Assembly: GCA_964396715.1 (NCBI GenBank)
Contig: CAYNFQ010000001.1
Coordinates: forward strand, 21,037-85,036
Reading direction: 5' to 3'
DNA length: 64,000 nucleotides
Source of the DNA: an uncultured Gammaproteobacteria bacterium
GTDB taxonomy: Bacteria > Patescibacteriota > Microgenomatia > Daviesbacterales > UBA10151
Of this stretch, positions 1 to 64,000 are shown piece by piece (position 1 is the first letter of the stretch; every line of letters begins with the position of its first letter). The notes under the pieces were generated by a model. The model ran no database searches. It worked only from the letters and a program-made list of their open reading frames with translations, and was not told the origin of the DNA. The position numbers and the translations under genes were made by a program.

Positions 1-570
1 TATGGAGTATTTCCCAGACTGGTTATTAGAGGAGATTCTGTAGTATATTCATCCAGGGCATTTACAGCAGCTCATGAAGGGCAAGGTTTGGGAACTAATG
101 CTTTAGATCAAGTGATTAAGATACATAATGACGAACTTAGGAGATTACATCAAAAGCCTCTAGCTTATGGTGCGTTATATACTGGGAGTCCGGTATCATT
201 GGCTTCAATCGTAAGATCTGAAAATACTGATAATGTCCGCCCCCTCTTTAGACGTGAAGGTCTTAAAGGAGGTGGTCGTTATGTAATGCTTTCAGGGCCT
301 CAACGAGTAGTTAAAGAAATACATTCTCTTTTTCTGCCAAATACAACATCCCTTAATAATCTCACAGGTGTTTGTAGAGGTGAATTACGGGACATAGGGC
401 CAAATCAGAGCTATATACCTGGCCGAAGTGTTCTAGCTGATCAGATTTATGGTGAAATGATTAGTACTTATCCTGATGGTTTGGATATGAACATACCTCA
501 GGGTGATGTAGTGATTGTGGTTTATGACATTAAAGCAGGCGACCCTGTTGTATCTAGAGTTGCTGCATAA
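1..570 (+). CDS. hypothetical protein, 5'-truncated by the window edge; the frame is open from nt 1
   Basis: Frame 1 is open from position 1 to the TAA at 568-570. I recognise no family. Local GC is slightly above the window average. Confidence 0.4.
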   Translation, partial: YGVFPRLVIRGDSVVYSSRAFTAAHEGQGLGTNALDQVIKIHNDELRRLHQKPLAYGALYTGSPVSLASIVRSENTDNVRPLFRREGLKGGGRYVMLSGPQRVVKEIHSLFLPNTTSLNNLTGVCRGELRDIGPNQSYIPGRSVLADQIYGEMISTYPDGLDMNIPQGDVVIVVYDIKAGDPVVSRVAA

Positions 571-636
571 TTACGTGCAGTTGAACCAGTCTAATTTCTT
601 CTTTTAAAAAATATTAGCTTCAGGTATACTTTACAC

Positions 637-2145
637 ATGGCTTTAGAGGATTTACAAAAGGAAAGATTAAAGAAGTTAAAAAATATTCAAAGGTTGGGGA
701 TTAATCCTTATCCTTCAAAATCCAATCGTAAGCATACAATTTCCATTGCCCGGAAAATGATGGGTAAAAAGGTCACTGTTGCAGGCAGGATTAGATCACT
801 TCGTCCTCATGGAAAAATCACCTTTGCAGATATTGAAGATGCAACAGGCAAAATTCAACTATTTTTTTCTCAGGAAGAATTAACTGGTGAAAAATATGAG
901 TTTTTAACAAATTTGGATTTGGGGGATTTTATAGAATGTAGCGGTGAAATTTTTAAAACCCAAGCAGGAGAAATCTCTGTCAGAGTTTCTGATTTTAAAT
1001 TGCTCACAAAAAGTTTAAGGCCTTTGCCATCCAGCTGGTATGGATTAAAAGATGTGGAGGAAAGATACAGAAGAAGATATGTAGATCTTTTAATGAATCC
1101 TGTTGTTAAAGAAACCTTTATTAAGAGAACAAAAATTATCACTGCTGTGAGAGGATTTTTAGACCAAAGAGATTTTTTAGAAGTTGAGACCCCAACTTTA
1201 CAAGAAGTTTATGGAGGAGCAAATGCCAGACCATTTAAAACTCGCCATAATACTCTAGGTTATGATTTTTTTCTCAAAATTTCTGATGAACTATACTTAA
1301 AAAGATTAATTATAGGAGGATTCGAAAAGGTTTATGAAATAGATAAGGATTTCCGCAATGAAGGTATTGATAAATCTCATAATCCCGAGTTTACTATGAT
1401 GGAATGTTATTGGGCTTATGCAGATTATCAAGATATGATGAAATTGACAGAAGATCTTTATCAGGAAGTGGCTTCAAAAGTTTTAGGTACTACTAAAATC
1501 ACTTTTGGTAGTCATAAGATTGATCTAAAAGCGCCTTGGAAAAGAATTACCATGAAAGAAGCTATTAAAAAATATGCGGGTGTAGATATAGATAAATTAA
1601 CAGATCAAGAGATTAGGGCTTTGCTGAAAAAAAATAATCTGGAACTAGAGGATAAACCAACTTTGACTGGTGTGGCAGCAGGATTTAATAGAGGAGTGGC
1701 TATTGCTACTCTTTTTGAATTGGTTGAACCAAATCTTATTCAACCTACCTTTGTTTATGATTTTCCCAAAGAAACCACTGCTCTTTGTAAACAAAAAGAG
1801 TCACAACCCGATTTAATTGAAAGATTTGAGCCATATATTGCTGGATTTGAGGTAGGTAATGCCTACTCTGAGTTAAATGATCCAATTGTCCAAAAAGAAT
1901 TTTTTGAGGAGCAATTAAAAGCTGCCAAATCAGGAGATGAAGAAGCTCATCCTATGGATAAAGCTTATTTGGAAGCCATGGAATATGGCATACCCCCAAC
2001 AGGAGGTTTAGGATTGGGAATTGATAGAATGGTAATGCTACTGACTAATAACCCAAGTATTGCTGAAGTTATTTTATTTCCAACCCTCCGTCCGTCCCAT
2101 CCCGCAAGCGGGAAAGAAAAGAAAAGGAGAGTAATTACTGAATAA
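637..2145 (+). CDS. lysS: lysyl-tRNA synthetase, class II
   Basis: 502 aa with an N-terminal OB anticodon-binding domain and a class II core (FRNEG motif, GGLGLGIDRMVMLLT motif 3). A short C-terminal extension is encoded by a GC-rich palindromic segment. Confidence 0.95.
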   Translation: MALEDLQKERLKKLKNIQRLGINPYPSKSNRKHTISIARKMMGKKVTVAGRIRSLRPHGKITFADIEDATGKIQLFFSQEELTGEKYEFLTNLDLGDFIECSGEIFKTQAGEISVRVSDFKLLTKSLRPLPSSWYGLKDVEERYRRRYVDLLMNPVVKETFIKRTKIITAVRGFLDQRDFLEVETPTLQEVYGGANARPFKTRHNTLGYDFFLKISDELYLKRLIIGGFEKVYEIDKDFRNEGIDKSHNPEFTMMECYWAYADYQDMMKLTEDLYQEVASKVLGTTKITFGSHKIDLKAPWKRITMKEAIKKYAGVDIDKLTDQEIRALLKKNNLELEDKPTLTGVAAGFNRGVAIATLFELVEPNLIQPTFVYDFPKETTALCKQKESQPDLIERFEPYIAGFEVGNAYSELNDPIVQKEFFEEQLKAAKSGDEEAHPMDKAYLEAMEYGIPPTGGLGLGIDRMVMLLTNNPSIAEVILFPTLRPSHPASGKEKKRRVITE

Positions 2146-2185
2146 CAATTTATAGTACGTGCGACAAATTGTTATCATAAATATT

Positions 2186-2818
2186 ATGACTAGAGATGAA
2201 GCTTACAAATTAATGACAGAAATGCTTAAGAGCAAAAACTTGCAAAAGCATGGATTGGCTGTGGAAGCAGTAATGAGAGCGCTTTGTAAATATCTACATG
2301 ATCGTCATCCCCGACCCGATCGGGGATCCATAAATAATATGGATTCCCGTATTCGCGGGAATGACAATATGGAAGAATTTAATGAGGATGAGTGGGCAAT
2401 TGTGGGGTTACTTCATGATGCAGATTATGAATTGGTGGAAAAAGACCCAACTCGTCATACTTTAGTTACTGCAGAAAAATTAAGACCACTTGGAGTATCG
2501 GAGAGAATTATTGAAGGTATAAAAGCTCATCATGATGGAATAAAAGAAACCAGAGATAATTTAATGGAAAAAAGTGTATATGCAGCGGATGAATTATCTG
2601 GGCTGATTACAGCGGTGGCACTGGTGAGACCGGACAAAAAGTTAGCATCAGTTACTGTGGAATCAGTTATGAAAAAGTTTGACCAGAAAAGCTTTGCAGC
2701 TGGTGCAAAAAGAGAGCAGATAAAAGCTTGCGAGAAAGAGCTAAATATTCCTTTGGAAGAATTTGTGGGAATTGCTCTTAAAGCAATGCAGGGAATATCT
2801 GATGAATTGGGATTATGA
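2186..2818 (+). CDS. HD-superfamily metal-dependent phosphohydrolase (COG2316-like)
   Basis: Carries H..HD ... GLLHDADYE ... KAHH motifs typical of small archaeal/Thermotoga-type HD hydrolases. The ATG at 2186 (MTRDEAYKL) is preferred over the GTG at 2159. A 22-aa GC-rich insertion sits between the HD and LLHD motifs. Confidence 0.7.
   Translation: MTRDEAYKLMTEMLKSKNLQKHGLAVEAVMRALCKYLHDRHPRPDRGSINNMDSRIRGNDNMEEFNEDEWAIVGLLHDADYELVEKDPTRHTLVTAEKLRPLGVSERIIEGIKAHHDGIKETRDNLMEKSVYAADELSGLITAVALVRPDKKLASVTVESVMKKFDQKSFAAGAKREQIKACEKELNIPLEEFVGIALKAMQGISDELGL
2305..2362. repeat. GC-rich palindromic in-frame insertion (CCCGATCGGG and TCCCG-N6-CGGGA hairpins) inside the HD hydrolase gene
   Basis: Local GC is far above the surroundings. 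Two or three short hairpins encode a 22-aa loop insertion between the conserved HD and LLHD motifs. Confidence 0.55.
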
Positions 2819-3405
2819 AATTAAATGACCTTAAAAAAATATTAAAGGTTTTTTTAACGCTGCAATGGGCAAAGGAATTACCCCGTCAGGGTTTTATTGC
2901 CATGGGGTTTAAAAGAAATGAGGCGGATTCGGTGGCCGCACATTCTTTTTCCACTGCCCTTCTCTCTTATTTTCTGGCCAAGCAACTGAAGAAAGAAGGG
3001 CAGAAGGTAGATTGCGAAAAAGTTTTGAAAATGGCCTTGGTACATGATATTGGGGAGACAATAGTTGGGGATGTGGGGACTTTTGTTAAAGGTATGGCCG
3101 GAGGTGTTTTTAAAAATATTGAAGAAGAGGGAGTTAAAGCTTTGGTTTCCGGACTAGACTCTAAAGAAGAGATTATAAAATTGGTTGAAGAATATAATGA
3201 CAGAAAAACAATAGAAGCCAGAGTAGTTAAAGCAGCTGATAATTTAGATGCTTTGGCTCAAGCCAAAGGTGTACCCGGAGCGCAAGATGCGCTAAAATAT
3301 TTTAAACAGGTGTATCATATTACAAAATTTGATTGGCATAAAAAAGCAGTGGATCTAATTTTGTCAGGAGAGATAGAACCGGCCAGAGATTGGCAGGATC
3401 ACTAA
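2815..3405 (+). CDS. HD-domain 5'-deoxynucleotidase, YfbR-like
   Basis: HSFSTALL ... LVHDIGE ... AADNLDAL motifs match the YfbR/HD_3 family. A 4-bp overlap couples it to the upstream HD gene. Confidence 0.75.
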   Translation: MKLNDLKKILKVFLTLQWAKELPRQGFIAMGFKRNEADSVAAHSFSTALLSYFLAKQLKKEGQKVDCEKVLKMALVHDIGETIVGDVGTFVKGMAGGVFKNIEEEGVKALVSGLDSKEEIIKLVEEYNDRKTIEARVVKAADNLDALAQAKGVPGAQDALKYFKQVYHITKFDWHKKAVDLILSGEIEPARDWQDH

Positions 3406-3407
3406 CT

Positions 3408-4640
3408 ATGTTAGACATTAATTTCATAAGAGAAAATAAAGATAAGGTTAAAAAGTCTGTGGAGGCCAGAAAAGCTAACATAGATTTGGATAAATTACTC
3501 CAGTTGGATAGCCAAAGAAGAGAACTTATACAAAAGGTTGATGATTTAAGAGCCAAGAGAAATCAAGCTGCCCAAGCCAAAGATATAGAAACTGGTAAGA
3601 AAATAAAAGAAGAGTTGGGAGGATTAGAAAAAGAATTGGAGAATGTGGAAAAAGAGTGGAATATACTCATGCTTCAAGTTCCCAATATTCTAATGGATGA
3701 GGTGCCAATCGGAGATGCATCTAAAAACAAAGTTATCAGAAAAGAAGGCAGTCCGCCTAAATTTCCTTTTAAAATAAAAGACCATATCGCATTGGGAAAA
3801 AGTCTGGATATTATAGATTTTGACAGGGGAGTAAAGGTGGGAGGATTTAGGGGTTACTTCTTAAAAAACGAGGGAGCCAGGCTGCATTGGGCTGTATTAA
3901 ATTTTGCTTTGGATATAATTGGCCAAAAAGGTTTTCGAGTTATAGTTCCTCCTATTGTAAATAAAAGTTTGGCACTTTTAGGAGGAGGACAATTTCCCTG
4001 GTATGAGGAAGATACATACAAGTTAGGCGATGATGAATATTTGGTGGGAACAGCAGAAATTCCTTTGATGGCATTACATGCAGATGAGACTTTTGATATA
4101 AAAGATTTGCCTAAAAAATATGTAGCGCTCTCTGCTTGTTTCAGAACAGAGATTGGTTCTTATGGAAAGGATACGAAGGGACTGTATAGGGTACATGAGT
4201 TTTATAAAGTAGAACAAGTAATTTTATGTGAGGCTGATGAAAAGGAATCCTTAGGCTTTTTTGAAGATTTACAAGATAATGCAGAAGGGATTTTGCAAGA
4301 GCTTGGCCTTGCCTATCAAGTAGTTTGTTTGTCGTCACAAGATACCGGTAAAAAATCCGCTCTAACTTATGATATTGAAACTTGGATGCCGTCAAGAGAA
4401 AACTACGGTGAGACTCATTCCAATTCATATGTAGCGGATTTTCAAACCAGAAGATTAAAGATTAAATATCGCGATACAGATGGGCAAACTAAATTTTGTC
4501 ATGCCTTAAATAATACTGCCATTGCCTCTCCCAGGATTTTAATTGCCCTGCTGGAGAACTTCCAACTTGAGGATGGCTCCATCAAAATCCCGGAAGTTTT
4601 ACAAAAATATACCGGATTCTCCGAAATTAAACCCAAATAA
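3408..4640 (+). CDS. serS: seryl-tRNA synthetase
   Basis: N-terminal coiled-coil arm, then a class II core (FRTE, GLYRVHEF, SNSYVADFQTRRL). The ATG at 3408 is preferred over the TTG at 3390. Confidence 0.95.
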   Translation: MLDINFIRENKDKVKKSVEARKANIDLDKLLQLDSQRRELIQKVDDLRAKRNQAAQAKDIETGKKIKEELGGLEKELENVEKEWNILMLQVPNILMDEVPIGDASKNKVIRKEGSPPKFPFKIKDHIALGKSLDIIDFDRGVKVGGFRGYFLKNEGARLHWAVLNFALDIIGQKGFRVIVPPIVNKSLALLGGGQFPWYEEDTYKLGDDEYLVGTAEIPLMALHADETFDIKDLPKKYVALSACFRTEIGSYGKDTKGLYRVHEFYKVEQVILCEADEKESLGFFEDLQDNAEGILQELGLAYQVVCLSSQDTGKKSALTYDIETWMPSRENYGETHSNSYVADFQTRRLKIKYRDTDGQTKFCHALNNTAIASPRILIALLENFQLEDGSIKIPEVLQKYTGFSEIKPK

Positions 4641-4910
4641 ATGGCCACAATTGCTGATTTAGAAAAAGAGATAGAACTTATCAAACAAAGAAATAAGAGA
4701 GTAGAAACTGAAAAGGAATGGGAAACCAGTTGGACCAGAAGGATAATGGTGGTACTTTTCACCTATCTGGTTATAGCCTTATTCTTTTTATTTGCCGGTA
4801 TATCGAAACCATTTATTAATGCCATTGTACCTGCCATAGCATTTGTCTTATCCACCCTATCAGTTCCACTATTTAGAAATCTTTGGTTAAAATATATCCA
4901 CAAAACTTAA
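4641..4910 (+). CDS. small membrane protein, 2 TM
   Basis: 89 aa with two hydrophobic helices. Abuts the serS stop. Confidence 0.45.
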   Translation: MATIADLEKEIELIKQRNKRVETEKEWETSWTRRIMVVLFTYLVIALFFLFAGISKPFINAIVPAIAFVLSTLSVPLFRNLWLKYIHKT

Positions 4911-4911
4911 A

Positions 4912-6033
4912 TTAAGGGGTAGTTTGCTGCTGTTGTCTTTGTCTGATCAAATCTGCTGCTGAGGTGGCTTGTTGTGTTCCCTCCAGCTGGCCAAAGTTGG
5001 CAGAATCTGTTTCGGCTGCCGGTGTGGCCTGAGGAAGTGGAGTTGCAACAGGTGGAGGAGGTTTAATTTGAGAAGTTTGAGTCTGAGTTGTGGCCGGCAC
5101 AGATGAGGTTTGAGGGGTCTGGCCTAACCCTAAGATAAAGTAGGCAGACGCCCCTGCCACCAGAATCAAAAGTCCAATGCCAATCCCAATCAGCCATTTT
5201 GGTATGCCTTTTCTTTCCTCGGTCGGAAGACTGGGAATTTCCGCTGAAGCAGTATTGGGGACAATTAAAGTTTCTGCAGTGGGTGGTTGTCCTGCTTCTG
5301 AGGGAGTTTGCTCCAAAGAGCCGTTATTGGATATCAGATGGGACAGATCCGTTGGTACGCCTTGAGCCGTCTCTTGAGCGGGTTGAGGTGATGGTGACCA
5401 TTCAGGCGGACCTGCCTGAATGGGATCATCGATAGCGGGAGGTTGCATAGGCGCGCCCAAGGGATTATCCAAAGGAGAAAGATGAGGCTGGAGGGGTGGT
5501 GTAAAGGTTGGAGTAGGTTCTGAGGGGGTTGGCTCTGATTGAGGAGGAGTTGGGGGTGGAACACTCCATGTTGAGGTATCCTGGGGAAAGCTTGTGGATT
5601 CTGGTTGAGCTGTAGCCGGCTGGGGCCAAGTCTGACTTGGCTGGGGGGAGGTCGGGAAAACAGGATTTTGCGGGTACATTTGAGGATTGGCTGATAAATC
5701 CGGTTGCTCTCTTGACAGTGGGGTTGGTTCCGATTGAAAAGGAGTTGGTTCCGGTGCCGGGGGAATAGGCGAAGTTTGTGGTACAGTCCAGGGAGATAGT
5801 GGGGTTGGGTTAGTTTGAGGCTGTTCCCAAGCTGAGGAGGGTTGGGATGGAGAAGGTTGGGCGCTTTGAGTAGGCCAAGCCGGCTGAGGATTTGGCATAG
5901 GAGGTGTAAAAATAGGCTGTGCTGGTGTGGATGTAAACGGATTGGTATCTTGTGGAGCTGGAGGAACGCTACCTGGAACAGGCGCTCTATTTTGCGGATC
6001 AGTGGGATTATTTGGACTGTTTGAATTATCCAT
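4912..6033 (-). CDS. proline/threonine/glutamine-rich bitopic membrane protein
   Basis: 373 aa. About 280 aa of low-complexity P/S/T/Q-rich sequence, one TM helix ([22 protein letters not shown]), and a T/Q/P-rich C-terminal tail. Divergent from secA. Confidence 0.55.
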
Positions 6034-6121
6034 TTGGGCAAGGCTTTTAAACTATTGTTAGTGTATAAGAGCAGCTTAGAAATGTCAATGAGACAGGAGA
6101 AATTGTATAATATTACAAACT

Positions 6122-8836
6122 ATGTTAGGGATATTGGGTAAACTTTTGGATTCAAACGAGAGAGAGATTAATAAACTTAAACCTTTGGTTGAAAGTATTA
6201 ATAGTCTGGAAAAAAAGACTGCCACTCTTTCGGATAAACAGTTAAAAGGAAAATTTGCAGAGCTTAAGGCTTTGCACGAAAGAGGCAAAAGTCTGGATGA
6301 GTTGTTGCCGGAAGCCTTTGCTCTGGTTCGAGAGGTAGCAAGGCGCAATATAAAACAGCGCCATTTTGATGTACAAATGATGTCGGCAATTGTACTGCAT
6401 CAGGGTAAGATAGCCGAACAAAAAACCGGAGAGGGAAAAACTTTGTCTGCAACTCCGGCAATGTTTTTAAATGCAATTTCCTCAAAAGGGGTGCATTTGG
6501 TGACAGTTAATGATTATTTGGCTATGAGGGACTGCGGTTGGATGGGACCTGTTTTTGACGCCTTGGGCGCAACTTGCGCCACTATTGTCCATGAGGCCGC
6601 ATATATTTACGACCCCAAATATAAAAATACCTCCCATGATGACAAAAGATTACTACACCTTCGTCCGATTACCAGAAAAGAGGCATATGGGGCGGATATT
6701 ACTTATGGCACCAACAATGAATTTGGGTTTGATTATCTGCGGGACAATATGGTTTTTAAATTGTCAGATCAAGTGCAAAGAGGACATTTTTTCGCAATTG
6801 TTGATGAGGTGGATTCAATTTTAATAGATGAGGCAAGAACCCCTTTAATTATTTCCCAACCTGCCCAAGAAGCAACGGAAAAATACTTTGAATTTGCCAA
6901 AATTATCAATTCGCTTACAAGCTCCGATTATGTTGTTGATGAAAAATTAAAAACCGCGCATTTAACAGAACACGGAACCTTAAAAATAGAAAAAATGCTC
7001 GGGGTGGATAATTTATATGAAAAAGATTTCTCTACCCTTCATCATCTGGAACAAGCTTTAAAAGCCAAAACACTTTTTGAAAAAGATAAAGATTATGTGG
7101 TGAAAGATGGGGAAGTAATAATTGTTGATGAGTTTACCGGAAGGTTGATGTTGGGAAGGAGATATTCGGAAGGTTTGCACCAGGCAATTGAAGCTAAAGA
7201 GGGAGTTTCCATCCAGCAGGAGTCCCAAACCATGGCCACAATCTCTTTCCAAAATTATTTCAGGATGTATGCAAAACTTTCAGGTATGACAGGTACTGCC
7301 GCAACTGAGGCAGAGGAGTTTAACAAAATTTATAAACTGGAAGTGATAGTTATTCCCACCAATAAGCAAATGATAAGAAAAGATCATCCAGATACTATTT
7401 ATAAAACTCAGTCTGCCAAATACACCGCTGTTGCCAATTTAATTGAGGAGACCAACAAAAAAGGTCAGCCAGTCTTGGTTGGAACAACCTCTATTGAGAA
7501 AAATGAGTTCTTATCAGCGCTTTTAAAAAGAAAAGGCATCTCACATGCCTTACTTAATGCCAAAAATCACGAAAAAGAAGCGGAAATTATTGCCAAAGCT
7601 GGAGAAAAAGGAGCTGTTACCGTTGCAACTAACATGGCGGGAAGGGGAGTGGATATTATTTTGGGCAAAGGGGTGGATAAATCGGGAGGATTGTATGTAG
7701 TTGGTACGGAACGGCACGAGTCAAGAAGAATTGACAACCAGCTAAGAGGTCGATCAGGTCGCCAGGGAGATCTCGGGGAGACCAGGTTTTTTGTGTCACT
7801 GGAAGATGATTTAATGAGGATTTTTGGAGGGGAACAGGTTTCCAAGGTGATGGATTTTCTGAAAATGGATGAAAATATGCCAATTGAGCATGGTTTGGTT
7901 TCCAAGGCAATTGAAGGGGCACAGAAAAAAGTGGAGGGTCACAATTTTGATATCAGAAAACATACTGTTGAATATGATGACGTGATGAATCAGCAAAGAC
8001 AGATTATTTATGAGGTTAGAAAGAAGGTTTTAGAAACTGCGGAAAGTAAGGATTTAACTTTAAGAGGTGAAATTTTGGAAAAGGTGGAAAAAGAGATATC
8101 CAATCTTGTCACAATATATTCCGAGGAGGGCATTAATCATCAAAAAATTATTGAAGAGTTTGTGACAATCATTCCCCTTGATTTGGAGAGCCAAAAGCAA
8201 ATAGGAAAACAACTAACCGGTCTGTCAAATACGGATGAGGTTATCAAGTTTTTATCAGATCTGACAAGACACTTTTATGAAGAAAGAGAAAAGCAGGTGG
8301 GTGAGGATCTGGCAAGACAAATGGAGGTGTTTGTGTACCTTAATACCATAGATACTCTTTGGGTTGAGCATCTGGATACTATGGATGATTTAAGATCAGG
8401 TATAGGACTCCGAGGTTATGCCCAAAGAGATCCTTTAATTGAGTATAAAAGGGAAGGGTTTGAGTTATTTGAAAAACTGATGGTGGAAATAGATTATGAA
8501 ATAGTTCATCGGATCTTTAAAGTTGCAGTACAAGGGCAGGCACCAATAGTTCAGTCTCAACCAATAGCAGTGGAAGAAAAACATCCGGAAATAGAGGTTG
8601 GTGTTGAAACTGAAAAAGAGGAGATTAAAGGAGTGGCTGAGGGAAAGCCCTTGGATCAGATTCTGGGAGAAGAAGGCGGAGTCACCAAAGTTACAATTGA
8701 AAGAGATGGGATAGTATCTGAACAAGTGTATGGCAACCAGGGACAATTAACCAAGCCTCATGGGAAAGTAGGCAGAAATGATCCATGTTGGTGTGGATCT
8801 GGCAAAAAATACAAGCGCTGTCACTATCCAAATTAA
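6122..8836 (+). CDS. secA: preprotein translocase ATPase SecA
   Basis: 904 aa with DEAD-like motor motifs and a C-terminal CWCGSGKKYKRCH zinc-finger tail. A TATAAT box lies 9 nt upstream of the ATG. Confidence 0.97.
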   Translation: MLGILGKLLDSNEREINKLKPLVESINSLEKKTATLSDKQLKGKFAELKALHERGKSLDELLPEAFALVREVARRNIKQRHFDVQMMSAIVLHQGKIAEQKTGEGKTLSATPAMFLNAISSKGVHLVTVNDYLAMRDCGWMGPVFDALGATCATIVHEAAYIYDPKYKNTSHDDKRLLHLRPITRKEAYGADITYGTNNEFGFDYLRDNMVFKLSDQVQRGHFFAIVDEVDSILIDEARTPLIISQPAQEATEKYFEFAKIINSLTSSDYVVDEKLKTAHLTEHGTLKIEKMLGVDNLYEKDFSTLHHLEQALKAKTLFEKDKDYVVKDGEVIIVDEFTGRLMLGRRYSEGLHQAIEAKEGVSIQQESQTMATISFQNYFRMYAKLSGMTGTAATEAEEFNKIYKLEVIVIPTNKQMIRKDHPDTIYKTQSAKYTAVANLIEETNKKGQPVLVGTTSIEKNEFLSALLKRKGISHALLNAKNHEKEAEIIAKAGEKGAVTVATNMAGRGVDIILGKGVDKSGGLYVVGTERHESRRIDNQLRGRSGRQGDLGETRFFVSLEDDLMRIFGGEQVSKVMDFLKMDENMPIEHGLVSKAIEGAQKKVEGHNFDIRKHTVEYDDVMNQQRQIIYEVRKKVLETAESKDLTLRGEILEKVEKEISNLVTIYSEEGINHQKIIEEFVTIIPLDLESQKQIGKQLTGLSNTDEVIKFLSDLTRHFYEEREKQVGEDLARQMEVFVYLNTIDTLWVEHLDTMDDLRSGIGLRGYAQRDPLIEYKREGFELFEKLMVEIDYEIVHRIFKVAVQGQAPIVQSQPIAVEEKHPEIEVGVETEKEEIKGVAEGKPLDQILGEEGGVTKVTIERDGIVSEQVYGNQGQLTKPHGKVGRNDPCWCGSGKKYKRCHYPN

Positions 8837-8845
8837 GGTTAAAAT

Positions 8846-9070
8846 ATGATCCAAATGTTTAATGAGCTTAATGCTGATCAGCTTGATGGGCTGGCTAAGC
8901 TTTCTTTTGACTTAGCCAGAGCAGCATTTATTTTGGCTATATTACCCTCACCAAGCATACCTGATAATCCTGGAACTGGATTATTTAAAATCTTACTAGG
9001 TTTATTTTGGGGACTTGTCTGTACATACATGGCTTTGGTATTATTAAGGGCGAAAGAGAGGCTACGATGA
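8846..9070 (+). CDS. small hydrophobic protein
   Basis: 74 aa with two predicted TM helices. No recognisable family. Confidence 0.35.
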   Translation: MIQMFNELNADQLDGLAKLSFDLARAAFILAILPSPSIPDNPGTGLFKILLGLFWGLVCTYMALVLLRAKERLR

Positions 9071-9192
9071 CATTTTCAGATATTTTGCTGCAACTTTATA
9101 ACACTGGAATTTTAGCTATAGCCATTATGGTTTTAGCTATAGCTATTATTACCTATCCCACGCTTCGTAGCCGTTCCCAAAAGAGAAGATAA
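9067..9192 (+). CDS. small hydrophobic peptide
   Basis: About 41 aa, single TM (AIAIMVLAIAII). Its ATGA overlaps the upstream ORF. Weak call. Confidence 0.25.
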   Translation: MTFSDILLQLYNTGILAIAIMVLAIAIITYPTLRSRSQKRR

Positions 9193-9232
9193 CTTTGCTT
9201 AAAATAACACCCGGTGTGTTTTAATATATATA

Positions 9233-10090
9233 ATGCTTAAAGCTGAAAAGTTAACTAAAGAATGGGTGGCTAATAAGTTACCTAAAAGGCCAAAAGATGC
9301 AAATAAGGGGACATTTGGCAAAGTTTTAGTAATTGCCGGGTCAGAAAATTATCCTGGAGCAGCATATTTATCCTGTGCAGCTGCATACAGAGTGGGTGGC
9401 GGACTGGTAAGCTTGGTAACTGATGAGGTTGTAAAAATCATAGTGTCCAAAAAATTACCAGAGGTGACATTTTTAGATTATGGTGAAGTGTTTGAAAAAA
9501 TAAGAGACTTTAATGTTTTACTTTTAGGCCCAGGTTTAGGGCAAAGCGAGCAAACTACCAAATTTGTGGAACAACTTTTAGAAAGAGAATTACCACCTGC
9601 TGTAATTGATGGGGATGGGTTAAACATATTATCCAAAATAGATCAGTGGTGGAAGAGATTAAATGCTAATGTCATATTAACTCCTCATCCAGGCGAGATG
9701 GCCAGATTAACTGGTAAAAGTTTAGATCAGATCCAATCTGACAGAGTGAATGTTGCCCAGACTTTTGCCAAAAAATGGAATCAGGCAGTGGTTTTAAAAG
9801 GAGCAAATACTATTATTGCCTCCCCTGGCGGGGAAGTAGGTTTAAGTCCTTTTGCAAATCCGGCACTTGCTACTGCCGGAACAGGAGATGTTTTGTCAGG
9901 AGTGATTGCAGGATTTTTAGCCCAAGGATTAAATAATTTTGATGCAGCTTGTGTGGGGGTTTATATCCATGGTTTGACAGGTGAGATATTAAAAGAAAAA
10001 ATAGGTAACGCGGGAAGTTTGGCGTCAGATTTGCTGTCGCTTCTTCCAAAAGCAATACTTACTCTACATAACCAAATAGGGGGTCAGTAA
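9233..10090 (+). CDS. ADP-dependent NAD(P)H-hydrate dehydratase (YjeF C-terminal carbohydrate-kinase-like domain)
   Basis: GKVLVIAGS..YPGAA and a C-terminal GTGDVLSGVIAG motif, as in the Nnr dehydratase. Confidence 0.8.
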   Translation: MLKAEKLTKEWVANKLPKRPKDANKGTFGKVLVIAGSENYPGAAYLSCAAAYRVGGGLVSLVTDEVVKIIVSKKLPEVTFLDYGEVFEKIRDFNVLLLGPGLGQSEQTTKFVEQLLERELPPAVIDGDGLNILSKIDQWWKRLNANVILTPHPGEMARLTGKSLDQIQSDRVNVAQTFAKKWNQAVVLKGANTIIASPGGEVGLSPFANPALATAGTGDVLSGVIAGFLAQGLNNFDAACVGVYIHGLTGEILKEKIGNAGSLASDLLSLLPKAILTLHNQIGGQ

Positions 10091-11531
10091 TATTGGTATT
10101 TGCTCCTGAGCAGGCATCTTTCATTAACTCATGCGAGGGGATTTCTTGAGGCGTAATTACTCCGATGTGGCCAAACTTAACTTTTACCTCCGCTTTTGCA
10201 TATTCATCAGGGATTACTATGGAATAAACCGGACTGCCTCTGCCCGCAACGGCAATATGGGCGTTTTTTAAATAGAAAAAGTAGCGAAAACCCGTATTCT
10301 CCCCAAAAGAGGTAATATAATTTATGGAAAAGCAGGGGAATTTTTTAACCCTTGCATCATCAACAATAAAGTCAACAACACTTTTTTTCTCCAGATAACC
10401 CTTGTTGTAATAGTTTTGTGTTGTAAGAAAATAAAAATTTTTAAGAGGTATTAACAAAAGTAACGCCAATACCAAAATTTCTTTTTTAAATCGTCTCAAC
10501 AGATAATAAAACGCCAGAGCAATACCTGCAATAAACATTACGTTTGTATTGGTAAAATAATATTCCGAAACAGGAGCAGAAGACAGGGAAAAAAATAAAA
10601 TGGGGCCAATGATCCAGGCATAAAGGGAAACTGTTTCTTTAAAAGAGATTAATTTTGTTTTTATTAACAATATTCCCGATAATAAAAATGCTGCTGTAAA
10701 TAATAAATTGTTTGTTAAATTGAAGGAATTTGGCGCAAAAAGCAGCTGATTGATATTTTTAGTAATCATTCCCAAAACAAGCTGGATTCTATAAAATCCG
10801 GTTGGTCCGCCTTCTTGGCGGAAAGTAAAATTTTCAATTAAGCTCAAGGTTTGAATAAAGTTATGTTTGAATTCAAATAAAATTAAAGGTATGGATGTTA
10901 TAAAAAGAGAAATCAAAAATATTGATATTTGTTTAAAATTCGGAATTTTTCTGGATAAAAATATTGCGGCAGGGACTGCCAAAAGGGTGGGGATTAAGGC
11001 AATATGAATATGCCAGATAAGTCCAATTAAAATCCCCAGCAACCAAAATATGTAAAATTTTCCGCGGGAGAGCATGATAAGTGTATAAAAATACCAGACA
11101 GCCCAAAGTGATGTTGTGATGGTTGGGACAACCCAGCGGTCTGAACCAACTGAAGTCAGAAGCACTGCGTATAAGAATGCCCCTATTAAGCCCACTCCTT
11201 TTTTAAAAATTCTGGAAAAAACCCAGTAGTAACTTATTGTTGTTGTCAAACCTAGTAAAATTGCGAATAAAGCTGCCCCAATAGGATCCATGCGGGTTAT
11301 CATAAAAAAGGGGATTAATAAATAATAAAAGATGGGTCCGATATAAATTCCCGGGGCAGAAGTCAGCTGACCAATCAGTCTGGGGTGGTGATTTATTACT
11401 ATATCCTTAACAATCCAGGAATACAAATCTCCATCATGGGCAAATTCAAACCGCTCCACCACCTGATAAGTTCTGAAAAAAAATGATAAAAGAAGGATGA
11501 AACCCAAAAGTAAAATTTGAGATCGTATCAT
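10059..11531 (-). CDS. GT-C fold polytopic membrane glycosyltransferase-like protein ('DxxD/RD...GPxYYY' paralog family)
   Basis: 490 aa, 10 or more TM helices. The first extracytoplasmic loop reads FAHDGDLY...IGQLTSAPGIYIGPIFYYLL, and the C-terminal extracytoplasmic domain resembles that of the 13278, 15529 and 17012 genes. Confidence 0.6.
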   Translation of the reverse strand: MIRSQILLLGFILLLSFFFRTYQVVERFEFAHDGDLYSWIVKDIVINHHPRLIGQLTSAPGIYIGPIFYYLLIPFFMITRMDPIGAALFAILLGLTTTISYYWVFSRIFKKGVGLIGAFLYAVLLTSVGSDRWVVPTITTSLWAVWYFYTLIMLSRGKFYIFWLLGILIGLIWHIHIALIPTLLAVPAAIFLSRKIPNFKQISIFLISLFITSIPLILFEFKHNFIQTLSLIENFTFRQEGGPTGFYRIQLVLGMITKNINQLLFAPNSFNLTNNLLFTAAFLLSGILLIKTKLISFKETVSLYAWIIGPILFFSLSSAPVSEYYFTNTNVMFIAGIALAFYYLLRRFKKEILVLALLLLIPLKNFYFLTTQNYYNKGYLEKKSVVDFIVDDARVKKFPCFSINYITSFGENTGFRYFFYLKNAHIAVAGRGSPVYSIVIPDEYAKAEVKVKFGHIGVITPQEIPSHELMKDACSGANTNITDPLFGYVE

Positions 11532-11553
11532 ACAGATGTTAAACTATCACACC

Positions 11554-12306
11554 ATGACAGTTCGCGCAATCAAAACAAGAAAATTCTTGCCACCCAAGGA
11601 TCATCTTTGGGATCTCCTGGATTGTATAAAATCATTAAAAGAAGATTCTGTGGTTGCCGTAACCAGTAAAGTTGTCTCAATCGGGGAAGGCAGATGTATT
11701 CCATTTGCAGATTCGACCAAAGATGAGCTGGCAATAAAAGAAGCTGATAGATATATCCCAAGAGCAAAGTCTCCTGGTGGTCATATACTGCATACAATTA
11801 AAAATAATATGCTGATTGCCTCATCCGGAGTTGATGAAAGTAATGGTGATAAATTTTTTATCCTTTGGCCGAAAGATCCGGCAAATTCAGCAAAAAAAAT
11901 ATGGCAATTTTTAAAGAATAAATTTAAGCTAAATTATTTAGGGGTTATCATTACTGACTCAAGGCTTGTACCCCTAAGACGGGGAGTTGTTGGAATTTCA
12001 ATCGGCTACTTTGGTTTTAAGCCATTAAAAGATTATAGAGGGAAAGTAGATTTATTTGGCAGAGAGTTTAAGATGGAGACATCCAATATGCCGGACAGTC
12101 TGGCAACAGTTGCTGTTTTGGAAATGGGGGAAGGTTCGGAAAGCCAACCGATTGCAATTATTGAAGATATTCCCGACATTGAATTTATTCAGAGAGAGTA
12201 TAAGCCAAAATCCCCTGATGACGGTTTTGAAATTGATGAAAAAGAAGATATGTTTTATCCATTTTTATCCTCTGTTAAATGGAGAAAAGGCGGGAGCGGA
12301 AAATAA
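11554..12306 (+). CDS. CofE-like F420-0:gamma-glutamyl ligase family protein
   Basis: VVAVTSKVVSIGEGR and LGVIITDSRLVPLRRGVVGISIGYFGF match the CofE/FbiB N-domain fold. The ATG at 11554 is preferred over the one at 11536. Confidence 0.55.
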   Translation: MTVRAIKTRKFLPPKDHLWDLLDCIKSLKEDSVVAVTSKVVSIGEGRCIPFADSTKDELAIKEADRYIPRAKSPGGHILHTIKNNMLIASSGVDESNGDKFFILWPKDPANSAKKIWQFLKNKFKLNYLGVIITDSRLVPLRRGVVGISIGYFGFKPLKDYRGKVDLFGREFKMETSNMPDSLATVAVLEMGEGSESQPIAIIEDIPDIEFIQREYKPKSPDDGFEIDEKEDMFYPFLSSVKWRKGGSGK

Positions 12307-12317
12307 GGGTATAGCGT

Positions 12318-13244
12318 TTAGGGTATAGGGTTTAGTTTTTTAAAAAAATCAATTGTTCTTTTCAATCCTTCCTCCAGACCTACTTTTGCCTCCCAACCTA
12401 ACTCTGTTTTTAATTTTTGGGCAGATGCAACTAATTCTGGTACATCTCCTTTTCTATCTCCTTTATCCTCAATTGGAACTTCATACCGGACAATTTCAAA
12501 AATCTTTTTTACAACATCGGCAACTTTGGAGCCGGTTTCAGTTCCTACATTATATATCTGAAGACCTGACTGATTCAGAGGTAAAACGTGGGCTTGAGCC
12601 AGGTCATCAATATAAATAAAATCTCTCACTTGCTCTCCTTTCCAAAAAAGTGGAATTGGTTGTTTGGTGAGCGTAGCCCTCACAAAATTCGGAATGGCGT
12701 GTGTTTCCGGAATATGTTCCTCCCCAGGGCCGTAAGGGTTAAAATAACGCAAAATAGTTACATCAAATCCGAAAAGTCTGTGGTACAAAATACAAAACTG
12801 CTCCATTGTCACTTTAGTGATGCCGTAGGGATTTTCCTGCTCTCCTAAAGGGTCATCTTCTGTGATAGGTAATTTTTTGGGAGTACCGTAAACACAGGCG
12901 CTTGAGGAAAAGATCATCTTTTTCACCCCTGTTTTTTTCATTACTTCCAAAAGTTTTACGGTTCCCAGAATATTATTTTCAGTAAACTCAACAGGTCTTT
13001 TGACAGATTCACCTACCTCTATTAAAGAGGCCATATGGATAACCGCATCATGTCCTGTTAAAATTTCCTCAAGTTTGGCTTGGGCGGAGAGATCTACCTG
13101 GTGAAAAGTTGCTCTTGGATCAACGGAGTCTTTGTTGCTATGAGAAAGATTATCAACAATGCTGACAATATGACCCTGCTCCAAAAGCATTTTGGCAACA
13201 TGAGAGCCAATAAATCCGGCACCACCAGTCAGAAGTATCTTCAT
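12318..13244 (-). CDS. galE: NAD-dependent sugar epimerase, UDP-glucose 4-epimerase-like
   Basis: GGAGFIGSH Rossmann motif and a YxxxK catalytic region. 308 aa, GalE-like. Confidence 0.75.
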   Translation of the reverse strand: MKILLTGGAGFIGSHVAKMLLEQGHIVSIVDNLSHSNKDSVDPRATFHQVDLSAQAKLEEILTGHDAVIHMASLIEVGESVKRPVEFTENNILGTVKLLEVMKKTGVKKMIFSSSACVYGTPKKLPITEDDPLGEQENPYGITKVTMEQFCILYHRLFGFDVTILRYFNPYGPGEEHIPETHAIPNFVRATLTKQPIPLFWKGEQVRDFIYIDDLAQAHVLPLNQSGLQIYNVGTETGSKVADVVKKIFEIVRYEVPIEDKGDRKGDVPELVASAQKLKTELGWEAKVGLEEGLKRTIDFFKKLNPIP

Positions 13245-13277
13245 TCTAAGGATTTTATTTTAGCATATAATAAAAAT

Positions 13278-14816
13278 ATGTTTGTAATAAATAGACAAAG
13301 ATTAATTATTCTGTTAACACTTTCGCTAATTTTTACATTTGGAGTTTTCTTAAGATATAAAAATATTGCAGGCTACAATATAGTATTTGATTATGACCAA
13401 ATCGAAGACCAACTTTATACCTATACTATTGCTTTGGATCGGAATTTAGCAATTATCGGACGGGCTGTTTACGGTGATCCCCACCTTCATCACGGAGTAT
13501 TTTATTATTACTATAATCTGATTCCATTCTTACTTTCCTCTGGAAACTTCTTAATCAGTGTTTATTGGAACATTTTTTTTAATGCATCAAGCGCTCTGAT
13601 TCTTTTTATTTTTGCAAAACTGATTTTTAAGAAAAGTCTGCCCGCACTTCTGGCTGCAATTATTGCCGCCTCATCCTTTGAATTTATTAAATTTTCCAAT
13701 TGGTTAACAATTGATACGGTGGCAATAATTTTGGTGCCTCTTTTTTTCCTTGGACTTTGGAATTATTACGAGCACAAAAAATGGGGCCTAATTTTATCTG
13801 CCGTAACTGGGGGACTATCCATACAGACTGATCTATCATTTTTATATCTCATACTAATTTTAATAATTTATTGGTTCGTTTTCAGACCGAAAATTCCAGA
13901 CTTAAAATTACTTCTTTTATCAGCCTTAAGCTTTTTAGTTGTAATTTCAACATTAATTCTTACAGAGATTAAACTGAATTTTGCAGGAGTAAAAACTTTA
14001 CTTAACTTTTCCAATATTTCTGAAGCAACCAGTTTATCTTATACAGAAAGATTACATTTATTCTTTGAGGATTTTTTAACAAACTTTACTAATAATTTAT
14101 TTCCACAAAAACCGGAGCTTGGTATTTTTTTGGCTGGTGCTGTTATTTTAACTCTTGCTTACTTCTTATTTTCAAATAAAACCCCAAGACAAGAAAAAAA
14201 GGGGATCTACTTCTTACTGATATACCTTTTTGCCCCGGCAACTACATTGCTCATTGGATATCATGATAAACCATGGTTTTTAATCGGGTTACCGCCGGCC
14301 ATAGCTTTAATTTCCGGATATGCTATTTCAAAATTGAATAATCTATACCTGATAATACCAATAATATTTCTGATTATTGGCAGCAACACCAATATAATTT
14401 TGCAAAGACCGAACGAAGCTTATAAATTATTTGACAATATTTACGACTCAACCTCATATCTTAAATACCAACTACAAGTTGTTGACTATACCTATTTGGC
14501 ATCAGGAGGACAACCGTTTGCCATCAATGCGGTTACCTACCCTCTTTATTACAATGGCATGTGGGCATATCTTTATTCATGGTATGGGAAGAGTCGTTAT
14601 CAATATCTACCTGGATGGCTTGGTGGGGATCAACTCCATCCTTATGACCTTCTCCCTAAAGTTAATGAGGAAAAAATCTTTTATATGATTATTAGTGAAA
14701 CTGCAAGGATACCAGATATCTATAAAAATCAGGGGAAATTTTGGGCTCTTAAGAGAGGAAAATTAATTGAGGAAAAAATCTTTACCGGCTTTACAGTATT
14801 GAAAATGGAAAAATAG
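13278..14816 (+). CDS. GT-C fold membrane glycosyltransferase-like protein (paralog family A)
   Basis: Polytopic. Loop motif DYDQIEDQLY...GDPHLHHGVFYYYYNLIP, and a C-terminal domain GGQPFAINAVTYPLYYNGMWAYLYSWYGKSRYQYLPGW shared with the 15529 and 17012 genes. The ATG at 13278 is chosen because the 13080 start would overlap galE. Confidence 0.6.
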   Translation: MFVINRQRLIILLTLSLIFTFGVFLRYKNIAGYNIVFDYDQIEDQLYTYTIALDRNLAIIGRAVYGDPHLHHGVFYYYYNLIPFLLSSGNFLISVYWNIFFNASSALILFIFAKLIFKKSLPALLAAIIAASSFEFIKFSNWLTIDTVAIILVPLFFLGLWNYYEHKKWGLILSAVTGGLSIQTDLSFLYLILILIIYWFVFRPKIPDLKLLLLSALSFLVVISTLILTEIKLNFAGVKTLLNFSNISEATSLSYTERLHLFFEDFLTNFTNNLFPQKPELGIFLAGAVILTLAYFLFSNKTPRQEKKGIYFLLIYLFAPATTLLIGYHDKPWFLIGLPPAIALISGYAISKLNNLYLIIPIIFLIIGSNTNIILQRPNEAYKLFDNIYDSTSYLKYQLQVVDYTYLASGGQPFAINAVTYPLYYNGMWAYLYSWYGKSRYQYLPGWLGGDQLHPYDLLPKVNEEKIFYMIISETARIPDIYKNQGKFWALKRGKLIEEKIFTGFTVLKMEK

Positions 14817-15473
14817 ATGAGTCAATCGAGTAAGTTAAGAAACCATAAGCTATATCAGATTTGGAGTCAGGTGCCGGTGACCTACTATCAGCAGGGTGTG
14901 GAAAATAATCTTTTCCAAAAACTTTGGCATTCCCATAAAATTAATCTTGCCAAAAATATACTGAACAACCTCAATTTTAAAAATTGTCTTGATGTTGGCT
15001 GCGCCAGCGGCTTTATGATTTCAGAAATAGCTGCAACATTTCCTAAGGCAAACTATTTCGGTATTGATATTTATGATGAGGCGATTAAATATGCCAGGAA
15101 AACCTACCCCTCTATAGAATTTAAAGTTGCTTCCGCTGCAAAGCTACCTTTTAAAAATAATTACTTTGATCTGATCTTATTTTATGAAACGATTGAGCAT
15201 GTAGAAAACCCTAAGGAATGTTTAAGGGAAATTAAAAGAGTTTTAAAAAAAGATGGAATTTTGATTCTGACGATGGATTCCGGTAGTTTACTGTTTAGAC
15301 TAGTTTGGTTTATTTGGGAAAAGTCAAAAGGCAAAATTTGGAAAGGGGCTCATTTGCACCCTTTTCATCATAAAGCACTTGAGCAGATTATAGGAGATGC
15401 CGGTTTTAAAATAAGAGATAAGATATTTTCTTTTCTGGGGATGGAGGTTACCTTTGTATTAAGCAAACAATAG
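14817..15473 (+). CDS. class I SAM-dependent methyltransferase
   Basis: LDVGCASG motif I and a Methyltransf_11-like layout. Its ATG overlaps the upstream stop. Confidence 0.8.
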   Translation: MSQSSKLRNHKLYQIWSQVPVTYYQQGVENNLFQKLWHSHKINLAKNILNNLNFKNCLDVGCASGFMISEIAATFPKANYFGIDIYDEAIKYARKTYPSIEFKVASAAKLPFKNNYFDLILFYETIEHVENPKECLREIKRVLKKDGILILTMDSGSLLFRLVWFIWEKSKGKIWKGAHLHPFHHKALEQIIGDAGFKIRDKIFSFLGMEVTFVLSKQ

Positions 15474-15528
15474 TCAGCAGAGTGTTGCAAGTTGCATTTT
15501 CCAATACGATTAGTATATCTTGATTGCG

Positions 15529-17019
15529 ATGTTCAAAATTACAATTTTACTGCTAATAATTTTATCCTTTATCTTAAGAACCCTTTTTATCCCCCAGGGG
15601 TCAGTTTCTTTTCACTACGATATGGCCAGAGATGCATTTTTGGCTTTGCAGATTTGGAACAACTTTGATTTAAAAATCATCGGGCCGCCAACATCCACCC
15701 CCGGTCTGTTTCACGGCCCTTTATATTATTATCTTTTAGCTCCCCTTTATGGTTTGGGAAAGGGTGACCCGAGAGTTGCTGCCTTTTTCTTGTCATTTTT
15801 AAATTCCTTAGCTGTTATTCCGATCATGCTGCTGGCAAAAGATTTGTTTAAAAATTTAAAACTTGTCATTTTGGCAGGAGCTCTTTTTGCCCTGTCCTTT
15901 GAGGCAACTCAATATGGCCCTTGGCTGTCAAATCCCTCACCTGCTGTTTTAACGGTTGTCTTATTTTTTTATTTTTTAAGAATTTGGCAAAAGGGTAAAT
16001 TGTCAGGTTTGTATTTTGCCGCATTAATGGCTGTTTTTTCTTTTCAATTCCAATTTTTCCTTATTTATCTTTTATTGCTGATACCCTTATTTGGATATAT
16101 TTTTAAAATCAAACTAAACCTTAGACAAATATTTATTTCATTACTGATTATTTTTTTGGGACTGGGCACATTTATTATTTCAGCTGTTAAATTTAAAACA
16201 GTACAATCCATTTTTTCGGGTTTTTTAAATATTACCACGTCTTCGCAGATTGATTTCAGGTCTCAATTTAGTGATCTTTTATTAAACTATATAGATAGAT
16301 TTACGGAAATTTTTATTTATAATTTTTTCCCGACTAATGTATTTTTAGGAGGGTTGTTGGCAATTTTAGTGCTACTCTTTTTAAGAAAGGGAAAGTTCAT
16401 ACTTTTCATTTTATTTTCAAATCTGCCAATTTTTATTTTCGGGGGACACAGCAATACTTACGTCAATGTGGGGCTTTTATCTGGTGCAATTTTAGCTGTA
16501 ATTAATTTAATAAAACTTACTGCTAAATGGAGTAAATTATTTCCCGCTATCTTAATAGGAGTAATTTTTTCTTCAAATCTGTACGCTTTCTTTAAAAATG
16601 CCCCCCTAGGACAGATTATTTTAGTAATACCTAATGATATGGTTTTAAAAAATCAAATGAAATTAATAGACTTTACTTATGAAAAGGCCGAAGGCCAGTC
16701 TTTTTCAATCAATACCCTAACACTGCCTCTTTGGACTAATACTACATGGGCCTATTTATATTCCTGGTATGGTCAGAAAAAATTTGGATATTTGCCAAAA
16801 TTTTATGGACATGATCAAATAGGGCTTTTAGGAAATAAAGTTTTGGAAAAAGTAGATAAACCCCTTGATAAAACCTTCTTTATTATAGAGCCTCATGTTG
16901 GCATCCCGGATAATATTTATCATCTGGAAATTGGATCCGAAGATAGCAAAAGTGAGTTAATTTCTGAGGAAAAATTTGGAGATTTAAGAGTTCAGGAAAG
17001 AAAGCCAATAAATGAATAA
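15529..17019 (+). CDS. GT-C fold membrane glycosyltransferase-like protein (paralog family A)
   Basis: HYDMARDAFLAL...IGPPTSTPGLFHGPLYYYLL, plus a C-terminal AEGQSFSINTLTLPLWTNTTWAYLYSWYGQKKFGYLPKFYGHDQ domain. Confidence 0.65.
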   Translation: MFKITILLLIILSFILRTLFIPQGSVSFHYDMARDAFLALQIWNNFDLKIIGPPTSTPGLFHGPLYYYLLAPLYGLGKGDPRVAAFFLSFLNSLAVIPIMLLAKDLFKNLKLVILAGALFALSFEATQYGPWLSNPSPAVLTVVLFFYFLRIWQKGKLSGLYFAALMAVFSFQFQFFLIYLLLLIPLFGYIFKIKLNLRQIFISLLIIFLGLGTFIISAVKFKTVQSIFSGFLNITTSSQIDFRSQFSDLLLNYIDRFTEIFIYNFFPTNVFLGGLLAILVLLFLRKGKFILFILFSNLPIFIFGGHSNTYVNVGLLSGAILAVINLIKLTAKWSKLFPAILIGVIFSSNLYAFFKNAPLGQIILVIPNDMVLKNQMKLIDFTYEKAEGQSFSINTLTLPLWTNTTWAYLYSWYGQKKFGYLPKFYGHDQIGLLGNKVLEKVDKPLDKTFFIIEPHVGIPDNIYHLEIGSEDSKSELISEEKFGDLRVQERKPINE

Positions 17020-18508
17020 ATTGATTATTCTTATTTTAATATTGGGAACTATCTATAAACTTTTAATGACTTGGCATGGAAACTTTCTTTTTAATATGGA
17101 TAACGCACGGGATATGGTAGATGTAAGGGAGATGGTGGTTTTGGGTAAGTTAAGGTTGATAGGTCCGACTTCGGCAATTGAAGGTTTGTATAATGGCCCG
17201 GCCTGGTATTACCTTTTAACAATACCCTTCATAGTTTCAGGAGGAGATCCTTATGCCTCAATTATGATGGAGATAATTTTATGGGCAATCGGGGGATTTT
17301 TTCTTTTAAAAATTATCTCCCAATGGTCAAAATGGCTGATTATACCAATAGGTTTTGTGTGGATTGCATCTGACTATATTGGTCTTACCACCCAGTATGC
17401 TTTTAACCCGAATCCCGTACCTCTTCTCAGCCCGCTTTTCATATACCTGCTTTATAAATATTTACAAACAAATAAATTGGTCTTAATCTCATCAGCCTTT
17501 TTTCTGGGCGGATTATTTTTTAATTTTGAGATGAATTTCGGGTTATTTATTCCTCCAATAATTTTTATAACTACTTTAATAACTAAAAGAAATCTTTTAA
17601 AAACTCAAAATTTCTGGCTGGGTTCCTTATTCTTTCTACTTTGTTTATTGCCACAAGTCCTGTTTGAAGTTAGACACAATTTTTTTATGACAAACGCCAT
17701 AATAAATTATCTAAGAAATATAGATGGAAGTTATAATTTGATTCTTCGCTCACAGTCTCTTTTTGAAAGTTTCTTAGGTGTATTTTCTGCAACTTTGATG
17801 AATCATAAAACTTTTACTCTGTTAATATTAATTTTTCTAATTCCCGCTACTGTTAATGCTTTTAAAAAGAAAGAGCTGTTAATAGTAGTCTCCGCAGTCT
17901 ATATTCTCCTTCCTTTTCTCTTTTACCTTTTTTTGCCGGTGAGTGTAAATGCCTGGCACTTGGGAGCAGAAGCAGCGGCTTTGGTGATTTTAATCGGTTT
18001 TTTAATTAAGACACTTTGGGATTTAAGCCTTAAAGGAAAATTAATAGCCATGATAGTTGCCATTATTTTAATTATTTATTCCCTGTCAAATATTTCTAAC
18101 TTTTTATTTAGAGACAGATTTAGGGAAAACAGTGACCCGTCTTTGTATAAAAATGAATTGGGGGCAATAGATTATGTTTACCAATATGCAAATGGACAAA
18201 ACTTTAAAGTTTATACATACCTGCCTTCAGTTTATGATTATCCATACCAATACCTTTTTTGGTGGTATGGCAATAAAAAGTACGGGTTTATTCCGGCAGA
18301 ATATGTTTATTCCCCTAATAAACCAAGATATATACCTTCCCAGGAAAAGTTTCAAGGCAAAAAAGAAAATATATCCGGCTTGGTTTTTTTAATTAAAGAA
18401 CCGGACAGAATAAAAATGAGACAGGCCTGGGAAAATGATTTTAAGGATATGGAATTTATTTCCAAAGAGTGGGTTGGTCCGCTGGAGGTGGAAATTAGAA
18501 AAGAATAA
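17012..18508 (+). CDS. GT-C fold membrane glycosyltransferase-like protein (paralog family A)
   Basis: NMDNARDMVDVRE...IGPTSAIEGLYNGPAWYYLL, plus a C-terminal ANGQNFKVYTYLP...WWYGNKKYGFIP domain. An 8-bp overlap couples it to the upstream paralog. Confidence 0.65.
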   Translation: MNKLIILILILGTIYKLLMTWHGNFLFNMDNARDMVDVREMVVLGKLRLIGPTSAIEGLYNGPAWYYLLTIPFIVSGGDPYASIMMEIILWAIGGFFLLKIISQWSKWLIIPIGFVWIASDYIGLTTQYAFNPNPVPLLSPLFIYLLYKYLQTNKLVLISSAFFLGGLFFNFEMNFGLFIPPIIFITTLITKRNLLKTQNFWLGSLFFLLCLLPQVLFEVRHNFFMTNAIINYLRNIDGSYNLILRSQSLFESFLGVFSATLMNHKTFTLLILIFLIPATVNAFKKKELLIVVSAVYILLPFLFYLFLPVSVNAWHLGAEAAALVILIGFLIKTLWDLSLKGKLIAMIVAIILIIYSLSNISNFLFRDRFRENSDPSLYKNELGAIDYVYQYANGQNFKVYTYLPSVYDYPYQYLFWWYGNKKYGFIPAEYVYSPNKPRYIPSQEKFQGKKENISGLVFLIKEPDRIKMRQAWENDFKDMEFISKEWVGPLEVEIRKE

Positions 18509-18530
18509 ATTGATATAATGATTTAAATCA

Positions 18531-18998
18531 TTAAAGCGAGCCATGAAGTGTAATTTTTCTGGTAGTAGTATTAACCACTTTCAGATAGATTTTAATAACC
18601 TCTTTCGGTAATAAATTTTTGATTTTATCTGCCCACTCTATTAAGACAATATTTTTGGGGTCTGACCATATTTCTTCCAGCCCCAGTTGTTTTAAGTCTT
18701 TCATATTATTTAGGCGATACAAATCAACATGAAAAAGAACCTTGTTATTATCTGGGATTTTATGCTGGCGGATTAAGACAAAAGTGGGGGAGATAATTTT
18801 TTCTTTAATCCCCAAACCCTTTGCAAATCCCTGGACAAAAGTAGTTTTTCCGGCACCCAACTCTCCTGTTAAAGCCACAATATTACCATGGTGAGCCACT
18901 CGGCCCTGAGCTCGTGGCCGAAGGGATTGTTGCATCCATTTTGCCAAACTTTCAGCTACTTTCTTTGTTTCTTTTTCCGAATTTGTTATATATTGCAT
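18531..18998 (-). CDS. tsaE: tRNA t6A37 threonylcarbamoyladenosine biosynthesis ATPase TsaE
   Basis: GELGAGKTTFVQGFAKGLGI Walker A, then SPTFVL ... HVDLYRL, diagnostic of the TsaE/YjeE family. Confidence 0.85.
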   Translation of the reverse strand: MQYITNSEKETKKVAESLAKWMQQSLRPRAQGRVAHHGNIVALTGELGAGKTTFVQGFAKGLGIKEKIISPTFVLIRQHKIPDNNKVLFHVDLYRLNNMKDLKQLGLEEIWSDPKNIVLIEWADKIKNLLPKEVIKIYLKVVNTTTRKITLHGSL

Positions 18999-20085
18999 AA
19001 GTTATGGGAATGATACCAATTATAACAAGAATACTGCCTATGATGGATAAAAAATTTATTTGTTGTGGAGATTTAACTAATTTTTCAGGTGTTGATGATG
19101 GAGTAGTAGACGTAGTGGCAGCAGCCACAGTTGCACTATGATAGACTAGTGTATCATAACTTTTTGACTTATTGGCAGCAGTTTTACTTTTAGCTGATTG
19201 TTCCAATTGCGGTGAGGATAATGGGGTAGTAGTGGATGATGAGTTATCGGGTGATATGCCGCCCTGGTTAGTATTTTCAACAGCGGTAATTTTAATACCT
19301 GATTCATTACTCCAGGTGGGACCTGAACCAGCAGAGGTATATCTTGCCACTTTAAAAATATAATCACCAGTGCCTGTAAAACCAGAGTCCTCACTGTCTG
19401 GTTGAATCTCCAAGTTACCTGACCAATTTCCGGAAGAGTCTGTATTTATAGAGTATTGGCTGGAATAATTACCGCCATTCTTTACCCAGTTTCCAGAAAC
19501 TTTCGTCTGACCAAAATAATTGGTACTATCAGCTTTTTTAAAAGCTCCTTTAAGGTAAAAAGTGTTATTGGGATTATTTGGTAAAGATAAATTAATTAAT
19601 ACACTAAATTGTTGACCAGAGTTTATTTGTGAAGGAATATTTGAAATTAAAAAAGATGAGGTTGAAGAATTTGTAGGTAAAGGGGTAGAAGTGGCAGTAG
19701 GAGTGGGTGAAGAAGTAGGAGCAGGGGTTGGGTTTGCTTCAATTAAATTAAATGACCAAGTATTGCTCCAGCTACTCCATGTACCAGTTGAATCTCTTGC
19801 TTCTATCCGCCAATACCAAGTTCCTGGGTATAGAGCAGGAGTATAAGTAGTAGCTGTTTTATAACTGTCTCTATAAATACTTGAGACAGGAGAAAAACTG
19901 GGATCAATATGAATTTGTACTCTGTACGGATTAGAGGAATAAAGTGAATAAGATGGAGCCTGCCAGTTTAAAGATGAAGACGAAACTGTTGAGCCATTCT
20001 CGGGGCCCATTTGAGTTGGTGGTTCGCCAGCAAATACTGGTTTTACAAATAATAACCCTAGCAAGAGAAAGAGGATTGCCAGCAC
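18952..20085 (-). CDS. secreted, C-terminally membrane-anchored surface protein with Fn3/Ig-like domains and Ser/Thr/Pro-rich linkers
   Basis: N-terminal signal peptide, a beta-rich domain (WYWRIEARDSTGTWSSWS), a PTPAPTSSPTPTATSTPLPT linker, a second domain, an S/T-rich stalk and a C-terminal TM helix followed by basic residues. Confidence 0.5.
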   Translation of the reverse strand: MLAILFLLLGLLFVKPVFAGEPPTQMGPENGSTVSSSSLNWQAPSYSLYSSNPYRVQIHIDPSFSPVSSIYRDSYKTATTYTPALYPGTWYWRIEARDSTGTWSSWSNTWSFNLIEANPTPAPTSSPTPTATSTPLPTNSSTSSFLISNIPSQINSGQQFSVLINLSLPNNPNNTFYLKGAFKKADSTNYFGQTKVSGNWVKNGGNYSSQYSINTDSSGNWSGNLEIQPDSEDSGFTGTGDYIFKVARYTSAGSGPTWSNESGIKITAVENTNQGGISPDNSSSTTTPLSSPQLEQSAKSKTAANKSKSYDTLVYHSATVAAATTSTTPSSTPEKLVKSPQQINFLSIIGSILVIIGIIPITYAIYNKFGKRNKESS

Positions 20086-20100
20086 ATCTTTATACTAACA

Positions 20101-21291
20101 CTAGAGGATATGCCAGTACAAAGTAACTAGGCCGTTTTGGTGGTCAATTACCACTCCTTTACCCACAGGTGACCCTCCGGAAATATTGTAATTACAGGGA
20201 GCTTGGGTGGAATAAGCGATGCCGCCCTCTGCAGCTAAAATAGGTCTGCCTAACCCGCCGCCTCCCTGGGGGGCAATATCCAAACCTGTGTGTGAAGATG
20301 GAAACCCGAAAACTTTATAAACTTCCCCATATTCTGTAGTAATCACCCACCCCCCACCCGGAAATCCTGACACAGGGGAACCTAATTTTCCATTATCCAG
20401 AAAATTATGGGGATTAACACGATTCCCCAAAACCTTTCCTCCTTCCACCTTGGCATTTTCAAAAACTTCAAAATGCAAATGCGGGCCTGTTGAGCAGCCG
20501 GTTGAACCCATAGCAGCTATTACTTCACCTTTTGAAACTGGGCCTATCTTTGCCCCGACATTGGAAATAGCCTGGGCAATGGAGGTAATTTCCGCCTGCA
20601 GTTGGGCAATTATGCCCTGATAGCGGGCTTCATCGTTTTTGGTAACCCGCAGCAGTTCATCTTTATCTTTTTTTTGTTGCTCAAGCTGTTTTTTATACGC
20701 CTCAAGTTCATTATTTAATTTTTCCGCCTCAAACTGCCTTGTTTCCTTATCTTCTTTTTGGTCATTGTAGGCTAGTTTAGTGGCCTGCAGTTCATATAAC
20801 TTTTTCTTATCATAGGCTTGTGCTACCTGGATGTATTTAAGCCGTTCAATTAAATCGGCAAAGCCGTGAGAGGAAAAAAGCAGGTCAAATGTGGATAAGG
20901 CATTGCTGTATTTATATGTCTGGACAATTCTTCGCAGTAAAAGCTCTGAAAGCGTGTCCAAACTGGCACCAATCCTGTTAATTCTTCCCGATAAATCGGA
21001 GATCTCTCTTTTTAGTTTTTCTATTTTTAAATTGGTTTCCTCAATTTTTAAGGTGGTAATTTTTGATTGTCCGTCAATGATTGCCAGTTGAGATTTTAAG
21101 GTTTTTTCCTGATTTTGGACACCGTGAAGTTGATCCTCGCATTTACTCAATACCTCGCTCACACAGATCAGATGTTTTCCCGGATCAGAATCCGTACATG
21201 AGGATGAATCACAAGCTGTTTGAGCAAAAGTAGGATTGGGGGTTAGGGAGGCAGAACTAAATAGTAACAGTAATAGTAATAACTTTTTCAT
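20101..21291 (-). CDS. M23/LytM-family metallopeptidase with an N-terminal coiled coil (EnvC-like)
   Basis: Signal peptide and a long coiled-coil region. The C-terminal M23 domain carries GSTGCSTGPHLHFEV. Sits directly downstream of ftsE-ftsX. Confidence 0.85.
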   Translation of the reverse strand: MKKLLLLLLLFSSASLTPNPTFAQTACDSSSCTDSDPGKHLICVSEVLSKCEDQLHGVQNQEKTLKSQLAIIDGQSKITTLKIEETNLKIEKLKREISDLSGRINRIGASLDTLSELLLRRIVQTYKYSNALSTFDLLFSSHGFADLIERLKYIQVAQAYDKKKLYELQATKLAYNDQKEDKETRQFEAEKLNNELEAYKKQLEQQKKDKDELLRVTKNDEARYQGIIAQLQAEITSIAQAISNVGAKIGPVSKGEVIAAMGSTGCSTGPHLHFEVFENAKVEGGKVLGNRVNPHNFLDNGKLGSPVSGFPGGGWVITTEYGEVYKVFGFPSSHTGLDIAPQGGGGLGRPILAAEGGIAYSTQAPCNYNISGGSPVGKGVVIDHQNGLVTLYWHIL

Positions 21292-21299
21292 TCATCTCT

Positions 21300-22172
21300 C
21301 TAGATTTTTAAATAACGTCTGACAGCAAAAAGCGAACCAATTCCACCCACCAGACAGGCAGTCAATAAACTGGTTAGCAGAAGAGCTAACATAAAGAGGG
21401 GATTAACTGGTAACAGTTGGATTTCCCCCAAATACCCCTGCAAAAAAGGAGTAAAGTACCAAAGCAGGGCATAGGATAAAATCCAAGCCAGCATTGCTCC
21501 GCAAACCCCGTAAAACATCCCTTCCAAAATAAACGGGTTTCTGACAAATGATGAGGAGGCACCCAAAAGCCGCATAATTTCTATCTCGCCTCTTTTAAGC
21601 CTGATTTTAAATCCGATAATCATCACAATAACCAATGTGGCAAATATCATCAAAAACAAAACAGTTGCCCCACCCACCATTCTGATGATTGAGGTGACGG
21701 CAGTTAAAGTTTGTATCACATCCTCCGGCACAATCACTTCCGACACCACAGGTTCTCTTTTTAAAATTTCCGCAATCGGGGCCAAATCCTCCGGGTTTTG
21801 GGTTGATACTTCCAAAGAAGCAGGTAAAATATTGGCAGTGACTAATTCCAAAAGGGCTGGATCAGACTTATTTTTCTCCTGGTAAATTTGCAAAGCTTCT
21901 TCTTTGGAAACGAATTTTGTTTTAGTCACCCGGCTTTCTTCAAGCAGGGCATTTTCTATGGCAGAAACATCCTGGGAAGTAGTTCCTTCCTTAAAAAAAA
22001 CAATTACCTGAGGCTTACTTTCAAAATAGCGCAAGGTGGCTTGTGAACCAAGAGCTAAAATCAAAAAAGTAAGTAGCGCGAAAAATGTCAGAAACATTAT
22101 CATTGAGGCAGCCAGCGCCTGAAACGGAGTTCTTCTGATATTTCTTTTGGCATATTCAAATGATCTACTCAT
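21300..22172 (-). CDS. ftsX: cell-division ABC transporter permease FtsX
   Basis: 4-TM topology with a large periplasmic loop after TM1, typical of FtsX. Overlaps ftsE by 8 bp. Confidence 0.85.
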   Translation of the reverse strand: MSRSFEYAKRNIRRTPFQALAASMIMFLTFFALLTFLILALGSQATLRYFESKPQVIVFFKEGTTSQDVSAIENALLEESRVTKTKFVSKEEALQIYQEKNKSDPALLELVTANILPASLEVSTQNPEDLAPIAEILKREPVVSEVIVPEDVIQTLTAVTSIIRMVGGATVLFLMIFATLVIVMIIGFKIRLKRGEIEIMRLLGASSSFVRNPFILEGMFYGVCGAMLAWILSYALLWYFTPFLQGYLGEIQLLPVNPLFMLALLLTSLLTACLVGGIGSLFAVRRYLKI

Positions 22173-22839
22173 ATTTACCTTCTTTGGAATCAGATGTAAT
22201 TTTTCCTTTTTTTAAAGTAATAACCCTTTTTTTTAAAGAATTGACAATTTCCTGGTTGTGGGTTGCCATAATCACAATTGTTCCCCAGGAGTTGATTTCA
22301 TTTAAAAGTTGTATGACCCCCCAGGCGGTTTTTTGATCCAAATCCCCTGTTGGTTCATCAGCCAGCAGTATGTCAGGTTTTCCTACAATGGCCCGGGCAA
22401 TGGCGGTTCTTTGTGCCTCCCCACCGGAAAGCTGTCTTGGGAAAAGATTCCGTTTATCCCAAATCTCCACCAGCTTCAAGATGTGTTCAACCATTTTGGC
22501 AATCTCTCCCTCATTTTTTCCTAAAACCTCCAAAGTTAAGGCCACGTTTTCAAAGACAGTCCGATCATCCAACAATTTGAAATCCTGAAATACTACTCCC
22601 ACTTTTCGGCGAAGAGAGGGAATATCCTGATCTTTAATTTTGGTAATATCCTGATTCCCAATCATTACTTTGCCGTTTGTGGGTGAAACTTCTTTGGTTA
22701 AAATACGAAGCAAAGTGGATTTACCGGCGCCAGAAGGCCCCACCGCAAAAACAAACTCACCCTGTTTAATTTCCAGTGAAATATCGTCTAAAGCTATGGT
22801 TGAGCCGTATTTTTTTGAAACAGAATCGAAACGTATCAT
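22165..22839 (-). CDS. ftsE: cell-division ABC transporter ATP-binding protein FtsE
   Basis: Walker A GPSGAGKST, signature LSGGEAQR and Walker B ILLADEPTG. 224 aa. Confidence 0.9.
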   Translation of the reverse strand: MIRFDSVSKKYGSTIALDDISLEIKQGEFVFAVGPSGAGKSTLLRILTKEVSPTNGKVMIGNQDITKIKDQDIPSLRRKVGVVFQDFKLLDDRTVFENVALTLEVLGKNEGEIAKMVEHILKLVEIWDKRNLFPRQLSGGEAQRTAIARAIVGKPDILLADEPTGDLDQKTAWGVIQLLNEINSWGTIVIMATHNQEIVNSLKKRVITLKKGKITSDSKEGKYE

Positions 22840-22842
22840 TCA

Positions 22843-23292
22843 TTAATTAATTTCTTCTACTTTACCTACATCCATCAGCCAGCCTTCTTTTAAGGCTTTT
22901 TGTGTTTCGCCAAAAACCTTAACATTTTTGCCTTCATAAAGGGAGAGGTCTACAACAGAGGAAGTTAAGGCAACAGGAACAGCGCCTTCTCTTTCCAGAT
23001 TATGAGTTCCTTCGGTATAGGCGGTTGGATCTTTGGGTTGCGGCTTTGCCTTAATGGTGCCTTCTGCAAAGTCTCTGAAGGTGCGGGTGTCTGCCTGTGG
23101 AGTGTTTGGAGTACCGGCAGTACTCAAATTGTCCCCCGTAGCGTCTTTTGTTGCCAGCAGAAAACCTGAGACTGCTCCTAAAACAATTGATGAAATAACA
23201 ACTATTAAAAGCATTTTCTTGGGATTGTCTGAGTCAACAAAGTGCCTGGTGATATTTTCACTTATTGTTGTTTTAGGAGCTACGGGTTCCAT
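22843..23292 (-). CDS. hypothetical membrane-anchored protein
   Basis: 149 aa with one N-proximal TM helix and a C-terminal soluble domain. No family recognised. Confidence 0.4.
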   Translation of the reverse strand: MEPVAPKTTISENITRHFVDSDNPKKMLLIVVISSIVLGAVSGFLLATKDATGDNLSTAGTPNTPQADTRTFRDFAEGTIKAKPQPKDPTAYTEGTHNLEREGAVPVALTSSVVDLSLYEGKNVKVFGETQKALKEGWLMDVGKVEEIN

Positions 23293-23336
23293 ATATGTAA
23301 CTTATATTAACAGTAAATTGAGTAATTTGTCTACCC

Positions 23337-24431
23337 TTATTTTTGCAACATTCTCAATTCTGATTCTATAAATTGATCCAAGTTTCCGTCCAAAACGCCG
23401 TCAGTATCTGAAGTTTCAATATTAGTCCTTAAATCTTTAACCATATGATAAGGATGCAATACATATGATCTAATTTGGGTCCCCCATGAGGCTTGAGTAT
23501 TTTCACCTTTTAGCTCTTTTTTCAGTTTTTCACCCTGAGCTTGTCGAAGGGCCCAAAGTTTGGCCAAAAGCAGTTTCATGGCATTTTCTCTGTTTTGGAG
23601 TTGGGATCTCTCTGTTTGGGCAGTGACTGTAATGCCTGTGGGAATATGCTTTACCCTCACTGCTGTTGAAACTTTATTTACATTTTGCCCTCCGGCCCCT
23701 CCGGATCTGAAGGCCTCAAATTCTATGTCTGCTTCATTTATCTCAACCTCACTGGGATTAATTACAGGTAAAACTTCAACTAAGGCAAAGGATGTCTGTC
23801 TTAGTTTATCTGCATTAAAAGGGGATTGTCTGACTAACCTGTGGGTGCCTCGCTCACCTTTTAAATAACCAAAGGCATATGGTTCGTGGATAATCATGGA
23901 AAAAGTTTTATATCCTGCCTCCTCTCCTGGCATCTCATCTGTTACTTCATATTCCCAGCCCTTTTTCTCAACATACCGTTGATACATTCTGGCAAGCATA
24001 GCAGTCCAATCCATGGCCTCAACTCCGCCTGTGCCTGAGTGAACAGATAAAATAGCGTCTGCCCCATCATGAGGATTAGATAAAAAGAGTTTAAGTTCTA
24101 TTGAATTCATTTGCTCTTGAATCTTATCAGCTTCCTTGTTGATCTCCAAAAGCATTGATTGTGCCTCCAAGGCGTCCCCCTGTAGGCTCGACAGCTCAAT
24201 GGCCTCATCCATTCTTTTTTTAAGAGTCTCTAAAGTTTCCAAATTTTTTTGTTTGTTTGCCAGATTTTGTGTAATCTTCCTTGCTTCTTCATGATTATTC
24301 CAAAACCCTGCCGTCATAGTATCAGCCTCAAGCTCCCTAATTTCTCTTCTTAGCTGATCTTGATCAATTTGAGTAGAGATCTTTTGGAATCTTTCCTTTA
24401 AATTTTTTAATTTATCCTGTAAATCTTGCAT
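23337..24431 (-). CDS. prfB: peptide chain release factor 2
   Basis: GGQ motif ([11 protein letters not shown]) and the SPF tripeptide that specifies RF2. The ATG at 24431 (MQDLQDKL) gives about 365 aa. The ORF is continuous, so there is no programmed +1 frameshift. Confidence 0.9.
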
Positions 24432-24449
24432 GTAGGAATTATATCCTAC

Positions 24450-24488
24450 TTGACAATAAATATACAAGTTATATACAATACTTGTATA
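24450..24488 (+). promoter_or_regulatory. promoter (TTGACA-N16-TATACAAT) overlapped by a perfect 9-bp inverted-repeat operator, upstream of the RHH antitoxin
   Basis: TTGACA at 24450-24455. Inverted-repeat arms TATACAAGT (24461-24469) and ACTTGTATA (24480-24488) with a 10-nt spacer. The right arm overlaps the ATG at 24488. Confidence 0.5.
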
Positions 24489-24736
24489 TGCAAACACAAA
24501 CTTTTAATATAGCTTTGCCTAAAGATCTAGTCAAAAAAGTAGATCAACAAGCTAAAGAAGAATACAAAAATAGATCAGAACTTATCCGTGAGGCCTTGAG
24601 AATTTATCTAAAGAGAAGAGAAGATTGGAATCAAATATTCAAAGCAGGAAGGGAAGCAGCTAGGAAAATGGGCATTACAAGCGAAAAGCAAATAAATGAT
24701 ATTGTTTATGAATTCCGTCACGGACGAAAACCTTAA
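24482..24736 (+). CDS. ribbon-helix-helix (CopG/Arc-like) antitoxin
   Basis: An N-terminal beta-strand then two helices ([36 protein letters not shown]). Its 3' end overlaps the PIN gene. The likely ATG is at 24488. Confidence 0.6.
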
Positions 24737-25130
24737 AGTAGTTTTAGATACTAATATTCTAATATCCGCTATAGCTTTCGGGGGTAAACCAGAGGAAGTA
24801 TTAAATCTAGTATTAGATGAAAAGATTATTGCAGTTACCTCCCCTATTCTTTTAGCAGAATTTCAAGAAGTATATAATAAAAACTTCCCTTTAAAATTTG
24901 TGGATTTTGAGTTAACACTGGAAAAGATTGAAGAAATTTTCAAAATAGTAAAACCTAAGAGATCTCTTAAAATAGTTAGGGATGAAGATGATAATAGAGT
25001 CCTGGAGGCAGCTGCGGAAGGGTCTTGTAAGTTTATCATTACAGGGGATAAAGATTTACTTGATTTAGCAAATTATCAAAATATAAAAATTGTGACTGCT
25101 GAGCAATTTTTGTCCGAATTTCTTATATGA
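24696..25130 (+). CDS. PIN-domain toxin (TIGR00305/PIN_3-like)
   Basis: VVLDTNILISA and the C-terminal DDNRVLEAAAEG...IITGDKDLL are characteristic of the putative-toxin PIN family. The start may be the ATG at 24708. Confidence 0.75.
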   Translation: MILFMNSVTDENLKVVLDTNILISAIAFGGKPEEVLNLVLDEKIIAVTSPILLAEFQEVYNKNFPLKFVDFELTLEKIEEIFKIVKPKRSLKIVRDEDDNRVLEAAAEGSCKFIITGDKDLLDLANYQNIKIVTAEQFLSEFLI

Positions 25131-25429
25131 TTTTGTATATTGATACCAGAGATAGTAAAAAAATAATTGTGTTTTTGAAAAAAGAGGGGAAAGTGATGGC
25201 AGAATTATCTAAACAAAATGAATATGGTTCACAGGTTTTGCTGCCATTGATTTTAAGATTACTGAAAACTGTAAACTGTAACCTGAAAACTCTCAAAGGA
25301 ATTGAAGTAGAAACTGGGCCTGGGTCTTTTACTGGACTTCGGGTTGGAGTATCAGTTGCTAATGCTTTAGCCTACTCATTAAATATTCCTGTTAATGGTA
25401 AGAAAATAGAAGCAGATTTGGTATACTGA
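25127..25429 (+). CDS. tsaB: TsaB-like protein, N-terminal domain only
   Basis: TGPGSFTGLRVGVSVANALAYSLNIPV is the conserved TsaB/YeaZ N-domain. The ORF stops after about 100 aa, whereas TsaB is normally about 230 aa. Confidence 0.55.
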   Translation: MILYIDTRDSKKIIVFLKKEGKVMAELSKQNEYGSQVLLPLILRLLKTVNCNLKTLKGIEVETGPGSFTGLRVGVSVANALAYSLNIPVNGKKIEADLVY

Positions 25430-25433
25430 ATAC

Positions 25434-26318
25434 ATGTTCTGGCATAAGATCCATCACTGGTTCATTCCACATCAAGAGACACACCAGAAAGCCCACCTGA
25501 TTTCCTGGGAAGGGCTTTTAATATATATTCTGTTTTTTATTTTTTTGCAGGTGGGATTTTCCGCGATAGGGTATTCCAAACCCGGGATTTTGGGGATTTC
25601 TGCCAATTTAGACCAACAAGTTTTGATTGAATTGACCAATAAAGAACGGCAAAAGTTAGGTTTGCCGCCTGTTTCGGAAAACGAGGCTTTGGATAAGGCT
25701 GCGGAGCTAAAAGCCCAAAATATGTTTGCGGAAAACTACTGGTCGCACTTTGCCCCTTCCGGCAAAACACCCTGGGATTTTATCTTGGGTTCAGGATATA
25801 AATTTACCTATGCGGGGGAAAATTTGGCCAAAAATTTTTACAGTTCTTCAGATGTGGTGTCTGCCTGGATGGCATCTCAAACCCACCGGGATAACCTTTT
25901 AAACCCCAAGTATCAGGATATTGGGATTGCTGTGGTGGAAGGAGTTTTAAATGGACAAAAAACTACCCTGGTGGTGCAGGAATTCGGCAGCACTCAAATG
26001 ATAGCGGGAAATCCTTCAGTTAATGTCCAGGGAAAACAGATTCAAATTCCCAAGGAAGAGTATGCTGCAAAAGGGGAGCTTTTGCTGGCTGCATCCAAAA
26101 CAATCACCGGCATAAAACCCTTGCTTAATCCCTATTCATTTATCAAGTTCGCCTCTTTTTCCGTAATTTTGTTGATCGCTACCCTGCTGATAGTTGATAT
26201 TTGGGTTTTGAGGAGGCGGGGAGTGTTCAGAATTTCTTCACACCATATAGCTCATATGGCGTTGCTTTCTCTAACAGCAGGCAGTCTCTTTTTGGCAAAT
26301 CCAGGAGCAATTCTATGA
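25434..26318 (+). CDS. CAP/SCP (PR-1-like) domain membrane protein
   Basis: N-terminal TM helix, a CAP-domain signature (NKERQKLGLPPVSENEAL...AENYWSH...GENL...HRDNLLNP..IGIAVV) and a C-terminal TM helix. Confidence 0.7.
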   Translation: MFWHKIHHWFIPHQETHQKAHLISWEGLLIYILFFIFLQVGFSAIGYSKPGILGISANLDQQVLIELTNKERQKLGLPPVSENEALDKAAELKAQNMFAENYWSHFAPSGKTPWDFILGSGYKFTYAGENLAKNFYSSSDVVSAWMASQTHRDNLLNPKYQDIGIAVVEGVLNGQKTTLVVQEFGSTQMIAGNPSVNVQGKQIQIPKEEYAAKGELLLAASKTITGIKPLLNPYSFIKFASFSVILLIATLLIVDIWVLRRRGVFRISSHHIAHMALLSLTAGSLFLANPGAIL

Positions 26319-26473
26319 CACCTTTAAAAATTTTACTGATCGGTATACTGATTTATTTGGCTTGGGCCTTTATTTTCCACAAACGTGATAAAAGTTTGAC
26401 TTGGCCCATTTTTTTGGAGTATGTTTTAACTGCTGTTTTAGTTTTGATACTTCTTTTGGGAGTTTTAGTATAA
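26315..26473 (+). CDS. small 2-TM membrane peptide
   Basis: 52 aa (MTPLKILLIGILIYLAWAF...). Its ATGA overlaps the CAP-gene stop. Weak call. Confidence 0.3.
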   Translation: MTPLKILLIGILIYLAWAFIFHKRDKSLTWPIFLEYVLTAVLVLILLLGVLV

Positions 26474-26480
26474 TTAAACT

Positions 26481-27212
26481 ATGAAAGGTGTCATATTGGC
26501 AGGAGGATTGGGAACCCGTCTTTATCCTCTGACTAAAGTTACAAATAAACACTTATTGCCGGTTTACAACAAACCGATGATTTTTTATCCGATAGATACA
26601 TTGGTCAAAGCAGGCATTACTGATATTTTGGTGGTGACAGGAGGACCTCACTGCGGCCACTTTATGTCTATTTTAAAAAATGGACAGGAGTTGGGAATTA
26701 AACATTTAGAATATGCTTATCAGGAGGATGAAGGTGGTATTGCTCACGCTTTATCCTTGGCTGAAAATTTTGCCGAAGGAGACAGTATTGCGGTAATTTT
26801 GGGTGATAATACTTCTGATTCCGATATTTCGGAGGCTGTTAGTAACTTCAAAGAAGGAGCATTGATATTTTTAAAAGAAGTTCCCGACCCCGAGCGTTTC
26901 GGCATTGCCACTTTTGACCCAAAAGATTCTTCAAAAATAATCAAAATAACGGAAAAGCCAAAAAACCCTGATTCTAAAATGGCAGTGACGGGAGTTTATA
27001 TTTATGATAACAAGGTTTTCGATTTTATCAGAGAAATAAAACCATCGGACAGAGGGGAACTGGAGATTACCGATGTTAATAATAAATATGTAGAAAAGGG
27101 TCAGCTTTCTTGGAGCGAACTGAAAGGTTACTGGTGGGATGCCGGCACCTTTGATACTTTGCTTGAGGCCCAAAACTTTTGGGCAAAGAAGGTAAAGGAG
27201 CAGAGTCAATAA
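26481..27212 (+). CDS. sugar-1-phosphate nucleotidyltransferase, short-form glucose-1-phosphate thymidylyltransferase-like
   Basis: GGLGTRLYPLT G-x-G-T-R motif. 243 aa, lacking the long C-terminal domain. Immediately upstream of rmlB and rmlC. Confidence 0.8.
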   Translation: MKGVILAGGLGTRLYPLTKVTNKHLLPVYNKPMIFYPIDTLVKAGITDILVVTGGPHCGHFMSILKNGQELGIKHLEYAYQEDEGGIAHALSLAENFAEGDSIAVILGDNTSDSDISEAVSNFKEGALIFLKEVPDPERFGIATFDPKDSSKIIKITEKPKNPDSKMAVTGVYIYDNKVFDFIREIKPSDRGELEITDVNNKYVEKGQLSWSELKGYWWDAGTFDTLLEAQNFWAKKVKEQSQ

Positions 27213-28217
27213 ATGAAGCTTTTAGTTACGGGAGGAGCAGGGTTCATAGGCAGTAACTTCATTCATTACTGGATTCAAAATCACCCGGAGGATCAGATTA
27301 TTAATTTTGATGCGCTAACTTATGCAGGTCATTTAGAAAGTCTTAAAGATGTGGCTGATAATCCCAATTATGAGTTTATAAAAGGAGATATAACAAACCC
27401 CGAAGATATTAACAAGGCGATGGAGGGGGTTGGTGTTGTTGTTCATTTTGCTGCAGAGTCCCATGTAGACCGTTCCATAATGAACCCTTCGGTATTTGTC
27501 AGCACAAATGTGCTAGGAACTGCCACACTGCTTAATGCAGCGCTAGAGTTTAAAGTAGATCGATTTCATCATGTGTCAACAGATGAGGTATATGGAGACC
27601 TTGGTCCAAATGATCCTCCTTTTACAGAAGAGTCTCCTTATGCTCCGAGAACTTCTTATGCTGCTTCCAAAGCCGGGTCTGATCATTTAGTCAGAGCGTA
27701 TTTTGAAACTTATGGTTTACCTATAACTATCACAAATTGTGCAAATAACTACGGCCCGTATCATGATCCGGAAAAGTTAATCCCGCGTTTTATTACAAAT
27801 TTGCTAGAGGGCAAAAAGGTTCCTTTAATGGGAAAAGGTGAAAATATCAGGGAATGGCTTCATGTAGATGATCATGCTAGTGCAATTGATCTGGTTTTAC
27901 AAAAAGGCAATGCGGGGGAAATATATCTTATCCAGGGTGAGGAAAAAACCAATTACGAAATAACTCAAATGATTTTAAAAATCTTGGGAATGGATGAGTC
28001 GATGATAGAATATGTTGGTCACAGATTAGGTCATGATTTCCGTTATGCAATTGATGGCAGCAAAATAAAGGCATTGGGTTGGAAAAGAAAACATACTCTT
28101 TTGGAGGATTTACCTAAAGTAATTGAGTGGTATAAAGAAAATGAGTGGTGGTGGAAACCACTTAAAAGTGACAGGCCAAATGTGGATAGAGTAGCCCAAA
28201 AATCTTATGGAAACTAA
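27213..28217 (+). CDS. rfbB: dTDP-glucose 4,6-dehydratase
   Basis: GGAGFIGSNF, a TDEVYG catalytic region and a YAASKA (YxxxK) motif. RmlB-like, 334 aa. Confidence 0.9.
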   Translation: MKLLVTGGAGFIGSNFIHYWIQNHPEDQIINFDALTYAGHLESLKDVADNPNYEFIKGDITNPEDINKAMEGVGVVVHFAAESHVDRSIMNPSVFVSTNVLGTATLLNAALEFKVDRFHHVSTDEVYGDLGPNDPPFTEESPYAPRTSYAASKAGSDHLVRAYFETYGLPITITNCANNYGPYHDPEKLIPRFITNLLEGKKVPLMGKGENIREWLHVDDHASAIDLVLQKGNAGEIYLIQGEEKTNYEITQMILKILGMDESMIEYVGHRLGHDFRYAIDGSKIKALGWKRKHTLLEDLPKVIEWYKENEWWWKPLKSDRPNVDRVAQKSYGN

Positions 28218-28758
28218 ATATATAAAGACTACATCAATCCTGGGACTTTTAATTTTGGAAAGGCCGATTTTCAAAGATGAAAGAGGTTTTTTCAGGGAGC
28301 TTTTTCACCTGGATGAGCTGGAAAAGCTAAGTGGGGTTAAATTTGAGACCATACAAATGAACCACTCACATTCTCTGCCCGGGGTTTTACGGGGGATTCA
28401 TGCCGAGGAGTGGAATAAAATTATTTATCCGGTTTCAGGAGATGTATTTATAGCAATAGTTGATGTAAGAGTTGATTCCCAAACTTTCGGTAAAGTTGAG
28501 ACTTTCAATATTGATAACAATAACAGAGTCGGGCTTTTTATACCCAACGGGCTGGCAAACTCACTTTGTGTTAGCGGAGATACTCCTGCCGATTATATCT
28601 ATCTGGTGGATGCTTACTGGGATGGTACTGACACCAGGGCTATTGCTTTTGATGACCCTGATTTGAAAATTGACTGGCCTGTTATAAATCCGGTTGTTTC
28701 CCAAAGGGACAGCAACAACCCGACACTGCGCCAACTTTTTCCGGATAAATTCAGATAA
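28207..28758 (+). CDS. rfbC: dTDP-4-dehydrorhamnose 3,5-epimerase
   Basis: Cupin fold with RGIHAEEW and FETIQMNHSHS, RmlC-like. An 11-bp overlap couples it to rmlB. Confidence 0.85.
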   Translation: METKYIKTTSILGLLILERPIFKDERGFFRELFHLDELEKLSGVKFETIQMNHSHSLPGVLRGIHAEEWNKIIYPVSGDVFIAIVDVRVDSQTFGKVETFNIDNNNRVGLFIPNGLANSLCVSGDTPADYIYLVDAYWDGTDTRAIAFDDPDLKIDWPVINPVVSQRDSNNPTLRQLFPDKFR

Positions 28759-28762
28759 TTAT

Positions 28763-28791
28763 TGACGCGGAGGCAGCACTCATATATAGTA
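28763..28791 (+). promoter_or_regulatory. sigma70-like promoter TTGACG-N17-TATAGT for gmd, implying a leaderless transcript
   Basis: Hexamers are separated by exactly 17 nt. The -10 box ends 8 nt before the gmd ATG at 28800. Confidence 0.5.
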
Positions 28792-28799
28792 AACAAAAT

Positions 28800-29816
28800 A
28801 TGGCGACTAAAAAAAGAGCGTTTATCACAGGTATAACCGGTCAGGACGGTTCTTATTTAACGGAATTTCTTTTGGACAAAGGTTATGAGGTGGCAGGTTT
28901 GGTAAGGAGAAATGCCGCCCAGGATTTGGGCAACATTAACGATATCAGGGATGAGGTCAGGATTTATTACGGAGATTTGCAATCCCCGGAATCGATTGCT
29001 TTGGCGCTTTTAGATTTTCAGCCTGATGAAATTTACAATATGGCTTCGATGTCTTCCCCTTTAGGGTCTTTCACGGACAAATTAACCTCTATCATGGTGA
29101 CAGGAGTGGGAGCTTTGCATGTATTTGAGCGGGCAAAACAGATTGTCCCGGAGGCAAACATCTATCAGGCTTCAACATCTGAGATGTTTGGGGCACCAAA
29201 GCAGGTGCCGCAAAATGAAGATACGCCTTTTGCTCCGGTCAATCCCTATGCGGCTGCCAAGGAGTTTGCCCACAGGATGGCGCTAATTTCCAGGAAAGAT
29301 AAAAAACAGCCGCAATTTATCTCCTGCGGCATTTTGTTTAACCATGAAAGCCCCAGGCGCGGTTTAAATTTTGTCACCAGAAAAATTACCGCCGCTGTTG
29401 CCTGTATCAAAAACGGCAAAAAAGAAGGAATTCCTTTAAATGAGATTGGAGAGCCGGTTGTCCAAAACGGAAAATTGAAACTGGGAGATTTAGATGCCAA
29501 AAGAGATTGGGGGTATGCGCCTGATTATGTTGAAGCTATGTGGCTGATTTTACAACAGAGTAAGGCAGATGATTTTGTGGTGGCAACCGGAGAGATCCAT
29601 ACGGTTCGTGAATTCGCACAGGAAGCATTTGCGGTAGTGGGTTTAGACTTTGAGGATTATGTTATATCAGATCCGCATTTTATTCCTCCTGTCCAAACAG
29701 GCCCTCTTTGCGGTGACGCCACCAAGGCCAAAAAGGTACTGGGCTGGCAGCCGAAAACCAAATTTAAGGATCTGGTCAGAATTATGGTTCATGCCGATCT
29801 TGCCAAATTTTCTTAA
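28800..29816 (+). CDS. gmd: GDP-mannose 4,6-dehydratase
   Basis: ITGITGQDGSYLTEFLL N-terminus and GMD-type SDR-extended motifs. A TTGACG-N17-TATAGT promoter ends 8 nt before the ATG. Confidence 0.85.
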   Translation: MATKKRAFITGITGQDGSYLTEFLLDKGYEVAGLVRRNAAQDLGNINDIRDEVRIYYGDLQSPESIALALLDFQPDEIYNMASMSSPLGSFTDKLTSIMVTGVGALHVFERAKQIVPEANIYQASTSEMFGAPKQVPQNEDTPFAPVNPYAAAKEFAHRMALISRKDKKQPQFISCGILFNHESPRRGLNFVTRKITAAVACIKNGKKEGIPLNEIGEPVVQNGKLKLGDLDAKRDWGYAPDYVEAMWLILQQSKADDFVVATGEIHTVREFAQEAFAVVGLDFEDYVISDPHFIPPVQTGPLCGDATKAKKVLGWQPKTKFKDLVRIMVHADLAKFS

Positions 29817-31000
29817 TGAAAAAGGTATCAGTTGTTCTTCCCACCTATAACGAAAAAGCCAATATAGAAAAAACCGTTGAAAAAGTGTTTGAGCAGCAGA
29901 AAAATTTACCCGGTTGGCAGATGCACATCATCATTGCCGATGATGTCAGATCTTCTGACGGGACGGAAAAAATTGCCCGAAATTTAGTCAAGAAAAATAA
30001 CAGAATCCATTTTTTAAAGGCTGACCCTGGACTTGGAGTAGGGTTGATTTTGGGGCATCAATATGCAATAGAGAAATTACACCCTGATGTTTTGACCCAA
30101 CTGGATGCAGACGGTCAGGTTGTTTCGGATGTTTTAGTCAGACTGGTTGAAACAATTGAGCAGGGTTATGATCTTGCGATTGGTTCACGTTTTGTGGAGG
30201 GAGGGAAAAATCAGTTAAGTCTTGGCAGGAGACTTTTTACTTACGGTGCTTCTATATTTTTTCGCCTGATGGTGGGGCCCTGGGATATTGGGGAAGTGAC
30301 CAATTCAGCCAGGGCTTTTACGCCTGATCTTTTTGGGAAAATTAATCTTAAAAGATTACCCTGGAGAGAGCCCACTTTTATAGTCCAGCCGGCTTTTTTG
30401 CATGAGGCAATACTAACCGGAGCAAGGTATAAAGAGGTCCCGTTAATTTTTAAAAACAGATTGGAGGGATATTCCAAAAATAAAGTGTTCAACTACACTT
30501 ATGATGTGATTTCATACTGTTTGGATATCAAGCTCCATCAGATGGGAGTCAATATCCCGCTTTTCCGTTTGTCCAGGCGGGCAAAAACACCCGTTAAATT
30601 TGGACTGGTTGGATTTATTGGAACGATCGTTGATTTTTTCTTCTACAAAATATTTATTAATTCCCTGGGTTTGCCGCCGGCTACCTCAAAAGGCATTTCC
30701 ACAGAGATTGCCATTATCAACAATTTTATTTTGAATAATTACTGGACTTTCCGCTACAGAAAAACCAGGACCAACCTTTGGCAAAAATTGGGCATTTTTA
30801 ACCTGGTTTCCTTAGGAGGGTTGGTGATCGGGGTTTTGATAGTCAAATATTTGCATTTATCTTTTGGAGATGGGTTTATTACGGTTTTCGGACGACCCGT
30901 TGCCTACAATAACTTCTACTTTTTTGCCACCATCCCGCCAGTGATGACTTGGAATTTTATGATGAATCATTTGATTACTTGGAAACATCAAGAGGATTAG
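29816..31000 (+). CDS. GT2 polyprenyl-phosphate sugar synthase-like glycosyltransferase (DPM1/GtrB-like) fused to a C-terminal GtrA-like membrane domain
   Basis: VVLPTYNE..N ... ADD ... DADGQ GT-A motifs, then four TM helices with a GtrA-type signature (NNFILNNYWTFRY). Confidence 0.8.
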   Translation: MKKVSVVLPTYNEKANIEKTVEKVFEQQKNLPGWQMHIIIADDVRSSDGTEKIARNLVKKNNRIHFLKADPGLGVGLILGHQYAIEKLHPDVLTQLDADGQVVSDVLVRLVETIEQGYDLAIGSRFVEGGKNQLSLGRRLFTYGASIFFRLMVGPWDIGEVTNSARAFTPDLFGKINLKRLPWREPTFIVQPAFLHEAILTGARYKEVPLIFKNRLEGYSKNKVFNYTYDVISYCLDIKLHQMGVNIPLFRLSRRAKTPVKFGLVGFIGTIVDFFFYKIFINSLGLPPATSKGISTEIAIINNFILNNYWTFRYRKTRTNLWQKLGIFNLVSLGGLVIGVLIVKYLHLSFGDGFITVFGRPVAYNNFYFFATIPPVMTWNFMMNHLITWKHQED

Positions 31001-32187
31001 TTGAAAGGTGCTAGATTTGGTATGGGGGCCGCATTTTGCAGAATAAAATTTTGAGCATAAAGATAAATTGCTAAAAATATCAGGGGTGAAATTATTTTAA
31101 ATTCTTTAGAAGTTAAGACTTTTTCAAATGCAATTAAGACAAATGGGGTGACGGGTAGAACATATCTTGATATATCCCTGTGTGCAACAAAGATTGCGGC
31201 AGCAAGAAAGGTAACCACAAAAAAGGCCATAGGGTATAATTTCTGTTTTATCAGCAGTACTCCACCCAAAAAACCTAAAATAAAAATATAGACTATATCT
31301 TCCAGCCAGGCCTCCCCCACCCAAAATTGGTGTTTGTTAAAAACCTGAAATGGGGGAAAAGTTAGATGAATATTATCTCCGCTTTTAAAATAGGCAAAAA
31401 AGTCTTGGTAAGTGAGTGAATACCAGAAAAATACGGTAAGCAAAGCAAGCGGTATGAGTATAAGTGGTGAGTATGTAACAATTATTCGCATAAGCGAAAC
31501 AAATTGCCCCGCCTTTTGTGCAATGACTTTCCAAATTAAGAAGCAACCTATGGCAATAAACAATAAAATTCCGGGTGGTCTGGTCAGTTGCGCCAAAGCT
31601 CCCATCCCTCCTGCCAAAAGTATATATGAAAACTTACTTGATTGCTCAAATTTCATAAAAAAATAAATGGCAGATAGAGTAAACAGAATAAAGGTTGGTT
31701 CGGAGGATCCTACAGAATGGACAATTAACCACCTGGCAGGCAAGATGAGAAATAATAATGATAAAAACAATGGATGTGAACTAAGCCTGAAGTTGTAAAC
31801 CAGCAGGTAAAATACCCAAGTAGCCAGTATTGTGGAAATTATTGCAACAATCAGCATGGATTTTAAGTAGCCAAAAAATGGGGCCAGAAGGGAGATGAGT
31901 AGAGAGTAACCAGGGAAATGCGAGGCAAAATAATTGGCAGAAAGTCCCATGGGCAAACTGTTTAGAATATCAGGATTATAAAAAGATTTAGCAATTGCAA
32001 TATATTCCAAGCCATCATAGTTTCTATCAATTGTTGAGAATCCTTCTTTGAAGGATAGCCCCCAAAAGTTAGGTAAGGCTAAAATATGCGGAAGCCAGAC
32101 TGCCAAGGTTAAAGTTACCGTACAGACGGCAAGCATAATCAGATCTTTGAATTTATTACTCACTAGTCTATTATATACATTATCCAT
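30997..32187 (-). CDS. polytopic membrane protein, probable GT-C/DUF2029-like glycosyltransferase
   Basis: About 396 aa from the ATG at 32187 (MDNVYNRL), with 10 or more TM helices. Its start codon lies back-to-back with the divergent 32189 gene. The family assignment is tentative. Confidence 0.4.
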   Translation of the reverse strand: MDNVYNRLVSNKFKDLIMLAVCTVTLTLAVWLPHILALPNFWGLSFKEGFSTIDRNYDGLEYIAIAKSFYNPDILNSLPMGLSANYFASHFPGYSLLISLLAPFFGYLKSMLIVAIISTILATWVFYLLVYNFRLSSHPLFLSLLFLILPARWLIVHSVGSSEPTFILFTLSAIYFFMKFEQSSKFSYILLAGGMGALAQLTRPPGILLFIAIGCFLIWKVIAQKAGQFVSLMRIIVTYSPLILIPLALLTVFFWYSLTYQDFFAYFKSGDNIHLTFPPFQVFNKHQFWVGEAWLEDIVYIFILGFLGGVLLIKQKLYPMAFFVVTFLAAAIFVAHRDISRYVLPVTPFVLIAFEKVLTSKEFKIISPLIFLAIYLYAQNFILQNAAPIPNLAPFN

Positions 32188-32188
32188 A

Positions 32189-34345
32189 ATGATTAAAAAT
32201 TTGTCCGTGTTTTTCCCACTATTTAACGAAGCAGGTAATGTGGAAACAACTGTCAAAAAAGCAGTTGAAGTTTTACAAAAATTAAAGCTCGGGTATGAAA
32301 TTATTCTAATTAATGACGGTTCTAAAGATGGGACAAAAAGAGTAGCAGAAGGCCTCTCTAAAGAAAATCCCAGCATTAGGGTTATAAACCATGAGAAAAA
32401 TTTAGGTTATGGTGAGGCGCTCAAGTCGGGTTTTTACAATGCCAAATATGACACGATTGTTTATACGGACGGAGACGGGCAGTTTGATTTCTCCGAAGTG
32501 ACAAAGTTCCTGGATAAGATAGATGATTATGATTTGCTGATCGGATACCGGATCAAAAGGCAAGACCCCTTTTTTAGAATACTTTTTAAAAAAGGCTGGA
32601 CTTTTGCTCTTTGGACCATGTTTGGTTTGACTTTAAAAGACGTAGATTGCGGTTTCAAAATGATAAAAAGAGAAGTCTTGGAAGCAATTCCCCATTTAGA
32701 GTCACAAAGAGGGGCAATGATCAATGCCGAGCTGGCAATTAAGGCCAAAAAAAATGGATTTAGGGTGGGACAAATAGGAGTGGATCACTACCCAAGGTTG
32801 TCCGGAAGGCCAACAGGAGCTAGTTTAAATGTGATTATTAGATCTTTTACTGATTTATTTAAACTATGGTGGAAGCTGAAAGAGCAAAAGTTTCTTTTCA
32901 TTTTGCTGGCAGGGATTTTACTTTTGGCTGCATTTTTGCGATTTTACAAAATTGATCAGTATATGCTTTTTTTGGGGGATGAAGGCAGGGATGCTTTAAT
33001 TGTGAAAGAGATTGTTGAAGGTCGGCATTTTCCCTTAATCGGCCCGCCCACATCGGTGGGAAATATTTACCTGGGCCCTCTATATTACTATATGATGGCA
33101 ATCCCCATGTTTATATTTAATTTAAATCCGGTTTCTGCAGCCGGAATGAATGCAGCAATTGGAGTTTTAACAGTATTTCTGGTTTATATCTTAGGGAAAC
33201 TATGGTTTGGCAGGGAGGCGGGCCTGATCTCTTCTTTGTTATATGCAGTCTCTCCGGTTACTATAAACTATTCCAACTTTTCCTGGAATCCCAACCCTAC
33301 CCCCTTTTTTGCCTTGCTGGTCATACTTTCTCTTGACAAATTTCATAAGTTAGGAAATTACAAATGGCTGATTTTAACAGCAGCATCAGCAGCAGCTGCT
33401 TTGCAAATGCATTATCTGGCCCTGATTTTACTGCCGGTCTTAGTGGTTGGTTGGCTTAAAGAATTATTGGCAAAAAAAAGCCCCCTTTTTTGGGGAGGAA
33501 CAATTTTAGCGCTGCTTACTTTTTTTCTTTTCATGTCGCCTCTTTTATTGTTTGATTTAAGGCACAATTTTTTAAATTTTAAAGCCATAACTGCGCTTTT
33601 TTTTGGTCAAGATACATCAGTTGGATTTAATATTGTCGATTCTTTACAAAGAATTCCTCAAATTTTTAGTCAAAGTCTCATCGGCAGATATTTAACAGCA
33701 GAAAACCCGGTTTTAACTTTTATTGTTTCAATACTTATACTAATACCGCTAATTTATACCGGTTACCTGATGTATCAAAAAAGGTCGTTTAACTACGGGT
33801 TCTGGATATTAAATAACTGGCTTTTAATAGGTATTTTGGGATTGTCATTTTATAAACAGCAAATCTTTGATCATTATTTAAACTTTCTAAATCCGGCGCC
33901 TTTTTTACTTTTTGGCTCTTTGGTAAAACTTAAGAAAATATTTTTGGCGCCAGTTTTGGTTTTAGTTGTTGTTTTAACATTTGTAAATTTAGCTAAAAAC
34001 CCCCTAAACTTGCCTCCGAATAAACAACTGGAAAGAAGCCAGCAGGTTGCCAAGTTTGTGATTGAAAAAAGTCATAGAGAGGATTTTAATTTTGCCCTGC
34101 TTGCGGAAAATAATTATGACTCAGCTTATATTTTTTATCTGGAAAAATATGGCCACAAGCCAAAAATAGTGCCGCAGGAAAAAACTACCCAGCTTTTTGT
34201 AGTTTGTGAGGATCAAATTTGTGATCCCACTCACAGCGCAAAGTACGAAGTGGCCGCATTCGGTATGTCCAAAATTGACTGGATGGAAGAATATTTTGGA
34301 GTTAAAATATACAGATTGATTCCTAATCCGTCAGGAAGACCATGA
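32189..34345 (+). CDS. fusion protein: N-terminal GT2 (Dol-P/Und-P sugar synthase-like) plus C-terminal GT-C membrane glycosyltransferase domain (paralog family A)
   Basis: N-terminus FPLFNEAGNVE...INDGSKDGT...TDGDGQ (GT-A). After about 230 aa comes a polytopic domain with the loop motif LGDEGRDALIVKE...IGPPTSVGNIYLGPLYYYMM shared with the 10059, 15529 and 17012 genes. The ATG at 32189 is preferred. Confidence 0.7.
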   Translation: MIKNLSVFFPLFNEAGNVETTVKKAVEVLQKLKLGYEIILINDGSKDGTKRVAEGLSKENPSIRVINHEKNLGYGEALKSGFYNAKYDTIVYTDGDGQFDFSEVTKFLDKIDDYDLLIGYRIKRQDPFFRILFKKGWTFALWTMFGLTLKDVDCGFKMIKREVLEAIPHLESQRGAMINAELAIKAKKNGFRVGQIGVDHYPRLSGRPTGASLNVIIRSFTDLFKLWWKLKEQKFLFILLAGILLLAAFLRFYKIDQYMLFLGDEGRDALIVKEIVEGRHFPLIGPPTSVGNIYLGPLYYYMMAIPMFIFNLNPVSAAGMNAAIGVLTVFLVYILGKLWFGREAGLISSLLYAVSPVTINYSNFSWNPNPTPFFALLVILSLDKFHKLGNYKWLILTAASAAAALQMHYLALILLPVLVVGWLKELLAKKSPLFWGGTILALLTFFLFMSPLLLFDLRHNFLNFKAITALFFGQDTSVGFNIVDSLQRIPQIFSQSLIGRYLTAENPVLTFIVSILILIPLIYTGYLMYQKRSFNYGFWILNNWLLIGILGLSFYKQQIFDHYLNFLNPAPFLLFGSLVKLKKIFLAPVLVLVVVLTFVNLAKNPLNLPPNKQLERSQQVAKFVIEKSHREDFNFALLAENNYDSAYIFYLEKYGHKPKIVPQEKTTQLFVVCEDQICDPTHSAKYEVAAFGMSKIDWMEEYFGVKIYRLIPNPSGRP

Positions 34346-35100
34346 AGAAATTATCTGTTGTCATACCTGCATATAATGAGGAAAGAAACCTTAAAAGGGG
34401 AGTGTTGGATGCTGTTGAAGATTTTTTGGAAAAAAGCGGACTGGAATATGAGGTGATGGTAGTGGATGATGGTTCAACAGATGCCACACGCGAGGTTGTG
34501 AAGGGGTATGTTGCAAAAAACAACAACTTCAGACTGATTGAAAATTCTCACGGAGGAAAAGCCATGGCTGTCATGACCGGCATGCTTAAGGCTAAAGGTG
34601 AGATAGTTTTATTTACAGATATGGATCAGGCCACCCCAATTGATCAGTGGAATAAATTTCTGCCAAAATTTGAGGAAGGTCTGCCTGCCGGTAGGCAGGG
34701 CTATGATGTTGTGATTGGCTCCCGATCTGGCAGGAAGGGGGCGCCTATGGTAAGACAACTGGCTGCCTGGGGGTTTTCATTTTTGCGGGGGATAATTTTA
34801 GGACTGCCTTTTTCCGATACCCAATGCGGTTTTAAGGCTTTTAATAGAGAAGCAATTGAAAAAATTATTCCCAAAATAAAAAGTGAATGGGGGGTGGTGC
34901 ATTTTAAGGGAGGAGCAGTCAATGCCGGCTTTGATGTGGAATTATTATACTTGGCCAAAAAATACGGCTTTAAGATTGCAGAGGTGGAGGTGGTATGGAA
35001 TTATGTGGATACGGAAAGAGTACAGGTCATAAAAGACGCCCTGGCAGCAATTTATGACATGTTAAGAATTAGAATTAATGATTTAAAGGGGAAATATTAA
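34342..35100 (+). CDS. GT2 glycosyltransferase, Dol-P-glucose/mannose synthase-like (soluble)
   Basis: VVIPAYNEERN ... VVDDGSTD ... TDMDQ motifs. 252 aa with no TM domain. A 4-bp overlap couples it to the upstream fusion gene. Confidence 0.8.
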   Translation: MKKLSVVIPAYNEERNLKRGVLDAVEDFLEKSGLEYEVMVVDDGSTDATREVVKGYVAKNNNFRLIENSHGGKAMAVMTGMLKAKGEIVLFTDMDQATPIDQWNKFLPKFEEGLPAGRQGYDVVIGSRSGRKGAPMVRQLAAWGFSFLRGIILGLPFSDTQCGFKAFNREAIEKIIPKIKSEWGVVHFKGGAVNAGFDVELLYLAKKYGFKIAEVEVVWNYVDTERVQVIKDALAAIYDMLRIRINDLKGKY

Positions 35101-35150
35101 TTCTTCGCAAGAGCTATATTTTAAGATAAATTTATGGCAAAATAGGATGT

Positions 35151-36344
35151 ATGTATGATAATCTGATTGCACAAAAAATTGCTCAACAATACCAACAGAA
35201 TCCCTTGACGGATTTTGCGAGTGTAATATCAACAACGCCATTAAACGCATTAAATTTAAATTGGCGAGAGAGAGATTTGCCTGAAATAATAAGAACCAAA
35301 CATGTTCATCGCCTGCATCCCTATCTTGGCAAGTTTATTCCACAATTGGTAGAGATTTTTTTGCGGAAATATAAACCAGGGCTTGTTTATGATCCATTTG
35401 TGGGTAGTGGTACAACAATCGTTGAAGCAAATACTCTAGGAATAGATTCTATCGGGACAGATGTTTCTGCTTTTAATGTTCTTCTTTCGAAGGTAAAAAC
35501 TGCGAAATATGATATTTCTCTTCTAGAAAAAGAAATTTATGACATCCTTGATCGCTTAAATACATATAAAAATAAATTTTATAAAGATGAAAAAGTAAAT
35601 AAGTTATTTACCATCAATAATGAGTATTTAAATGGCTGGTTCGCCCCGCAAACCCTAAAAGAACTTCTTTGTTACCTACGTTTAATCAAAGATTATACAT
35701 ATCAAGATTTACTAAAAATTATCTTATCTCGCTCGGCTCGTTCAGCACGCCTGGTTACTCATTATGATCTGGATTTCCCCAAAAAACCACAAAGAGGACA
35801 ATATTTTTGCTATAAACACAACCGAACATGCCAACCAGTGGGCGAAGCATATAAATTTTTATCACGCTATACAATTGACACGCTTAATAGAATTAAAGAA
35901 TTTTCAAAAATTAGAACACAAGCAAAAGTTGTCGTGAATCATGCTGATTCCCGAGAGGTAAAATTGCCAACAGGTATTGATATGGTTTTCACCTCACCGC
36001 CCTATATTGGTCTCATTGACTATCATGATCAACATAAGTATGCATATGAACTATTAGGATTACAAAATAATGAAACACGAGAGATAGGCGCTGCAAAAAG
36101 GGGTCAATCTGACCAAGCGAAGAAAGAATATATAAAAGGGGTAAACGAAGTACTACTCCATACTAGAGATTATATGACTAAAAATGGAATAGTTTTAATT
36201 GTAATAAATGATAGATATAATTTATATAAACCAGAAAGCGTAGGTTTCAAATCAATCGGAAAAGTTGACCGTCATGTAAATCGTCGTACAGGCCGTCGAG
36301 AAAGTGCATTTTATGAAAGCATTTTAATTTGGCAAAAAATATGA
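35151..36344 (+). CDS. DNA amino-methyltransferase (N6-adenine or N4-cytosine), alpha-class architecture
   Basis: Motif I DPFVGSGTT near aa 80 and motif IV FTSPPY near aa 285, with a target-recognition-like region between them. AT-rich codon usage. Confidence 0.85.
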   Translation: MYDNLIAQKIAQQYQQNPLTDFASVISTTPLNALNLNWRERDLPEIIRTKHVHRLHPYLGKFIPQLVEIFLRKYKPGLVYDPFVGSGTTIVEANTLGIDSIGTDVSAFNVLLSKVKTAKYDISLLEKEIYDILDRLNTYKNKFYKDEKVNKLFTINNEYLNGWFAPQTLKELLCYLRLIKDYTYQDLLKIILSRSARSARLVTHYDLDFPKKPQRGQYFCYKHNRTCQPVGEAYKFLSRYTIDTLNRIKEFSKIRTQAKVVVNHADSREVKLPTGIDMVFTSPPYIGLIDYHDQHKYAYELLGLQNNETREIGAAKRGQSDQAKKEYIKGVNEVLLHTRDYMTKNGIVLIVINDRYNLYKPESVGFKSIGKVDRHVNRRTGRRESAFYESILIWQKI

Positions 36345-37177
36345 CTGACGCACAAGAGATGAAAAAAGCAATTCAATCTGTCATTAAGTTAATGATGGAT
36401 AGAGTTATGCAGAATGTTTTGGTTATAGATCCCTTTATTAAGGAAAATCATAAAGCTAAGAAACCATTGTATGCTGCCCTGGTACCAGACGAAATATTTA
36501 AGGGCTCACATTTTGAAAGGAAGTTTGTTACTCCTTTTGGTAAAGCTTGGCAAAAACTAGCAATTGTAGCAGCTGATAAGGGTTTAGGACACGGTGTTAA
36601 TGAATATAGCATAGTAGGTAAAATAAACGCTGAGCGACTGCGTCGGATACAACAAGTGTTAAATTTACTTGAGTATTCTGAAAAAGGAAAGAAAAGAATA
36701 AAACCTAATTGGAAGAAAGAGTTGAAGTATATTTTAGAGGGAAAAAGTAAAGAATTAATCCCCACAACTGTTATTTGTGATGTTTATGTTGAGGATAAGA
36801 AGAGCGGTAAAAAGTACGCCTTTGAATTAAAAGCGCCATTACCAAATAGCGATCAAACTAAAGTAAGCAAAGAAAAGTTACTAAAATTATATAGCATGGA
36901 TCCTGTTCAAATTAATGGAGCTTATTATGCTTTGCCGTATAATCCATATGGTAAAAGAATGAATTATTCGTGGAGTTTTCCGGCTCGATGGTTCGATATG
37001 AAAAATGATGAGGTTGTTTTGATCGGAGATGAGTTTTGGGAAAAAATTGGAGGCGTAGGAACATATAAAGCCTTTATCAATGCGGTAAATGAAATTGGAA
37101 AAGAATATAAGGATCGAATATATAGAGAATTTTTAGGTATCGAACCACCAACTAATTTAGATGAGGGTAAGCTCTAG
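36341..37177 (+). CDS. candidate Type II restriction endonuclease (PD-(D/E)xK-like)
   Basis: Its ATGA start overlaps the methyltransferase stop. A PD-(D/E)xK-like arrangement (ICDVYVEDKK...FELKAP) is present. No other family is recognised. Its position directly after a solitary-looking methyltransferase is typical of a cognate nuclease. Confidence 0.45.
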   Translation: MTDAQEMKKAIQSVIKLMMDRVMQNVLVIDPFIKENHKAKKPLYAALVPDEIFKGSHFERKFVTPFGKAWQKLAIVAADKGLGHGVNEYSIVGKINAERLRRIQQVLNLLEYSEKGKKRIKPNWKKELKYILEGKSKELIPTTVICDVYVEDKKSGKKYAFELKAPLPNSDQTKVSKEKLLKLYSMDPVQINGAYYALPYNPYGKRMNYSWSFPARWFDMKNDEVVLIGDEFWEKIGGVGTYKAFINAVNEIGKEYKDRIYREFLGIEPPTNLDEGKL

Positions 37178-37198
37178 TAAAACTATAGGGGTAAAAAT

Positions 37199-37384
37199 AT
37201 GAGTAAAACAATCAAAAAATTGAATAAGCTAAATAACCTCGAAAGTTTTATCCAAATTGATACTATTAAGGGGTTCAAATATATAGATCGTGCGGGGGAA
37301 ATAGTCAACACATATTACAAAAAAATACTCCACTGTATTTACCATGGGGCTAAATGGTCTAGTAATAGAGCAACCAAAAAATAA
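37199..37384 (+). CDS. small hypothetical protein, possibly part of a degraded hsdS
   Basis: 61 aa, preceded by an AGGGG ribosome-binding site. No motif recognised. Confidence 0.3.
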   Translation: MSKTIKKLNKLNNLESFIQIDTIKGFKYIDRAGEIVNTYYKKILHCIYHGAKWSSNRATKK

Positions 37385-37515
37385 AATTGAACAACAAAAA
37401 ATTGCGGAGTTGGTGAGAAAATCTCACGAAGCCAGAAAGACATCAAAAGAGCTTTTGGAAGAAGCCAAAAGAAAGGTTGAAAAAATGATAGAAAATGGTG
37501 ATAAAATAGAAACTT
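37344..37515 (+). pseudogene. HsdS-like (Type I restriction-modification specificity subunit) conserved-region remnant
   Basis: A different frame from the 37199 ORF encodes ...IEQQKIAELVRKSHEARKTSKELLEEAKRKVEKMIE, resembling the conserved EQQKIA coiled-coil spacer of HsdS. Only about 57 codons remain. Confidence 0.35.
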
Positions 37516-38073
37516 ATGGCTGAATCTTCTTCGATGCTTCCTCTGGGGACAAGCTTACCGCAGTTTTCTTTAACTGATGTGGTTTCCGGGCAGATTATTT
37601 CTTCAACTGATTTTTCCGGCAAACCGCTCTTGGTAATGTTTATCTGCAGGCATTGTCCGTATGTAAAACATGTTGAAAATGAACTGGCAAAATTGGGTAA
37701 AGATTATCAAGGCAAAATTGGCATTGTGGCCATATCCTCAAATGACATAACAGCTTATCCGGAGGATGCGCCGGAGTCTTTGAAGGAGCAGGCAGAAGAA
37801 GTAGGTTTTAGTTTTCCTTATCTTTATGATGAAAGCCAGGATGTAGCTAAAAGTTTTAGGGCTGCCTGTACGCCGGATTTATTTCTCTTTGATAAAGAAG
37901 GAAAGTTGGTTTATCGAGGTCAATTGGACGGGAGCAGACCGGATAGCGGTATTCCGGTGACCGGAAAAGATGTTCGAGCAGCCATTGATACTTTGCTTTT
38001 CGGCCAACCCATCAGCCCTGACCAAAAACCCAGCATAGGATGTGGAATTAAGTGGAAATCTGTGATAACCTAA
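37516..38073 (+). CDS. thioredoxin-fold protein (TlpA/AhpC-TSA-like, CxxC)
   Basis: CRHCPY active-site-like motif in a thioredoxin-like fold, with a redoxin-type layout. Confidence 0.65.
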   Translation: MAESSSMLPLGTSLPQFSLTDVVSGQIISSTDFSGKPLLVMFICRHCPYVKHVENELAKLGKDYQGKIGIVAISSNDITAYPEDAPESLKEQAEEVGFSFPYLYDESQDVAKSFRAACTPDLFLFDKEGKLVYRGQLDGSRPDSGIPVTGKDVRAAIDTLLFGQPISPDQKPSIGCGIKWKSVIT

Positions 38074-38077
38074 ATTT

Positions 38078-38326
38078 ATGTCCAAAAAAGCGTTTGTGGT
38101 TATTTTAGTCTTAAGTGTGGTGGTAACTTATGGAATGGCATTTGTAGATGATGTAATTAATCCTACTAAGAATCCAACCGGTTTACCTTTTAGTTTTGCA
38201 TCTTTTAATTTTCTAGGTGGATCAAATGATAATCTTATGCTAGTTTTAGATATAACCTTTTGGTTTGTGGTTATTTGGGGAATCTGGAAAGCTATCTCTT
38301 ATTTCTCTGGTCGTGGGGGACGATAA
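38078..38326 (+). CDS. small membrane protein
   Basis: 82 aa with two hydrophobic helices. Confidence 0.35.
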   Translation: MSKKAFVVILVLSVVVTYGMAFVDDVINPTKNPTGLPFSFASFNFLGGSNDNLMLVLDITFWFVVIWGIWKAISYFSGRGGR

Positions 38327-40835
38327 CTTCAAAACTGGATAAAGAGGTATTTCCTGCTAAGTCCGTAGCAAATATTTTTATTATGTATTTTCTCCCATCT
38401 TTATCATCACCTTTTCTTGATGCCTCCAGTTTAATAGCTTGATTTATATTTGTTTGGCTTCCAAGTGTTACAGAAGATTCAATCAAGTCATATTCGTCTT
38501 CCACGATAATTTTTGTTAGATACGGATTATCATCAGCGATAGTACCTGTAATATTCACATCAACCATTTTATTATTCGGTGGCCAGATACTCTTTGGACT
38601 AACATCTAATGAAATTGTCGGGGGAGTGTAATCATAATTTGCATTTCCTTCCAAAATGCTGAACTTTTCAACATTGGCATCTATGGTTCCATTCCCGTCT
38701 TCATCCAGTTTAATAACCGGCGATTGGTCTGAATTTGTATCAAAAGTAGTCTCCGCTTTAGTATTTTCTGTCAAAGGAATTTCTTTATAAAGGATAGTTT
38801 TCGAATTTTCATCATTTTCAAATTTCCTGATTTTAAAATCAAAACTGCCCTGATTTGTTGCTTCAAATTTAACATCATAAACTCCATTTATGGGAAGATA
38901 GATAAATTTAGCATCACCCAAAGTATCATAAGAGCTTCCGGGAATATTAGTTTCAAATCCATCCGTTGTTGGGCCTGTATGATTGCCGCTTGAGTCATAA
39001 ACATGGATATCAACAGGAGAGTGAACAGACAGAGTATTGCCTGCAAGTTTGAAAGGTTGAGTGGAAACTCCGCCAGGCAACTGATTATTACTATCTAAAA
39101 TATTTTTAACTAAATTTAATGCAGGTCCATTGGTAACTAAATTGCCGTGTTTCTGATTAGTGTAAAGGGTTTGTTGAGAACCAAAGGAGGCGCTAAGTAG
39201 CGGTACTGTTTCATCGCCATTTATTATACGCATATCTTTATGAATTCCTGCTATTCCAAATAAAGAAGTGTCTTTAATTTCAATAATTTGTCCTAAGGTA
39301 GGTTGTCCTGACCCAGCGATAACCACAACGTCCACACCATTTGTAGTAGATAACGTAGAATCTATTGAATGAAAAGTTTCACTTGGGTTAAATAAAGCAG
39401 TATTATGTCCAACAATTGTTAAGAGATTCTTAATCTGATTATAATTCAGGGCTCCGTTTTCTGTTCTATATGGATAGGGATGTTGAGCATCCTCATTTGA
39501 GTAAAAGTTAAAATAAGATTGACTTGGGGCCAATTGAAAACCACTGATCATATTTTGAATAACATCATTCATTTCAGATGGAGCTAAGGATAAACAATAA
39601 GGACCAAATGGGTATTTAAGACAGCCGCCATACCTTAGTACTTTTAAAAATTCTGTAGCTCCCAAATGTGGAGTTCCCAGGGTAAATAATTTTCTGACAT
39701 TCTGGGCGCGGTTTACATCAGCTATGTAGTTTCTGGCAACCAGGCCTCCCATGGAGTGGGCTACAATATCTACTTTCGTACTGCCTGTTTGACTCTTAAT
39801 CTGGTTAATTTTATTATCAAGCTCGGTTTTAGTTGTACTAATATCTTTTCTCCAATCATACGGAAACACAAAAAGATCCTCATTAAGGATATATCCATTG
39901 GCAGTGAAAAAATCTATGGCACCTTGATATGCCCTTGCCAGCAAATTGTTTGTTAACCCTATGTGTGCTTCACTGGTTATGCCATCATCTCTCATCCGTA
40001 ATACATCAAAATAATCATCATTCCCGGGATTTGCAGCTTCATCTTCATTTACCCAAACTTTTTCTCCTGATGGATAAATATGGTTAAAAGTCCCTCCATG
40101 CCCGTCCGTAGCATTCCAGATAGTATCCTCTTCAACTTTAAGTTCCGACCCTCCAATTCCGGGAATTAAAATTAAGGGAGTTTTGAGAGAAGGTGGGGGA
40201 GCAAGAGCTGTTAGCTTGATATTATCAAATCTGACATAAATATTACTGATATCCCCTGTCCAGTAACTTAAAGTCAGAACCCCTTTTTTAACTAAAGTTT
40301 CAGAATCTGTAATATCAAAAATTAAAGTGTCCCCTATCCAAGCTTTGATATTTTCATCTTTTAGCTCAACTTTTAGCTGATACCATTTTTGATTAATTAG
40401 AGGATAAGAGTGGGTATCAAAAAGCGTAGTAACTATCCCGCTTTGATTTTTTCTTAAAATAATCTCCGGGGTATTATATAAACCGGTTCCATGTCTAAAA
40501 TTAATCTCATAAGAATCACCATCAGGAGTATATCTGAACCCTACTCCATGATCTATACCGGATTGAGCATTAAAGTCTAGCTCAATTCTGTAGTTATCCC
40601 ATTGTGAAGACCCATTACTTATTCTTCCTCCAAAAGCCCTGCCTGATTTTGATCCGACTAGATTGCCATTGTTGATATACCAGTTTCCAGACTGTATTGT
40701 CCAGCCATCCAAGTTCCCATCACTAAAATCATCAAAAAGAAGGATGTCTCCTTCTGCAGCCAAAGCAGGCAGGCTAAAGAGTGAAATCAGGATAAACAAT
40801 AAGGCTGCTTTTAAAAATTTAAATAATCTGGGCAT
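38292..40835 (-). CDS. secreted multidomain protein: N-terminal DUF1080/LamG-like lectin domain, LCAT/PGAP1-like alpha/beta-hydrolase lipase domain, and C-terminal Ig-like beta domains
   Basis: Signal peptide, then a WTIQSGNWYINNGNLVG...YRIELDF beta-sandwich, then PGIGGSEL ... FPYDWRKD ... AHSMGG (nucleophile elbow) ... GTPHLG. These are diagnostic of the LCAT-like lipase/acyltransferase family. Confidence 0.7.
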   Translation of the reverse strand: MPRLFKFLKAALLFILISLFSLPALAAEGDILLFDDFSDGNLDGWTIQSGNWYINNGNLVGSKSGRAFGGRISNGSSQWDNYRIELDFNAQSGIDHGVGFRYTPDGDSYEINFRHGTGLYNTPEIILRKNQSGIVTTLFDTHSYPLINQKWYQLKVELKDENIKAWIGDTLIFDITDSETLVKKGVLTLSYWTGDISNIYVRFDNIKLTALAPPPSLKTPLILIPGIGGSELKVEEDTIWNATDGHGGTFNHIYPSGEKVWVNEDEAANPGNDDYFDVLRMRDDGITSEAHIGLTNNLLARAYQGAIDFFTANGYILNEDLFVFPYDWRKDISTTKTELDNKINQIKSQTGSTKVDIVAHSMGGLVARNYIADVNRAQNVRKLFTLGTPHLGATEFLKVLRYGGCLKYPFGPYCLSLAPSEMNDVIQNMISGFQLAPSQSYFNFYSNEDAQHPYPYRTENGALNYNQIKNLLTIVGHNTALFNPSETFHSIDSTLSTTNGVDVVVIAGSGQPTLGQIIEIKDTSLFGIAGIHKDMRIINGDETVPLLSASFGSQQTLYTNQKHGNLVTNGPALNLVKNILDSNNQLPGGVSTQPFKLAGNTLSVHSPVDIHVYDSSGNHTGPTTDGFETNIPGSSYDTLGDAKFIYLPINGVYDVKFEATNQGSFDFKIRKFENDENSKTILYKEIPLTENTKAETTFDTNSDQSPVIKLDEDGNGTIDANVEKFSILEGNANYDYTPPTISLDVSPKSIWPPNNKMVDVNITGTIADDNPYLTKIIVEDEYDLIESSVTLGSQTNINQAIKLEASRKGDDKDGRKYIIKIFATDLAGNTSLSSFEVIVPHDQRNKR

Positions 40836-40898
40836 TGATTAAATGATAATCCCAAGGTTGTAATTATGCAAACAGTAATCTTGAGCTGATATAATAGT

Positions 40899-42407
40899 AT
40901 GGTGAATTTAGCCCTTAAATACAAAAAAGAGATTTTCATAATTCTTATTCTTTTTGCCTTTTATTTTCTCTTTAGGCTTCCAAATTTAACTTTGCAGCCT
41001 ATTTTTGCGGATGAGGCCATTTATATCAGATGGGCCCAGGTGATGAGATCAGAACCAACCTTGCGCTTTTTACCTTTATCCGATGGCAAAACACCTCTGT
41101 TCATGTGGGCTATGATCCCCCTTTTTAAAATATTTGAAGACCCTCTTTTTGCAGGAAGATTTTTATCTGTTATGAGCGGGTTTGTCACTTTGATAGGCGT
41201 GTTGGCATTAGCATGGAGAGTGTTTGGCATAAAAACTGCCCTGTGGGCATCTTTTATTTATGTAGTGGTGCCCTACACTGTTTTTTTTGACAGAATGGCT
41301 TTGGTTGATGCTATGCTTTCAGCCTTTACTGTTTGGGCTTTATTTTTTGCAACACTTCTTGCTCAAAAAGTCAGGTTGGATTTGGCCATGATCTTGGGAT
41401 TTATTCTCGGAGGAGCATGGCTCACCAAAACTCCGGCTGTTTTAAATCTTTTTCTTTTGCCAGCATCCATACTTGCTTTTAAAAAATCAAAAGAAGATAA
41501 ATACTCATCTTTAAAACTGTTTTTCTTTTGGCTGATTGCCATATTTATTGCTCTTTTGATGTATAACGCCTTAAGATTGGGGCCTAATTTTCACCTTTTA
41601 TCTTCCAGAAATGCTGATTATGTGTTTTCTCCGGTTGAACTTTTAGGCAGGCCCCTGGATCCTTTTATTCCGCATTTTCGGGATATTTCAGACTGGTTTC
41701 CCAAACTTTTGACTTGGCCTGTTTTAATTTTAGGGGGGACAGGGGTAATTTGGGTGATTAAGGAAAAGAATAAATTAGGGTTTGTTGTTTTGCTTTGGGC
41801 TTTGATACCGCTACTTTTGGAAATGGCTTTCCTTCGTACATTTACCGCCAGATATTTGTTGCCTTCCATACCTTTGATTTTAATTTTTGCAGGATATGGT
41901 ATAAGTAAAATTTCAAATTTCAAATTTCAAATTTCAAATAATTTTTTAATACTAATTCTTTCAATAGTTTTAACCGTTCCGGCGCTTCATTTTAATTATC
42001 AGCTTTTAACCAGCTCTCCGCCCGATTCTTTACCAAAAGAAGAAAGAAAAGGTTATTTTGAAGGGTGGACTGCAGGATATGGTTTAAAAGAAATAGCTCA
42101 ATTTTTAACAGAACAAAACAAAACTCAAAAAGTGGTGGTGGGTACTGAGGGGTTTTTCGGCACCCTGCCTGACGGCTTGTATATTTACCTTGATAAAGCG
42201 GGAATTTCCATAATAGGTTCTCATGCCACAATTTCAGCCCAAATAAGAAATGCCGCCAAAGACAATCTGACTTTTTTTGTTGGTAATAAAAATAATTTAG
42301 AGGGAGCGATAGATAATGTTAGACTAATCAAAGAATATCCCAAGGCAAAAGCAGTTGATGGTAAACAAGATTCAACTGTTTTGTACCAAGTTTTACCAAA
42401 AGATTAA
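40899..42407 (+). CDS. PMT/ArnT-like GT-C glycosyltransferase (GT39/GT83-like, PMT_2)
   Basis: First-loop FADEAIYIRWAQ (DE motif), 11 or more TM helices and a C-terminal soluble domain. Contains an in-frame 4x heptanucleotide repeat. Confidence 0.7.
   Translation: MVNLALKYKKEIFIILILFAFYFLFRLPNLTLQPIFADEAIYIRWAQVMRSEPTLRFLPLSDGKTPLFMWAMIPLFKIFEDPLFAGRFLSVMSGFVTLIGVLALAWRVFGIKTALWASFIYVVVPYTVFFDRMALVDAMLSAFTVWALFFATLLAQKVRLDLAMILGFILGGAWLTKTPAVLNLFLLPASILAFKKSKEDKYSSLKLFFFWLIAIFIALLMYNALRLGPNFHLLSSRNADYVFSPVELLGRPLDPFIPHFRDISDWFPKLLTWPVLILGGTGVIWVIKEKNKLGFVVLLWALIPLLLEMAFLRTFTARYLLPSIPLILIFAGYGISKISNFKFQISNNFLILILSIVLTVPALHFNYQLLTSSPPDSLPKEERKGYFEGWTAGYGLKEIAQFLTEQNKTQKVVVGTEGFFGTLPDGLYIYLDKAGISIIGSHATISAQIRNAAKDNLTFFVGNKNNLEGAIDNVRLIKEYPKAKAVDGKQDSTVLYQVLPKD
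41921..41948. repeat. perfect tandem heptanucleotide repeat (TTTCAAA) x4 inside a GT-C gene
   Basis: 28 bp, four exact 7-bp units, read directly from the sequence. It encodes SNFKFQISN within a predicted TM/loop region. Confidence 0.8.
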
Positions 42408-42413
42408 TGATTT

Positions 42414-44063
42414 ATGAAAAAAACTCTAATTACTCTATTAGTTTTATTTTTGATCACCCTTCCCACATTAATACCCTTCTTTAATAGTCAGTTTTTTTAC
42501 ACCCAAGATCATATTTTTATAGCAAGACTGCATCAGATGACAACAGCCTTAGCAGATGGTCATTTTCCGGTCAGATGGTCTCCTGATTTAAGATTTGGCG
42601 AACCACTTTTTAATTTTTATGCCCCCCTGCCTTATTATTTGGGAGCAATTATTAAATTGTCTCCTTTAAATTATATTTGGGTTGCTAAAATACTCTTTAT
42701 CTTAAGCAGTTTTTTATCAGCTTTAACTATGTATCTTTTTATCAAACATTTGTTTGGTAACAAAGCTGCTTTTTTGGCAACAGTACTTTATACATATGCC
42801 CCATACAGGGCAGTGGATTTATATGTCAGGGGTGCTTTATCAGAAGCCTGGGCTTTTGTCTTTTTTCCTCTGATCTTTTATGTCTCAACTTTAATTTCAG
42901 AAAAAGTAAGTCTTCAAAGAATAGCCTTACTCTCACTATCTTTAGCCGGACTTTTCTTAACACATAATGTAACTACTTTAATGTTTTTGCCATTTTTAGG
43001 ATTTTGGTGGTTATATCTGATTTTCAGGCAAAAAAATTGGAGGGTAATTTTTCCTTTGTTCTTATCTTCTATTTTAGCTCTGGGGTTATCGGCATTTTTC
43101 TTATTGCCTGCTCTTTATGAGCGGCAATTTATTCAAACCCAATATTTACTGGTAGGTTATTTTGATTTCAGGGCTCATTTTGTGGCTTTTTATCAATTCT
43201 TTTCCACTTTTTGGGGATACGGTTCATCCCTTTGGGGGTCTAAGGATGATATGTCATTTCAAATAGGCTTGGTTCATTGGGCAACTTTGGTTTTGGCAGT
43301 CATCTTGGGATTTGTTTTTAGAAAGGATAAAAAGTTTCTAGGGCTGTTAGGGTTTTTGGGGGGTTGTTTTCTGCTATCTGTATTTTTGCAGCACAACAAA
43401 TCGGCCTTTGTTTGGGAAGCAATTCCTTTGATGGCTTTTATTCAATTTCCCTGGAGGTTTTTAGCCATCTCCATTTTTTTGGTAAGTTTAACCGGAGGGC
43501 TGGTTGCCAATTATTTGCAAAATAAATTTAAAATTATTTATTTTATTTTAACTTTAGCCCTGATTTTTGTTAATCTCCCTTATTTTAAACCAAGAAACTT
43601 TGTGGAAGATTCTTTTTTTGAAAAGTTTTTAAATAAAGAAAAGATGCACCAGGGAATAGATTTAACCAAGGATTATTTCCCCGTCTGGGTTAAAAATGAT
43701 CGGGTGGAGTATTTTGGCAGTCCCAGAGCAGTGGAGGGGAAAATTGCAGTGTTCGACTTTGAGAAAAAAACAGCTAAAGCTTTTGGCAGAATAGATGTTT
43801 TGTCTGATAGTTTGATTGAGATGCCAATTACCTATTTTCCTGGATGGGAAGTTAGAGCAAATGGTAAGGTTTTAAGTGTATCAGAGCCTTCAATACAAGG
43901 ACTGATTACTTTTGAACTACCCAAAGGCGAGTACAAAATTGATTTGGAATTGAAAGACACTCCTGTTAGAATGATGGGAAATTCAGTAAGTCTGGTAAGT
44001 TTTCTTTTGCTTCTTACCTGCTTAAGTTATAAAAAATTTAGATATGAATTTTATCAGAAGTAA
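42414..44063 (+). CDS. polytopic membrane protein with C-terminal extracytoplasmic beta domain (paralog family B; GT-C/YfhO-like candidate)
   Basis: RWSPDLRFGEPLFNFYAPLPYYLGAII near the N-terminus. A clear paralog of the next gene. Confidence 0.5.
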   Translation: MKKTLITLLVLFLITLPTLIPFFNSQFFYTQDHIFIARLHQMTTALADGHFPVRWSPDLRFGEPLFNFYAPLPYYLGAIIKLSPLNYIWVAKILFILSSFLSALTMYLFIKHLFGNKAAFLATVLYTYAPYRAVDLYVRGALSEAWAFVFFPLIFYVSTLISEKVSLQRIALLSLSLAGLFLTHNVTTLMFLPFLGFWWLYLIFRQKNWRVIFPLFLSSILALGLSAFFLLPALYERQFIQTQYLLVGYFDFRAHFVAFYQFFSTFWGYGSSLWGSKDDMSFQIGLVHWATLVLAVILGFVFRKDKKFLGLLGFLGGCFLLSVFLQHNKSAFVWEAIPLMAFIQFPWRFLAISIFLVSLTGGLVANYLQNKFKIIYFILTLALIFVNLPYFKPRNFVEDSFFEKFLNKEKMHQGIDLTKDYFPVWVKNDRVEYFGSPRAVEGKIAVFDFEKKTAKAFGRIDVLSDSLIEMPITYFPGWEVRANGKVLSVSEPSIQGLITFELPKGEYKIDLELKDTPVRMMGNSVSLVSFLLLLTCLSYKKFRYEFYQK

Positions 44064-45756
44064 CAAAGAATTTATTATCGGTTTAATCCTTACCTTAAGC
44101 CTTTTGTGGCCCCTTGTTTGGGCTCCCTATTTCACCCACCATGATGATGTGCAGGTGATAAGACTGTATGAGATGGACAAATGTTTTAAGGATGGACAAA
44201 CCCCCTGCCGCTGGGTTCCTGATTTGGGAGGTTTATATGGTTATCCGCTTTTCAACTATTATGCGCCTTTGCCATATTATTTTGGAGAAATCATCTACTT
44301 AATATCACAAAGTCTAATCTTGTCAGTCAAGTTGATGTTCGCAATTTCCTTTTTGGGATCTTATTTTTTTATGTATCTTTTGGCGCGAAAATTTTGGGGA
44401 AACTTGGGAGGGAGTTTGTCTGCAATTTTTTACAGTTTCGCACCATACCACGCCTTGGATTTTTATATAAGAGGAGCAATGGGTGAGATGTGGGCAATGA
44501 TGTTTTTCCCTGCTATTTTTTGGGCTCTAACCAAATTAGAAGAGCGAATAAATTTGGCTAATCTTTTAATGCTTGCTGCTTTTTTGGCTGGACTTTTTAC
44601 TTCCCACAATCTTTCTGTCATGATCTTTGCCCCATTTGTAATTATTTTTTGGCTGTTTTCATTTTTGAAGAAAAAAAGGATGAAATTTTTATTGTTTAGT
44701 TTAACATCTTTAGTATTTGGGCTGGCACTTTCCTCTTTTTATCTAATACCGATGCTTTTGGAGAAAAATTTAGTTCATGTTGAGACCACTACATATGGTT
44801 ATTTTGGTTACACAGAACACTTTAAAGGGTTTAAGAAATTATTTTTGGAAAGAAAGTGGGGGTATGGGTCATCAATTAGGGAAGTACCGGAAGCGGAGAA
44901 AGAAAAAATTTCATTTCAGATCGGCTGGATTCATCTGTTTGGGTGGTTGTTGGCCTTAATTGTCGCCAAACTGCTAATTAAGAAAAACAGAATGGTCAGT
45001 TATCTGATTTTGATTTGTACATTTTTGACACTTTTTGCAATTTTTCTGATTAACCCCAGATCAGAATTTATCTGGAGAGCAATTCAGCCCTTAAAGTATC
45101 TACAATTTCCCTGGCGATTGATGATGATGGTAATTTTCTTTACTTCCTTTATCTCAGGAAGCATTTTTCTGATTTTAGTAAATGACAGAAGAAAATATGT
45201 AATCTGGGGCGGTTTGGTCTTGGCGGTTGTGGCATTTAATTTTTCATATTTTCGCCCGGAAAAATTTTTACAAGTCAGCGATCAGGAACTTCTTTCAGGG
45301 CAGAATTGGGATAGACAGATCAAGAGATCAATTTTTGATTACTTGCCTATATATGCAAAAGAGCCGCCGGCTGAGCTGGCAACAGAAAGATATAAAATTT
45401 TAACAGGGGATAGTAGGATAGATAATTTTAAAGAAGGGACAAACTGGCTGAGTTTTGAAACTGTTACCAAATTCCACACAATTATCCGTTTATCACAATA
45501 CTATTTCCCTGAATGGAAAATTTTTGTAGATGGTGGTCAGATAAATGTGGAGTATAAAAATAACAGTTTGGGTCTGATGACGATAATTTTAGGTGAAGGG
45601 AACCACAAAGTTGAAGGAAGATTATATGATACCCCCGTAAGATCAATATCAAATGTTTTAACAGCAGGTACTGTTGCTTTAATGTTATTTTTATTTATTA
45701 CCCAACTGCCAAAGGCAAGAAAGTGGATTAGCTATTATAGAAAAAGGGTAAACTAA
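44044..45756 (+). CDS. polytopic membrane protein (paralog family B)
   Basis: RWVPDLGGLYGYPLFNYYAPLPYYFGEII and a conserved KWGYGSS block shared with the 42414 gene. A 20-bp overlap couples it to that gene. Confidence 0.5.
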   Translation: MNFIRSNKEFIIGLILTLSLLWPLVWAPYFTHHDDVQVIRLYEMDKCFKDGQTPCRWVPDLGGLYGYPLFNYYAPLPYYFGEIIYLISQSLILSVKLMFAISFLGSYFFMYLLARKFWGNLGGSLSAIFYSFAPYHALDFYIRGAMGEMWAMMFFPAIFWALTKLEERINLANLLMLAAFLAGLFTSHNLSVMIFAPFVIIFWLFSFLKKKRMKFLLFSLTSLVFGLALSSFYLIPMLLEKNLVHVETTTYGYFGYTEHFKGFKKLFLERKWGYGSSIREVPEAEKEKISFQIGWIHLFGWLLALIVAKLLIKKNRMVSYLILICTFLTLFAIFLINPRSEFIWRAIQPLKYLQFPWRLMMMVIFFTSFISGSIFLILVNDRRKYVIWGGLVLAVVAFNFSYFRPEKFLQVSDQELLSGQNWDRQIKRSIFDYLPIYAKEPPAELATERYKILTGDSRIDNFKEGTNWLSFETVTKFHTIIRLSQYYFPEWKIFVDGGQINVEYKNNSLGLMTIILGEGNHKVEGRLYDTPVRSISNVLTAGTVALMLFLFITQLPKARKWISYYRKRVN

Positions 45757-45757
45757 A

Positions 45758-47230
45758 ATGGAGTCAGTTGAACAAATTGATCCGACAGAAGAAGTTTCTG
45801 TGGAAACTGTTAAAAAAAGAGCAGTCAAGGGCGCAGTAATTCTGACAGGAAGAAATATCTTCATCCAGGGGATATCCTTTTTTGCAACAGCGCTGCTGAC
45901 GGTTTTTTTACTCCCTGCGGAATTTGGAGTTTTCTTTATTGTGTCTGCGGTGATTTCCTTTTTGGCATATTTTTCGGATATCGGTTTTGCAGCCTCTCTT
46001 ATTCAAAAAAAAGAAAATTTAGAAGATATCGAGTTAAAAACGGTCTTTACTGCCCAGCAGATACTGATAATTCTGCTTTTGGCAGTAGTCTTTTTGTTTA
46101 CCCCTCTGATACAAAATTTCTACAATCTATCAAAAGATGCAATATATCTTTTGTGGGCTCTTTCTTTTTCACTGTTTTTATCATCACTTAAAACCATCCC
46201 CACTGTTTTGATGGAAAGAAGGCTGGAATTTAACAAATGGGTGATACCGCAAATTGCCGAAACTTTAATTTTTAATATCACTGCGGTTTTTTTAGCATGG
46301 AAAGGGTACGGGGTGACAAGTTTTACCGTAGCGGTTTTATTAAGAAGTTTTACCGGACTTATCTTGACATATTTAATTAAGCCATGGATGCCGGCAATTG
46401 CTTTTTCTCAGAGTGCTTTTAAATCAATTTTAAAGTTCGGTGTTCCTTATCAGGCCAACACCTTTTTGGCCATGGTTAAAGATGACGGGATGATTTTGTT
46501 TTTAGGGTCTATTTTAGGACCCTCGGGTGTCGGGCTTTTGGGGTGGGCGCAAAAATGGGCCTATGCCCCTTTGCGTTTTTTTATGGATCAGGTAATTAAA
46601 GTTACCTTTCCGGCATTTTCCAGGTTGCAGGATAAAAGGGTGGAGCTTTCACAATCAGTCTCAAAAGCTATAATGTTTGTCTGCATTTTGGTTTTCCCCT
46701 CACTTGTGATGCTGGTGCTGGCAGCTCCAATCCTTTTGCAAATGATCCCGAAATACAGTAAATGGGAAGGGGCACTTTTTGCCTTAAGTGTTTTAAGCAT
46801 TACCTCTGCCCTGGCTGCCATCACCACTCCTTTAACAAATACCTTAAACGCCATCGGACGGATTTCTTTAACTTTTAAACTGATGGTGATGTGGACTATT
46901 CTCACCTGGATTTTGGTTCCTGTTTTGTCCATAATGTACGGTGTGAACGGAGCGGCTTTGGGGCTGACCTTGGTGGGATTAAGTTCTTTTGTGGCACTTT
47001 ATATGACTGGTAAATTTGTGGATATTGATTATCTGCAAACTGTGGGTAAACCGCTATTTGCTTCCATTCTGATGGGGGGAATGGTGTTGATGGTCAAGGG
47101 AATATTTGAAACCTCTTTTTGGCAATTGCTTGCAATGGGAATTGGCGGATTGTTTTCTTATGGCGCAACTATCATGGTACTTGAGCCGTCTTTAAAAAAC
47201 TTGCTGAAAACGCTGTTTAAAAAAGTATGA
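45758..47230 (+). CDS. wzx: oligosaccharide/polysaccharide flippase, Wzx (MOP superfamily)
   Basis: 490 aa, about 12-14 TM helices and polysacc_synt-like N-terminal motifs (VKGAVILTGRNIF...GVF). Confidence 0.75.
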   Translation: MESVEQIDPTEEVSVETVKKRAVKGAVILTGRNIFIQGISFFATALLTVFLLPAEFGVFFIVSAVISFLAYFSDIGFAASLIQKKENLEDIELKTVFTAQQILIILLLAVVFLFTPLIQNFYNLSKDAIYLLWALSFSLFLSSLKTIPTVLMERRLEFNKWVIPQIAETLIFNITAVFLAWKGYGVTSFTVAVLLRSFTGLILTYLIKPWMPAIAFSQSAFKSILKFGVPYQANTFLAMVKDDGMILFLGSILGPSGVGLLGWAQKWAYAPLRFFMDQVIKVTFPAFSRLQDKRVELSQSVSKAIMFVCILVFPSLVMLVLAAPILLQMIPKYSKWEGALFALSVLSITSALAAITTPLTNTLNAIGRISLTFKLMVMWTILTWILVPVLSIMYGVNGAALGLTLVGLSSFVALYMTGKFVDIDYLQTVGKPLFASILMGGMVLMVKGIFETSFWQLLAMGIGGLFSYGATIMVLEPSLKNLLKTLFKKV

Positions 47231-50200
47231 AAAAATTGGCAGTTTTTCTTTTTTTTCTTCTGATATCATTTCTTAACCCCAAATTGTTATTTGCCCAGAG
47301 CCCTCAATCTTTTGTTTCCGTTGTTAATCCTGTCAGGGGAGAAGATTTTTGGTCTTTGGAAAATCAAACGGTCGTAACAGCGGTAAAAGGTCAAGCAGAG
47401 ATTTTAAGAGAAGCAGATATTCCGGCCACTTGGTTAATCCGCTTTGACGCGCTGGATAAAAAAGAAATAATTGATGTATTAAGCAAACTTCTATCCCACG
47501 AGAAAGGATTGTTTTTGGAAGTGACCCCCACTTGGGCAAAAGCGGCAGGAGTTGCCTACCGAGCTTCACAAAATTGGCATGATGCCGGCAGCGCTTTTTT
47601 AACAGGATATGAAAGAGGGGAGCGGGAGAAATTGATTGACGCTGCATTTGATAGGTTTAAAGAGGTATTTGGGAGTTATCCGGTTTCTGTGGGAGCCTGG
47701 TGGATAGACAGTTACTCGCTTGATTACATGCAAGCAAAATATGGCATAACTGCTGCTTTGATTGTTTCCGATCAGTATACTACTGACAATTACCAAATTT
47801 GGGGCCAATACTTCGGAGTACCTTATTATCCTTCTAGAAAAAATGTCCTGCATCCAGCGCAAAGTCAAGATGAAAAACTGCCGGTTGTGGTAATGCAGTG
47901 GGCAGCGAGGGATCCCTTCAATGGTTATGGAGATGGGGTAGAAGAGAGCACTTATTCTGTGCAAGCCAACGATTATCTTGACTACCATAAATTAGACACC
48001 AATTATTTTTCCTCTTTGATAGACATCTACACTAAGCAGCCATTTAATAAGTTTGGTCATATAGTGGTGGGTTTAGAGAATAGTTATTCTTGGGATAAAT
48101 ATGGACAGGAATACAGAAGGCAAATAGAGGTTTTAGCGGATAAGGCAAGACAGGGTCAATTTCAGATTGTTTCCATGAAAGGTTTTACTGTTTGGTATCA
48201 AAAGTCATTTCCTGATTTTTCTTCTGAACATCTGATAATGGCGGATGATCCCCTCGGCTCTTTTAAAAAAGCTGTCTGGTTTATGAATCCTTTCTTTCGG
48301 GCCGGATTTTTTATAAATCAGGACGGGGCGGTTTTCCGGGACATCCGCCAGTACGTAGAAGGGGAGGAGGAAATTTGTTTTCAAAAAAGATGTGACTCTG
48401 TTAATTTTGCCACCTTTTCAACCAGGGTTTTGGATGAGGTGACTTACGGGCAAAAATGGGTGATTGATGAGGGGAAAATTTCCGATTTTAAAGTTTCAAA
48501 ATCAGGTGAAAAATTTATCATAGATTATTTAAATGAGGCAGGGAAGAAAAGGATTATTGAGTTTTTACCAAGGGATATTTCGGTTGATGGGAAAATTTCA
48601 TCAATTGATGGGGTCATACTTGATGCAACCAAACATACTCTCACACAAAAAGAAAAACAACCCTTTTTACAATCAGGCCCTTTTCAGTGGTCTTTGGCAA
48701 GTATTTTTTCCAAAACAGGAGCGTTTTTGGTTTTTTTGCTGATTGGTTGCATAGTGCCAGGTCTGGTATTGATTAATAAGATTTTGCAAGATAGCTCTTT
48801 TTATCAGAAGGTGACCCTTTCAACAATCTTGGGATTTGTTTTGCTGACACTGCTATTTTATTCTCTAGGTCTTTTCAAACTTCAAAAACTGGTATTTATA
48901 TATCTATTAATAAATGCTTTTCTGCTTGCCAAAAATTACAAATTATTTGCAAAACTTAAATTAAAACCGAACTGGGGAGTGTTAGGGATAATTTTTGCAG
49001 GAGTGGTTTTTCAGCAATTGCCCACTTTTAAAAACGGCCTTAGTTTTCCTTATGGATTGGGTTTTTGGGGACCAAATACCCATGACGGGTTATGGCATGT
49101 CAGCTTAATCAACCAGCTGGTAAAATCCGTTCCACCCAATAATCCGATTTTTGCCCAGGATTTATTGAAAAACTATCACTATTTTTATGATCTTTTGGTG
49201 GCTGTAACTCACTATGTTTCAGGCATTCCCATATTAGATTTGTTGTTTAGATTTTATCCGGTAATCTTCTCTGTACTTTTAGGAACAGGTAGCTATTTCC
49301 TTATTCAATCATTAACAAAACAAAAATTGGCTCAATTTTTTGGTTTATATTTGGTATATTTTGCGGGCAGTTTTGGTTGGATAGTGGAATATATAAAATT
49401 CAAACATCTGGGTGGAGAATCAGCCTTCTGGGCAAATCAGTCTATCTCGTTTAATTTAAATCCGCCGTTTGCTATCTCCATGCTTTTGATTATTGCAATT
49501 TTTCAGCTTTTGCCAAATGTTAAATTCAGGTGGTTTTCAATTAGTGTTTTAACAGTTCTTGCCGGTAGTTTGCTTGCCTTTAAAGCATATGCCGGAATTT
49601 TGATTCTCACAACCCTCTTTATAGTAGGCGTTTTAAAAAGATCTCTCTTGTATCTTGCGGTCTTTCTCACAAGCAGCATCTTATCACTCATGCTGTTTTT
49701 AACAAATTTCACAATTGGTCAAAAATTGCTAATTTTTTCGCCTTTCTGGTTTATTCATTCTATGATCGATTCGCCTGATAGAGTAGGGTGGGCAAGGCTG
49801 TCTTTGGCCAGAGTGGCAGGAGCAGAAGGGGGGAACTGGTTTAAATTCGCAGCAGCAGAATCAATAAGTTTTTTAATATTTTTAATTGGTAATTTGGGAA
49901 CAAGGGCCTTTGCCCTACTCGCCCTCCCCAAAATCACACATATTGTCCGACGTGAAGATTACTTATCTTTATTGATCTTTTCTTCTTTGGCATTTATATT
50001 GCCTGTATTTTTCATCCAGGCAGGAAACCCCTGGAATACCATTCAATTCACGTATTATTTCTTATATATTTCGGCTCTAATAGGAGGATTGGTTTTTGCA
50101 AGAATTGCCCTCATCCTTCCCAAAATATTAGCCCTGCCCCTTGTGGCAATTTTTATAGTTATCACTCCCATAAATTCCTGGGCTACGGCAAACGGTTACT

Positions 50201-50619
50201 TAACTAACCTGCCACATGCCTTTGTTGGTCAAGAAGAATTTGAAGCACTGGAATTTTTGAGAGCGCAAAATGAGGGAATAATTTTAACTTATCCTTATGA
50301 TCCGAAATTAAAAAACAAAATTCTTGAACCCTGGCCTTTATTTGTTTACGACAGCACCGCCTATGTTTCTGCCCTTGCAAACAAAGCAGTTTATTTGGAA
50401 GATGAGGGGCAAAATCAAATTCTTTTGACGGATTATAAAAAAAGGTTGGTTGCCGCTAAGGATTTTTTTGTAAGACCAGATACGGAATTTTTGAAAAACA
50501 ACAATATCAGTTATATTTATTTGCCGAAAATAGCGGACATTAAACTGGATGAAGATTCTCTTTCGGTTGTGAAGATTTTTGAAAATGATGAAGCGTTAAT
50601 TTACGAGGTAAACAGATGA
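47227..50619 (+). CDS. large membrane protein: N-terminal secreted domain of about 480 aa (possible polysaccharide-deacetylase-like fold) plus a C-terminal polytopic domain (paralog family C)
   Basis: Signal peptide. The TM domain shares blocks with the 50616 gene (HDGLWHVSL, LGGESAFWANQS, FKAYAGILIL, SPFWFIHSMIDSPDR, FLIFLIGNLGTRAF) and a conserved C-terminal soluble tail. Confidence 0.5.
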   Translation: MKKLAVFLFFLLISFLNPKLLFAQSPQSFVSVVNPVRGEDFWSLENQTVVTAVKGQAEILREADIPATWLIRFDALDKKEIIDVLSKLLSHEKGLFLEVTPTWAKAAGVAYRASQNWHDAGSAFLTGYERGEREKLIDAAFDRFKEVFGSYPVSVGAWWIDSYSLDYMQAKYGITAALIVSDQYTTDNYQIWGQYFGVPYYPSRKNVLHPAQSQDEKLPVVVMQWAARDPFNGYGDGVEESTYSVQANDYLDYHKLDTNYFSSLIDIYTKQPFNKFGHIVVGLENSYSWDKYGQEYRRQIEVLADKARQGQFQIVSMKGFTVWYQKSFPDFSSEHLIMADDPLGSFKKAVWFMNPFFRAGFFINQDGAVFRDIRQYVEGEEEICFQKRCDSVNFATFSTRVLDEVTYGQKWVIDEGKISDFKVSKSGEKFIIDYLNEAGKKRIIEFLPRDISVDGKISSIDGVILDATKHTLTQKEKQPFLQSGPFQWSLASIFSKTGAFLVFLLIGCIVPGLVLINKILQDSSFYQKVTLSTILGFVLLTLLFYSLGLFKLQKLVFIYLLINAFLLAKNYKLFAKLKLKPNWGVLGIIFAGVVFQQLPTFKNGLSFPYGLGFWGPNTHDGLWHVSLINQLVKSVPPNNPIFAQDLLKNYHYFYDLLVAVTHYVSGIPILDLLFRFYPVIFSVLLGTGSYFLIQSLTKQKLAQFFGLYLVYFAGSFGWIVEYIKFKHLGGESAFWANQSISFNLNPPFAISMLLIIAIFQLLPNVKFRWFSISVLTVLAGSLLAFKAYAGILILTTLFIVGVLKRSLLYLAVFLTSSILSLMLFLTNFTIGQKLLIFSPFWFIHSMIDSPDRVGWARLSLARVAGAEGGNWFKFAAAESISFLIFLIGNLGTRAFALLALPKITHIVRREDYLSLLIFSSLAFILPVFFIQAGNPWNTIQFTYYFLYISALIGGLVFARIALILPKILALPLVAIFIVITPINSWATANGYLTNLPHAFVGQEEFEALEFLRAQNEGIILTYPYDPKLKNKILEPWPLFVYDSTAYVSALANKAVYLEDEGQNQILLTDYKKRLVAAKDFFVRPDTEFLKNNNISYIYLPKIADIKLDEDSLSVVKIFENDEALIYEVNR

Positions 50620-52601
50620 TCATCCTTCAGCAAATTTTCCTGGGAATATTTTTTTTAATTGCTTCGATCTTGATGTTTACACTTCCCGCCTCTTATTTAC
50701 TGGAGAAAGTGAGACATGGTTTAGATGATAACTTGGATAAATTTGTTATTTTTACGGTTTTTGGCTTGGTTGTTTTTACACTTTCCGCTTATGTTTTGGC
50801 TGCGCTTCAGTTAAGCTTTATAATGTATATCTTCCCGGTTTTAGGGTTTTGGTCTGTTTTTAAATTTAGGCAAAATATTCTGCAAAGTCAGTTTAAAATT
50901 AAGCGGAAATTTATCTTTCTGGCTGTGCTAATAGTGGGAATAATGGGGATGGTGGCAGTCAATGCGCCTTCAGGCTTTCCCTACAAAGAGGGAATTTATT
51001 TCTACAGTTCACATGGTCATGACGGAGTTTGGCATTTAAGCTTAATGGAAGAAATGAAAAAAGACACTTTCCCCTTTCAAAACCCGGAACTCTCAGGCAC
51101 AAAATTACAAAATTATCATTTTTTCTCTGACCTTTTAATGTCGGAATTTTCAAGGATGTTTGTTTTTTCAAACCTCGATATTTATTTCCGCTTTATGCCG
51201 ACAGTTTTCGCTGCTCTTTTAGGGTTATCCGTTTTTATTTTTGTCAGGGCTTGGAGTAAATCTGAAGTAGCCGGAATTTGGGCGATGATTTTTACATATT
51301 TTTCCGGAAGCTTTGGTTACCTTCTTTACATACCGACACACAAAAGTTTAGGCGGTGAATCCATATTCTGGGTCTCACAGACCCAATCGGTTTTAGGCAA
51401 TCCCCCTCATGCTGCCGCTTTTATTATAGTGACTACATTTTTATTTTGTTTGTTTAAATACTTGAATTCCAAAAATATGTTTTTCTTTTTGTTATGCGCA
51501 ATTTTAGGAGGAGCTGTGATTGGGTTTAAAGTATATGCCGGAGTTTTAATTTTAGGAGGACTTTTGGGGTTGGGAATTTTCGAATTCCTTTTTAAAAAAA
51601 TTTACAAAAGCCTGTTTCTTTTTCTTACTACCCTGCTTATTGCTCTGGGAATTTATTTGCCAAACAGCGCAAATTCGCAGGATTTTTTAATCTGGCAGCC
51701 ATGGTGGTTTATCAGGACAATGGTGGTGGCGCCAGACCGTCTTAACTGGATAGACTTGGAACTGAGAAGACAAACATATATTGCTGAAAACAACTGGAAA
51801 AGGGTTATACAGCTGGAAGCGACAGCCTTTTTAATATTTTTAATAGGCAATTTGGGGATGAGAGTTTTGGGATTTTGGACGGTATATAAAAAGATCAGGG
51901 AAAATATATTTGGTAATTCTTTTAATTTATTTTTCTTGATGATTACAACTGTATCATTTTTTATTCCGGTATTTTTCCTACAAAAAGGGGTGGCTTGGAA
52001 TGTGATTCAATTTAACCAATATTTCCTACTTCTATTCGGTTTTTTGTCAGCGGTTGCTGTAGCGGAAATTATGAAAAAAATGAGATCCGGCTATTTAAGA
52101 TTAATTTTATCCGCGCTGATAATTTTTCTGGCAGTGCCAACACAAGCAGGACTGCTTTGGCAGTTTTATTCGAATAAGCCTCTCTCCAAAATTTCATACG
52201 ATGAAATTAAGGCATTAAATTTTTTAAAAAGACAAAAAGAAGGTATTATTTTAGTGGCCCCTTTTAACAAATACGAAAGGGATAAGTATAAAGATCCGCC
52301 AATTCCCATATACGCCTGGTATGACACGGGATATGTGGCGGCTGTTTCCGGCAAGCAAACTCTGCTTTCAGATGAGGAGCAGGTTAATATCATGGGTTAT
52401 GATGTCGCTACTGTTTTGCAAGATAGGATGGAAGCTTTTCAAACAACCGATTATAATTTAATTAACCAATTTCTTAAAAAATATAATATTGATTATGTCT
52501 ATCTTGCCTGGGATCAAAAATTTGCAACGGATTCTGCTACCATGAATATGGATCTGATTTTTGAAAATAAGGATTCTAAAGTTTTTAAGGTCAAAAGATG
52601 A
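50616..52601 (+). CDS. polytopic membrane protein (paralog family C) with a C-terminal soluble domain
   Basis: HDGVWHLSL, LGGESIFWVSQTQ, FKVYAGVLIL, QPWWFIRTMVVAPDR and FLIFLIGNLGMRV blocks. A 4-bp overlap couples it to the 47227 gene. Confidence 0.5.
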   Translation: MIILQQIFLGIFFLIASILMFTLPASYLLEKVRHGLDDNLDKFVIFTVFGLVVFTLSAYVLAALQLSFIMYIFPVLGFWSVFKFRQNILQSQFKIKRKFIFLAVLIVGIMGMVAVNAPSGFPYKEGIYFYSSHGHDGVWHLSLMEEMKKDTFPFQNPELSGTKLQNYHFFSDLLMSEFSRMFVFSNLDIYFRFMPTVFAALLGLSVFIFVRAWSKSEVAGIWAMIFTYFSGSFGYLLYIPTHKSLGGESIFWVSQTQSVLGNPPHAAAFIIVTTFLFCLFKYLNSKNMFFFLLCAILGGAVIGFKVYAGVLILGGLLGLGIFEFLFKKIYKSLFLFLTTLLIALGIYLPNSANSQDFLIWQPWWFIRTMVVAPDRLNWIDLELRRQTYIAENNWKRVIQLEATAFLIFLIGNLGMRVLGFWTVYKKIRENIFGNSFNLFFLMITTVSFFIPVFFLQKGVAWNVIQFNQYFLLLFGFLSAVAVAEIMKKMRSGYLRLILSALIIFLAVPTQAGLLWQFYSNKPLSKISYDEIKALNFLKRQKEGIILVAPFNKYERDKYKDPPIPIYAWYDTGYVAAVSGKQTLLSDEEQVNIMGYDVATVLQDRMEAFQTTDYNLINQFLKKYNIDYVYLAWDQKFATDSATMNMDLIFENKDSKVFKVKR

Positions 52602-54217
52602 GATTATCCGATAAATTTATCTTAATAATTATCTTAATTTTAGGACTGGTTCTTAGGGGTATAGATATTAATAATAATCCGCCTGCTCTTTACGGGGATG
52701 AGCTGACCATTACTTTGGATTCATATTCATTACTTAAAAGCGGCCAAGATCAGCTGGGTAACCCTTATCCTTTGACATTTCAGATGGGGGCAGGCAGGCC
52801 TGCCGGATATGTTTACGTATCCATACCATTTGTGGCAATCTTTGGTCCTGATGCATTGGGAGTTAGGATGCTCTCAATATTATCAGGGCTGGGGATTATT
52901 TTATTGCTTTACTCATTGGGCAAAAGACTATTTTCGGAAAAAGCAGGGTTGGCTGTTGCCTTTTTAACAGCTGTTTCACCTTGGGATATCTCTTTAAGCA
53001 GGGGAGGTTTTGAGGCCCATTTTGCCCTTTTTCTGGCTCTTTTGGGATTATTTTTATTGATGAAAGCTAAAGAGCACCCCCTGCTTTATATTTTTTCCGC
53101 TTTGAGTTTTGGTGCTACTTTACACACATATCCTACGTATAAGGTCAGTCTACTGTTATTTTTACCCTTAATGTTTTGGTATGAAGGTGGGATGAAAAGA
53201 ATTATTCAAAATAAATATTTCTCAGTAGCAACCGTGACGTTTATTGTCTTGAGTGCATTAGCTTTTAGTCAAACTTTCATCGGGGGGTCTGAAAAGCGGT
53301 TTTCTGATATAAATATTTTTTCACAGGGTCAGCTGAAAGATGCAATTGAGCAAAAAATAAATCTTGAAAGGACTATTACAAAAACGCCCCCAGAACTTTC
53401 CAGATATTTTCACAATAAGGGAGTTGAATATACAAAAGTATTTATTGAAAATTACCTGCAAAACTTTTCAATGGACTTTTTAGTACTGCACGGCGACAGG
53501 AATCCCCGCCACAACATGGCCACCATGGGGCAGATCTATTTTGCGGATATCATTCTGATGTTTGTGGGGCTGTTGGCTTTTTGGGGCAGATACAAAAAAG
53601 TTTTGCTTTTTTTTATTCTGTGGATAATCCTATCCCCAATTCCGACAGCAATGATTGATTTACCGCACGCCCTAAGATCCTCTTTTATGCTGCTCCCGCT
53701 TTTGCTACTTTCTGCCTTGGGGTTATTGGCAGTTCTAAACCAAAAAAAGAAGATTTTACTTTTTTTAATTTTTACAGTTTTCATAATACAATTTGCATTC
53801 TTTATACAAAAACTTTATTTTCTCTCTCCAAATGAATATAGTAATTTCTGGTCATATTCGGCGCGTATTGCATCGGAAATTGCTATAGAAAACAAAGATA
53901 AATTTAACTACATATTATTATCAGACAAAATCAATGACATAGAATTTGCTTATCCTGTTTACGGGAAAATAGATCCTCAAGCAGTTATTTCTCAAAATAA
54001 AAACAAACAACTTCTGCAAAACTTACCTTTTAAAAAATTTGATAATGTATACATTGGCTATATTCCGGATGAAGATGTTCAAAAATTTTCCGAAAGCCTG
54101 GAGGGTCCGGTTTTATATATTGGCTCACCCGATTCCTCAAAGTACCTTAAAAATTATGAGACTATCATAGGTAAAGACGGACTCCCGATTTTGGCAATTT
54201 CCAAAAAAGTAAATTAA
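52598..54217 (+). CDS. PMT/ArnT-like GT-C glycosyltransferase
   Basis: First-loop LYGDELTITLDSY DE motif, then a polytopic domain and a C-terminal soluble domain. A 4-bp overlap couples it to the upstream gene. Confidence 0.65.
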   Translation: MRLSDKFILIIILILGLVLRGIDINNNPPALYGDELTITLDSYSLLKSGQDQLGNPYPLTFQMGAGRPAGYVYVSIPFVAIFGPDALGVRMLSILSGLGIILLLYSLGKRLFSEKAGLAVAFLTAVSPWDISLSRGGFEAHFALFLALLGLFLLMKAKEHPLLYIFSALSFGATLHTYPTYKVSLLLFLPLMFWYEGGMKRIIQNKYFSVATVTFIVLSALAFSQTFIGGSEKRFSDINIFSQGQLKDAIEQKINLERTITKTPPELSRYFHNKGVEYTKVFIENYLQNFSMDFLVLHGDRNPRHNMATMGQIYFADIILMFVGLLAFWGRYKKVLLFFILWIILSPIPTAMIDLPHALRSSFMLLPLLLLSALGLLAVLNQKKKILLFLIFTVFIIQFAFFIQKLYFLSPNEYSNFWSYSARIASEIAIENKDKFNYILLSDKINDIEFAYPVYGKIDPQAVISQNKNKQLLQNLPFKKFDNVYIGYIPDEDVQKFSESLEGPVLYIGSPDSSKYLKNYETIIGKDGLPILAISKKVN

Positions 54218-56499
54218 AATTTTTGCATTTTTACCGCAGAAAGAGACATTAGGACAATTATTCCCAAAGTTGTCAGCGATATTTTTAATCCTAAATCAAA
54301 AGATTTTGGCCAATAGCTAAATATAACTTCATGCGATCCGGACGGGATTTTAACAGCTCTGAAAATTAAATTAGCCTTGCTGATTTTGGTATTTTCTCCG
54401 TCCACTTCGGCTTTCCACCCATCTTCAAATTGGTCAGCCAATATAAGTAATTCTGCTTTTGCAGTTTCGGTACGGAGTACAATTTTATTGGGGGTATAAC
54501 TTAAAATTTTAATTTTACCTTCACCGGAAACGTTCCCTATTAAAAGGTTGTCTGGTAAAAGTATTGTTTTTCTTGGGTCAAAAGATTTATCAAGCATTAT
54601 GGTTTCTTCGATTTCGCTTGTTTTTAGAATCCTTATGGAATTTGCAAAATATGCCCGTTCCTTGACATTTGGATTTTCCAAAATAACAGTAGATCCATCC
54701 TGAAAAACTGGCTTGTAGCCGGCCTCTAAAAATTTGGAATTTATAAGATTGCCCCCAATATTATTGTTTTTATCTCTTAAGATGCCGATAAAATACTTGA
54801 CATTTGCTGAGTCTATAAAAGGAGAATTATATTTTTGTGAAAGTTCGGCATAACGGCTGGAATTGCCTGATCTTAAATCTCCCCCGTTTAAATAGTCCAT
54901 AAATTTACCGTATTGGTTCAAATAGAGTGGATCATATCCCTCCAAAGACTGCAGGTTATAAGCAATCCAGGTGTTGGGAGGAAGAACTTCTGCATGTTCC
55001 CTGCCTAGTCTGAAATTCCCTGAATTTTTTTGCAAGTATTCTATGGCAGGAGTGGTGGGAAATATTAAATCTTTTGTAACAAAAGGATTAAACTTAAGAA
55101 AATATCTGCCAAGATCAAATACCAAAAAAATTAAGAGTACAATAAATATCAGACTATGTTTCTTCTTAAAAAGAAAAAAGATTATTAAATATAGTGTTAT
55201 TAATAATGTAGGTAAGATGGAATTTCTGAAAGAGATGGAAAAATTGGAAAGAGCAGTTCCTAATAAAATCCCAAAGATGGCCGCCCAAGACCAAACCACA
55301 GTTTTAAAAAATTTACCCTCTTCTTTGGCGGATATTATCTGATTAAGGGAAAGAGCGGCCAGTACTGCAGTTGAAAATATTGACATAAAGAGTATCCTGC
55401 TTGCAAAAGATGAGGTGAAAAGAGGTATTTTAAGTTGGTAAATTGATGAAGATATGGGATTATCAAAAGTTAAAATTAGTGATAAGAATAAAGTTACTAA
55501 GAAAAATATGCTTGTGCTGTTTCTTTTTAAATAGATTACGGAGAATAAAATGAGGGGTAAAGTTAATGTTCCCACAAAGGAGCTGGTTTCGGAATAATTT
55601 AAAAACCCCCAGTAGTTACCTGTTACCGGGTTTCCAAAAAAGTCAGCTAGGGAAAATTTTAAGAGTTCTTTAAGAGGAAGCAAACCAAAATTTACTTCAC
55701 TAGTATAGATTTCTGTAAGTCTGATAGATTTTCCCAGAAGATCAATACTTGGAAGTAATTGCACAGCATTTAAAAATATCGTTATTATCAAAGCTAAACT
55801 TAATGGCAGGAATTTATTTATGCAGGAATAAATTGCTACAACCGCGAAAGAATATGTAGCAACTTGAGCATTGCCTGCAAGAATCAAAAGCGTTAAGGAG
55901 ATTATTTCCAAAAATAGATATCTCAATTTTGAAGTTTGTAAATACAATTCTACTGAAAATAAAGAAAGCGGTAACCAGGCCATTGCATGAACTGCGGTAC
56001 CCAATTCCACCCAGGTTGTCATAAGTCCGCCCAAAGCAAAGATAATTGATCCGCAAAATCGGGCAATTTTTGAGCTTGTCCATAAAGATAAGAGAAGATA
56101 CATATTGATTGCGGCAAAAAGCGTTGATGAAAATACAAAGAAGCCCCAGCCTGTGTATTTGGGCAGAAGTAATAAAAGATTTAAAGGATAAAGAGCGGCC
56201 GAATGGTAGGTTGCCAAAAGCGGTGTGCCCATAAAAGAGTAAGGGTTCCAAAGAGGCCATTGTAAATTTTTGAACGCATCAATGCTTAAGTATTTCCATA
56301 AAAAGAATTGAGAAAAAACATCCGAAATTAAGGGGTTTTGTACAGGTATTTTATAGTAATCAAGCCAAGGCAGGTAGCTTCCAACCAGCAAATCTGCCGG
56401 AAAAGGAATTTTGCCAAATAAGAAAAATTTATAGTAAAGAAAAGAAATGATCACTGCCAAAAGCAGGATATAACGGTATCTGAAAAAGAATTTAGGCAT
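54214..56499 (-). CDS. YfhO-family-like polytopic membrane protein (GT-C)
   Basis: 761 aa. N-terminal LLVGSYLPWLDYY...PLWNPYSFMGTPLLA resembles the YfhO family. Confidence 0.55.
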   Translation of the reverse strand: MPKFFFRYRYILLLAVIISFLYYKFFLFGKIPFPADLLVGSYLPWLDYYKIPVQNPLISDVFSQFFLWKYLSIDAFKNLQWPLWNPYSFMGTPLLATYHSAALYPLNLLLLLPKYTGWGFFVFSSTLFAAINMYLLLSLWTSSKIARFCGSIIFALGGLMTTWVELGTAVHAMAWLPLSLFSVELYLQTSKLRYLFLEIISLTLLILAGNAQVATYSFAVVAIYSCINKFLPLSLALIITIFLNAVQLLPSIDLLGKSIRLTEIYTSEVNFGLLPLKELLKFSLADFFGNPVTGNYWGFLNYSETSSFVGTLTLPLILFSVIYLKRNSTSIFFLVTLFLSLILTFDNPISSSIYQLKIPLFTSSFASRILFMSIFSTAVLAALSLNQIISAKEEGKFFKTVVWSWAAIFGILLGTALSNFSISFRNSILPTLLITLYLIIFFLFKKKHSLIFIVLLIFLVFDLGRYFLKFNPFVTKDLIFPTTPAIEYLQKNSGNFRLGREHAEVLPPNTWIAYNLQSLEGYDPLYLNQYGKFMDYLNGGDLRSGNSSRYAELSQKYNSPFIDSANVKYFIGILRDKNNNIGGNLINSKFLEAGYKPVFQDGSTVILENPNVKERAYFANSIRILKTSEIEETIMLDKSFDPRKTILLPDNLLIGNVSGEGKIKILSYTPNKIVLRTETAKAELLILADQFEDGWKAEVDGENTKISKANLIFRAVKIPSGSHEVIFSYWPKSFDLGLKISLTTLGIIVLMSLSAVKMQKF

Positions 56500-56563
56500 A
56501 AGTTCAACTTCCAGTATAGCAAAAGCATTTTACTTATTTGGTTGATCTTGGTACCATTTAAAC

Positions 56564-57454
56564 ATGGTCAAGATTTCGGTGGTTATCAATACCCTAAATG
56601 AAGAAAAAAATATTCAAAGGGCTATTGGATCTGTTGGGTGGGCGGATGAAATTGTTGTTTGTGATATGGACTCTGAAGATCAAACACGGGAAATTGCAGA
56701 AAAATCGGGTGCGAAGGTTTTTTTATGCAAAAGGCAAGGTTTTGTTGAACCAGCCAGAAATTTTGCCATATCAAAAGCCACAGGGAATTGGATACTAATT
56801 CTAGATGCCGATGAAGAAATCCCAGAAAGTTTAGCCAAAAGATTAAAAGAGTTGGTATCTAAGCAAATAACTTCAGATTATATAGAAATTCCCAGAAAAA
56901 ATATTATTTTCAGCAGGTGGATGAGCGCATCAGGTTGGTGGCCGGATTATCAGATTAGATTTTTCAAAAAAGGTGCTGTTGTCTGGAATAGCAAAATTCA
57001 TAGCAAGCCTAAGTTTAAAGGCATGGGCCTAAAACTTCCTGCAGAGGAAAAATTGGCTATCGTTCATCATAATTATCAAACTATTTGGCAATTTATTGAA
57101 AGGATGAATCGCTATACAACAATTGAGGCGGAACAGTTATTAAAAGATGGATATCAATTTAAGTGGACAGATTTATTTCAAAAACCTCTTGATGAATTTT
57201 TATCCAGATTTTTTGCCAACAAAGGATATCAGGATAGTTTACATGGTTTTGCATTAAGCTTGCTGCAGGCATTTGCATTTTTTACTACTTATCTAAAAGT
57301 ATGGCAGTTTCAGGGGTTTCAAGAAAACAAAATCACACTTTCAGAAGTAGAGCAGGAAAAGAAAAAAGGAGGGTATGCAATTGATTACTGGATGAAACAG
57401 GTTAAAAAATCGACAAATCCGTTTAAAGGTTTTTTTAAGAATTTGATCCATTGA
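56564..57454 (+). CDS. GT2 glycosyltransferase, WaaE/KdtX-like subfamily
   Basis: ISVVINTLNEEKN ... WADEIVVCDMDS ... LDADE motifs. Confidence 0.8.
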   Translation: MVKISVVINTLNEEKNIQRAIGSVGWADEIVVCDMDSEDQTREIAEKSGAKVFLCKRQGFVEPARNFAISKATGNWILILDADEEIPESLAKRLKELVSKQITSDYIEIPRKNIIFSRWMSASGWWPDYQIRFFKKGAVVWNSKIHSKPKFKGMGLKLPAEEKLAIVHHNYQTIWQFIERMNRYTTIEAEQLLKDGYQFKWTDLFQKPLDEFLSRFFANKGYQDSLHGFALSLLQAFAFFTTYLKVWQFQGFQENKITLSEVEQEKKKGGYAIDYWMKQVKKSTNPFKGFFKNLIH

Positions 57455-57473
57455 TTTAAATCATTAAAACAAA

Positions 57474-58274
57474 ATGTTAAGTGTAATAGTTATCACCAAA
57501 AACGAACAAGACAGAATAAGGGTTTGCCTGGAATCTGTTAAATGGGCTGATGAAATTGTTGTTGTGGATAATGGCTCAGTTGATAAAACGCTAGATTTGG
57601 CCAAAAAATACACGGATAAAATTTTTACATTTGATGATTTGGATTTTGCCTCACTTAGAAATAGGGGAATGGAGAAGGCGAGGGGAGATTGGGTATTGTA
57701 TGTTGATTCTGATGAAAGAGTACTGGCCTCGCTCAAAGAAGAAATTGAAAGTTTAATGCAAAAAGATCAATTCAGCGCCTATGCAATATCCAGAAAAAAT
57801 GTGATTTTAGGAGAGGAAGTAAGTTATGGTCCCTACAAAAAAGATTGGGTTGTCAGGCTTTTTCAAAAAAAGAATTTTGAGCTCTGGAGCGGTCAAGTGC
57901 ATGAATCCGCCCATTTCAAAGGAAAACTTGGATACACGAAGAATCTTCTTCTTCATTTAACTCATCGTGATATTGACCAGATAGTTTTAAAAAGTCTGGA
58001 GTGGTCCAAAATTGACGCAAAGTTAAGACATGATAGTAATCACCCAAAAATGTCCGGTTGGAGATTTTTAAGGATTCTGCTTAGTGAGTTTTTTAATCAG
58101 GGAATTAAAAGGGGTGGCTTTTTCAATGGAACAGTTGGGATTGTAGATTCAACGTTACAAGTCTTCAGTTTATTTATTACCTTTGTCAGGCTTTGGCAAA
58201 TGCAGCAGGAGAAACCGATGGATAAAATTTATGAGGAAATTGATAACAATTTGATAGAAAACGGATTCAAATGA
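57474..58274 (+). CDS. GT2 glycosyltransferase, WaaE/KdtX-like subfamily (paralog of the 56564 gene)
   Basis: LSVIVITKNEQDR ... WADEIVVVDNGS ... VDSDE motifs. Confidence 0.8.
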   Translation: MLSVIVITKNEQDRIRVCLESVKWADEIVVVDNGSVDKTLDLAKKYTDKIFTFDDLDFASLRNRGMEKARGDWVLYVDSDERVLASLKEEIESLMQKDQFSAYAISRKNVILGEEVSYGPYKKDWVVRLFQKKNFELWSGQVHESAHFKGKLGYTKNLLLHLTHRDIDQIVLKSLEWSKIDAKLRHDSNHPKMSGWRFLRILLSEFFNQGIKRGGFFNGTVGIVDSTLQVFSLFITFVRLWQMQQEKPMDKIYEEIDNNLIENGFK

Positions 58275-59338
58275 AAATAGCAATTTACTCTCCTTATTTA
58301 GATACCCTGGGTGGGGGAGAAAGGTATATTGCAGCAATTGCTGAAATCCTGTCTAAAAAACATAGTGTAGATTTATTTTTTGATAATCACCTGCAATCTT
58401 TCGGCATAGACATTCTCAAGAAACAGCTTTCGGAGAGATTCAATTTAGACCTTTCAAAAGTTAATGCAATAAAAGCACCAATAGGGACGACTTCCAGTAT
58501 TTTTCAAAGACTACTTTTCTTAAGAAGATATGATTTATTGATTTATTTAACAGACGGGAGTCTTTTTTTATCAACTGCCAAAAAGAACATTTTACATATT
58601 CAGTCTCCCCTGCCAGGGCCTAAAAGCTTTTGGGGTAGAATAAAACTTAAGAGTTGGGATGTCATAATTTATAATTCCCAGTTTACAAAGACAAATTCTT
58701 ATAAAAATTGGCCAATTTCATCATCAATTGTTTATCCTCCGGTTGATGTCAAAAAAATTAAACCCCTGAAGAAGAAAAATTATATATTATCGGTAGGAAG
58801 GTTTTTTGGGTATTTAAAAGACAAAAAACAAGAAGTTTTGATTGAAGTTTTCAAGGACCTTTACGATACAAATGAGATAAAGAATTGGAGTTTACATTTG
58901 GCAGGAGCTGCCTCGAAGGGAGATAAACCTTACCTTAATGAGTTACAGAGTTTGGCTAAGGGTTTTCCAATTTATTTTTATCCTAATTTAGAATTTGAGG
59001 AATTAGTTAAATTATACGGGCAATCAAGTATTTACTGGCACGCTTCCGGATATAAAGAAGATGATCCCACCAGGATGGAACATTTTGGCATCAGTACGGT
59101 TGAAGCAATGGCAGGAGGTTGTGTTCCGGTCGTTATTAAAAAAGGCGGACAAGTAGAGATAGTAAGAGATGGAAAGTGTGGTTTTTTGTGGGACAGCGTA
59201 GATCAGTTAAAGGACTTTACTGTAAAATTAATTATTGATGAAAGACTGAGGGGAAAAATGGCAAATGTTGCTATTTTGGAAGCTGCTCGGTTTTCCAAAG
59301 ATAAATTCAGAGATAGTATTTTAAAAATTATCAAATAA
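58271..59338 (+). CDS. GT4 (GT-B fold, group 1) glycosyltransferase
   Basis: C-terminal EHFGISTVEAMAGGCVPVV...GG (E-x7-E region). A 4-bp overlap couples it to the upstream gene. Confidence 0.85.
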   Translation: MKIAIYSPYLDTLGGGERYIAAIAEILSKKHSVDLFFDNHLQSFGIDILKKQLSERFNLDLSKVNAIKAPIGTTSSIFQRLLFLRRYDLLIYLTDGSLFLSTAKKNILHIQSPLPGPKSFWGRIKLKSWDVIIYNSQFTKTNSYKNWPISSSIVYPPVDVKKIKPLKKKNYILSVGRFFGYLKDKKQEVLIEVFKDLYDTNEIKNWSLHLAGAASKGDKPYLNELQSLAKGFPIYFYPNLEFEELVKLYGQSSIYWHASGYKEDDPTRMEHFGISTVEAMAGGCVPVVIKKGGQVEIVRDGKCGFLWDSVDQLKDFTVKLIIDERLRGKMANVAILEAARFSKDKFRDSILKIIK

Positions 59339-59339
59339 T

Positions 59340-60458
59340 ATGAAGAAAATTTGGATAATTTTAACTGTAGCAATAGCATTGAGAATATTTTTATCCTTTG
59401 CCACACTTCATCCCGATATTGTCTCGCTCATGGAGGGAGGGAAGGTTTTAACAAGGGGGCATATTTTAGATCTGTATGATTATAGTTCGGATAAAATTGT
59501 TTTTAATTATCCACCGTCAATTTATTGGTATTTCGGCTTATTAAACTTCCTTTTCAGCTCTTTGGGGTTTTTAAAACTGCCTTATATAATTTTTGATATT
59601 GCAATAGCAACACTTCTTTCCAAAATGGCTGGTCCGAAAAAATCAATGGCCGCATTTGCATTATGGTTGTTTAATCCGGTAAGCATTTACGCAACTTACA
59701 TGATGGGACAGTTTGATATTATCCCCACTTTTTTCTCTGTACTTTCAATATATTTGGCTTTCAAAACTAGATTGAGCTGGTCTGCTTTTGCTTTAGGGAT
59801 GGGTATTGCATTTAAGCTATACCCCCTGTTTTTAGTTGTTCCTTTAATCCTTTTGGGAAAAGGTTTTTGGACTAAAGTTAAGCTGGTAATCTTTGCCCTG
59901 ATACCTTATTTAGTTTCTGTTTTGCCATACATTCAATCATCCAGTTTTAGATCACAGGCTTTATTTGCCAATCAGAGTTCAAAAAGTTTATATGCTGCAA
60001 TCCCCGTTTCAGGAGGGGAGGCTATCTTGCTGTTTCCTTTGTTTCTGCTGCTTTTTTATCTTTATATTTGGAACAGGCAAAACAGTACAATGAATTTATG
60101 GAAAGTTTTCTTAATACCATTGCTTTTATTTTTTATTCTTACACACTACCATCCACAGTGGCTAATATGGGTAATACCATTTTTAATTTTGGGTTTGGTA
60201 ATTAACAATTTTCAAAACTTATATTTATACGTTTTGATTTTGGGAAGCTGGTTTTTCTCCCTTTTCTTTTTTGATTCTTCTTTGACGTTAGGAATGCTTG
60301 CTCCTCTTTTTCCTGCCTTAAGGGAAATTCCCGATATCTGGACAATTTTGGGTATTGGCGTAGATTACAATTTGGCAAGGAGTATTTTACAAACAGTTTT
60401 TGCTTCAGCTTCTTTCTACCTTATTTATACTTATTTTCCAAAGAAAGAAAATGCTTAA
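59340..60458 (+). CDS. polytopic membrane protein, DUF2029/GT87-like candidate glycosyltransferase
   Basis: 372 aa, about 10 TM helices, WLFNPVSIYATYMMGQFDIIPTFF ... FKLYPLF blocks. Confidence 0.45.
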   Translation: MKKIWIILTVAIALRIFLSFATLHPDIVSLMEGGKVLTRGHILDLYDYSSDKIVFNYPPSIYWYFGLLNFLFSSLGFLKLPYIIFDIAIATLLSKMAGPKKSMAAFALWLFNPVSIYATYMMGQFDIIPTFFSVLSIYLAFKTRLSWSAFALGMGIAFKLYPLFLVVPLILLGKGFWTKVKLVIFALIPYLVSVLPYIQSSSFRSQALFANQSSKSLYAAIPVSGGEAILLFPLFLLLFYLYIWNRQNSTMNLWKVFLIPLLLFFILTHYHPQWLIWVIPFLILGLVINNFQNLYLYVLILGSWFFSLFFFDSSLTLGMLAPLFPALREIPDIWTILGIGVDYNLARSILQTVFASASFYLIYTYFPKKENA

Positions 60459-61881
60459 AACGGGTGTGATTTTAATTACCTTTATTATAGCTGGATGGTT
60501 TTTACTTACCTTTAAATTAACAGATGTCCCCCCGGGGATTAACGGAGATGAGGCGGCAATTGGGTTAAATGCAATATACGTTGCAAAGGATGGTTATGAT
60601 TTGAAAGGTAATTTTTTGCCGATTTTTACATCCCTTCCGGATTCTTCGGATTGGAAACAACCGATAACATTTTATTCCGAAGTATTGGCATTTAAATTTT
60701 TTGGACCATCATACTTTACTTTAAGAGCTGTAAGCGTTTTTTATGTGCTTTTATCTGCCGTATTAATTTTTTCTTTAATAAAAATGCTTTTAGGAAGGTT
60801 TTTGGCAAGCTTAGGAGTACTGCTTTTTCTAACCACTCCAATTATGGTAATCCAATCACATTTGGCAATGGAAAATATAGCACCGATTCCATTTGTTATA
60901 CTCTGGTTGATTGGAATTTTGAAATACAGCCAACAAGGAAAAGAGCGCTATCTTGTTTTGATGGGGTTAAGTTTAATTGCAGCTTTTTACTCTTATTTGG
61001 GAATGAGGCTTATGGTGCCGATTTTATTTTTGTTGTCGGCAGCACTTATTTTATATGCGAACAGGCAAAAAAAATTAAAAGTTTTGCTGCGGCAGGAAAT
61101 TATCTTCGCTGTCTTATTTATACCTTTTGCAATTTCATTATTATTTTTTAAAAATCAATATCCCGGATCTCTTTGGGGATTATACAGGCCATATATAGTT
61201 GATTCTTACCAAACCTTTTTTCTGCCATACTTTTCTAATTTTGACCCATCTTTTTTGTACATATTTGGGGATACAACTCCGTATCATTCAACCGGCAAAT
61301 ATGGCATGTTTTTGATTGCGACCCTGCCACTGTTTATTTTAGGAATCATCAAAATAGTCAAGTTGAATCAACTGATACCAAATTTTATAATACTGTCATT
61401 TTTCTTACCCCCTATTTTATTTGGATTTGGCTCCACAATTCATAGGGCAAGCAGGCTTTTAGGTTTAGTGCCAGTGTATGTGATTATTTGTTGTTACGGG
61501 CTAATTTTTCTACTTGAGTATAAAAGGATTTTTAAAGTACCAATTTTATTTGTCGGAGTTTTGCTTATTTTTTTAAATTTTTCGGATTTTATTAAAGACT
61601 ACTGGTTTGAGTATCCCAAAAGAGTGCAATCAGAATTTGCCAGGCCTTATCATTTAGGATTTGAAAAATTATATGAGGAATCAAAAAAACATAATTTGAT
61701 ACCTTTGGTGCAAAATGATCTGCATATGCAAAATTCTACAGCATTTAGTTTTTTTGAGCTTACTTTTTTCCCGCAACCTGTAAAAAAATGGTCTAACCTG
61801 GAAAAAATCCCTCCAAGGAGTGCGATACTGATAGGAAGTGGCAGTGATTTTCGTATTATGATTAATAAAAATGACAGATGA
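60451..61881 (+). CDS. PMT/ArnT-like GT-C glycosyltransferase
   Basis: The ATG at 60451 overlaps the upstream stop. First-loop GINGDEAAIGLNAIY DE motif. Polytopic. Confidence 0.65.
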   Translation: MLKTGVILITFIIAGWFLLTFKLTDVPPGINGDEAAIGLNAIYVAKDGYDLKGNFLPIFTSLPDSSDWKQPITFYSEVLAFKFFGPSYFTLRAVSVFYVLLSAVLIFSLIKMLLGRFLASLGVLLFLTTPIMVIQSHLAMENIAPIPFVILWLIGILKYSQQGKERYLVLMGLSLIAAFYSYLGMRLMVPILFLLSAALILYANRQKKLKVLLRQEIIFAVLFIPFAISLLFFKNQYPGSLWGLYRPYIVDSYQTFFLPYFSNFDPSFLYIFGDTTPYHSTGKYGMFLIATLPLFILGIIKIVKLNQLIPNFIILSFFLPPILFGFGSTIHRASRLLGLVPVYVIICCYGLIFLLEYKRIFKVPILFVGVLLIFLNFSDFIKDYWFEYPKRVQSEFARPYHLGFEKLYEESKKHNLIPLVQNDLHMQNSTAFSFFELTFFPQPVKKWSNLEKIPPRSAILIGSGSDFRIMINKNDR

Positions 61882-63494
61882 AACCTAAGATATGGCTGAT
61901 CGGTTTATTGTTTATTGCAGCGCTTTTTATAAGATTGGTTCCCATAAATTACCCTTTTTTTAGCGAAGAAGAAACAAGAATTGCCTACAGGGGTTATACG
62001 CTCTCTATCTTTGGCACTGATGAGCTGGGCCGTAAATTTCCCTTTATTTTTAATTCCTCGTCCGATTATCAGTTACCGGTAGCCTCCTATACTACAGCTT
62101 TGGGCACTGCTATATTTGGAAAAACAGATTTTGGGGCAAGAATAATGTTTGTTCTTATCGGCACTCTGGTAGTATTTTTAACTTATAAAGTAGCTCCCCT
62201 GTTTTCCTTTGGGAAACAATATGCTTTTTTTAGCGCATTAATTGTTGCTTTTTCTCCGGTACTGATCTTTTTTTCCAAAATACCCAATGAATTTATCATT
62301 CTGATACTTTTAATCCTCGTCTTACTATACCTCCTTTCCAGAAAGAAAATAAATTATTTTTTTGTTTTTGGCAGTATTTTTTTTGTTTTACTGACATCCA
62401 AACTTGCCTGGTTTATTTTGCCCCCCTTTATTACACTGACTGTTTTTTCATTTGATCTTAATTTATCCAGAAAGCAAAAAGTTAAATTTTCTATTTTCAG
62501 CCTCTTTTTATCTTTCATTATGATTATTGTATTTTTACAAATTCCCCAAGGACAAAGGAGTTTTTTGGAAAATAATTTTTATACTTTGCAGGGTGGCACT
62601 ATTAAAAATGCAATAGAAACTTTAAGAGGGCAGGGTTTGGAATCTCGCTGGCCTAATCTTTTGGAAAAGTTTTTGTTTAATAAAGGAGAATATTTTTTTG
62701 TCGGGACAATGCATTGGTTATTGCATCTTCAGCCAAGCGTCTTGTTTGGTCAATTTGACAACAGTAGCAAATATAGTTTTATAAGCATGGGGGCATACCC
62801 TAAAATTCTGATAATCCCTTTTATTTTAGGTCTGGTTTCACTTATCAAGAAAAGTTCGGATATCAAAACTAGAACACTCTTTATTTATCCGCTTATTTTA
62901 ACTTACCCTTTAAGTTTTATTTATCCGCTGCAAAATCCCCAAATTGTTATATTAATTTTACCGTTTTTATCTTTCGTCTGTGCTTTTGGTTTAATAAATT
63001 TAACTAAACCCATAAAGAGTTTAATTGTCATCCTGGCTATCTTAGAATTATTAATCAATTCATTTAATCCTTCTTTTGATTCGAAAGTTGCAAATAGTTT
63101 CCGTCCGAATTGGATTAAAAATATTGTAAATGAAGGATATGTTTTATCAAAAGACGCCAATGTGGCAATTTCTGACGATATTACCTCAGATATCACCCCC
63201 TTTTTGCAATGGCATACATTTGTTGGTATTGAAAATGCTGCCGTAGGCCAATTTCCTTATAAATTTCACCAGACACAACTTCAAAATATTAAAATTATTG
63301 GCTCAGACGACATTTTTTATAATTGTGGTTTTGATAAACCCACCTTTATTATTGCCAGCAAGCGCGATTATAAAGAAATTAAAAGGTGGTTAAATATAAC
63401 TACTGATGAGAAATTGACAAAGGTATATAAAGATAACCTGGAACAGGAGGTAGCAAATCTTTTGGAGCCAACCATATGCGTACGCAAATCTTAA
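61878..63494 (+). CDS. PMT/ArnT-like GT-C glycosyltransferase
   Basis: First-loop FFSEEETRIAYRGY acidic motif. Polytopic with a C-terminal soluble domain. A 4-bp overlap couples it to the upstream gene. Confidence 0.6.
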   Translation: MKPKIWLIGLLFIAALFIRLVPINYPFFSEEETRIAYRGYTLSIFGTDELGRKFPFIFNSSSDYQLPVASYTTALGTAIFGKTDFGARIMFVLIGTLVVFLTYKVAPLFSFGKQYAFFSALIVAFSPVLIFFSKIPNEFIILILLILVLLYLLSRKKINYFFVFGSIFFVLLTSKLAWFILPPFITLTVFSFDLNLSRKQKVKFSIFSLFLSFIMIIVFLQIPQGQRSFLENNFYTLQGGTIKNAIETLRGQGLESRWPNLLEKFLFNKGEYFFVGTMHWLLHLQPSVLFGQFDNSSKYSFISMGAYPKILIIPFILGLVSLIKKSSDIKTRTLFIYPLILTYPLSFIYPLQNPQIVILILPFLSFVCAFGLINLTKPIKSLIVILAILELLINSFNPSFDSKVANSFRPNWIKNIVNEGYVLSKDANVAISDDITSDITPFLQWHTFVGIENAAVGQFPYKFHQTQLQNIKIIGSDDIFYNCGFDKPTFIIASKRDYKEIKRWLNITTDEKLTKVYKDNLEQEVANLLEPTICVRKS

Positions 63495-64000
63495 GTAAAT
63501 ATACATACATAATAATCATCATTTTAATTGGGGCCTTTTTGCGGTTTTATAAATTATCCGAATTTCCCCCTCAGTTAAACCATGATGAAATATCCCAACT
63601 ATATGACGCTATCTCTATTGCACAAACAGGAAAAGATGTTTATGGTAATTTCCTCCCCGTAGTATTTCAATCAACAGGAGATTATAAACCGGCCCAATAT
63701 ACCTATCTTTCCACCATACCCTATTTATTTTGGGGCGATCAGGAAATAACTATCAGGATTACTGCGGCATTTTTTGGGACATTAACTATTGGAGCTGTTT
63801 TTTTGTTTATGAATGCATTAACTAAAAATTTTAACTTAGCCCTTCTTTGCAGTGCAATGATTGCCATTACTCCTTCGGAGATTTTCTATTCCAGAAAAAG
63901 TTTTGAAAGTGTTATTGGAGTCACTCTTTACTTTTTTGGCTTATTTTGTTTACTAAATCTTTTAGAAAAGACCAAAGTAAAAATTTGGGGATATTTGGCA
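63476..64000 (+). CDS. PMT/ArnT-like GT-C glycosyltransferase, 3'-truncated by the window edge
   Basis: The ATG at 63476 overlaps the upstream stop. QLNHDEISQLYDAI DE motif. The frame stays open to the window end. Confidence 0.55.
   Translation, partial: MRTQILSKYTYIIIIILIGAFLRFYKLSEFPPQLNHDEISQLYDAISIAQTGKDVYGNFLPVVFQSTGDYKPAQYTYLSTIPYLFWGDQEITIRITAAFFGTLTIGAVFLFMNALTKNFNLALLCSAMIAITPSEIFYSRKSFESVIGVTLYFFGLFCLLNLLEKTKVKIWGYLA

What the first reader, a model, noticed from the sequence alone, without database searches (positions are those of the whole stretch)
35151..37515. AT-rich Type II restriction-modification insertion inside the glycosylation operon
The 35151 gene has textbook amino-methyltransferase motifs (DPFVGSGTT, then a long target-recognition-like region, then TSPPY; alpha-class order). 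The 36341 gene starts with an ATGA overlap and shows a PD-(D/E)xK-like CD...ELK core, so it is the candidate nuclease. The pair is wedged between a GT2 and a thioredoxin-like gene and is visibly more AT-rich than its neighbours. That is consistent with horizontal acquisition of a defence island into the surface-glycan locus.
Basis: partly seen in the sequence, partly recalled or inferred. Interest (0 to 1): 0.6.

Follow-up and report, generated by a model that had tools for sequence, protein, structure and literature searches.

The report
Ordinary restriction-modification pair, horizontally acquired
This is an intact, ordinary two-gene restriction-modification defence system of a known family, which a groundwater Candidatus Daviesbacteria genome acquired by horizontal transfer at a variable spot in a sugar-transferase gene cluster, partly overwriting an older restriction system there.

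Summary
35151-36344 encodes a 397-aa amino-methyltransferase: DPFVGSGTT at residues 81-89, TSPPY at 281-285, alpha order. 36341-37177 encodes a 278-aa nuclease that starts in an ATGA overlap. The "282 aa" comes from an upstream TTG.

The nuclease is a full-length member of Pfam PF09520 (TdeIII/MjaII/HinfI family, E 4e-73). D147 and E162-x-K164 are conserved, and its predicted fold is closest to EcoO109I. GenBank already names it a TdeIII-family enzyme of a Candidatus Daviesbacteria MAG.

Horizontal acquisition is supported, but by comparison rather than by composition (GC is only about 1 SD low). None of 80 related loci carries the pair. In 27 of them the GT2 gene abuts the next transferase gene. 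The same M-R module, about 80% identical in protein, occurs in other phyla with unrelated neighbours.

The inserted block is about 35101-37391. That specificity gene is intact at this site in a sister species. Another sister has an Eco47II-type system at the same site.

The specificity (probably GGNCC, N4-methylcytosine) is inferred, not shown. Low novelty.

The parts
35101..35150 (+). Left junction and the module's own upstream region. The junction falls within 35101-35113. 35114-35150 is promoter-like and conserved with other copies of the module.
   Evidence: Similarity to the GT2 genes of sister genomes stops at the GT2 stop codon (35100). Similarity to the region upstream of the methyltransferase gene in L007/L008 starts at 35114. 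The alignment of five module copies shows a shared TGG(C/T)AAAATA box 7-9 nt before the ATG. This junction is reproduced with no mismatch in two independent assemblies, L108 and L109.
35151..36344 (+). Modification methyltransferase, 397 aa. Alpha motif order: SAM-binding DPFVGSGTT (81-89), target-recognition region, catalytic TSPPY (281-285). Predicted N4-cytosine specific.
   Evidence: Pfam N6_N4_Mtase 2.9e-12 (two stretches) and MethyltransfD12 2.5e-5. PADLOC MTase_II 1.8e-89. Both motifs are invariant in 26 homologues. The best solved relative is a DNA cytosine-N4 methyltransferase (8s9n, 1.1e-5) that has the same TSPPY and FxGSGTT motifs in the opposite order. The identical protein is in NCBI as 'class I SAM-dependent methyltransferase [Candidatus Daviesbacteria bacterium]'.
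36341..37177 (+). Restriction endonuclease, 278 aa, TdeIII/MjaII/HinfI family (PF09520), PD-(D/E)XK fold. Candidate catalytic residues are E59, D147, E162 and K164. The start codon overlaps the methyltransferase stop codon (ATGA).
   Evidence: Pfam RE_TdeIII 4e-73, model positions 1-242 of 242. PADLOC REase_II 1.7e-40. The identical protein is named 'TdeIII family type II restriction endonuclease' in NCBI. Residue conservation. AlphaFold model pLDDT 81.7. The best PDB match is EcoO109I, and most other listed hits are PD-(D/E)XK nucleases. PF09520 is listed in the PD-(D/E)XK superfamily in PMC3424549.
37199..37391 (+). Pseudogene stump: the first ~64 codons of a 217-aa gene of unknown function, with two 1-nt deletions. 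It probably arrived together with the restriction-modification module.
   Evidence: 93.7% nucleotide identity to the start of an intact 217-aa gene in metagenome contig L097, over window 37198-37400. The two single-base deletions are seen in the pairwise alignment of 37199-37391. Intact 212-218-aa versions occur in L097-L101 and L103-L105. The family has no significant Pfam, NCBIfam or PADLOC match. In L097 the gene follows a different Type II MTase + REase pair.
37392..37523 (+). Remnant of the 3' end of a type I-like specificity (S) subunit gene. It is left over from an older restriction-modification system that occupied this site.
   Evidence: 88% identity over 108 nt (window 37392-37499) to the end of the 453-aa Methylase_S gene of sister locus L025, which lies directly upstream of the orthologous thioredoxin-fold gene. 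10 of the 13 differences are at third codon positions.

Best explanation
What it is: an intact, orthodox Type II restriction-modification module.
- The upstream gene makes a DNA amino-methyltransferase that marks the host's own copies of a short palindromic site.
- The downstream gene makes a PD-(D/E)XK endonuclease of the TdeIII/MjaII/HinfI family that cuts the same site in unmethylated incoming DNA.
- The two genes form one transcription unit. The nuclease start codon sits inside the methyltransferase stop codon (ATGA), so the nuclease is probably translated only by ribosomes that have just made the methyltransferase. No controller protein is encoded.
- The most likely site is GGNCC, protected as N4-methylcytosine.

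How it got here: the module entered a Candidatus Daviesbacteria genome by horizontal transfer and illegitimate recombination. It landed at the junction between a GT2 gene and a PMT-type glycosyltransferase gene, which is variable among relatives. It brought the start of a third gene with it. It deleted most of a resident type I-like methyltransferase/specificity system, whose last ~110 nt remain.

Shown here: gene integrity, family membership, motif conservation, predicted fold, absence from relatives, presence in other phyla, both junctions and both remnants.

Inferred: enzymatic activity, the recognition site, the methylated base, translational coupling, and the order of events.
For: Family and integrity:
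- PF09520 at 4e-73 over the whole model. PADLOC REase_II and MTase_II.
- About 3,000 nuclease homologues. Nearly all of the 120 closest listed cover the full length.
- D147, E162-x-K164 and E59/R60 are conserved.
- AlphaFold model pLDDT 81.7. Nearest structure EcoO109I, prob 0.99, TM about 0.4, with most other hits PD-(D/E)XK nucleases.

Methyltransferase:
- TSPPY and DPFxGSGTT are invariant.
- The nearest solved relative is an N4-cytosine methyltransferase with the same motifs in permuted order.

Module architecture:
- M (397-414 aa) followed by R (278-279 aa) with a 4-nt overlap in L007, L009, L011, L013, L094 and L095. The neighbours are unrelated.
- DNA similarity between copies begins about 40 nt before the M start codon and ends at the R stop codon.

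Acquisition:
- No M or R hit in 80 related loci. The conserved order is GT2GtrA, PMT(-), GT2-PMT, GT2, PMT.
- The GT2-to-PMT gap is 160 nt or less in 27 loci.
- The flanking GT2 is only 46-80% identical among the Patescibacteria-type relatives, while the module is 77-87% identical across phyla.

Displacement:
- Sister L025 has a LexA-like gene, an HSDR_N_2 + N6_Mtase gene, a NYN gene and a Methylase_S gene at the same site, immediately before the orthologous thioredoxin-fold gene.
- The window keeps the last 108 nt of that S gene at 88% identity, with differences by codon position of 1/2/10.

Not an assembly artefact: the left junction is seen in two independent assemblies and the right side in five.

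GGNCC lead:
- MjaII, a named member of PF09520, pairs with M.MjaII, which methylates GGNCC.
- From my own knowledge, Pfam gives GGNCC for TdeIII, and EcoO109I cuts RGGNCCY.
Against: - No biochemical or methylome data, so activity and specificity are unproven.
- The family also includes HinfI (GANTC). Newer Pfam releases name PF09520 'HinfI', so GGNCC does not follow from family membership.
- M.MjaII is an m5C enzyme, so this nuclease family pairs with different kinds of methyltransferase.
- GGNCC depletion is not specific to this genome. Observed/expected is 0.49 in the window, 0.55 in close sisters that lack the pair, and 0.63 in more distant ones. CTNAG is equally depleted. Counts inside eight module copies do not discriminate either.
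- Composition is not significantly atypical.
- No integrase, transposase, tRNA, target-site duplication or terminal repeat marks the insert. The transfer mechanism is therefore unknown.
- The structural match to EcoO109I is weak (E 4e-3, TM about 0.4).
Confidence: 0.88

Rival explanations
1. It is the same kind of system with a different specificity. The pair recognises GANTC (HinfI-like) or another site, and the methyltransferase makes N6-methyladenine rather than N4-methylcytosine.
For: PF09520 carries the name HinfI in newer Pfam releases. The Pfam family N6_N4_Mtase covers both m6A and m4C enzymes. GANTC is mildly under-represented in the window (0.79) and in other hosts of the module (0.64 pooled).
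Against: The catalytic motif is an invariant TSPPY. The closest solved relative with this motif is an N4-cytosine methyltransferase. From my own knowledge, adenine enzymes of this group normally have DPPY or NPPY. The predicted fold of the nuclease is nearest to EcoO109I, which cuts RGGNCCY by my own knowledge. GGNCC is more depleted than GANTC.
Confidence: 0.25
2. The pair is ancestral to this lineage. It was inherited vertically and lost from the relatives, not horizontally acquired.
For: No same-species genome lacking the pair was found; the nearest relative recovered has a GT2 protein only 80% identical. Composition and codon use are close to the host's. L007 also has a GT2 gene (52% identical) just upstream of a copy of the module.
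Against: 0 of 80 related loci carry M or R, which would require dozens of independent losses. The module is 77-87% identical to copies in other phyla, whereas the neighbouring GT2 is 46-80% identical within the group. Truncated stumps of two other genes lie exactly at the right edge of the block. The S-gene stump diverged under purifying selection, so it was cut recently.
Confidence: 0.04
3. The system is inactive. It is a decaying remnant or a solitary methyltransferase next to a dead nuclease gene, so it no longer restricts DNA.
For: Activity is untested. Restriction genes are often inactivated after transfer. The block is flanked by pseudogene stumps. Five independent short-read assemblies break inside the methyltransferase gene at about 35331-35362.
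Against: Both reading frames are full length against their families, with no frameshift or premature stop. All catalytic and SAM-binding residues are intact. The ATGA coupling is preserved. The assembly breaks coincide with the most conserved part of the gene. They are expected where other organisms in the sample carry the same module.
Confidence: 0.1
4. The junctions are an assembly or binning chimera. The pair belongs to another organism in the sample.
For: The module is widespread in the same kinds of environment. The window comes from a metagenome-assembled genome.
Against: The GT2-to-M junction is identical in two independent assemblies (L108, L109). The R-to-thioredoxin-to-PMT side is identical in L002-L004, and partly in L005 and L006. 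Both flanks are typical Daviesbacteria genes.
Confidence: 0.02

Closest known systems
TdeIII system of Treponema denticola ATCC 35405 (TDE0911 nuclease, TDE0909 methyltransferase)
   Same: The nuclease belongs to the family named after TdeIII and is annotated that way in NCBI. TdeIII is a working barrier to unmethylated plasmid DNA (PMC12878829 and PMC8265222). TdeIII-like pairs are known to move between species and to replace other restriction-modification genes at a locus, as in H. pylori PeCan4 (PMC3467074).
   Different: I could not obtain the T. denticola sequences, so identity to TdeIII itself was not measured. The host here is an uncultivated Patescibacteria-group bacterium. Whether M.TdeIII has the same alpha-order TSPPY architecture was not checked.
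MjaII (Methanocaldococcus jannaschii) and HinfI, other named members of PF09520
   Same: Same nuclease family. PMC3424549 lists it as group 'MjaII PF09520' of the PD-(D/E)XK superfamily, with a patchy distribution and archaea-bacteria transfer. M.MjaII methylates GGNCC.
   Different: M.MjaII is a C5-cytosine methyltransferase, whereas the partner here is an amino-methyltransferase. HinfI recognises GANTC (my own knowledge), so specificity varies within the family.
EcoO109I (PDB 1wtd/1wte), Type IIP enzyme
   Same: Best structural match to the predicted model (prob 0.99). It has a PD-(D/E)XK core. It recognises RGGNCCY, which contains GGNCC (my own knowledge).
   Different: Only 10-14% sequence identity and TM about 0.4. 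No sequence-level match. In EcoO109I the catalytic Glu has migrated (EPD-XXK, PMC3424549), whereas this protein keeps the classical D...ExK. The EcoO109I system has a C controller protein (reference title seen); this one has none.
Beta-class DNA N4-cytosine methyltransferases (solved example 8s9n/8s9m)
   Same: Same TSPPY catalytic motif and FxGSGTT SAM-binding motif.
   Different: The motif order is reversed. In the solved enzyme TSPPY is N-terminal and FxGSGTT C-terminal. Here FxGSGTT comes first and a ~190-residue recognition region separates it from TSPPY. Only the motif regions align.
Eco47II-type restriction-modification pair in sister locus L020
   Same: It occupies the same GT2/PMT junction in a related Daviesbacteria genome. 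Eco47II recognises GGNCC (my own knowledge). L020 has the strongest GGNCC depletion seen, 7 observed against 36.7 expected.
   Different: The proteins are unrelated: a PF09553 nuclease plus a MerR-fused C5-cytosine methyltransferase. The gene order is R then M.

Membership tests
Orthodox Type II restriction-modification system | Separate, adjacent genes for a methyltransferase and an endonuclease | tested here: met
   M at 35151-36344 and R at 36341-37177, same strand, 4-nt overlap. The same pairing is seen in six other loci.
Orthodox Type II restriction-modification system | The nuclease cuts, and the methyltransferase protects, the same defined DNA site | not testable with these tools
   Needs enzymology or methylome data. 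The site-depletion statistics were not discriminating.
Pfam PF09520 (TdeIII/MjaII/HinfI restriction endonucleases) | Score above the curated cut-off over the whole model | tested here: met
   246.4 bits against a cut-off of 27.2. Residues 8-253 match model positions 1-242 of 242.
PD-(D/E)XK nuclease superfamily | Conserved acidic residue on one core strand and (D/E)xK on the next, within the alpha-beta-beta-beta-alpha-beta core | tested here: met
   D147 in 78 of 79, E162 in 55 of 79, K164 in 70 of 79. In the model D147 lies on strand 139-152 and E162 on strand 158-163, with K164 just after it. The fold-search list is led by EcoO109I and consists mostly of PD-(D/E)XK nucleases. PF09520 is listed in the superfamily (PMC3424549).
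Alpha-class DNA amino-methyltransferases | Motif order: SAM-binding motif I (FxGxG), then target-recognition domain, then catalytic motif IV ((D/N/S)PP(Y/F)) | tested here: met
   DPFVGSGTT at 81-89 and TSPPY at 281-285. The order is reversed relative to the beta-class solved enzyme. There is a weak match to the D12 (Dam-type, alpha) model over residues 62-176.
N4-cytosine DNA methyltransferases | Catalytic motif SPP(Y/F) rather than DPPY/NPPY | tested here: met
   TSPPY is invariant in 26 homologues. The same motif is in the solved N4-cytosine enzyme 8s9n. That the motif predicts the target base is my own knowledge of the family.
N4-cytosine DNA methyltransferases | Product is N4-methylcytosine in DNA | not testable with these tools
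   Requires a methylome or biochemical assay.
Horizontally acquired genomic island | Present in this genome but absent at the orthologous site in relatives | tested here: met
   0 of 80 related loci have M or R. 27 have GT2 directly abutting the PMT gene.
Horizontally acquired genomic island | Atypical base composition or codon use | tested here: inconclusive
   GC z-scores of about -1. GC3 z-scores of -2.1 (M) and -1.2 (R). Synonymous codon likelihood is normal. The pair falls at the 12th percentile of same-size windows.
Horizontally acquired genomic island | Mobility hallmarks: integrase or transposase, tRNA target, flanking direct or inverted repeats | tested here: not met
   No such genes lie between GT2 and the PMT gene. 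There are no tRNAs in the window. There are no convincing flanking repeats. The right junction shows only a few nt of microhomology.

The most novel reading that the evidence does not exclude
The GT2/PMT junction of the Daviesbacteria glycosyltransferase cluster is a recurrent landing site where restriction-modification systems replace one another. Three species carry three unrelated systems there: the TdeIII-type pair, an Eco47II-type pair, and a type I-like M+S system. Two of the three appear to target the same site, GGNCC. That sequence is also the most depleted palindrome of its class across the clade. Together this would point to long-standing selection around one recognition sequence in these tiny episymbiont genomes. 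A smaller sub-point: the module pairs a TdeIII-family nuclease with an alpha-order TSPPY enzyme. I believe that combination is rarely described, but I did not test this.
Probability: 0.3. Interest if true: 0.4.

Novelty: new member of a known kind. Interest (0 to 1): 0.2.

Why it matters
On its own it matters little. It is one more Type II restriction-modification pair of a known family, and GenBank has already auto-annotated it.

Its modest value is as a clean worked example of restriction-system turnover in an uncultivated Patescibacteria genome:
- An empty site in 27 relatives.
- Three different systems at the same junction in three species.
- Visible stumps of the displaced genes.
- Both junctions narrowed to within about 10-13 nt.

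The same module at roughly 80% protein identity in several phyla points to recent, wide exchange of defence genes in groundwater and sediment communities.

If the GGNCC/m4C prediction is right, the site would need to be avoided or pre-methylated in any attempt to introduce DNA into these organisms.

Tried and rejected
- Composition as proof of transfer: GC, GC3 and codon-use z-scores are too small.
- Recognition-site depletion as a way to read the specificity:
  - GGNCC is depleted (0.49), but equally so in relatives that lack the pair, and CTNAG is as low.
  - Counts inside eight module copies do not discriminate.
  - The 5.5-kb GGNCC-free stretch around the genes (33418-38971) is only suggestive.
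- Flanking repeats: no target-site duplication or terminal inverted repeats. A 12-nt ACAAAAAATTGC occurs at 35171 and at the right junction (37394), but the geometry does not fit a duplication and it may be chance in A-rich sequence.
- Promoter and terminator scans: fewer promoter-like sites than in shuffles, and no + strand terminator.
- Sequence searches of the PDB with the nuclease, alone and as a profile: nothing significant.
- First structure prediction, with a shallow alignment: failed at pLDDT 41. It succeeded only with a more diverse alignment.
- Plasmid and phage collections: only distant relatives (34% identity or less) in Clostridium plasmids and one Streptococcus phage. One IMG/VR viral contig carries M (56%) and R (74%). 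No vector could be named.
- Papers that would give the TdeIII site and methylation type (Bian & Li 2011; Johnston et al. 2023): not held.
- Rfam and tRNA scans of the window: empty.
- A controller (C) protein: none here, although one relative (L094) has a 66-aa HTH gene upstream of M.
Full report
**What is in the sequence**

The two ORFs exist as described.

The first gene, 35151-36344, encodes a 397-aa protein.
- It has DPFVGSGTT at residues 81-89 and TSPPY at 281-285.
- It matches Pfam N6_N4_Mtase in two separate stretches (2.9e-12) and, weakly, the Dam-type D12 model.
- It matches a PADLOC Type II methyltransferase model at 1.8e-89.

The second gene starts at the ATG at 36341, which overlaps the TGA of the first gene (ATGA), and ends at 37177.
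- That gives 278 aa. Most homologues are 278-279 aa.
- It matches Pfam PF09520 (RE_TdeIII) at 4e-73 over the entire model, 246 bits against a cut-off of 27.2.
- It matches PADLOC REase_II at 1.7e-40.

Both exact proteins are already in NCBI, from a Candidatus Daviesbacteria MAG (GCA_016192255.1, contig JACPUL010000012.1). They are named "TdeIII family type II restriction endonuclease" and "class I SAM-dependent methyltransferase".

**The nuclease**

I aligned 79 diverse family representatives, 22-59% identical to the query.
- K164 is kept in 70, and E162 in 55 (Ser in 15).
- An upstream E59-R60 pair is kept in 71 and 72.

No solved structure is detectable by sequence.

A first AlphaFold run on a shallow alignment failed (pLDDT 41). 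A second run on 66 sequences of 57-87% identity gave pLDDT 81.7 and pTM 0.80. In that model D147 lies on one strand (139-152), with E162 on the next (158-163) and K164 just after it.

A Foldseek search of the PDB puts the Type II enzyme EcoO109I first (prob 0.99, E 4e-3, TM about 0.4). Most of the other listed hits are PD-(D/E)XK nucleases: Can2, Card1, NucS/EndoMS, MunI, the RecB/AddA nuclease domains, Hef, HindIII and SgrAI. Steczkiewicz et al. (PMC3424549) already list PF09520, as "MjaII", in the PD-(D/E)XK superfamily.

**The methyltransferase**

Both motifs are invariant in 26 homologues of 55-91% identity.

A profile search of the PDB finds a DNA cytosine-N4 methyltransferase first (8s9n/8s9m, 1.1e-5). 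In that beta-class enzyme, TSPPY sits at residues about 46-50 and FAGSGTT at about 220. Here the order is reversed, with roughly 190 residues of presumed recognition domain in between.

The invariant Ser-Pro-Pro-Tyr motif favours N4-cytosine over N6-adenine. That link between motif and target base comes from established knowledge of the family. It is not shown here.

**Specificity (inferred only)**

Evidence pointing to GGNCC:
- Named members of PF09520 include TdeIII (GGNCC according to Pfam, from my memory).
- They also include MjaII, whose partner M.MjaII methylates GGNCC (PMC11033074; PMC3424549).
- The nearest fold, EcoO109I, cuts RGGNCCY (my own knowledge).

Evidence against relying on that:
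- The family also holds HinfI (GANTC); newer Pfam releases use that name for PF09520.
- M.MjaII is an m5C enzyme.

Site statistics do not settle the question.
- GGNCC occurs 82 times against 168.5 expected in the window (ratio 0.49), and GANTC has a ratio of 0.79.
- But GGNCC is 0.55 in pooled close relatives that lack the pair and 0.63 in more distant ones. CTNAG is as depleted as GGNCC.
- Counts within eight copies of the module do not discriminate either.

I put GGNCC/m4C at roughly 60%.

**A self-contained, mobile two-gene module**

M (397-414 aa) followed by R (278-279 aa), with the same 4-nt overlap, occurs in:
- a Paceibacterota contig;
- the complete genome of Candidatus Velamenicoccus archaeovorus;
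- a Nitrospirota contig;
- three unassigned metagenome contigs (L007, L094, L095).

The neighbours are wholly different in each case and often defence- or mobile-type: a ThsB-TIR gene, LexA-like genes, a serine recombinase, Peptidase_M78, DUF3800 and AIPR.

The closest 120 homologues of each protein are 77-100% identical. They carry names from Omnitrophota, Elusimicrobiota, Nitrospirota, Firmicutes, Peribacteria and several Patescibacteria groups.

In a DNA alignment of five copies, similarity starts about 40 nt before the M start codon. That stretch includes a shared TGG(C/T)AAAATA box 7-9 nt upstream of the ATG. Similarity stops at the R stop codon.

One IMG/VR viral contig carries a copy (M 56%, R 74%). 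Plasmid and phage collections hold only distant relatives.

**Presence or absence in relatives**

A scan of species-representative genomes with the flanking GT2 protein returned 80 loci. Most are Daviesbacteria or other Microgenomates; the GT2 is 46-80% identical in those and 39-41% in a few distant outgroups.

tblastn shows a conserved order: GT2-GtrA, PMT(-), GT2-PMT fusion, GT2, PMT. There is no hit to M or R in any locus.
- In 27 loci the GT2 gene is followed by the PMT gene within 160 nt, often 13 nt or overlapping.
- In the window these two genes (ending at 35100 and starting at 40899) are 5.8 kb apart.
- In other relatives the gap ranges from about 0.3 to more than 6 kb and holds assorted accessory genes: an extra PMT, zinc-ribbon proteins, Bro-N, a PolB-type exonuclease, RadC, MazG-like, DinB, MsrB and YgjP.

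So the site is a general variable spot. Composition alone would not have shown it. The pair's GC is 0.341 against a window mean of 0.371 (12th percentile of same-size windows). Gene z-scores are about -1, and codon choice is normal.

**What the "spacer" 37178-37515 really is**

Two sister loci carry other restriction-modification systems at the same junction.
- L020 has an Eco47II-family nuclease (7e-55) and a MerR-fused C5 methyltransferase (3.8e-83).
- L025 has a LexA-like gene, an HSDR_N_2 + N6_Mtase protein (PADLOC MTase_I 2e-189), a NYN-domain gene and a 453-aa specificity subunit. These are followed at once by the orthologue of the window's thioredoxin-fold gene and then the PMT gene.

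Window 37392-37499 is 88% identical to the last 108 nt of that specificity gene. Similarity starts abruptly at 37392 and continues through the thioredoxin-fold gene. Of the 13 differences, 1, 2 and 10 fall at codon positions 1, 2 and 3. The two copies therefore diverged while both were under purifying selection, and the truncation is recent by comparison.

Window 37198-37400 is 93.7% identical in DNA to the start of an intact 217-aa gene in a metagenome contig (L097). The pairwise alignment shows two single-base deletions in the window copy. That gene family has no significant Pfam, NCBIfam or PADLOC match. In other contigs it sits just downstream of different restriction-modification genes.

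**Junctions and the likely sequence of events**

- The left junction lies within 35101-35113.
- The right junction lies at about 37392-37400, where the two similarities overlap by a few nucleotides.
- There is no target-site duplication, terminal repeat, integrase or tRNA.

The simplest reading is this. A fragment carrying M, R and the next gene recombined illegitimately into a resident type I-like system. It deleted everything from the GT2 stop codon to the last about 110 nt of the S gene. The order of events is inferred.

**Not an artefact**

The GT2-to-M junction is reproduced without mismatch in two independent short-read assemblies. The R-to-thioredoxin-to-PMT side is reproduced in five.

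Those assemblies break at about 35331-35362, inside the most conserved part of M. This is expected if other organisms in the samples carry related modules. One contig ends at 37395, at the right junction.

**Mechanism**

Shown: two intact genes with all family-defining residues, arranged M then R with an ATGA overlap and no controller gene.

Inferred from general knowledge of Type II systems:
- The methyltransferase marks host sites, and a dimeric PD-(D/E)XK nuclease cuts unmarked incoming DNA.
- The overlap couples nuclease translation to methyltransferase translation.
- The conserved -10-like box so close to the ATG may mean a leaderless or nearly leaderless transcript. This is a low-confidence idea and was not supported by the generic promoter scan.

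**Verdict**

The finding is an ordinary, already auto-annotated member of a known restriction-modification family. Novelty is low, and I score interest at 0.2.

The added value is the context: a variable junction used by three different restriction-modification systems in three species, with direct sequence evidence that one system displaced another.

Noticed in passing
window 37199-37391; full-length copies at L097:1271-1924, L098:3570-4223, L099:3113-3766: A 217-aa protein family with no significant Pfam, NCBIfam or PADLOC match. It repeatedly sits just downstream of different Type II restriction-modification genes. The window keeps only a frameshifted 5' stump. It may be an unrecognised accessory or defence-associated gene.
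   Followed up: partly
L020:11179-13211 and L025:11359-15930 (sister Daviesbacteria loci): The same GT2/PMT junction holds an Eco47II-family nuclease plus a MerR-fused C5 methyltransferase in one species, and a LexA-like, HSDR_N_2-N6_Mtase, NYN and S-subunit set in another. L020 also has a very strong GGNCC depletion: 7 observed against 36.7 expected in 20.7 kb.
   Followed up: partly
window, whole 64 kb, and pooled loci L014-L076: GGNCC and CTNAG are the two most under-represented NN-N-NN palindromes across the whole Daviesbacteria group (ratios 0.49-0.63 and 0.48-0.72), whether or not the locus carries this pair. The cause is unknown. CTNAG may partly reflect the stop codons it contains.
   Followed up: partly
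window 35151-36344, protein residues about 174-229: Within the presumed target-recognition region, C220, H223 and C227 are invariant and C174 nearly so (motif CYKHxRTCQP). There is a weak zf-C5HC2 Pfam hit at 215-247. This may be a small metal-binding element in the recognition domain.
   Followed up: no
window 35171-35182 and 37394-37405: An exact 12-nt repeat, ACAAAAAATTGC, occurs once near the 5' end of the methyltransferase gene and once exactly at the right junction with the S-gene remnant. It may be chance in A-rich sequence; no model fits it.
   Followed up: partly
L002-L006, L108, L109 (independent short-read assemblies of the same population): Seven contigs break at two places: at about window 35331-35362, in the conserved methyltransferase motif region, and, for one contig, at 37395 on the right junction. 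This suggests assembly-graph branches, from related modules or alternative alleles in the same samples.
   Followed up: no
window 4912-6033 (- strand): A 373-aa ORF with GC 0.52 (z = +3.9 against the other genes of the window). It encodes a Pro/Ser/Thr/Gln-rich low-complexity protein with one predicted membrane helix and no Pfam match.
   Followed up: partly
L007:3792-6837: In an unassigned metagenome contig, another copy of the module also lies just downstream of a GT2 gene that is 52% identical to the window's. The downstream neighbours are different (Peptidase_M78, DUF3800). Whether this is coincidence or a preferred site is unresolved.
   Followed up: partly
L094:129-329: One relative of the module (R 83% identical) has a 66-aa HTH_3 gene immediately upstream of M, resembling a controller protein, and an AIPR abortive-infection gene downstream. 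The window copy has neither.
   Followed up: no

Follow-up and report, generated by a model that had tools for sequence, protein, structure and literature searches.

Characterised members of the LCAT/LPLA2 family release acyl chains from phospholipids and leave lysolipids, and LCAT, LPLA2 and PDAT are transacylases as well as hydrolases. Pore-forming colicins combine an exchangeable receptor-binding part with a small integral-membrane immunity protein, which is encoded on the opposite strand directly downstream. Plasmodium and Toxoplasma secrete LCAT-like phospholipases that work on host membranes and are implicated in the disruption of membranes of host origin (PMC10325081, PMC5830472). Tle4 is a membrane-targeting enzyme encoded beside its cognate protective protein, Tli4 (PMC4832377). 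In BlEst2 of Bacillus licheniformis and the family XIV esterase EstA3, a C-terminal beta-sandwich lies against the catalytic domain and influences the use of long-chain substrates (PMC10816834).

How Patescibacteria come by their membrane lipids is an acknowledged question. CPR bacteria, including Microgenomates, have been reported without complete lipid synthesis, and their membranes are fatty-acid-based and lysolipid-rich, with no lipid acquisition mechanism identified (PMC7143001, PMC7242380, PMC11665869). Lipidomics indicates that Patescibacteria membranes, rich in lysolipids, are apparently built from the lipids of other organisms (PMC7242380), and for the CPR predator Vampirococcus a secreted phospholipase has been proposed to serve host-lipid use (PMC8080830). 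Our literature search for LCAT-type enzymes in CPR found no paper linking them.

A predicted secreted hydrolase of modular architecture

The gene studied here lies at 38292..40835 (-) of the window, by which we mean the whole 64,000-nt stretch of DNA that was analysed, and encodes a multidomain LCAT-like hydrolase of 847 aa that is predicted to be secreted. The ORF list contained this reading frame, with its ATG start, exactly as given in the initial annotation, and the motifs quoted there were found at their claimed sites (DFSDGNLDGWTIQSGNWYINNGNLVG at aa 35-60, FPYDWR at aa 324-329 and AHSMGG at aa 359-364). The exact protein is MBI3103917.1, which NCBI names "DUF1080 domain-containing protein" and which is encoded on contig JACPUL010000012.1 of a Candidatus Daviesbacteria MAG (GCA_016192255.1). 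Candidatus Daviesbacteria is an ultrasmall groundwater CPR bacterium that probably does not make its own lipids. A sequence search returned over 1,100 homologs, of which the closest shares 70% identity (E=0), so the gene is not a chance ORF. No paralogs of the lipase were found within the window, and a scan for promoters and terminators gave counts at or below chance.

The structure model of the whole protein (pLDDT 84.8) gives a domain order of signal peptide, jelly-roll, LCAT/LPLA2-fold hydrolase and two Ig-like beta-sandwiches. The N-terminus consists of MPRLFKFLK, AALLFILISLFSL and PALA followed by AEG, and as a whole has the features of a classical Sec signal peptide; the peptide as read from the sequence covers aa 1-26 (MPRLFKFLKAALLFILISLFSLPALA, 40758..40835 (-)), with cleavage predicted after ALA. 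This agrees with the signal peptide claimed earlier and is the sole TM-like hydrophobic segment of the protein, modelled as a helix over aa 2-19. With a signal peptide and no further TM segment, we infer that the lipase is exported from the cell via Sec.

The jelly-roll occupies aa 30-211 (40203..40748 (-)) and was delimited by Pfam, a PDB sequence match and Foldseek. PF06439 (DUF1080 / 3keto-disac_hyd) matched aa 33-208 with 48 bits (cut-off 26.8, E=1.9e-12) over profile positions 5-186 of 187, so that the concanavalin-like/DUF1080 domain of the initial annotation is present as a full-profile match. The module also matched the CBM66 of B. subtilis levanase among PDB sequences (E about 3e-6). 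In Foldseek it superposed on the CBM66 structures 4b1l, 4azz and 4b1m with a target TM of 0.77-0.84 and an rmsd of 2.2-2.5, against a much weaker target TM of about 0.45 for the 3-keto-glycoside hydratases 8V31 and 9FBE. On the model, the jelly-roll therefore appears much closer to the non-catalytic CBM66 than to these hydratases.

An LCAT/LPLA2-fold core with a predicted Ser-Asp-His triad

The alpha/beta-hydrolase module, delimited by Pfam, the model and Foldseek, spans aa 218-590 (39066..40184 (-)). Like PF06439, the LCAT family PF02450 scored above its curated cut-off (58.2 bits against 21, E=1.1e-15), in an alignment at aa 302-410 that is limited to profile positions 68-182 of 392, about one third; Pfam also returned a PGAP1 match (4.9e-10). 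Structural comparison extends over the whole module: each of the structures ranked 1-10 in the Foldseek search against the PDB was an LPLA2 or an LCAT (E 1e-14 to 2e-11), with 406-420 aligned columns against targets of 361-378 residues and a target TM of 0.64-0.73, the LPLA2 chain was almost fully covered, and the next hydrolase was far weaker. The proposal of an LCAT-type core with YDWR and GxSxG motifs thus stands.

In the model, mostly above pLDDT 85, the core contains two insertions, one behind its first strand (aa 230-298) and one that forms a helical cap (aa 394-494). Judged by sequence, Bacillus LipA-type lipases are no more distant from the nucleophile region than LCAT is. Assignment to the bacterial lipase subfamily I.4 (B. 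subtilis LipA) was nevertheless rejected, as the similarity covers about 85 residues and the core has about 370 aa against the ~180-aa type; with two large insertions and a structural ranking with LCAT/LPLA2, it is not a minimal, lid-less I.4 lipase.

Three residues are predicted, from their invariance and topology, to form the catalytic triad at canonical topological positions. Ser361 (39753..39755 (-)), the putative nucleophile in AHSMGG, is conserved in 121/121 homologs and in 9/9 distant relatives, these being Chloroflexota and Streptomyces proteins, and lies in the model between strand 355-360 and helix 362-371. Asp541 (39213..39215 (-)), the putative acid in the NGDETVP motif, follows strand 529-540 and is likewise found in 121/121 homologs, with GD(G/x)TV in all distant relatives. 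His563 (39147..39149 (-)), the putative base, is kept in 121/121 homologs and 9/9 distant relatives and is modelled after the last core strand (556-559). A further invariant histidine, His489 (39369..39371), comes before the acid in the chain and sits in a cap helix; it was rejected as the base because His563 fits the canonical order.

The YDWR motif (aa 326-329, 39849..39860 (-)) is kept in 9/9 distant relatives and is nearly invariant in the homolog alignment (Y326 in 119/121, D327 in 120/121, W328 and R329 in 121/121), and PGIGGSE is invariant or nearly so among the 121 sequences as well as in the distant relatives. A loop, CLKYPFGPYC (39594..39623 (-)), is bounded by Cys405 and Cys414, both present in 109/121 homologs and missing from the distant relatives. 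It is possibly a disulfide-closed lid loop; residues 407-413 are the low-confidence segment of the model.

A constant core with interchangeable N-terminal modules

The C-terminal beta domains claimed earlier were recovered when the last 250 aa were modelled separately, as two beta-sandwiches (pLDDT 89.9). The first (aa 597-735, 38631..39047 (-)), delimited by homolog alignment and model and predicted with a pLDDT of about 95, has an identity of 0.62-0.74 and an occupancy of about 1.0 over 120 homologs, a conservation that equals that of the catalytic core; all 150 best representative matches span both. The second, Ig-like domain (aa 738-840, 38316..38624 (-)), seen in the model, is more variable, with lower conservation and occupancy. 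A Pfam search of both sandwiches gave no match, and the Foldseek matches of the separate C-terminal model were generic throughout (Ig/MG/FN3/CARDB-like) and superposed poorly.

At E<=1e-30 the core family comprises 769 clusters, formed at 50% identity. While the catalytic core and the first sandwich are constant, the N-terminal module is interchangeable: DUF1080 occurs in about 27 of 118 close homologs, the remainder carrying at least 10 other N-terminal modules, so that at least 11 N-terminal classes are found on one lipase and beta-sandwich core, and the modules differ between homologs even at a syntenic locus. As only this fraction of the close homologs carries DUF1080, the lectin fusion does not define the family, most members of which bear beta-propellers or uncharacterised N-terminal modules and not CBMs.

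A convergent two-TM companion gene

The lipase gene has a strictly conserved companion that is missing from the initial annotation (38078..38326 (+)). It lies tail-to-tail with the lipase gene, the two sharing 35 nt at the lipase 3' end, and was recognised by its TM-like segments and its presence at homologous loci. Its 82-aa product has two TM-like segments, a GxPFxF loop and, in the second TM, FWFxVxWxxWK. Homologs of the companion occupy the same tail-to-tail position at loci L084-L088; a convergent small TM gene was present at 6/6 loci fetched via the lipase, and in a metagenome search started from the companion protein the lipase adjoined in 19/19 testable loci. Fourteen contigs are common to the lipase and companion match lists, including the adjacent locus tags HYW62_00605 and HYW62_00610. 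Among homologs of the companion gene the third codon position is the most divergent, which fits a coding sequence.

The companion family has at least 300 clusters, all 'hypothetical'. A Pfam search of the 82-aa protein gave nothing meaningful, and a PADLOC search for defence systems gave a negligible LmuA match and nothing for the companion protein. The companion accompanies the lipase in Microgenomates-type relatives (46-70% identical) and was not found beside more distant lipase relatives. The pairing with a two-TM protein and the exchange of N-terminal modules are new features of a large uncharacterised family. As for its role, the companion would most likely act as an immunity-like or docking partner at the membrane of the producer.

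Proposed function and alternative readings

We favour, at a probability of roughly 0.55, an extracellular LCAT/LPLA2-fold phospholipase A/acyltransferase that is aimed at foreign cell surfaces and works with a two-TM partner. Sec would export the lipase from the Candidatus Daviesbacteria (CPR/Patescibacteria) cell, and the CBM66/DUF1080 jelly-roll would most likely bind a surface glycan and so bring the enzyme to a cell surface. There, the putative Ser361-Asp541-His563 triad would detach an acyl chain of a membrane glycerolipid, bind it to Ser361 and then hand it on, either to water, in a phospholipase A reaction that yields a fatty acid and a lysolipid, or, by transacylation, to a lipid alcohol. 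The two Ig-like sandwiches may be an integral support or spacer, and the two-TM protein would most likely protect the enzyme, or dock it, at the membrane of the producer itself. In its most likely role, close to the host-lipid scavenging or membrane attack suggested in the initial annotation, the enzyme would deacylate host or prey membranes and supply lysolipids and fatty acids to a bacterium of a lineage without lipid synthesis. We infer the lipid substrate, the foreign membrane as target, the nutritional role and the function of the partner. One observation argues against scavenging: Chloroflexota also have the core with its beta-sandwich, and Streptomyces the core alone. These organisms are not reduced epibionts and make their own lipids, so that the enzyme is neither specific to lipid auxotrophs nor tied to auxotrophy.

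A bolder version, which we put forward tentatively, is that the lipase and its two-TM neighbour constitute an undescribed two-gene system of Microgenomates (Daviesbacteria, Levybacteria, Roizmanbacteria), in which an LCAT-like phospholipase/acyltransferase with exchangeable receptor modules removes acyl lipids from the envelopes of host cells. This pair would be both the missing lipid-acquisition machinery of these lipid-auxotrophic ultrasmall bacteria and the source of their lysolipid-rich membranes, the N-terminal module would set host range, and the two-TM protein would shield the enzyme, or dock it, at the host-derived membrane of the producer.

The surroundings of the gene bear on a rather doubtful alternative, in which the lipase works on the membrane or the lipid-linked glycans of the producer itself, either turning acquired phospholipids into the lysolipids of CPR membranes or transferring acyl chains onto surface glycoconjugates, with the two-TM partner as membrane anchor. 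In the window the gene is set within a large glycosylation island, where GT2, GT-C/PMT_2, PTPS-related and Wzx flippase genes follow one another at length; other annotated neighbours are an AhpC-like gene and a restriction-modification pair. The island could indicate that the enzyme serves the envelope of its producer, and so speak against a foreign target. A strictly co-inherited integral membrane partner would also fit a docking site on the producer, and the capacity of LCAT-family enzymes for transacylation as well as hydrolysis would suit such chemistry, as would the lysolipid enrichment of CPR membranes (PMC7242380). However, the glycosylation context is not kept: the neighbours of five homologs are wholly different save for the small partner gene, being ribosomal, RNR, peptidoglycan or unrelated genes, so that a conserved operon context was rejected and the island is probably incidental. 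Moreover, varied targets outside the cell account more readily for the wide exchange of N-terminal modules than the producer's envelope does.

The same module exchange is compatible with a further alternative that we consider unlikely, a bacteriocin-like weapon in which a membrane-lytic toxin is directed against competitors or hosts, the small membrane protein confers immunity and nutrition is a by-product. Here a variable receptor-type module would be joined to a constant enzymatic domain, the adjacent conserved small integral membrane protein lies on the opposite strand, as in pore-forming colicins, and a search with the family profile gave a match to Tle4, an antibacterial lipase of the T6SS (4R1D, E=3e-9). 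Against this, toxicity is a hypothesis here, the Tli proteins known to confer immunity to lipases bind them as soluble proteins or lipoproteins and are not two-TM hairpins, and a pattern scan of two near-complete genomes (contigs of 1.02 Mb, Ga0209514_10000005, and 0.78 Mb) found one locus in each, which looks housekeeping-like and not like a polymorphic arsenal. The weapon reading overlaps with that of a phospholipase aimed at foreign surfaces.

Very improbable is a CBM-fused esterase, either a carbohydrate esterase or a depolymerase of polyesters such as native PHB, working on polymers of lysed cells that the lectin would bind: CBM fusion is typical of polymer-degrading enzymes, the enzyme has its AHSMG box in common with the extracellular PHB depolymerase PhaZ7 and with small Bacillus esterases, and weak PhaZ7 matches were obtained (NCBIfam E=1e-5; PDB sequence matches), but PhaZ7 (NF050060) was rejected at 24.8 bits against an equivalog cut-off of 450 in an alignment of the 50-residue nucleophile region only, it is missing from the 50 best Foldseek matches where the whole domain matches LPLA2/LCAT, and most family members have beta-propellers or uncharacterised modules instead of CBMs.

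On the preferred reading of a phospholipase aimed at foreign cells, the lipase and its companion are a testable candidate for taking or attacking the membrane lipids of other cells, and the lipase a concrete and abundant one for the lipid source of Patescibacteria, while the interchangeable surface-binding modules could reflect host specificity. Even if scavenging proves wrong, the strictly conserved lipase/two-TM pair and the exchange of modules on one core are clearly defined, new traits of the family.

Comparison with known systems

Across the hydrolase module, the best structural match is to LPLA2 (group XV PLA2, PDB 4X90-4X97) and LCAT (5TXF, 4XWG). The likeness includes the LCAT/LPLA2 motifs PxxxxPGxxGSxL, (F/A)PYDWR, AHSMG and GDxTV, and the order Ser...Asp...His with similar spacing. 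LCAT and LPLA2 are secreted and active at lipid-water interfaces, and the present lipase is predicted to be secreted too. The identity is nevertheless only 16-18%, and, unlike LCAT and LPLA2, the lipase is bacterial, has an N-terminal jelly-roll, two C-terminal sandwiches and a small membrane-protein neighbour, and carries the Cys405-Cys414 loop, which is its subfamily's own.

The closest functional analogy is with Plasmodium LCAT/PbPL and Toxoplasma TgLCAT, secreted LCAT-domain enzymes of host-dependent parasites. These are likened by function; they are eukaryotic, act from within a vacuole and are without lectin or Ig-like modules and without a small partner gene.

Tle4/TplE (T6SS; 4R1D) is a GxSxG hydrolase whose family-profile match covers about 90 residues around the nucleophile. 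It is delivered by the T6SS and has neither signal peptide nor lectin, and Tli4 is a soluble periplasmic protein and not a two-TM hairpin. With a signal peptide present, no T6SS genes here and so short a similarity, identification as a T6SS lipase effector was rejected.

BlEst2 (6WPX), a secreted alpha/beta-hydrolase followed by a beta-sandwich, is the first hydrolase match outside LCAT/LPLA2 (E=8e-8). BlEst2 and EstA3 superpose poorly, however (target TM 0.36-0.41, rmsd about 18), belong to another core family and are without N-terminal module or partner.

The CBM66 of the B. subtilis levanase SacC (4AZZ/4B1L/4B1M; PF06439), a module with a binding site for terminal fructose, is likewise a non-catalytic jelly-roll appended to an enzyme, at only 20% identity to the lipase jelly-roll, and it is joined to a glycoside hydrolase whereas the module here is joined to a lipase. 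Pore-forming colicins, finally, resemble the lipase pair in layout; there is no relation in sequence or fold, they form pores where the present protein would be an enzyme, and immunity is here a hypothetical counterpart.

A putative secreted LCAT-type lipase with an intact predicted active site

The gene at 38292..40835 on the minus strand encodes, from an ATG start, an 847-aa protein that the initial annotation had described as a secreted lectin-lipase, with a signal peptide, a concanavalin-like DUF1080 domain, an LCAT-like core and Ig-like domains. This observation was confirmed as real and correctly described. All quoted motifs lie at the expected places in the ORF, and a Pfam run placed both families above their curated thresholds, with a partial alignment to LCAT (PF02450, aa 302-410, E=1.1e-15) and a match over the whole profile of PF06439 (aa 33-208, E=1.9e-12), that is, DUF1080, at present named "3-keto-disaccharide hydrolase". 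PGAP1 and a series of alpha/beta-hydrolase families also matched, centred on the nucleophile elbow. An identical protein is deposited yet uncharacterised (MBI3103917.1, on the 236.8-kb contig JACPUL010000012.1 of MAG GCA_016192255.1).

The N-terminus, the sole TM-like segment of the protein, combines three basic residues with a hydrophobic stretch of 13 residues and the sequence PALA|AEG, and reads as a cleavable Sec signal peptide that would direct secretion, in line with the annotation. The N-terminal domain is indeed concanavalin-like: it resembled the non-catalytic CBM66 of the B. subtilis levanase (target TM 0.77-0.84, rmsd 2.2-2.5, 20% identity), the matches to 3-keto-glycoside hydratases being far weaker (target TM about 0.45). 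In a model of their own, the 250 residues at the C-terminus formed two beta-sandwiches (pLDDT 89.9), as anticipated there; these had no Pfam match, and their structural neighbours were only generic Ig/MG/FN3/CARDB-like domains.

An AlphaFold2 model of the lipase built on 42 homologs reached a mean pLDDT of 84.8. The first ten ranks of a Foldseek search against the PDB were occupied by LPLA2 (4X90-4X97) and LCAT (5TXF, 6MVD, 5BV7, 4XWG, 4XX1), with E from 1e-14 to 2e-11 and target-normalised TM of 0.64-0.73, followed far behind by BlEst2 (6WPX) as the next hydrolase. Since these alignments span about 406-420 columns against targets of 361-378 residues, the hydrolase module matches the entire LPLA2/LCAT chain, beyond the nucleophile region, which bears out the LCAT-type core. 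Matches to the PDB by sequence alone were limited to about 60-110 residues around the nucleophile, and there the profile was stronger for Bacillus LipA-type lipases (E down to 3e-12) than for LPLA2 (5e-6), so that the LCAT assignment rests on Pfam and fold.

Conservation was counted over the query and 120 homologs (n=121). Ser361 (AHSMGG), Asp541 (NGDETVP) and His563 were invariant (121/121), as were W328 and R329 of the YDWR motif, in which Y326 was kept in 119 and D327 in 120 sequences; the PGIGGSE loop was nearly invariant. Nine distantly related proteins, drawn from Chloroflexota, Streptomyces, other CPR lineages and further groups, retain these residues as well. In the model, the three residues follow strands 355-360, 529-540 and 556-559, the canonical positions of nucleophile, acid and base, and sequence and model together predict an intact active site of LCAT/LPLA2 type with the triad Ser361-Asp541-His563. 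His489 is invariant too, but was not taken as the base because its position is within a cap helix, ahead of the acid in sequence. Cys405 and Cys414 (109/121) flank the sole low-confidence loop of the core, which is specific to this subfamily and may be a disulfide-closed lid.

A widespread enzyme type with exchangeable N-terminal heads

We searched the core and first beta-sandwich (aa 212-735) against 1.84 billion representatives clustered at 50% identity, and retrieved 9,813 representatives at E<=1e-3, 3,972 at E<=1e-10 and 769 at E<=1e-30. Nearly all of the best 150 cover core and sandwich together, and this sandwich is conserved to the same degree as the catalytic domain. Named members belong to Daviesbacteria, Levybacteria or the "Patescibacteria group", with no annotation beyond alpha/beta hydrolase, esterase or hypothetical. 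When species-representative genomes were scanned, full-length relatives were added in Gottesmanbacteria, Falkowbacteria and Paceibacterota. Chloroflexota harbour secreted relatives of ~1,000 aa (33% identity in Anaerolineales, 24% in Kouleothrix), and Streptomyces and many other phyla have a bare ~460-aa core that lacks a signal peptide in some copies. This kind of enzyme is therefore not new, nor is it restricted to reduced genomes, and the enzyme itself is a further member of the already known LCAT-type family. Two homologs with PQQ-propeller heads bear locus tags of one prefix (Q7R97_05135 and Q7R97_04370), so that some Daviesbacteria genomes have at least two paralogs.

The distance from oxyanion loop to acid is constant in all homologs (307-331 residues), the segment ahead of it ranging from about 40 to 410 residues and that behind it from about 270 to 500. 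All-against-all clustering divided the N-terminal segments into at least 11 unrelated classes, including RCC1 and PQQ/BamB-like beta-propellers and several without a Pfam match. The fusion of lectin and lipase thus holds for this gene but not family-wide, a DUF1080 head being recognised, with a model built from the closest homologs, in only 27 of 118 segments; given such diversity on a constant core, it is one case of a fixed lipase body fitted with one of several binding heads. In two loci (L085 8001-10931 and L086 8001-11051), lipase homologs occupy one syntenic slot (H+-PPase, Lon, RNR, NrdR, cyclophilin, lipase, S11 peptidase, YkuD), but their heads differ, DUF1080 in one and an unrelated module in the other, suggesting that the N-terminal module was exchanged in place.

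A two-TM companion protein encoded tail-to-tail with the lipase

A gene at 38078..38326 (+) converges with that of the lipase, sharing 35 nt with its 3' end, and encodes an 82-aa two-TM hairpin whose ends are basic. The loop, of roughly 30 residues, contains G-x-P-F-x-F, and the second helix shows the invariant pattern FWFxVxWxxWK. Lipase homologs led to five further loci, and in each of these a companion homolog (28-82% identity, HMM E between 1e-22 and 1e-39) lies tail-to-tail with the lipase, abutting or overlapping its stop codon, on the minus strand in locus orientation (L084 9569-9856, L085 10878-11165, L086 11053-11340, L087 7584-7826, L088 7589-7825). Conversely, when metagenomes were scanned with an alignment of the small protein, 22 loci were recovered, of which 19, near-duplicates included and at least about 12 of them distinct, have a convergently adjoining lipase; two others end before a lipase would be visible, and one is a spurious 14-residue match.

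In a protein search, the small protein was represented by at least 300 clusters, which come from Daviesbacteria, Levybacteria and Roizmanbacteria and are without exception "hypothetical" and without a Pfam match. Fourteen contigs, across several N-terminal classes, were common to the companion and lipase match lists, among them one with adjacent locus tags (HYW62_00605 and HYW62_00610). The pairing is real. The divergence at first, second and third codon positions (0.37, 0.28, 0.53) is compatible with protein coding under purifying selection. Next to the distant relatives in CPR lineages or Chloroflexota no companion was detected; it therefore marks the Microgenomates-type subfamily.

Genomic surroundings

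The companion is the sole constant neighbour of the lipase, whose wider neighbourhood is not conserved: in the window it comprises a glycosylation island (GT2, many GT-C/PMT_2, Wzx-type flippase), a TdeIII restriction-modification pair and an AhpC-like gene, and elsewhere ribosomal, RNR, peptidoglycan or unrelated genes. In three of the six contexts (L085 7091-7576, L086 7209-7922, L088 4321-4920), but not in the window, the lipase gene is immediately preceded by a divergent gene for a cyclophilin-type peptidyl-prolyl isomerase, which could represent a second, looser association.

The envelope-glycosylation island (30997..63494) is very long, a striking share of a roughly 1-Mb-class genome. 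It contains at least eight membrane proteins of GT-C type (PMT_2, PTPS-related, YfhO, GT87-like), several GT2/GT1 genes, the flippase, dTDP-sugar genes and two large ORFs without any Pfam match (47227..50619 and 50616..52601, +, 1130 and 661 aa). Inserted between the GT2 genes and the AhpC-like gene is the type II restriction-modification pair (35151..37177, +), whose methylase is of the N6/N4 DNA type and whose endonuclease belongs to the TdeIII family (E=4e-73). GC skew is positive in 28 of 32 2-kb windows, and the cumulative skew climbs almost monotonically to about 3, whatever the gene orientation; for other Microgenomates, an unusual disparity in strand composition has been reported (PMC7143001). 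A protein with a CAP/cysteine-rich secretory protein family domain (25434..26318, +, E=2e-19) is likely secreted or surface-located. Six sizeable ORFs (373-578 aa) in the window had no Pfam match; Pfam-less ORFs lie at 4912..6033 (-), 10059..11531 (-), 13080..14816 (+), 15520..18508 (+) and 18952..20085 (-), and since the one at 13080 (TTG start) overlaps an epimerase gene (12318..13244), its true start is probably further downstream.

Proposed function

LCAT, LPLA2 and PDAT bind at a lipid interface and transfer an acyl group from a glycerophospholipid to their serine; the acyl-serine intermediate is then resolved by water (phospholipase A activity, giving lysolipid and fatty acid) or by a lipophilic alcohol (transacylation). 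We slightly favour, with a probability of about 0.55, a lipase that acts as an extracellular phospholipase A/acyltransferase on the surfaces of other cells, serving lipid feeding, with a protective or docking partner. The head domain would carry the enzyme to the glycan-coated surface of another cell, and the products would nourish a bacterium whose lineage is without fatty-acid and lipid synthesis. This lack, together with lysolipid-rich membranes, has been described for the CPR lineage (PMC7143001, PMC7242380); the 64-kb window contains no lipid-synthesis genes, but says little about the whole genome. The most novel proposal, that lipase and partner form a system dedicated to harvesting lipids from a host, with the partner protecting the producer itself, is rather unlikely. 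It is unlikely that the enzyme serves instead on the producer's own envelope, and rather less likely that it is primarily a bacteriocin-like weapon, a reading that overlaps with phospholipase action on other cells. That it is a polymer esterase is very improbable.

Precedents for the favoured phospholipase function exist in Plasmodium and Toxoplasma, where secreted LCAT-like phospholipases act on host membranes (PMC10325081, PMC5830472), and in the CPR predator Vampirococcus, for which a secreted phospholipase was proposed for the use of host lipids (PMC8080830). We found no paper connecting LCAT-type enzymes with CPR bacteria. The novelty is that of a system, because a fixed lipase body, interchangeable heads and an obligatory two-TM partner occur together in ultrasmall bacteria of a lipid-auxotrophic lineage, and it offers a directly testable handle on lipid acquisition in Patescibacteria, an open question (PMC11665869).

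The producer's membrane would be made of the same kinds of lipids as the target, and the two-TM partner would protect or dock the enzyme there. In pore-forming colicins, immunity genes adjoin those of the membrane-attacking secreted proteins. By analogy, the arrangement described here may be likened to colicin/immunity pairs, with a convergent, independently transcribed small membrane protein beside a putative membrane-attacking secreted protein.
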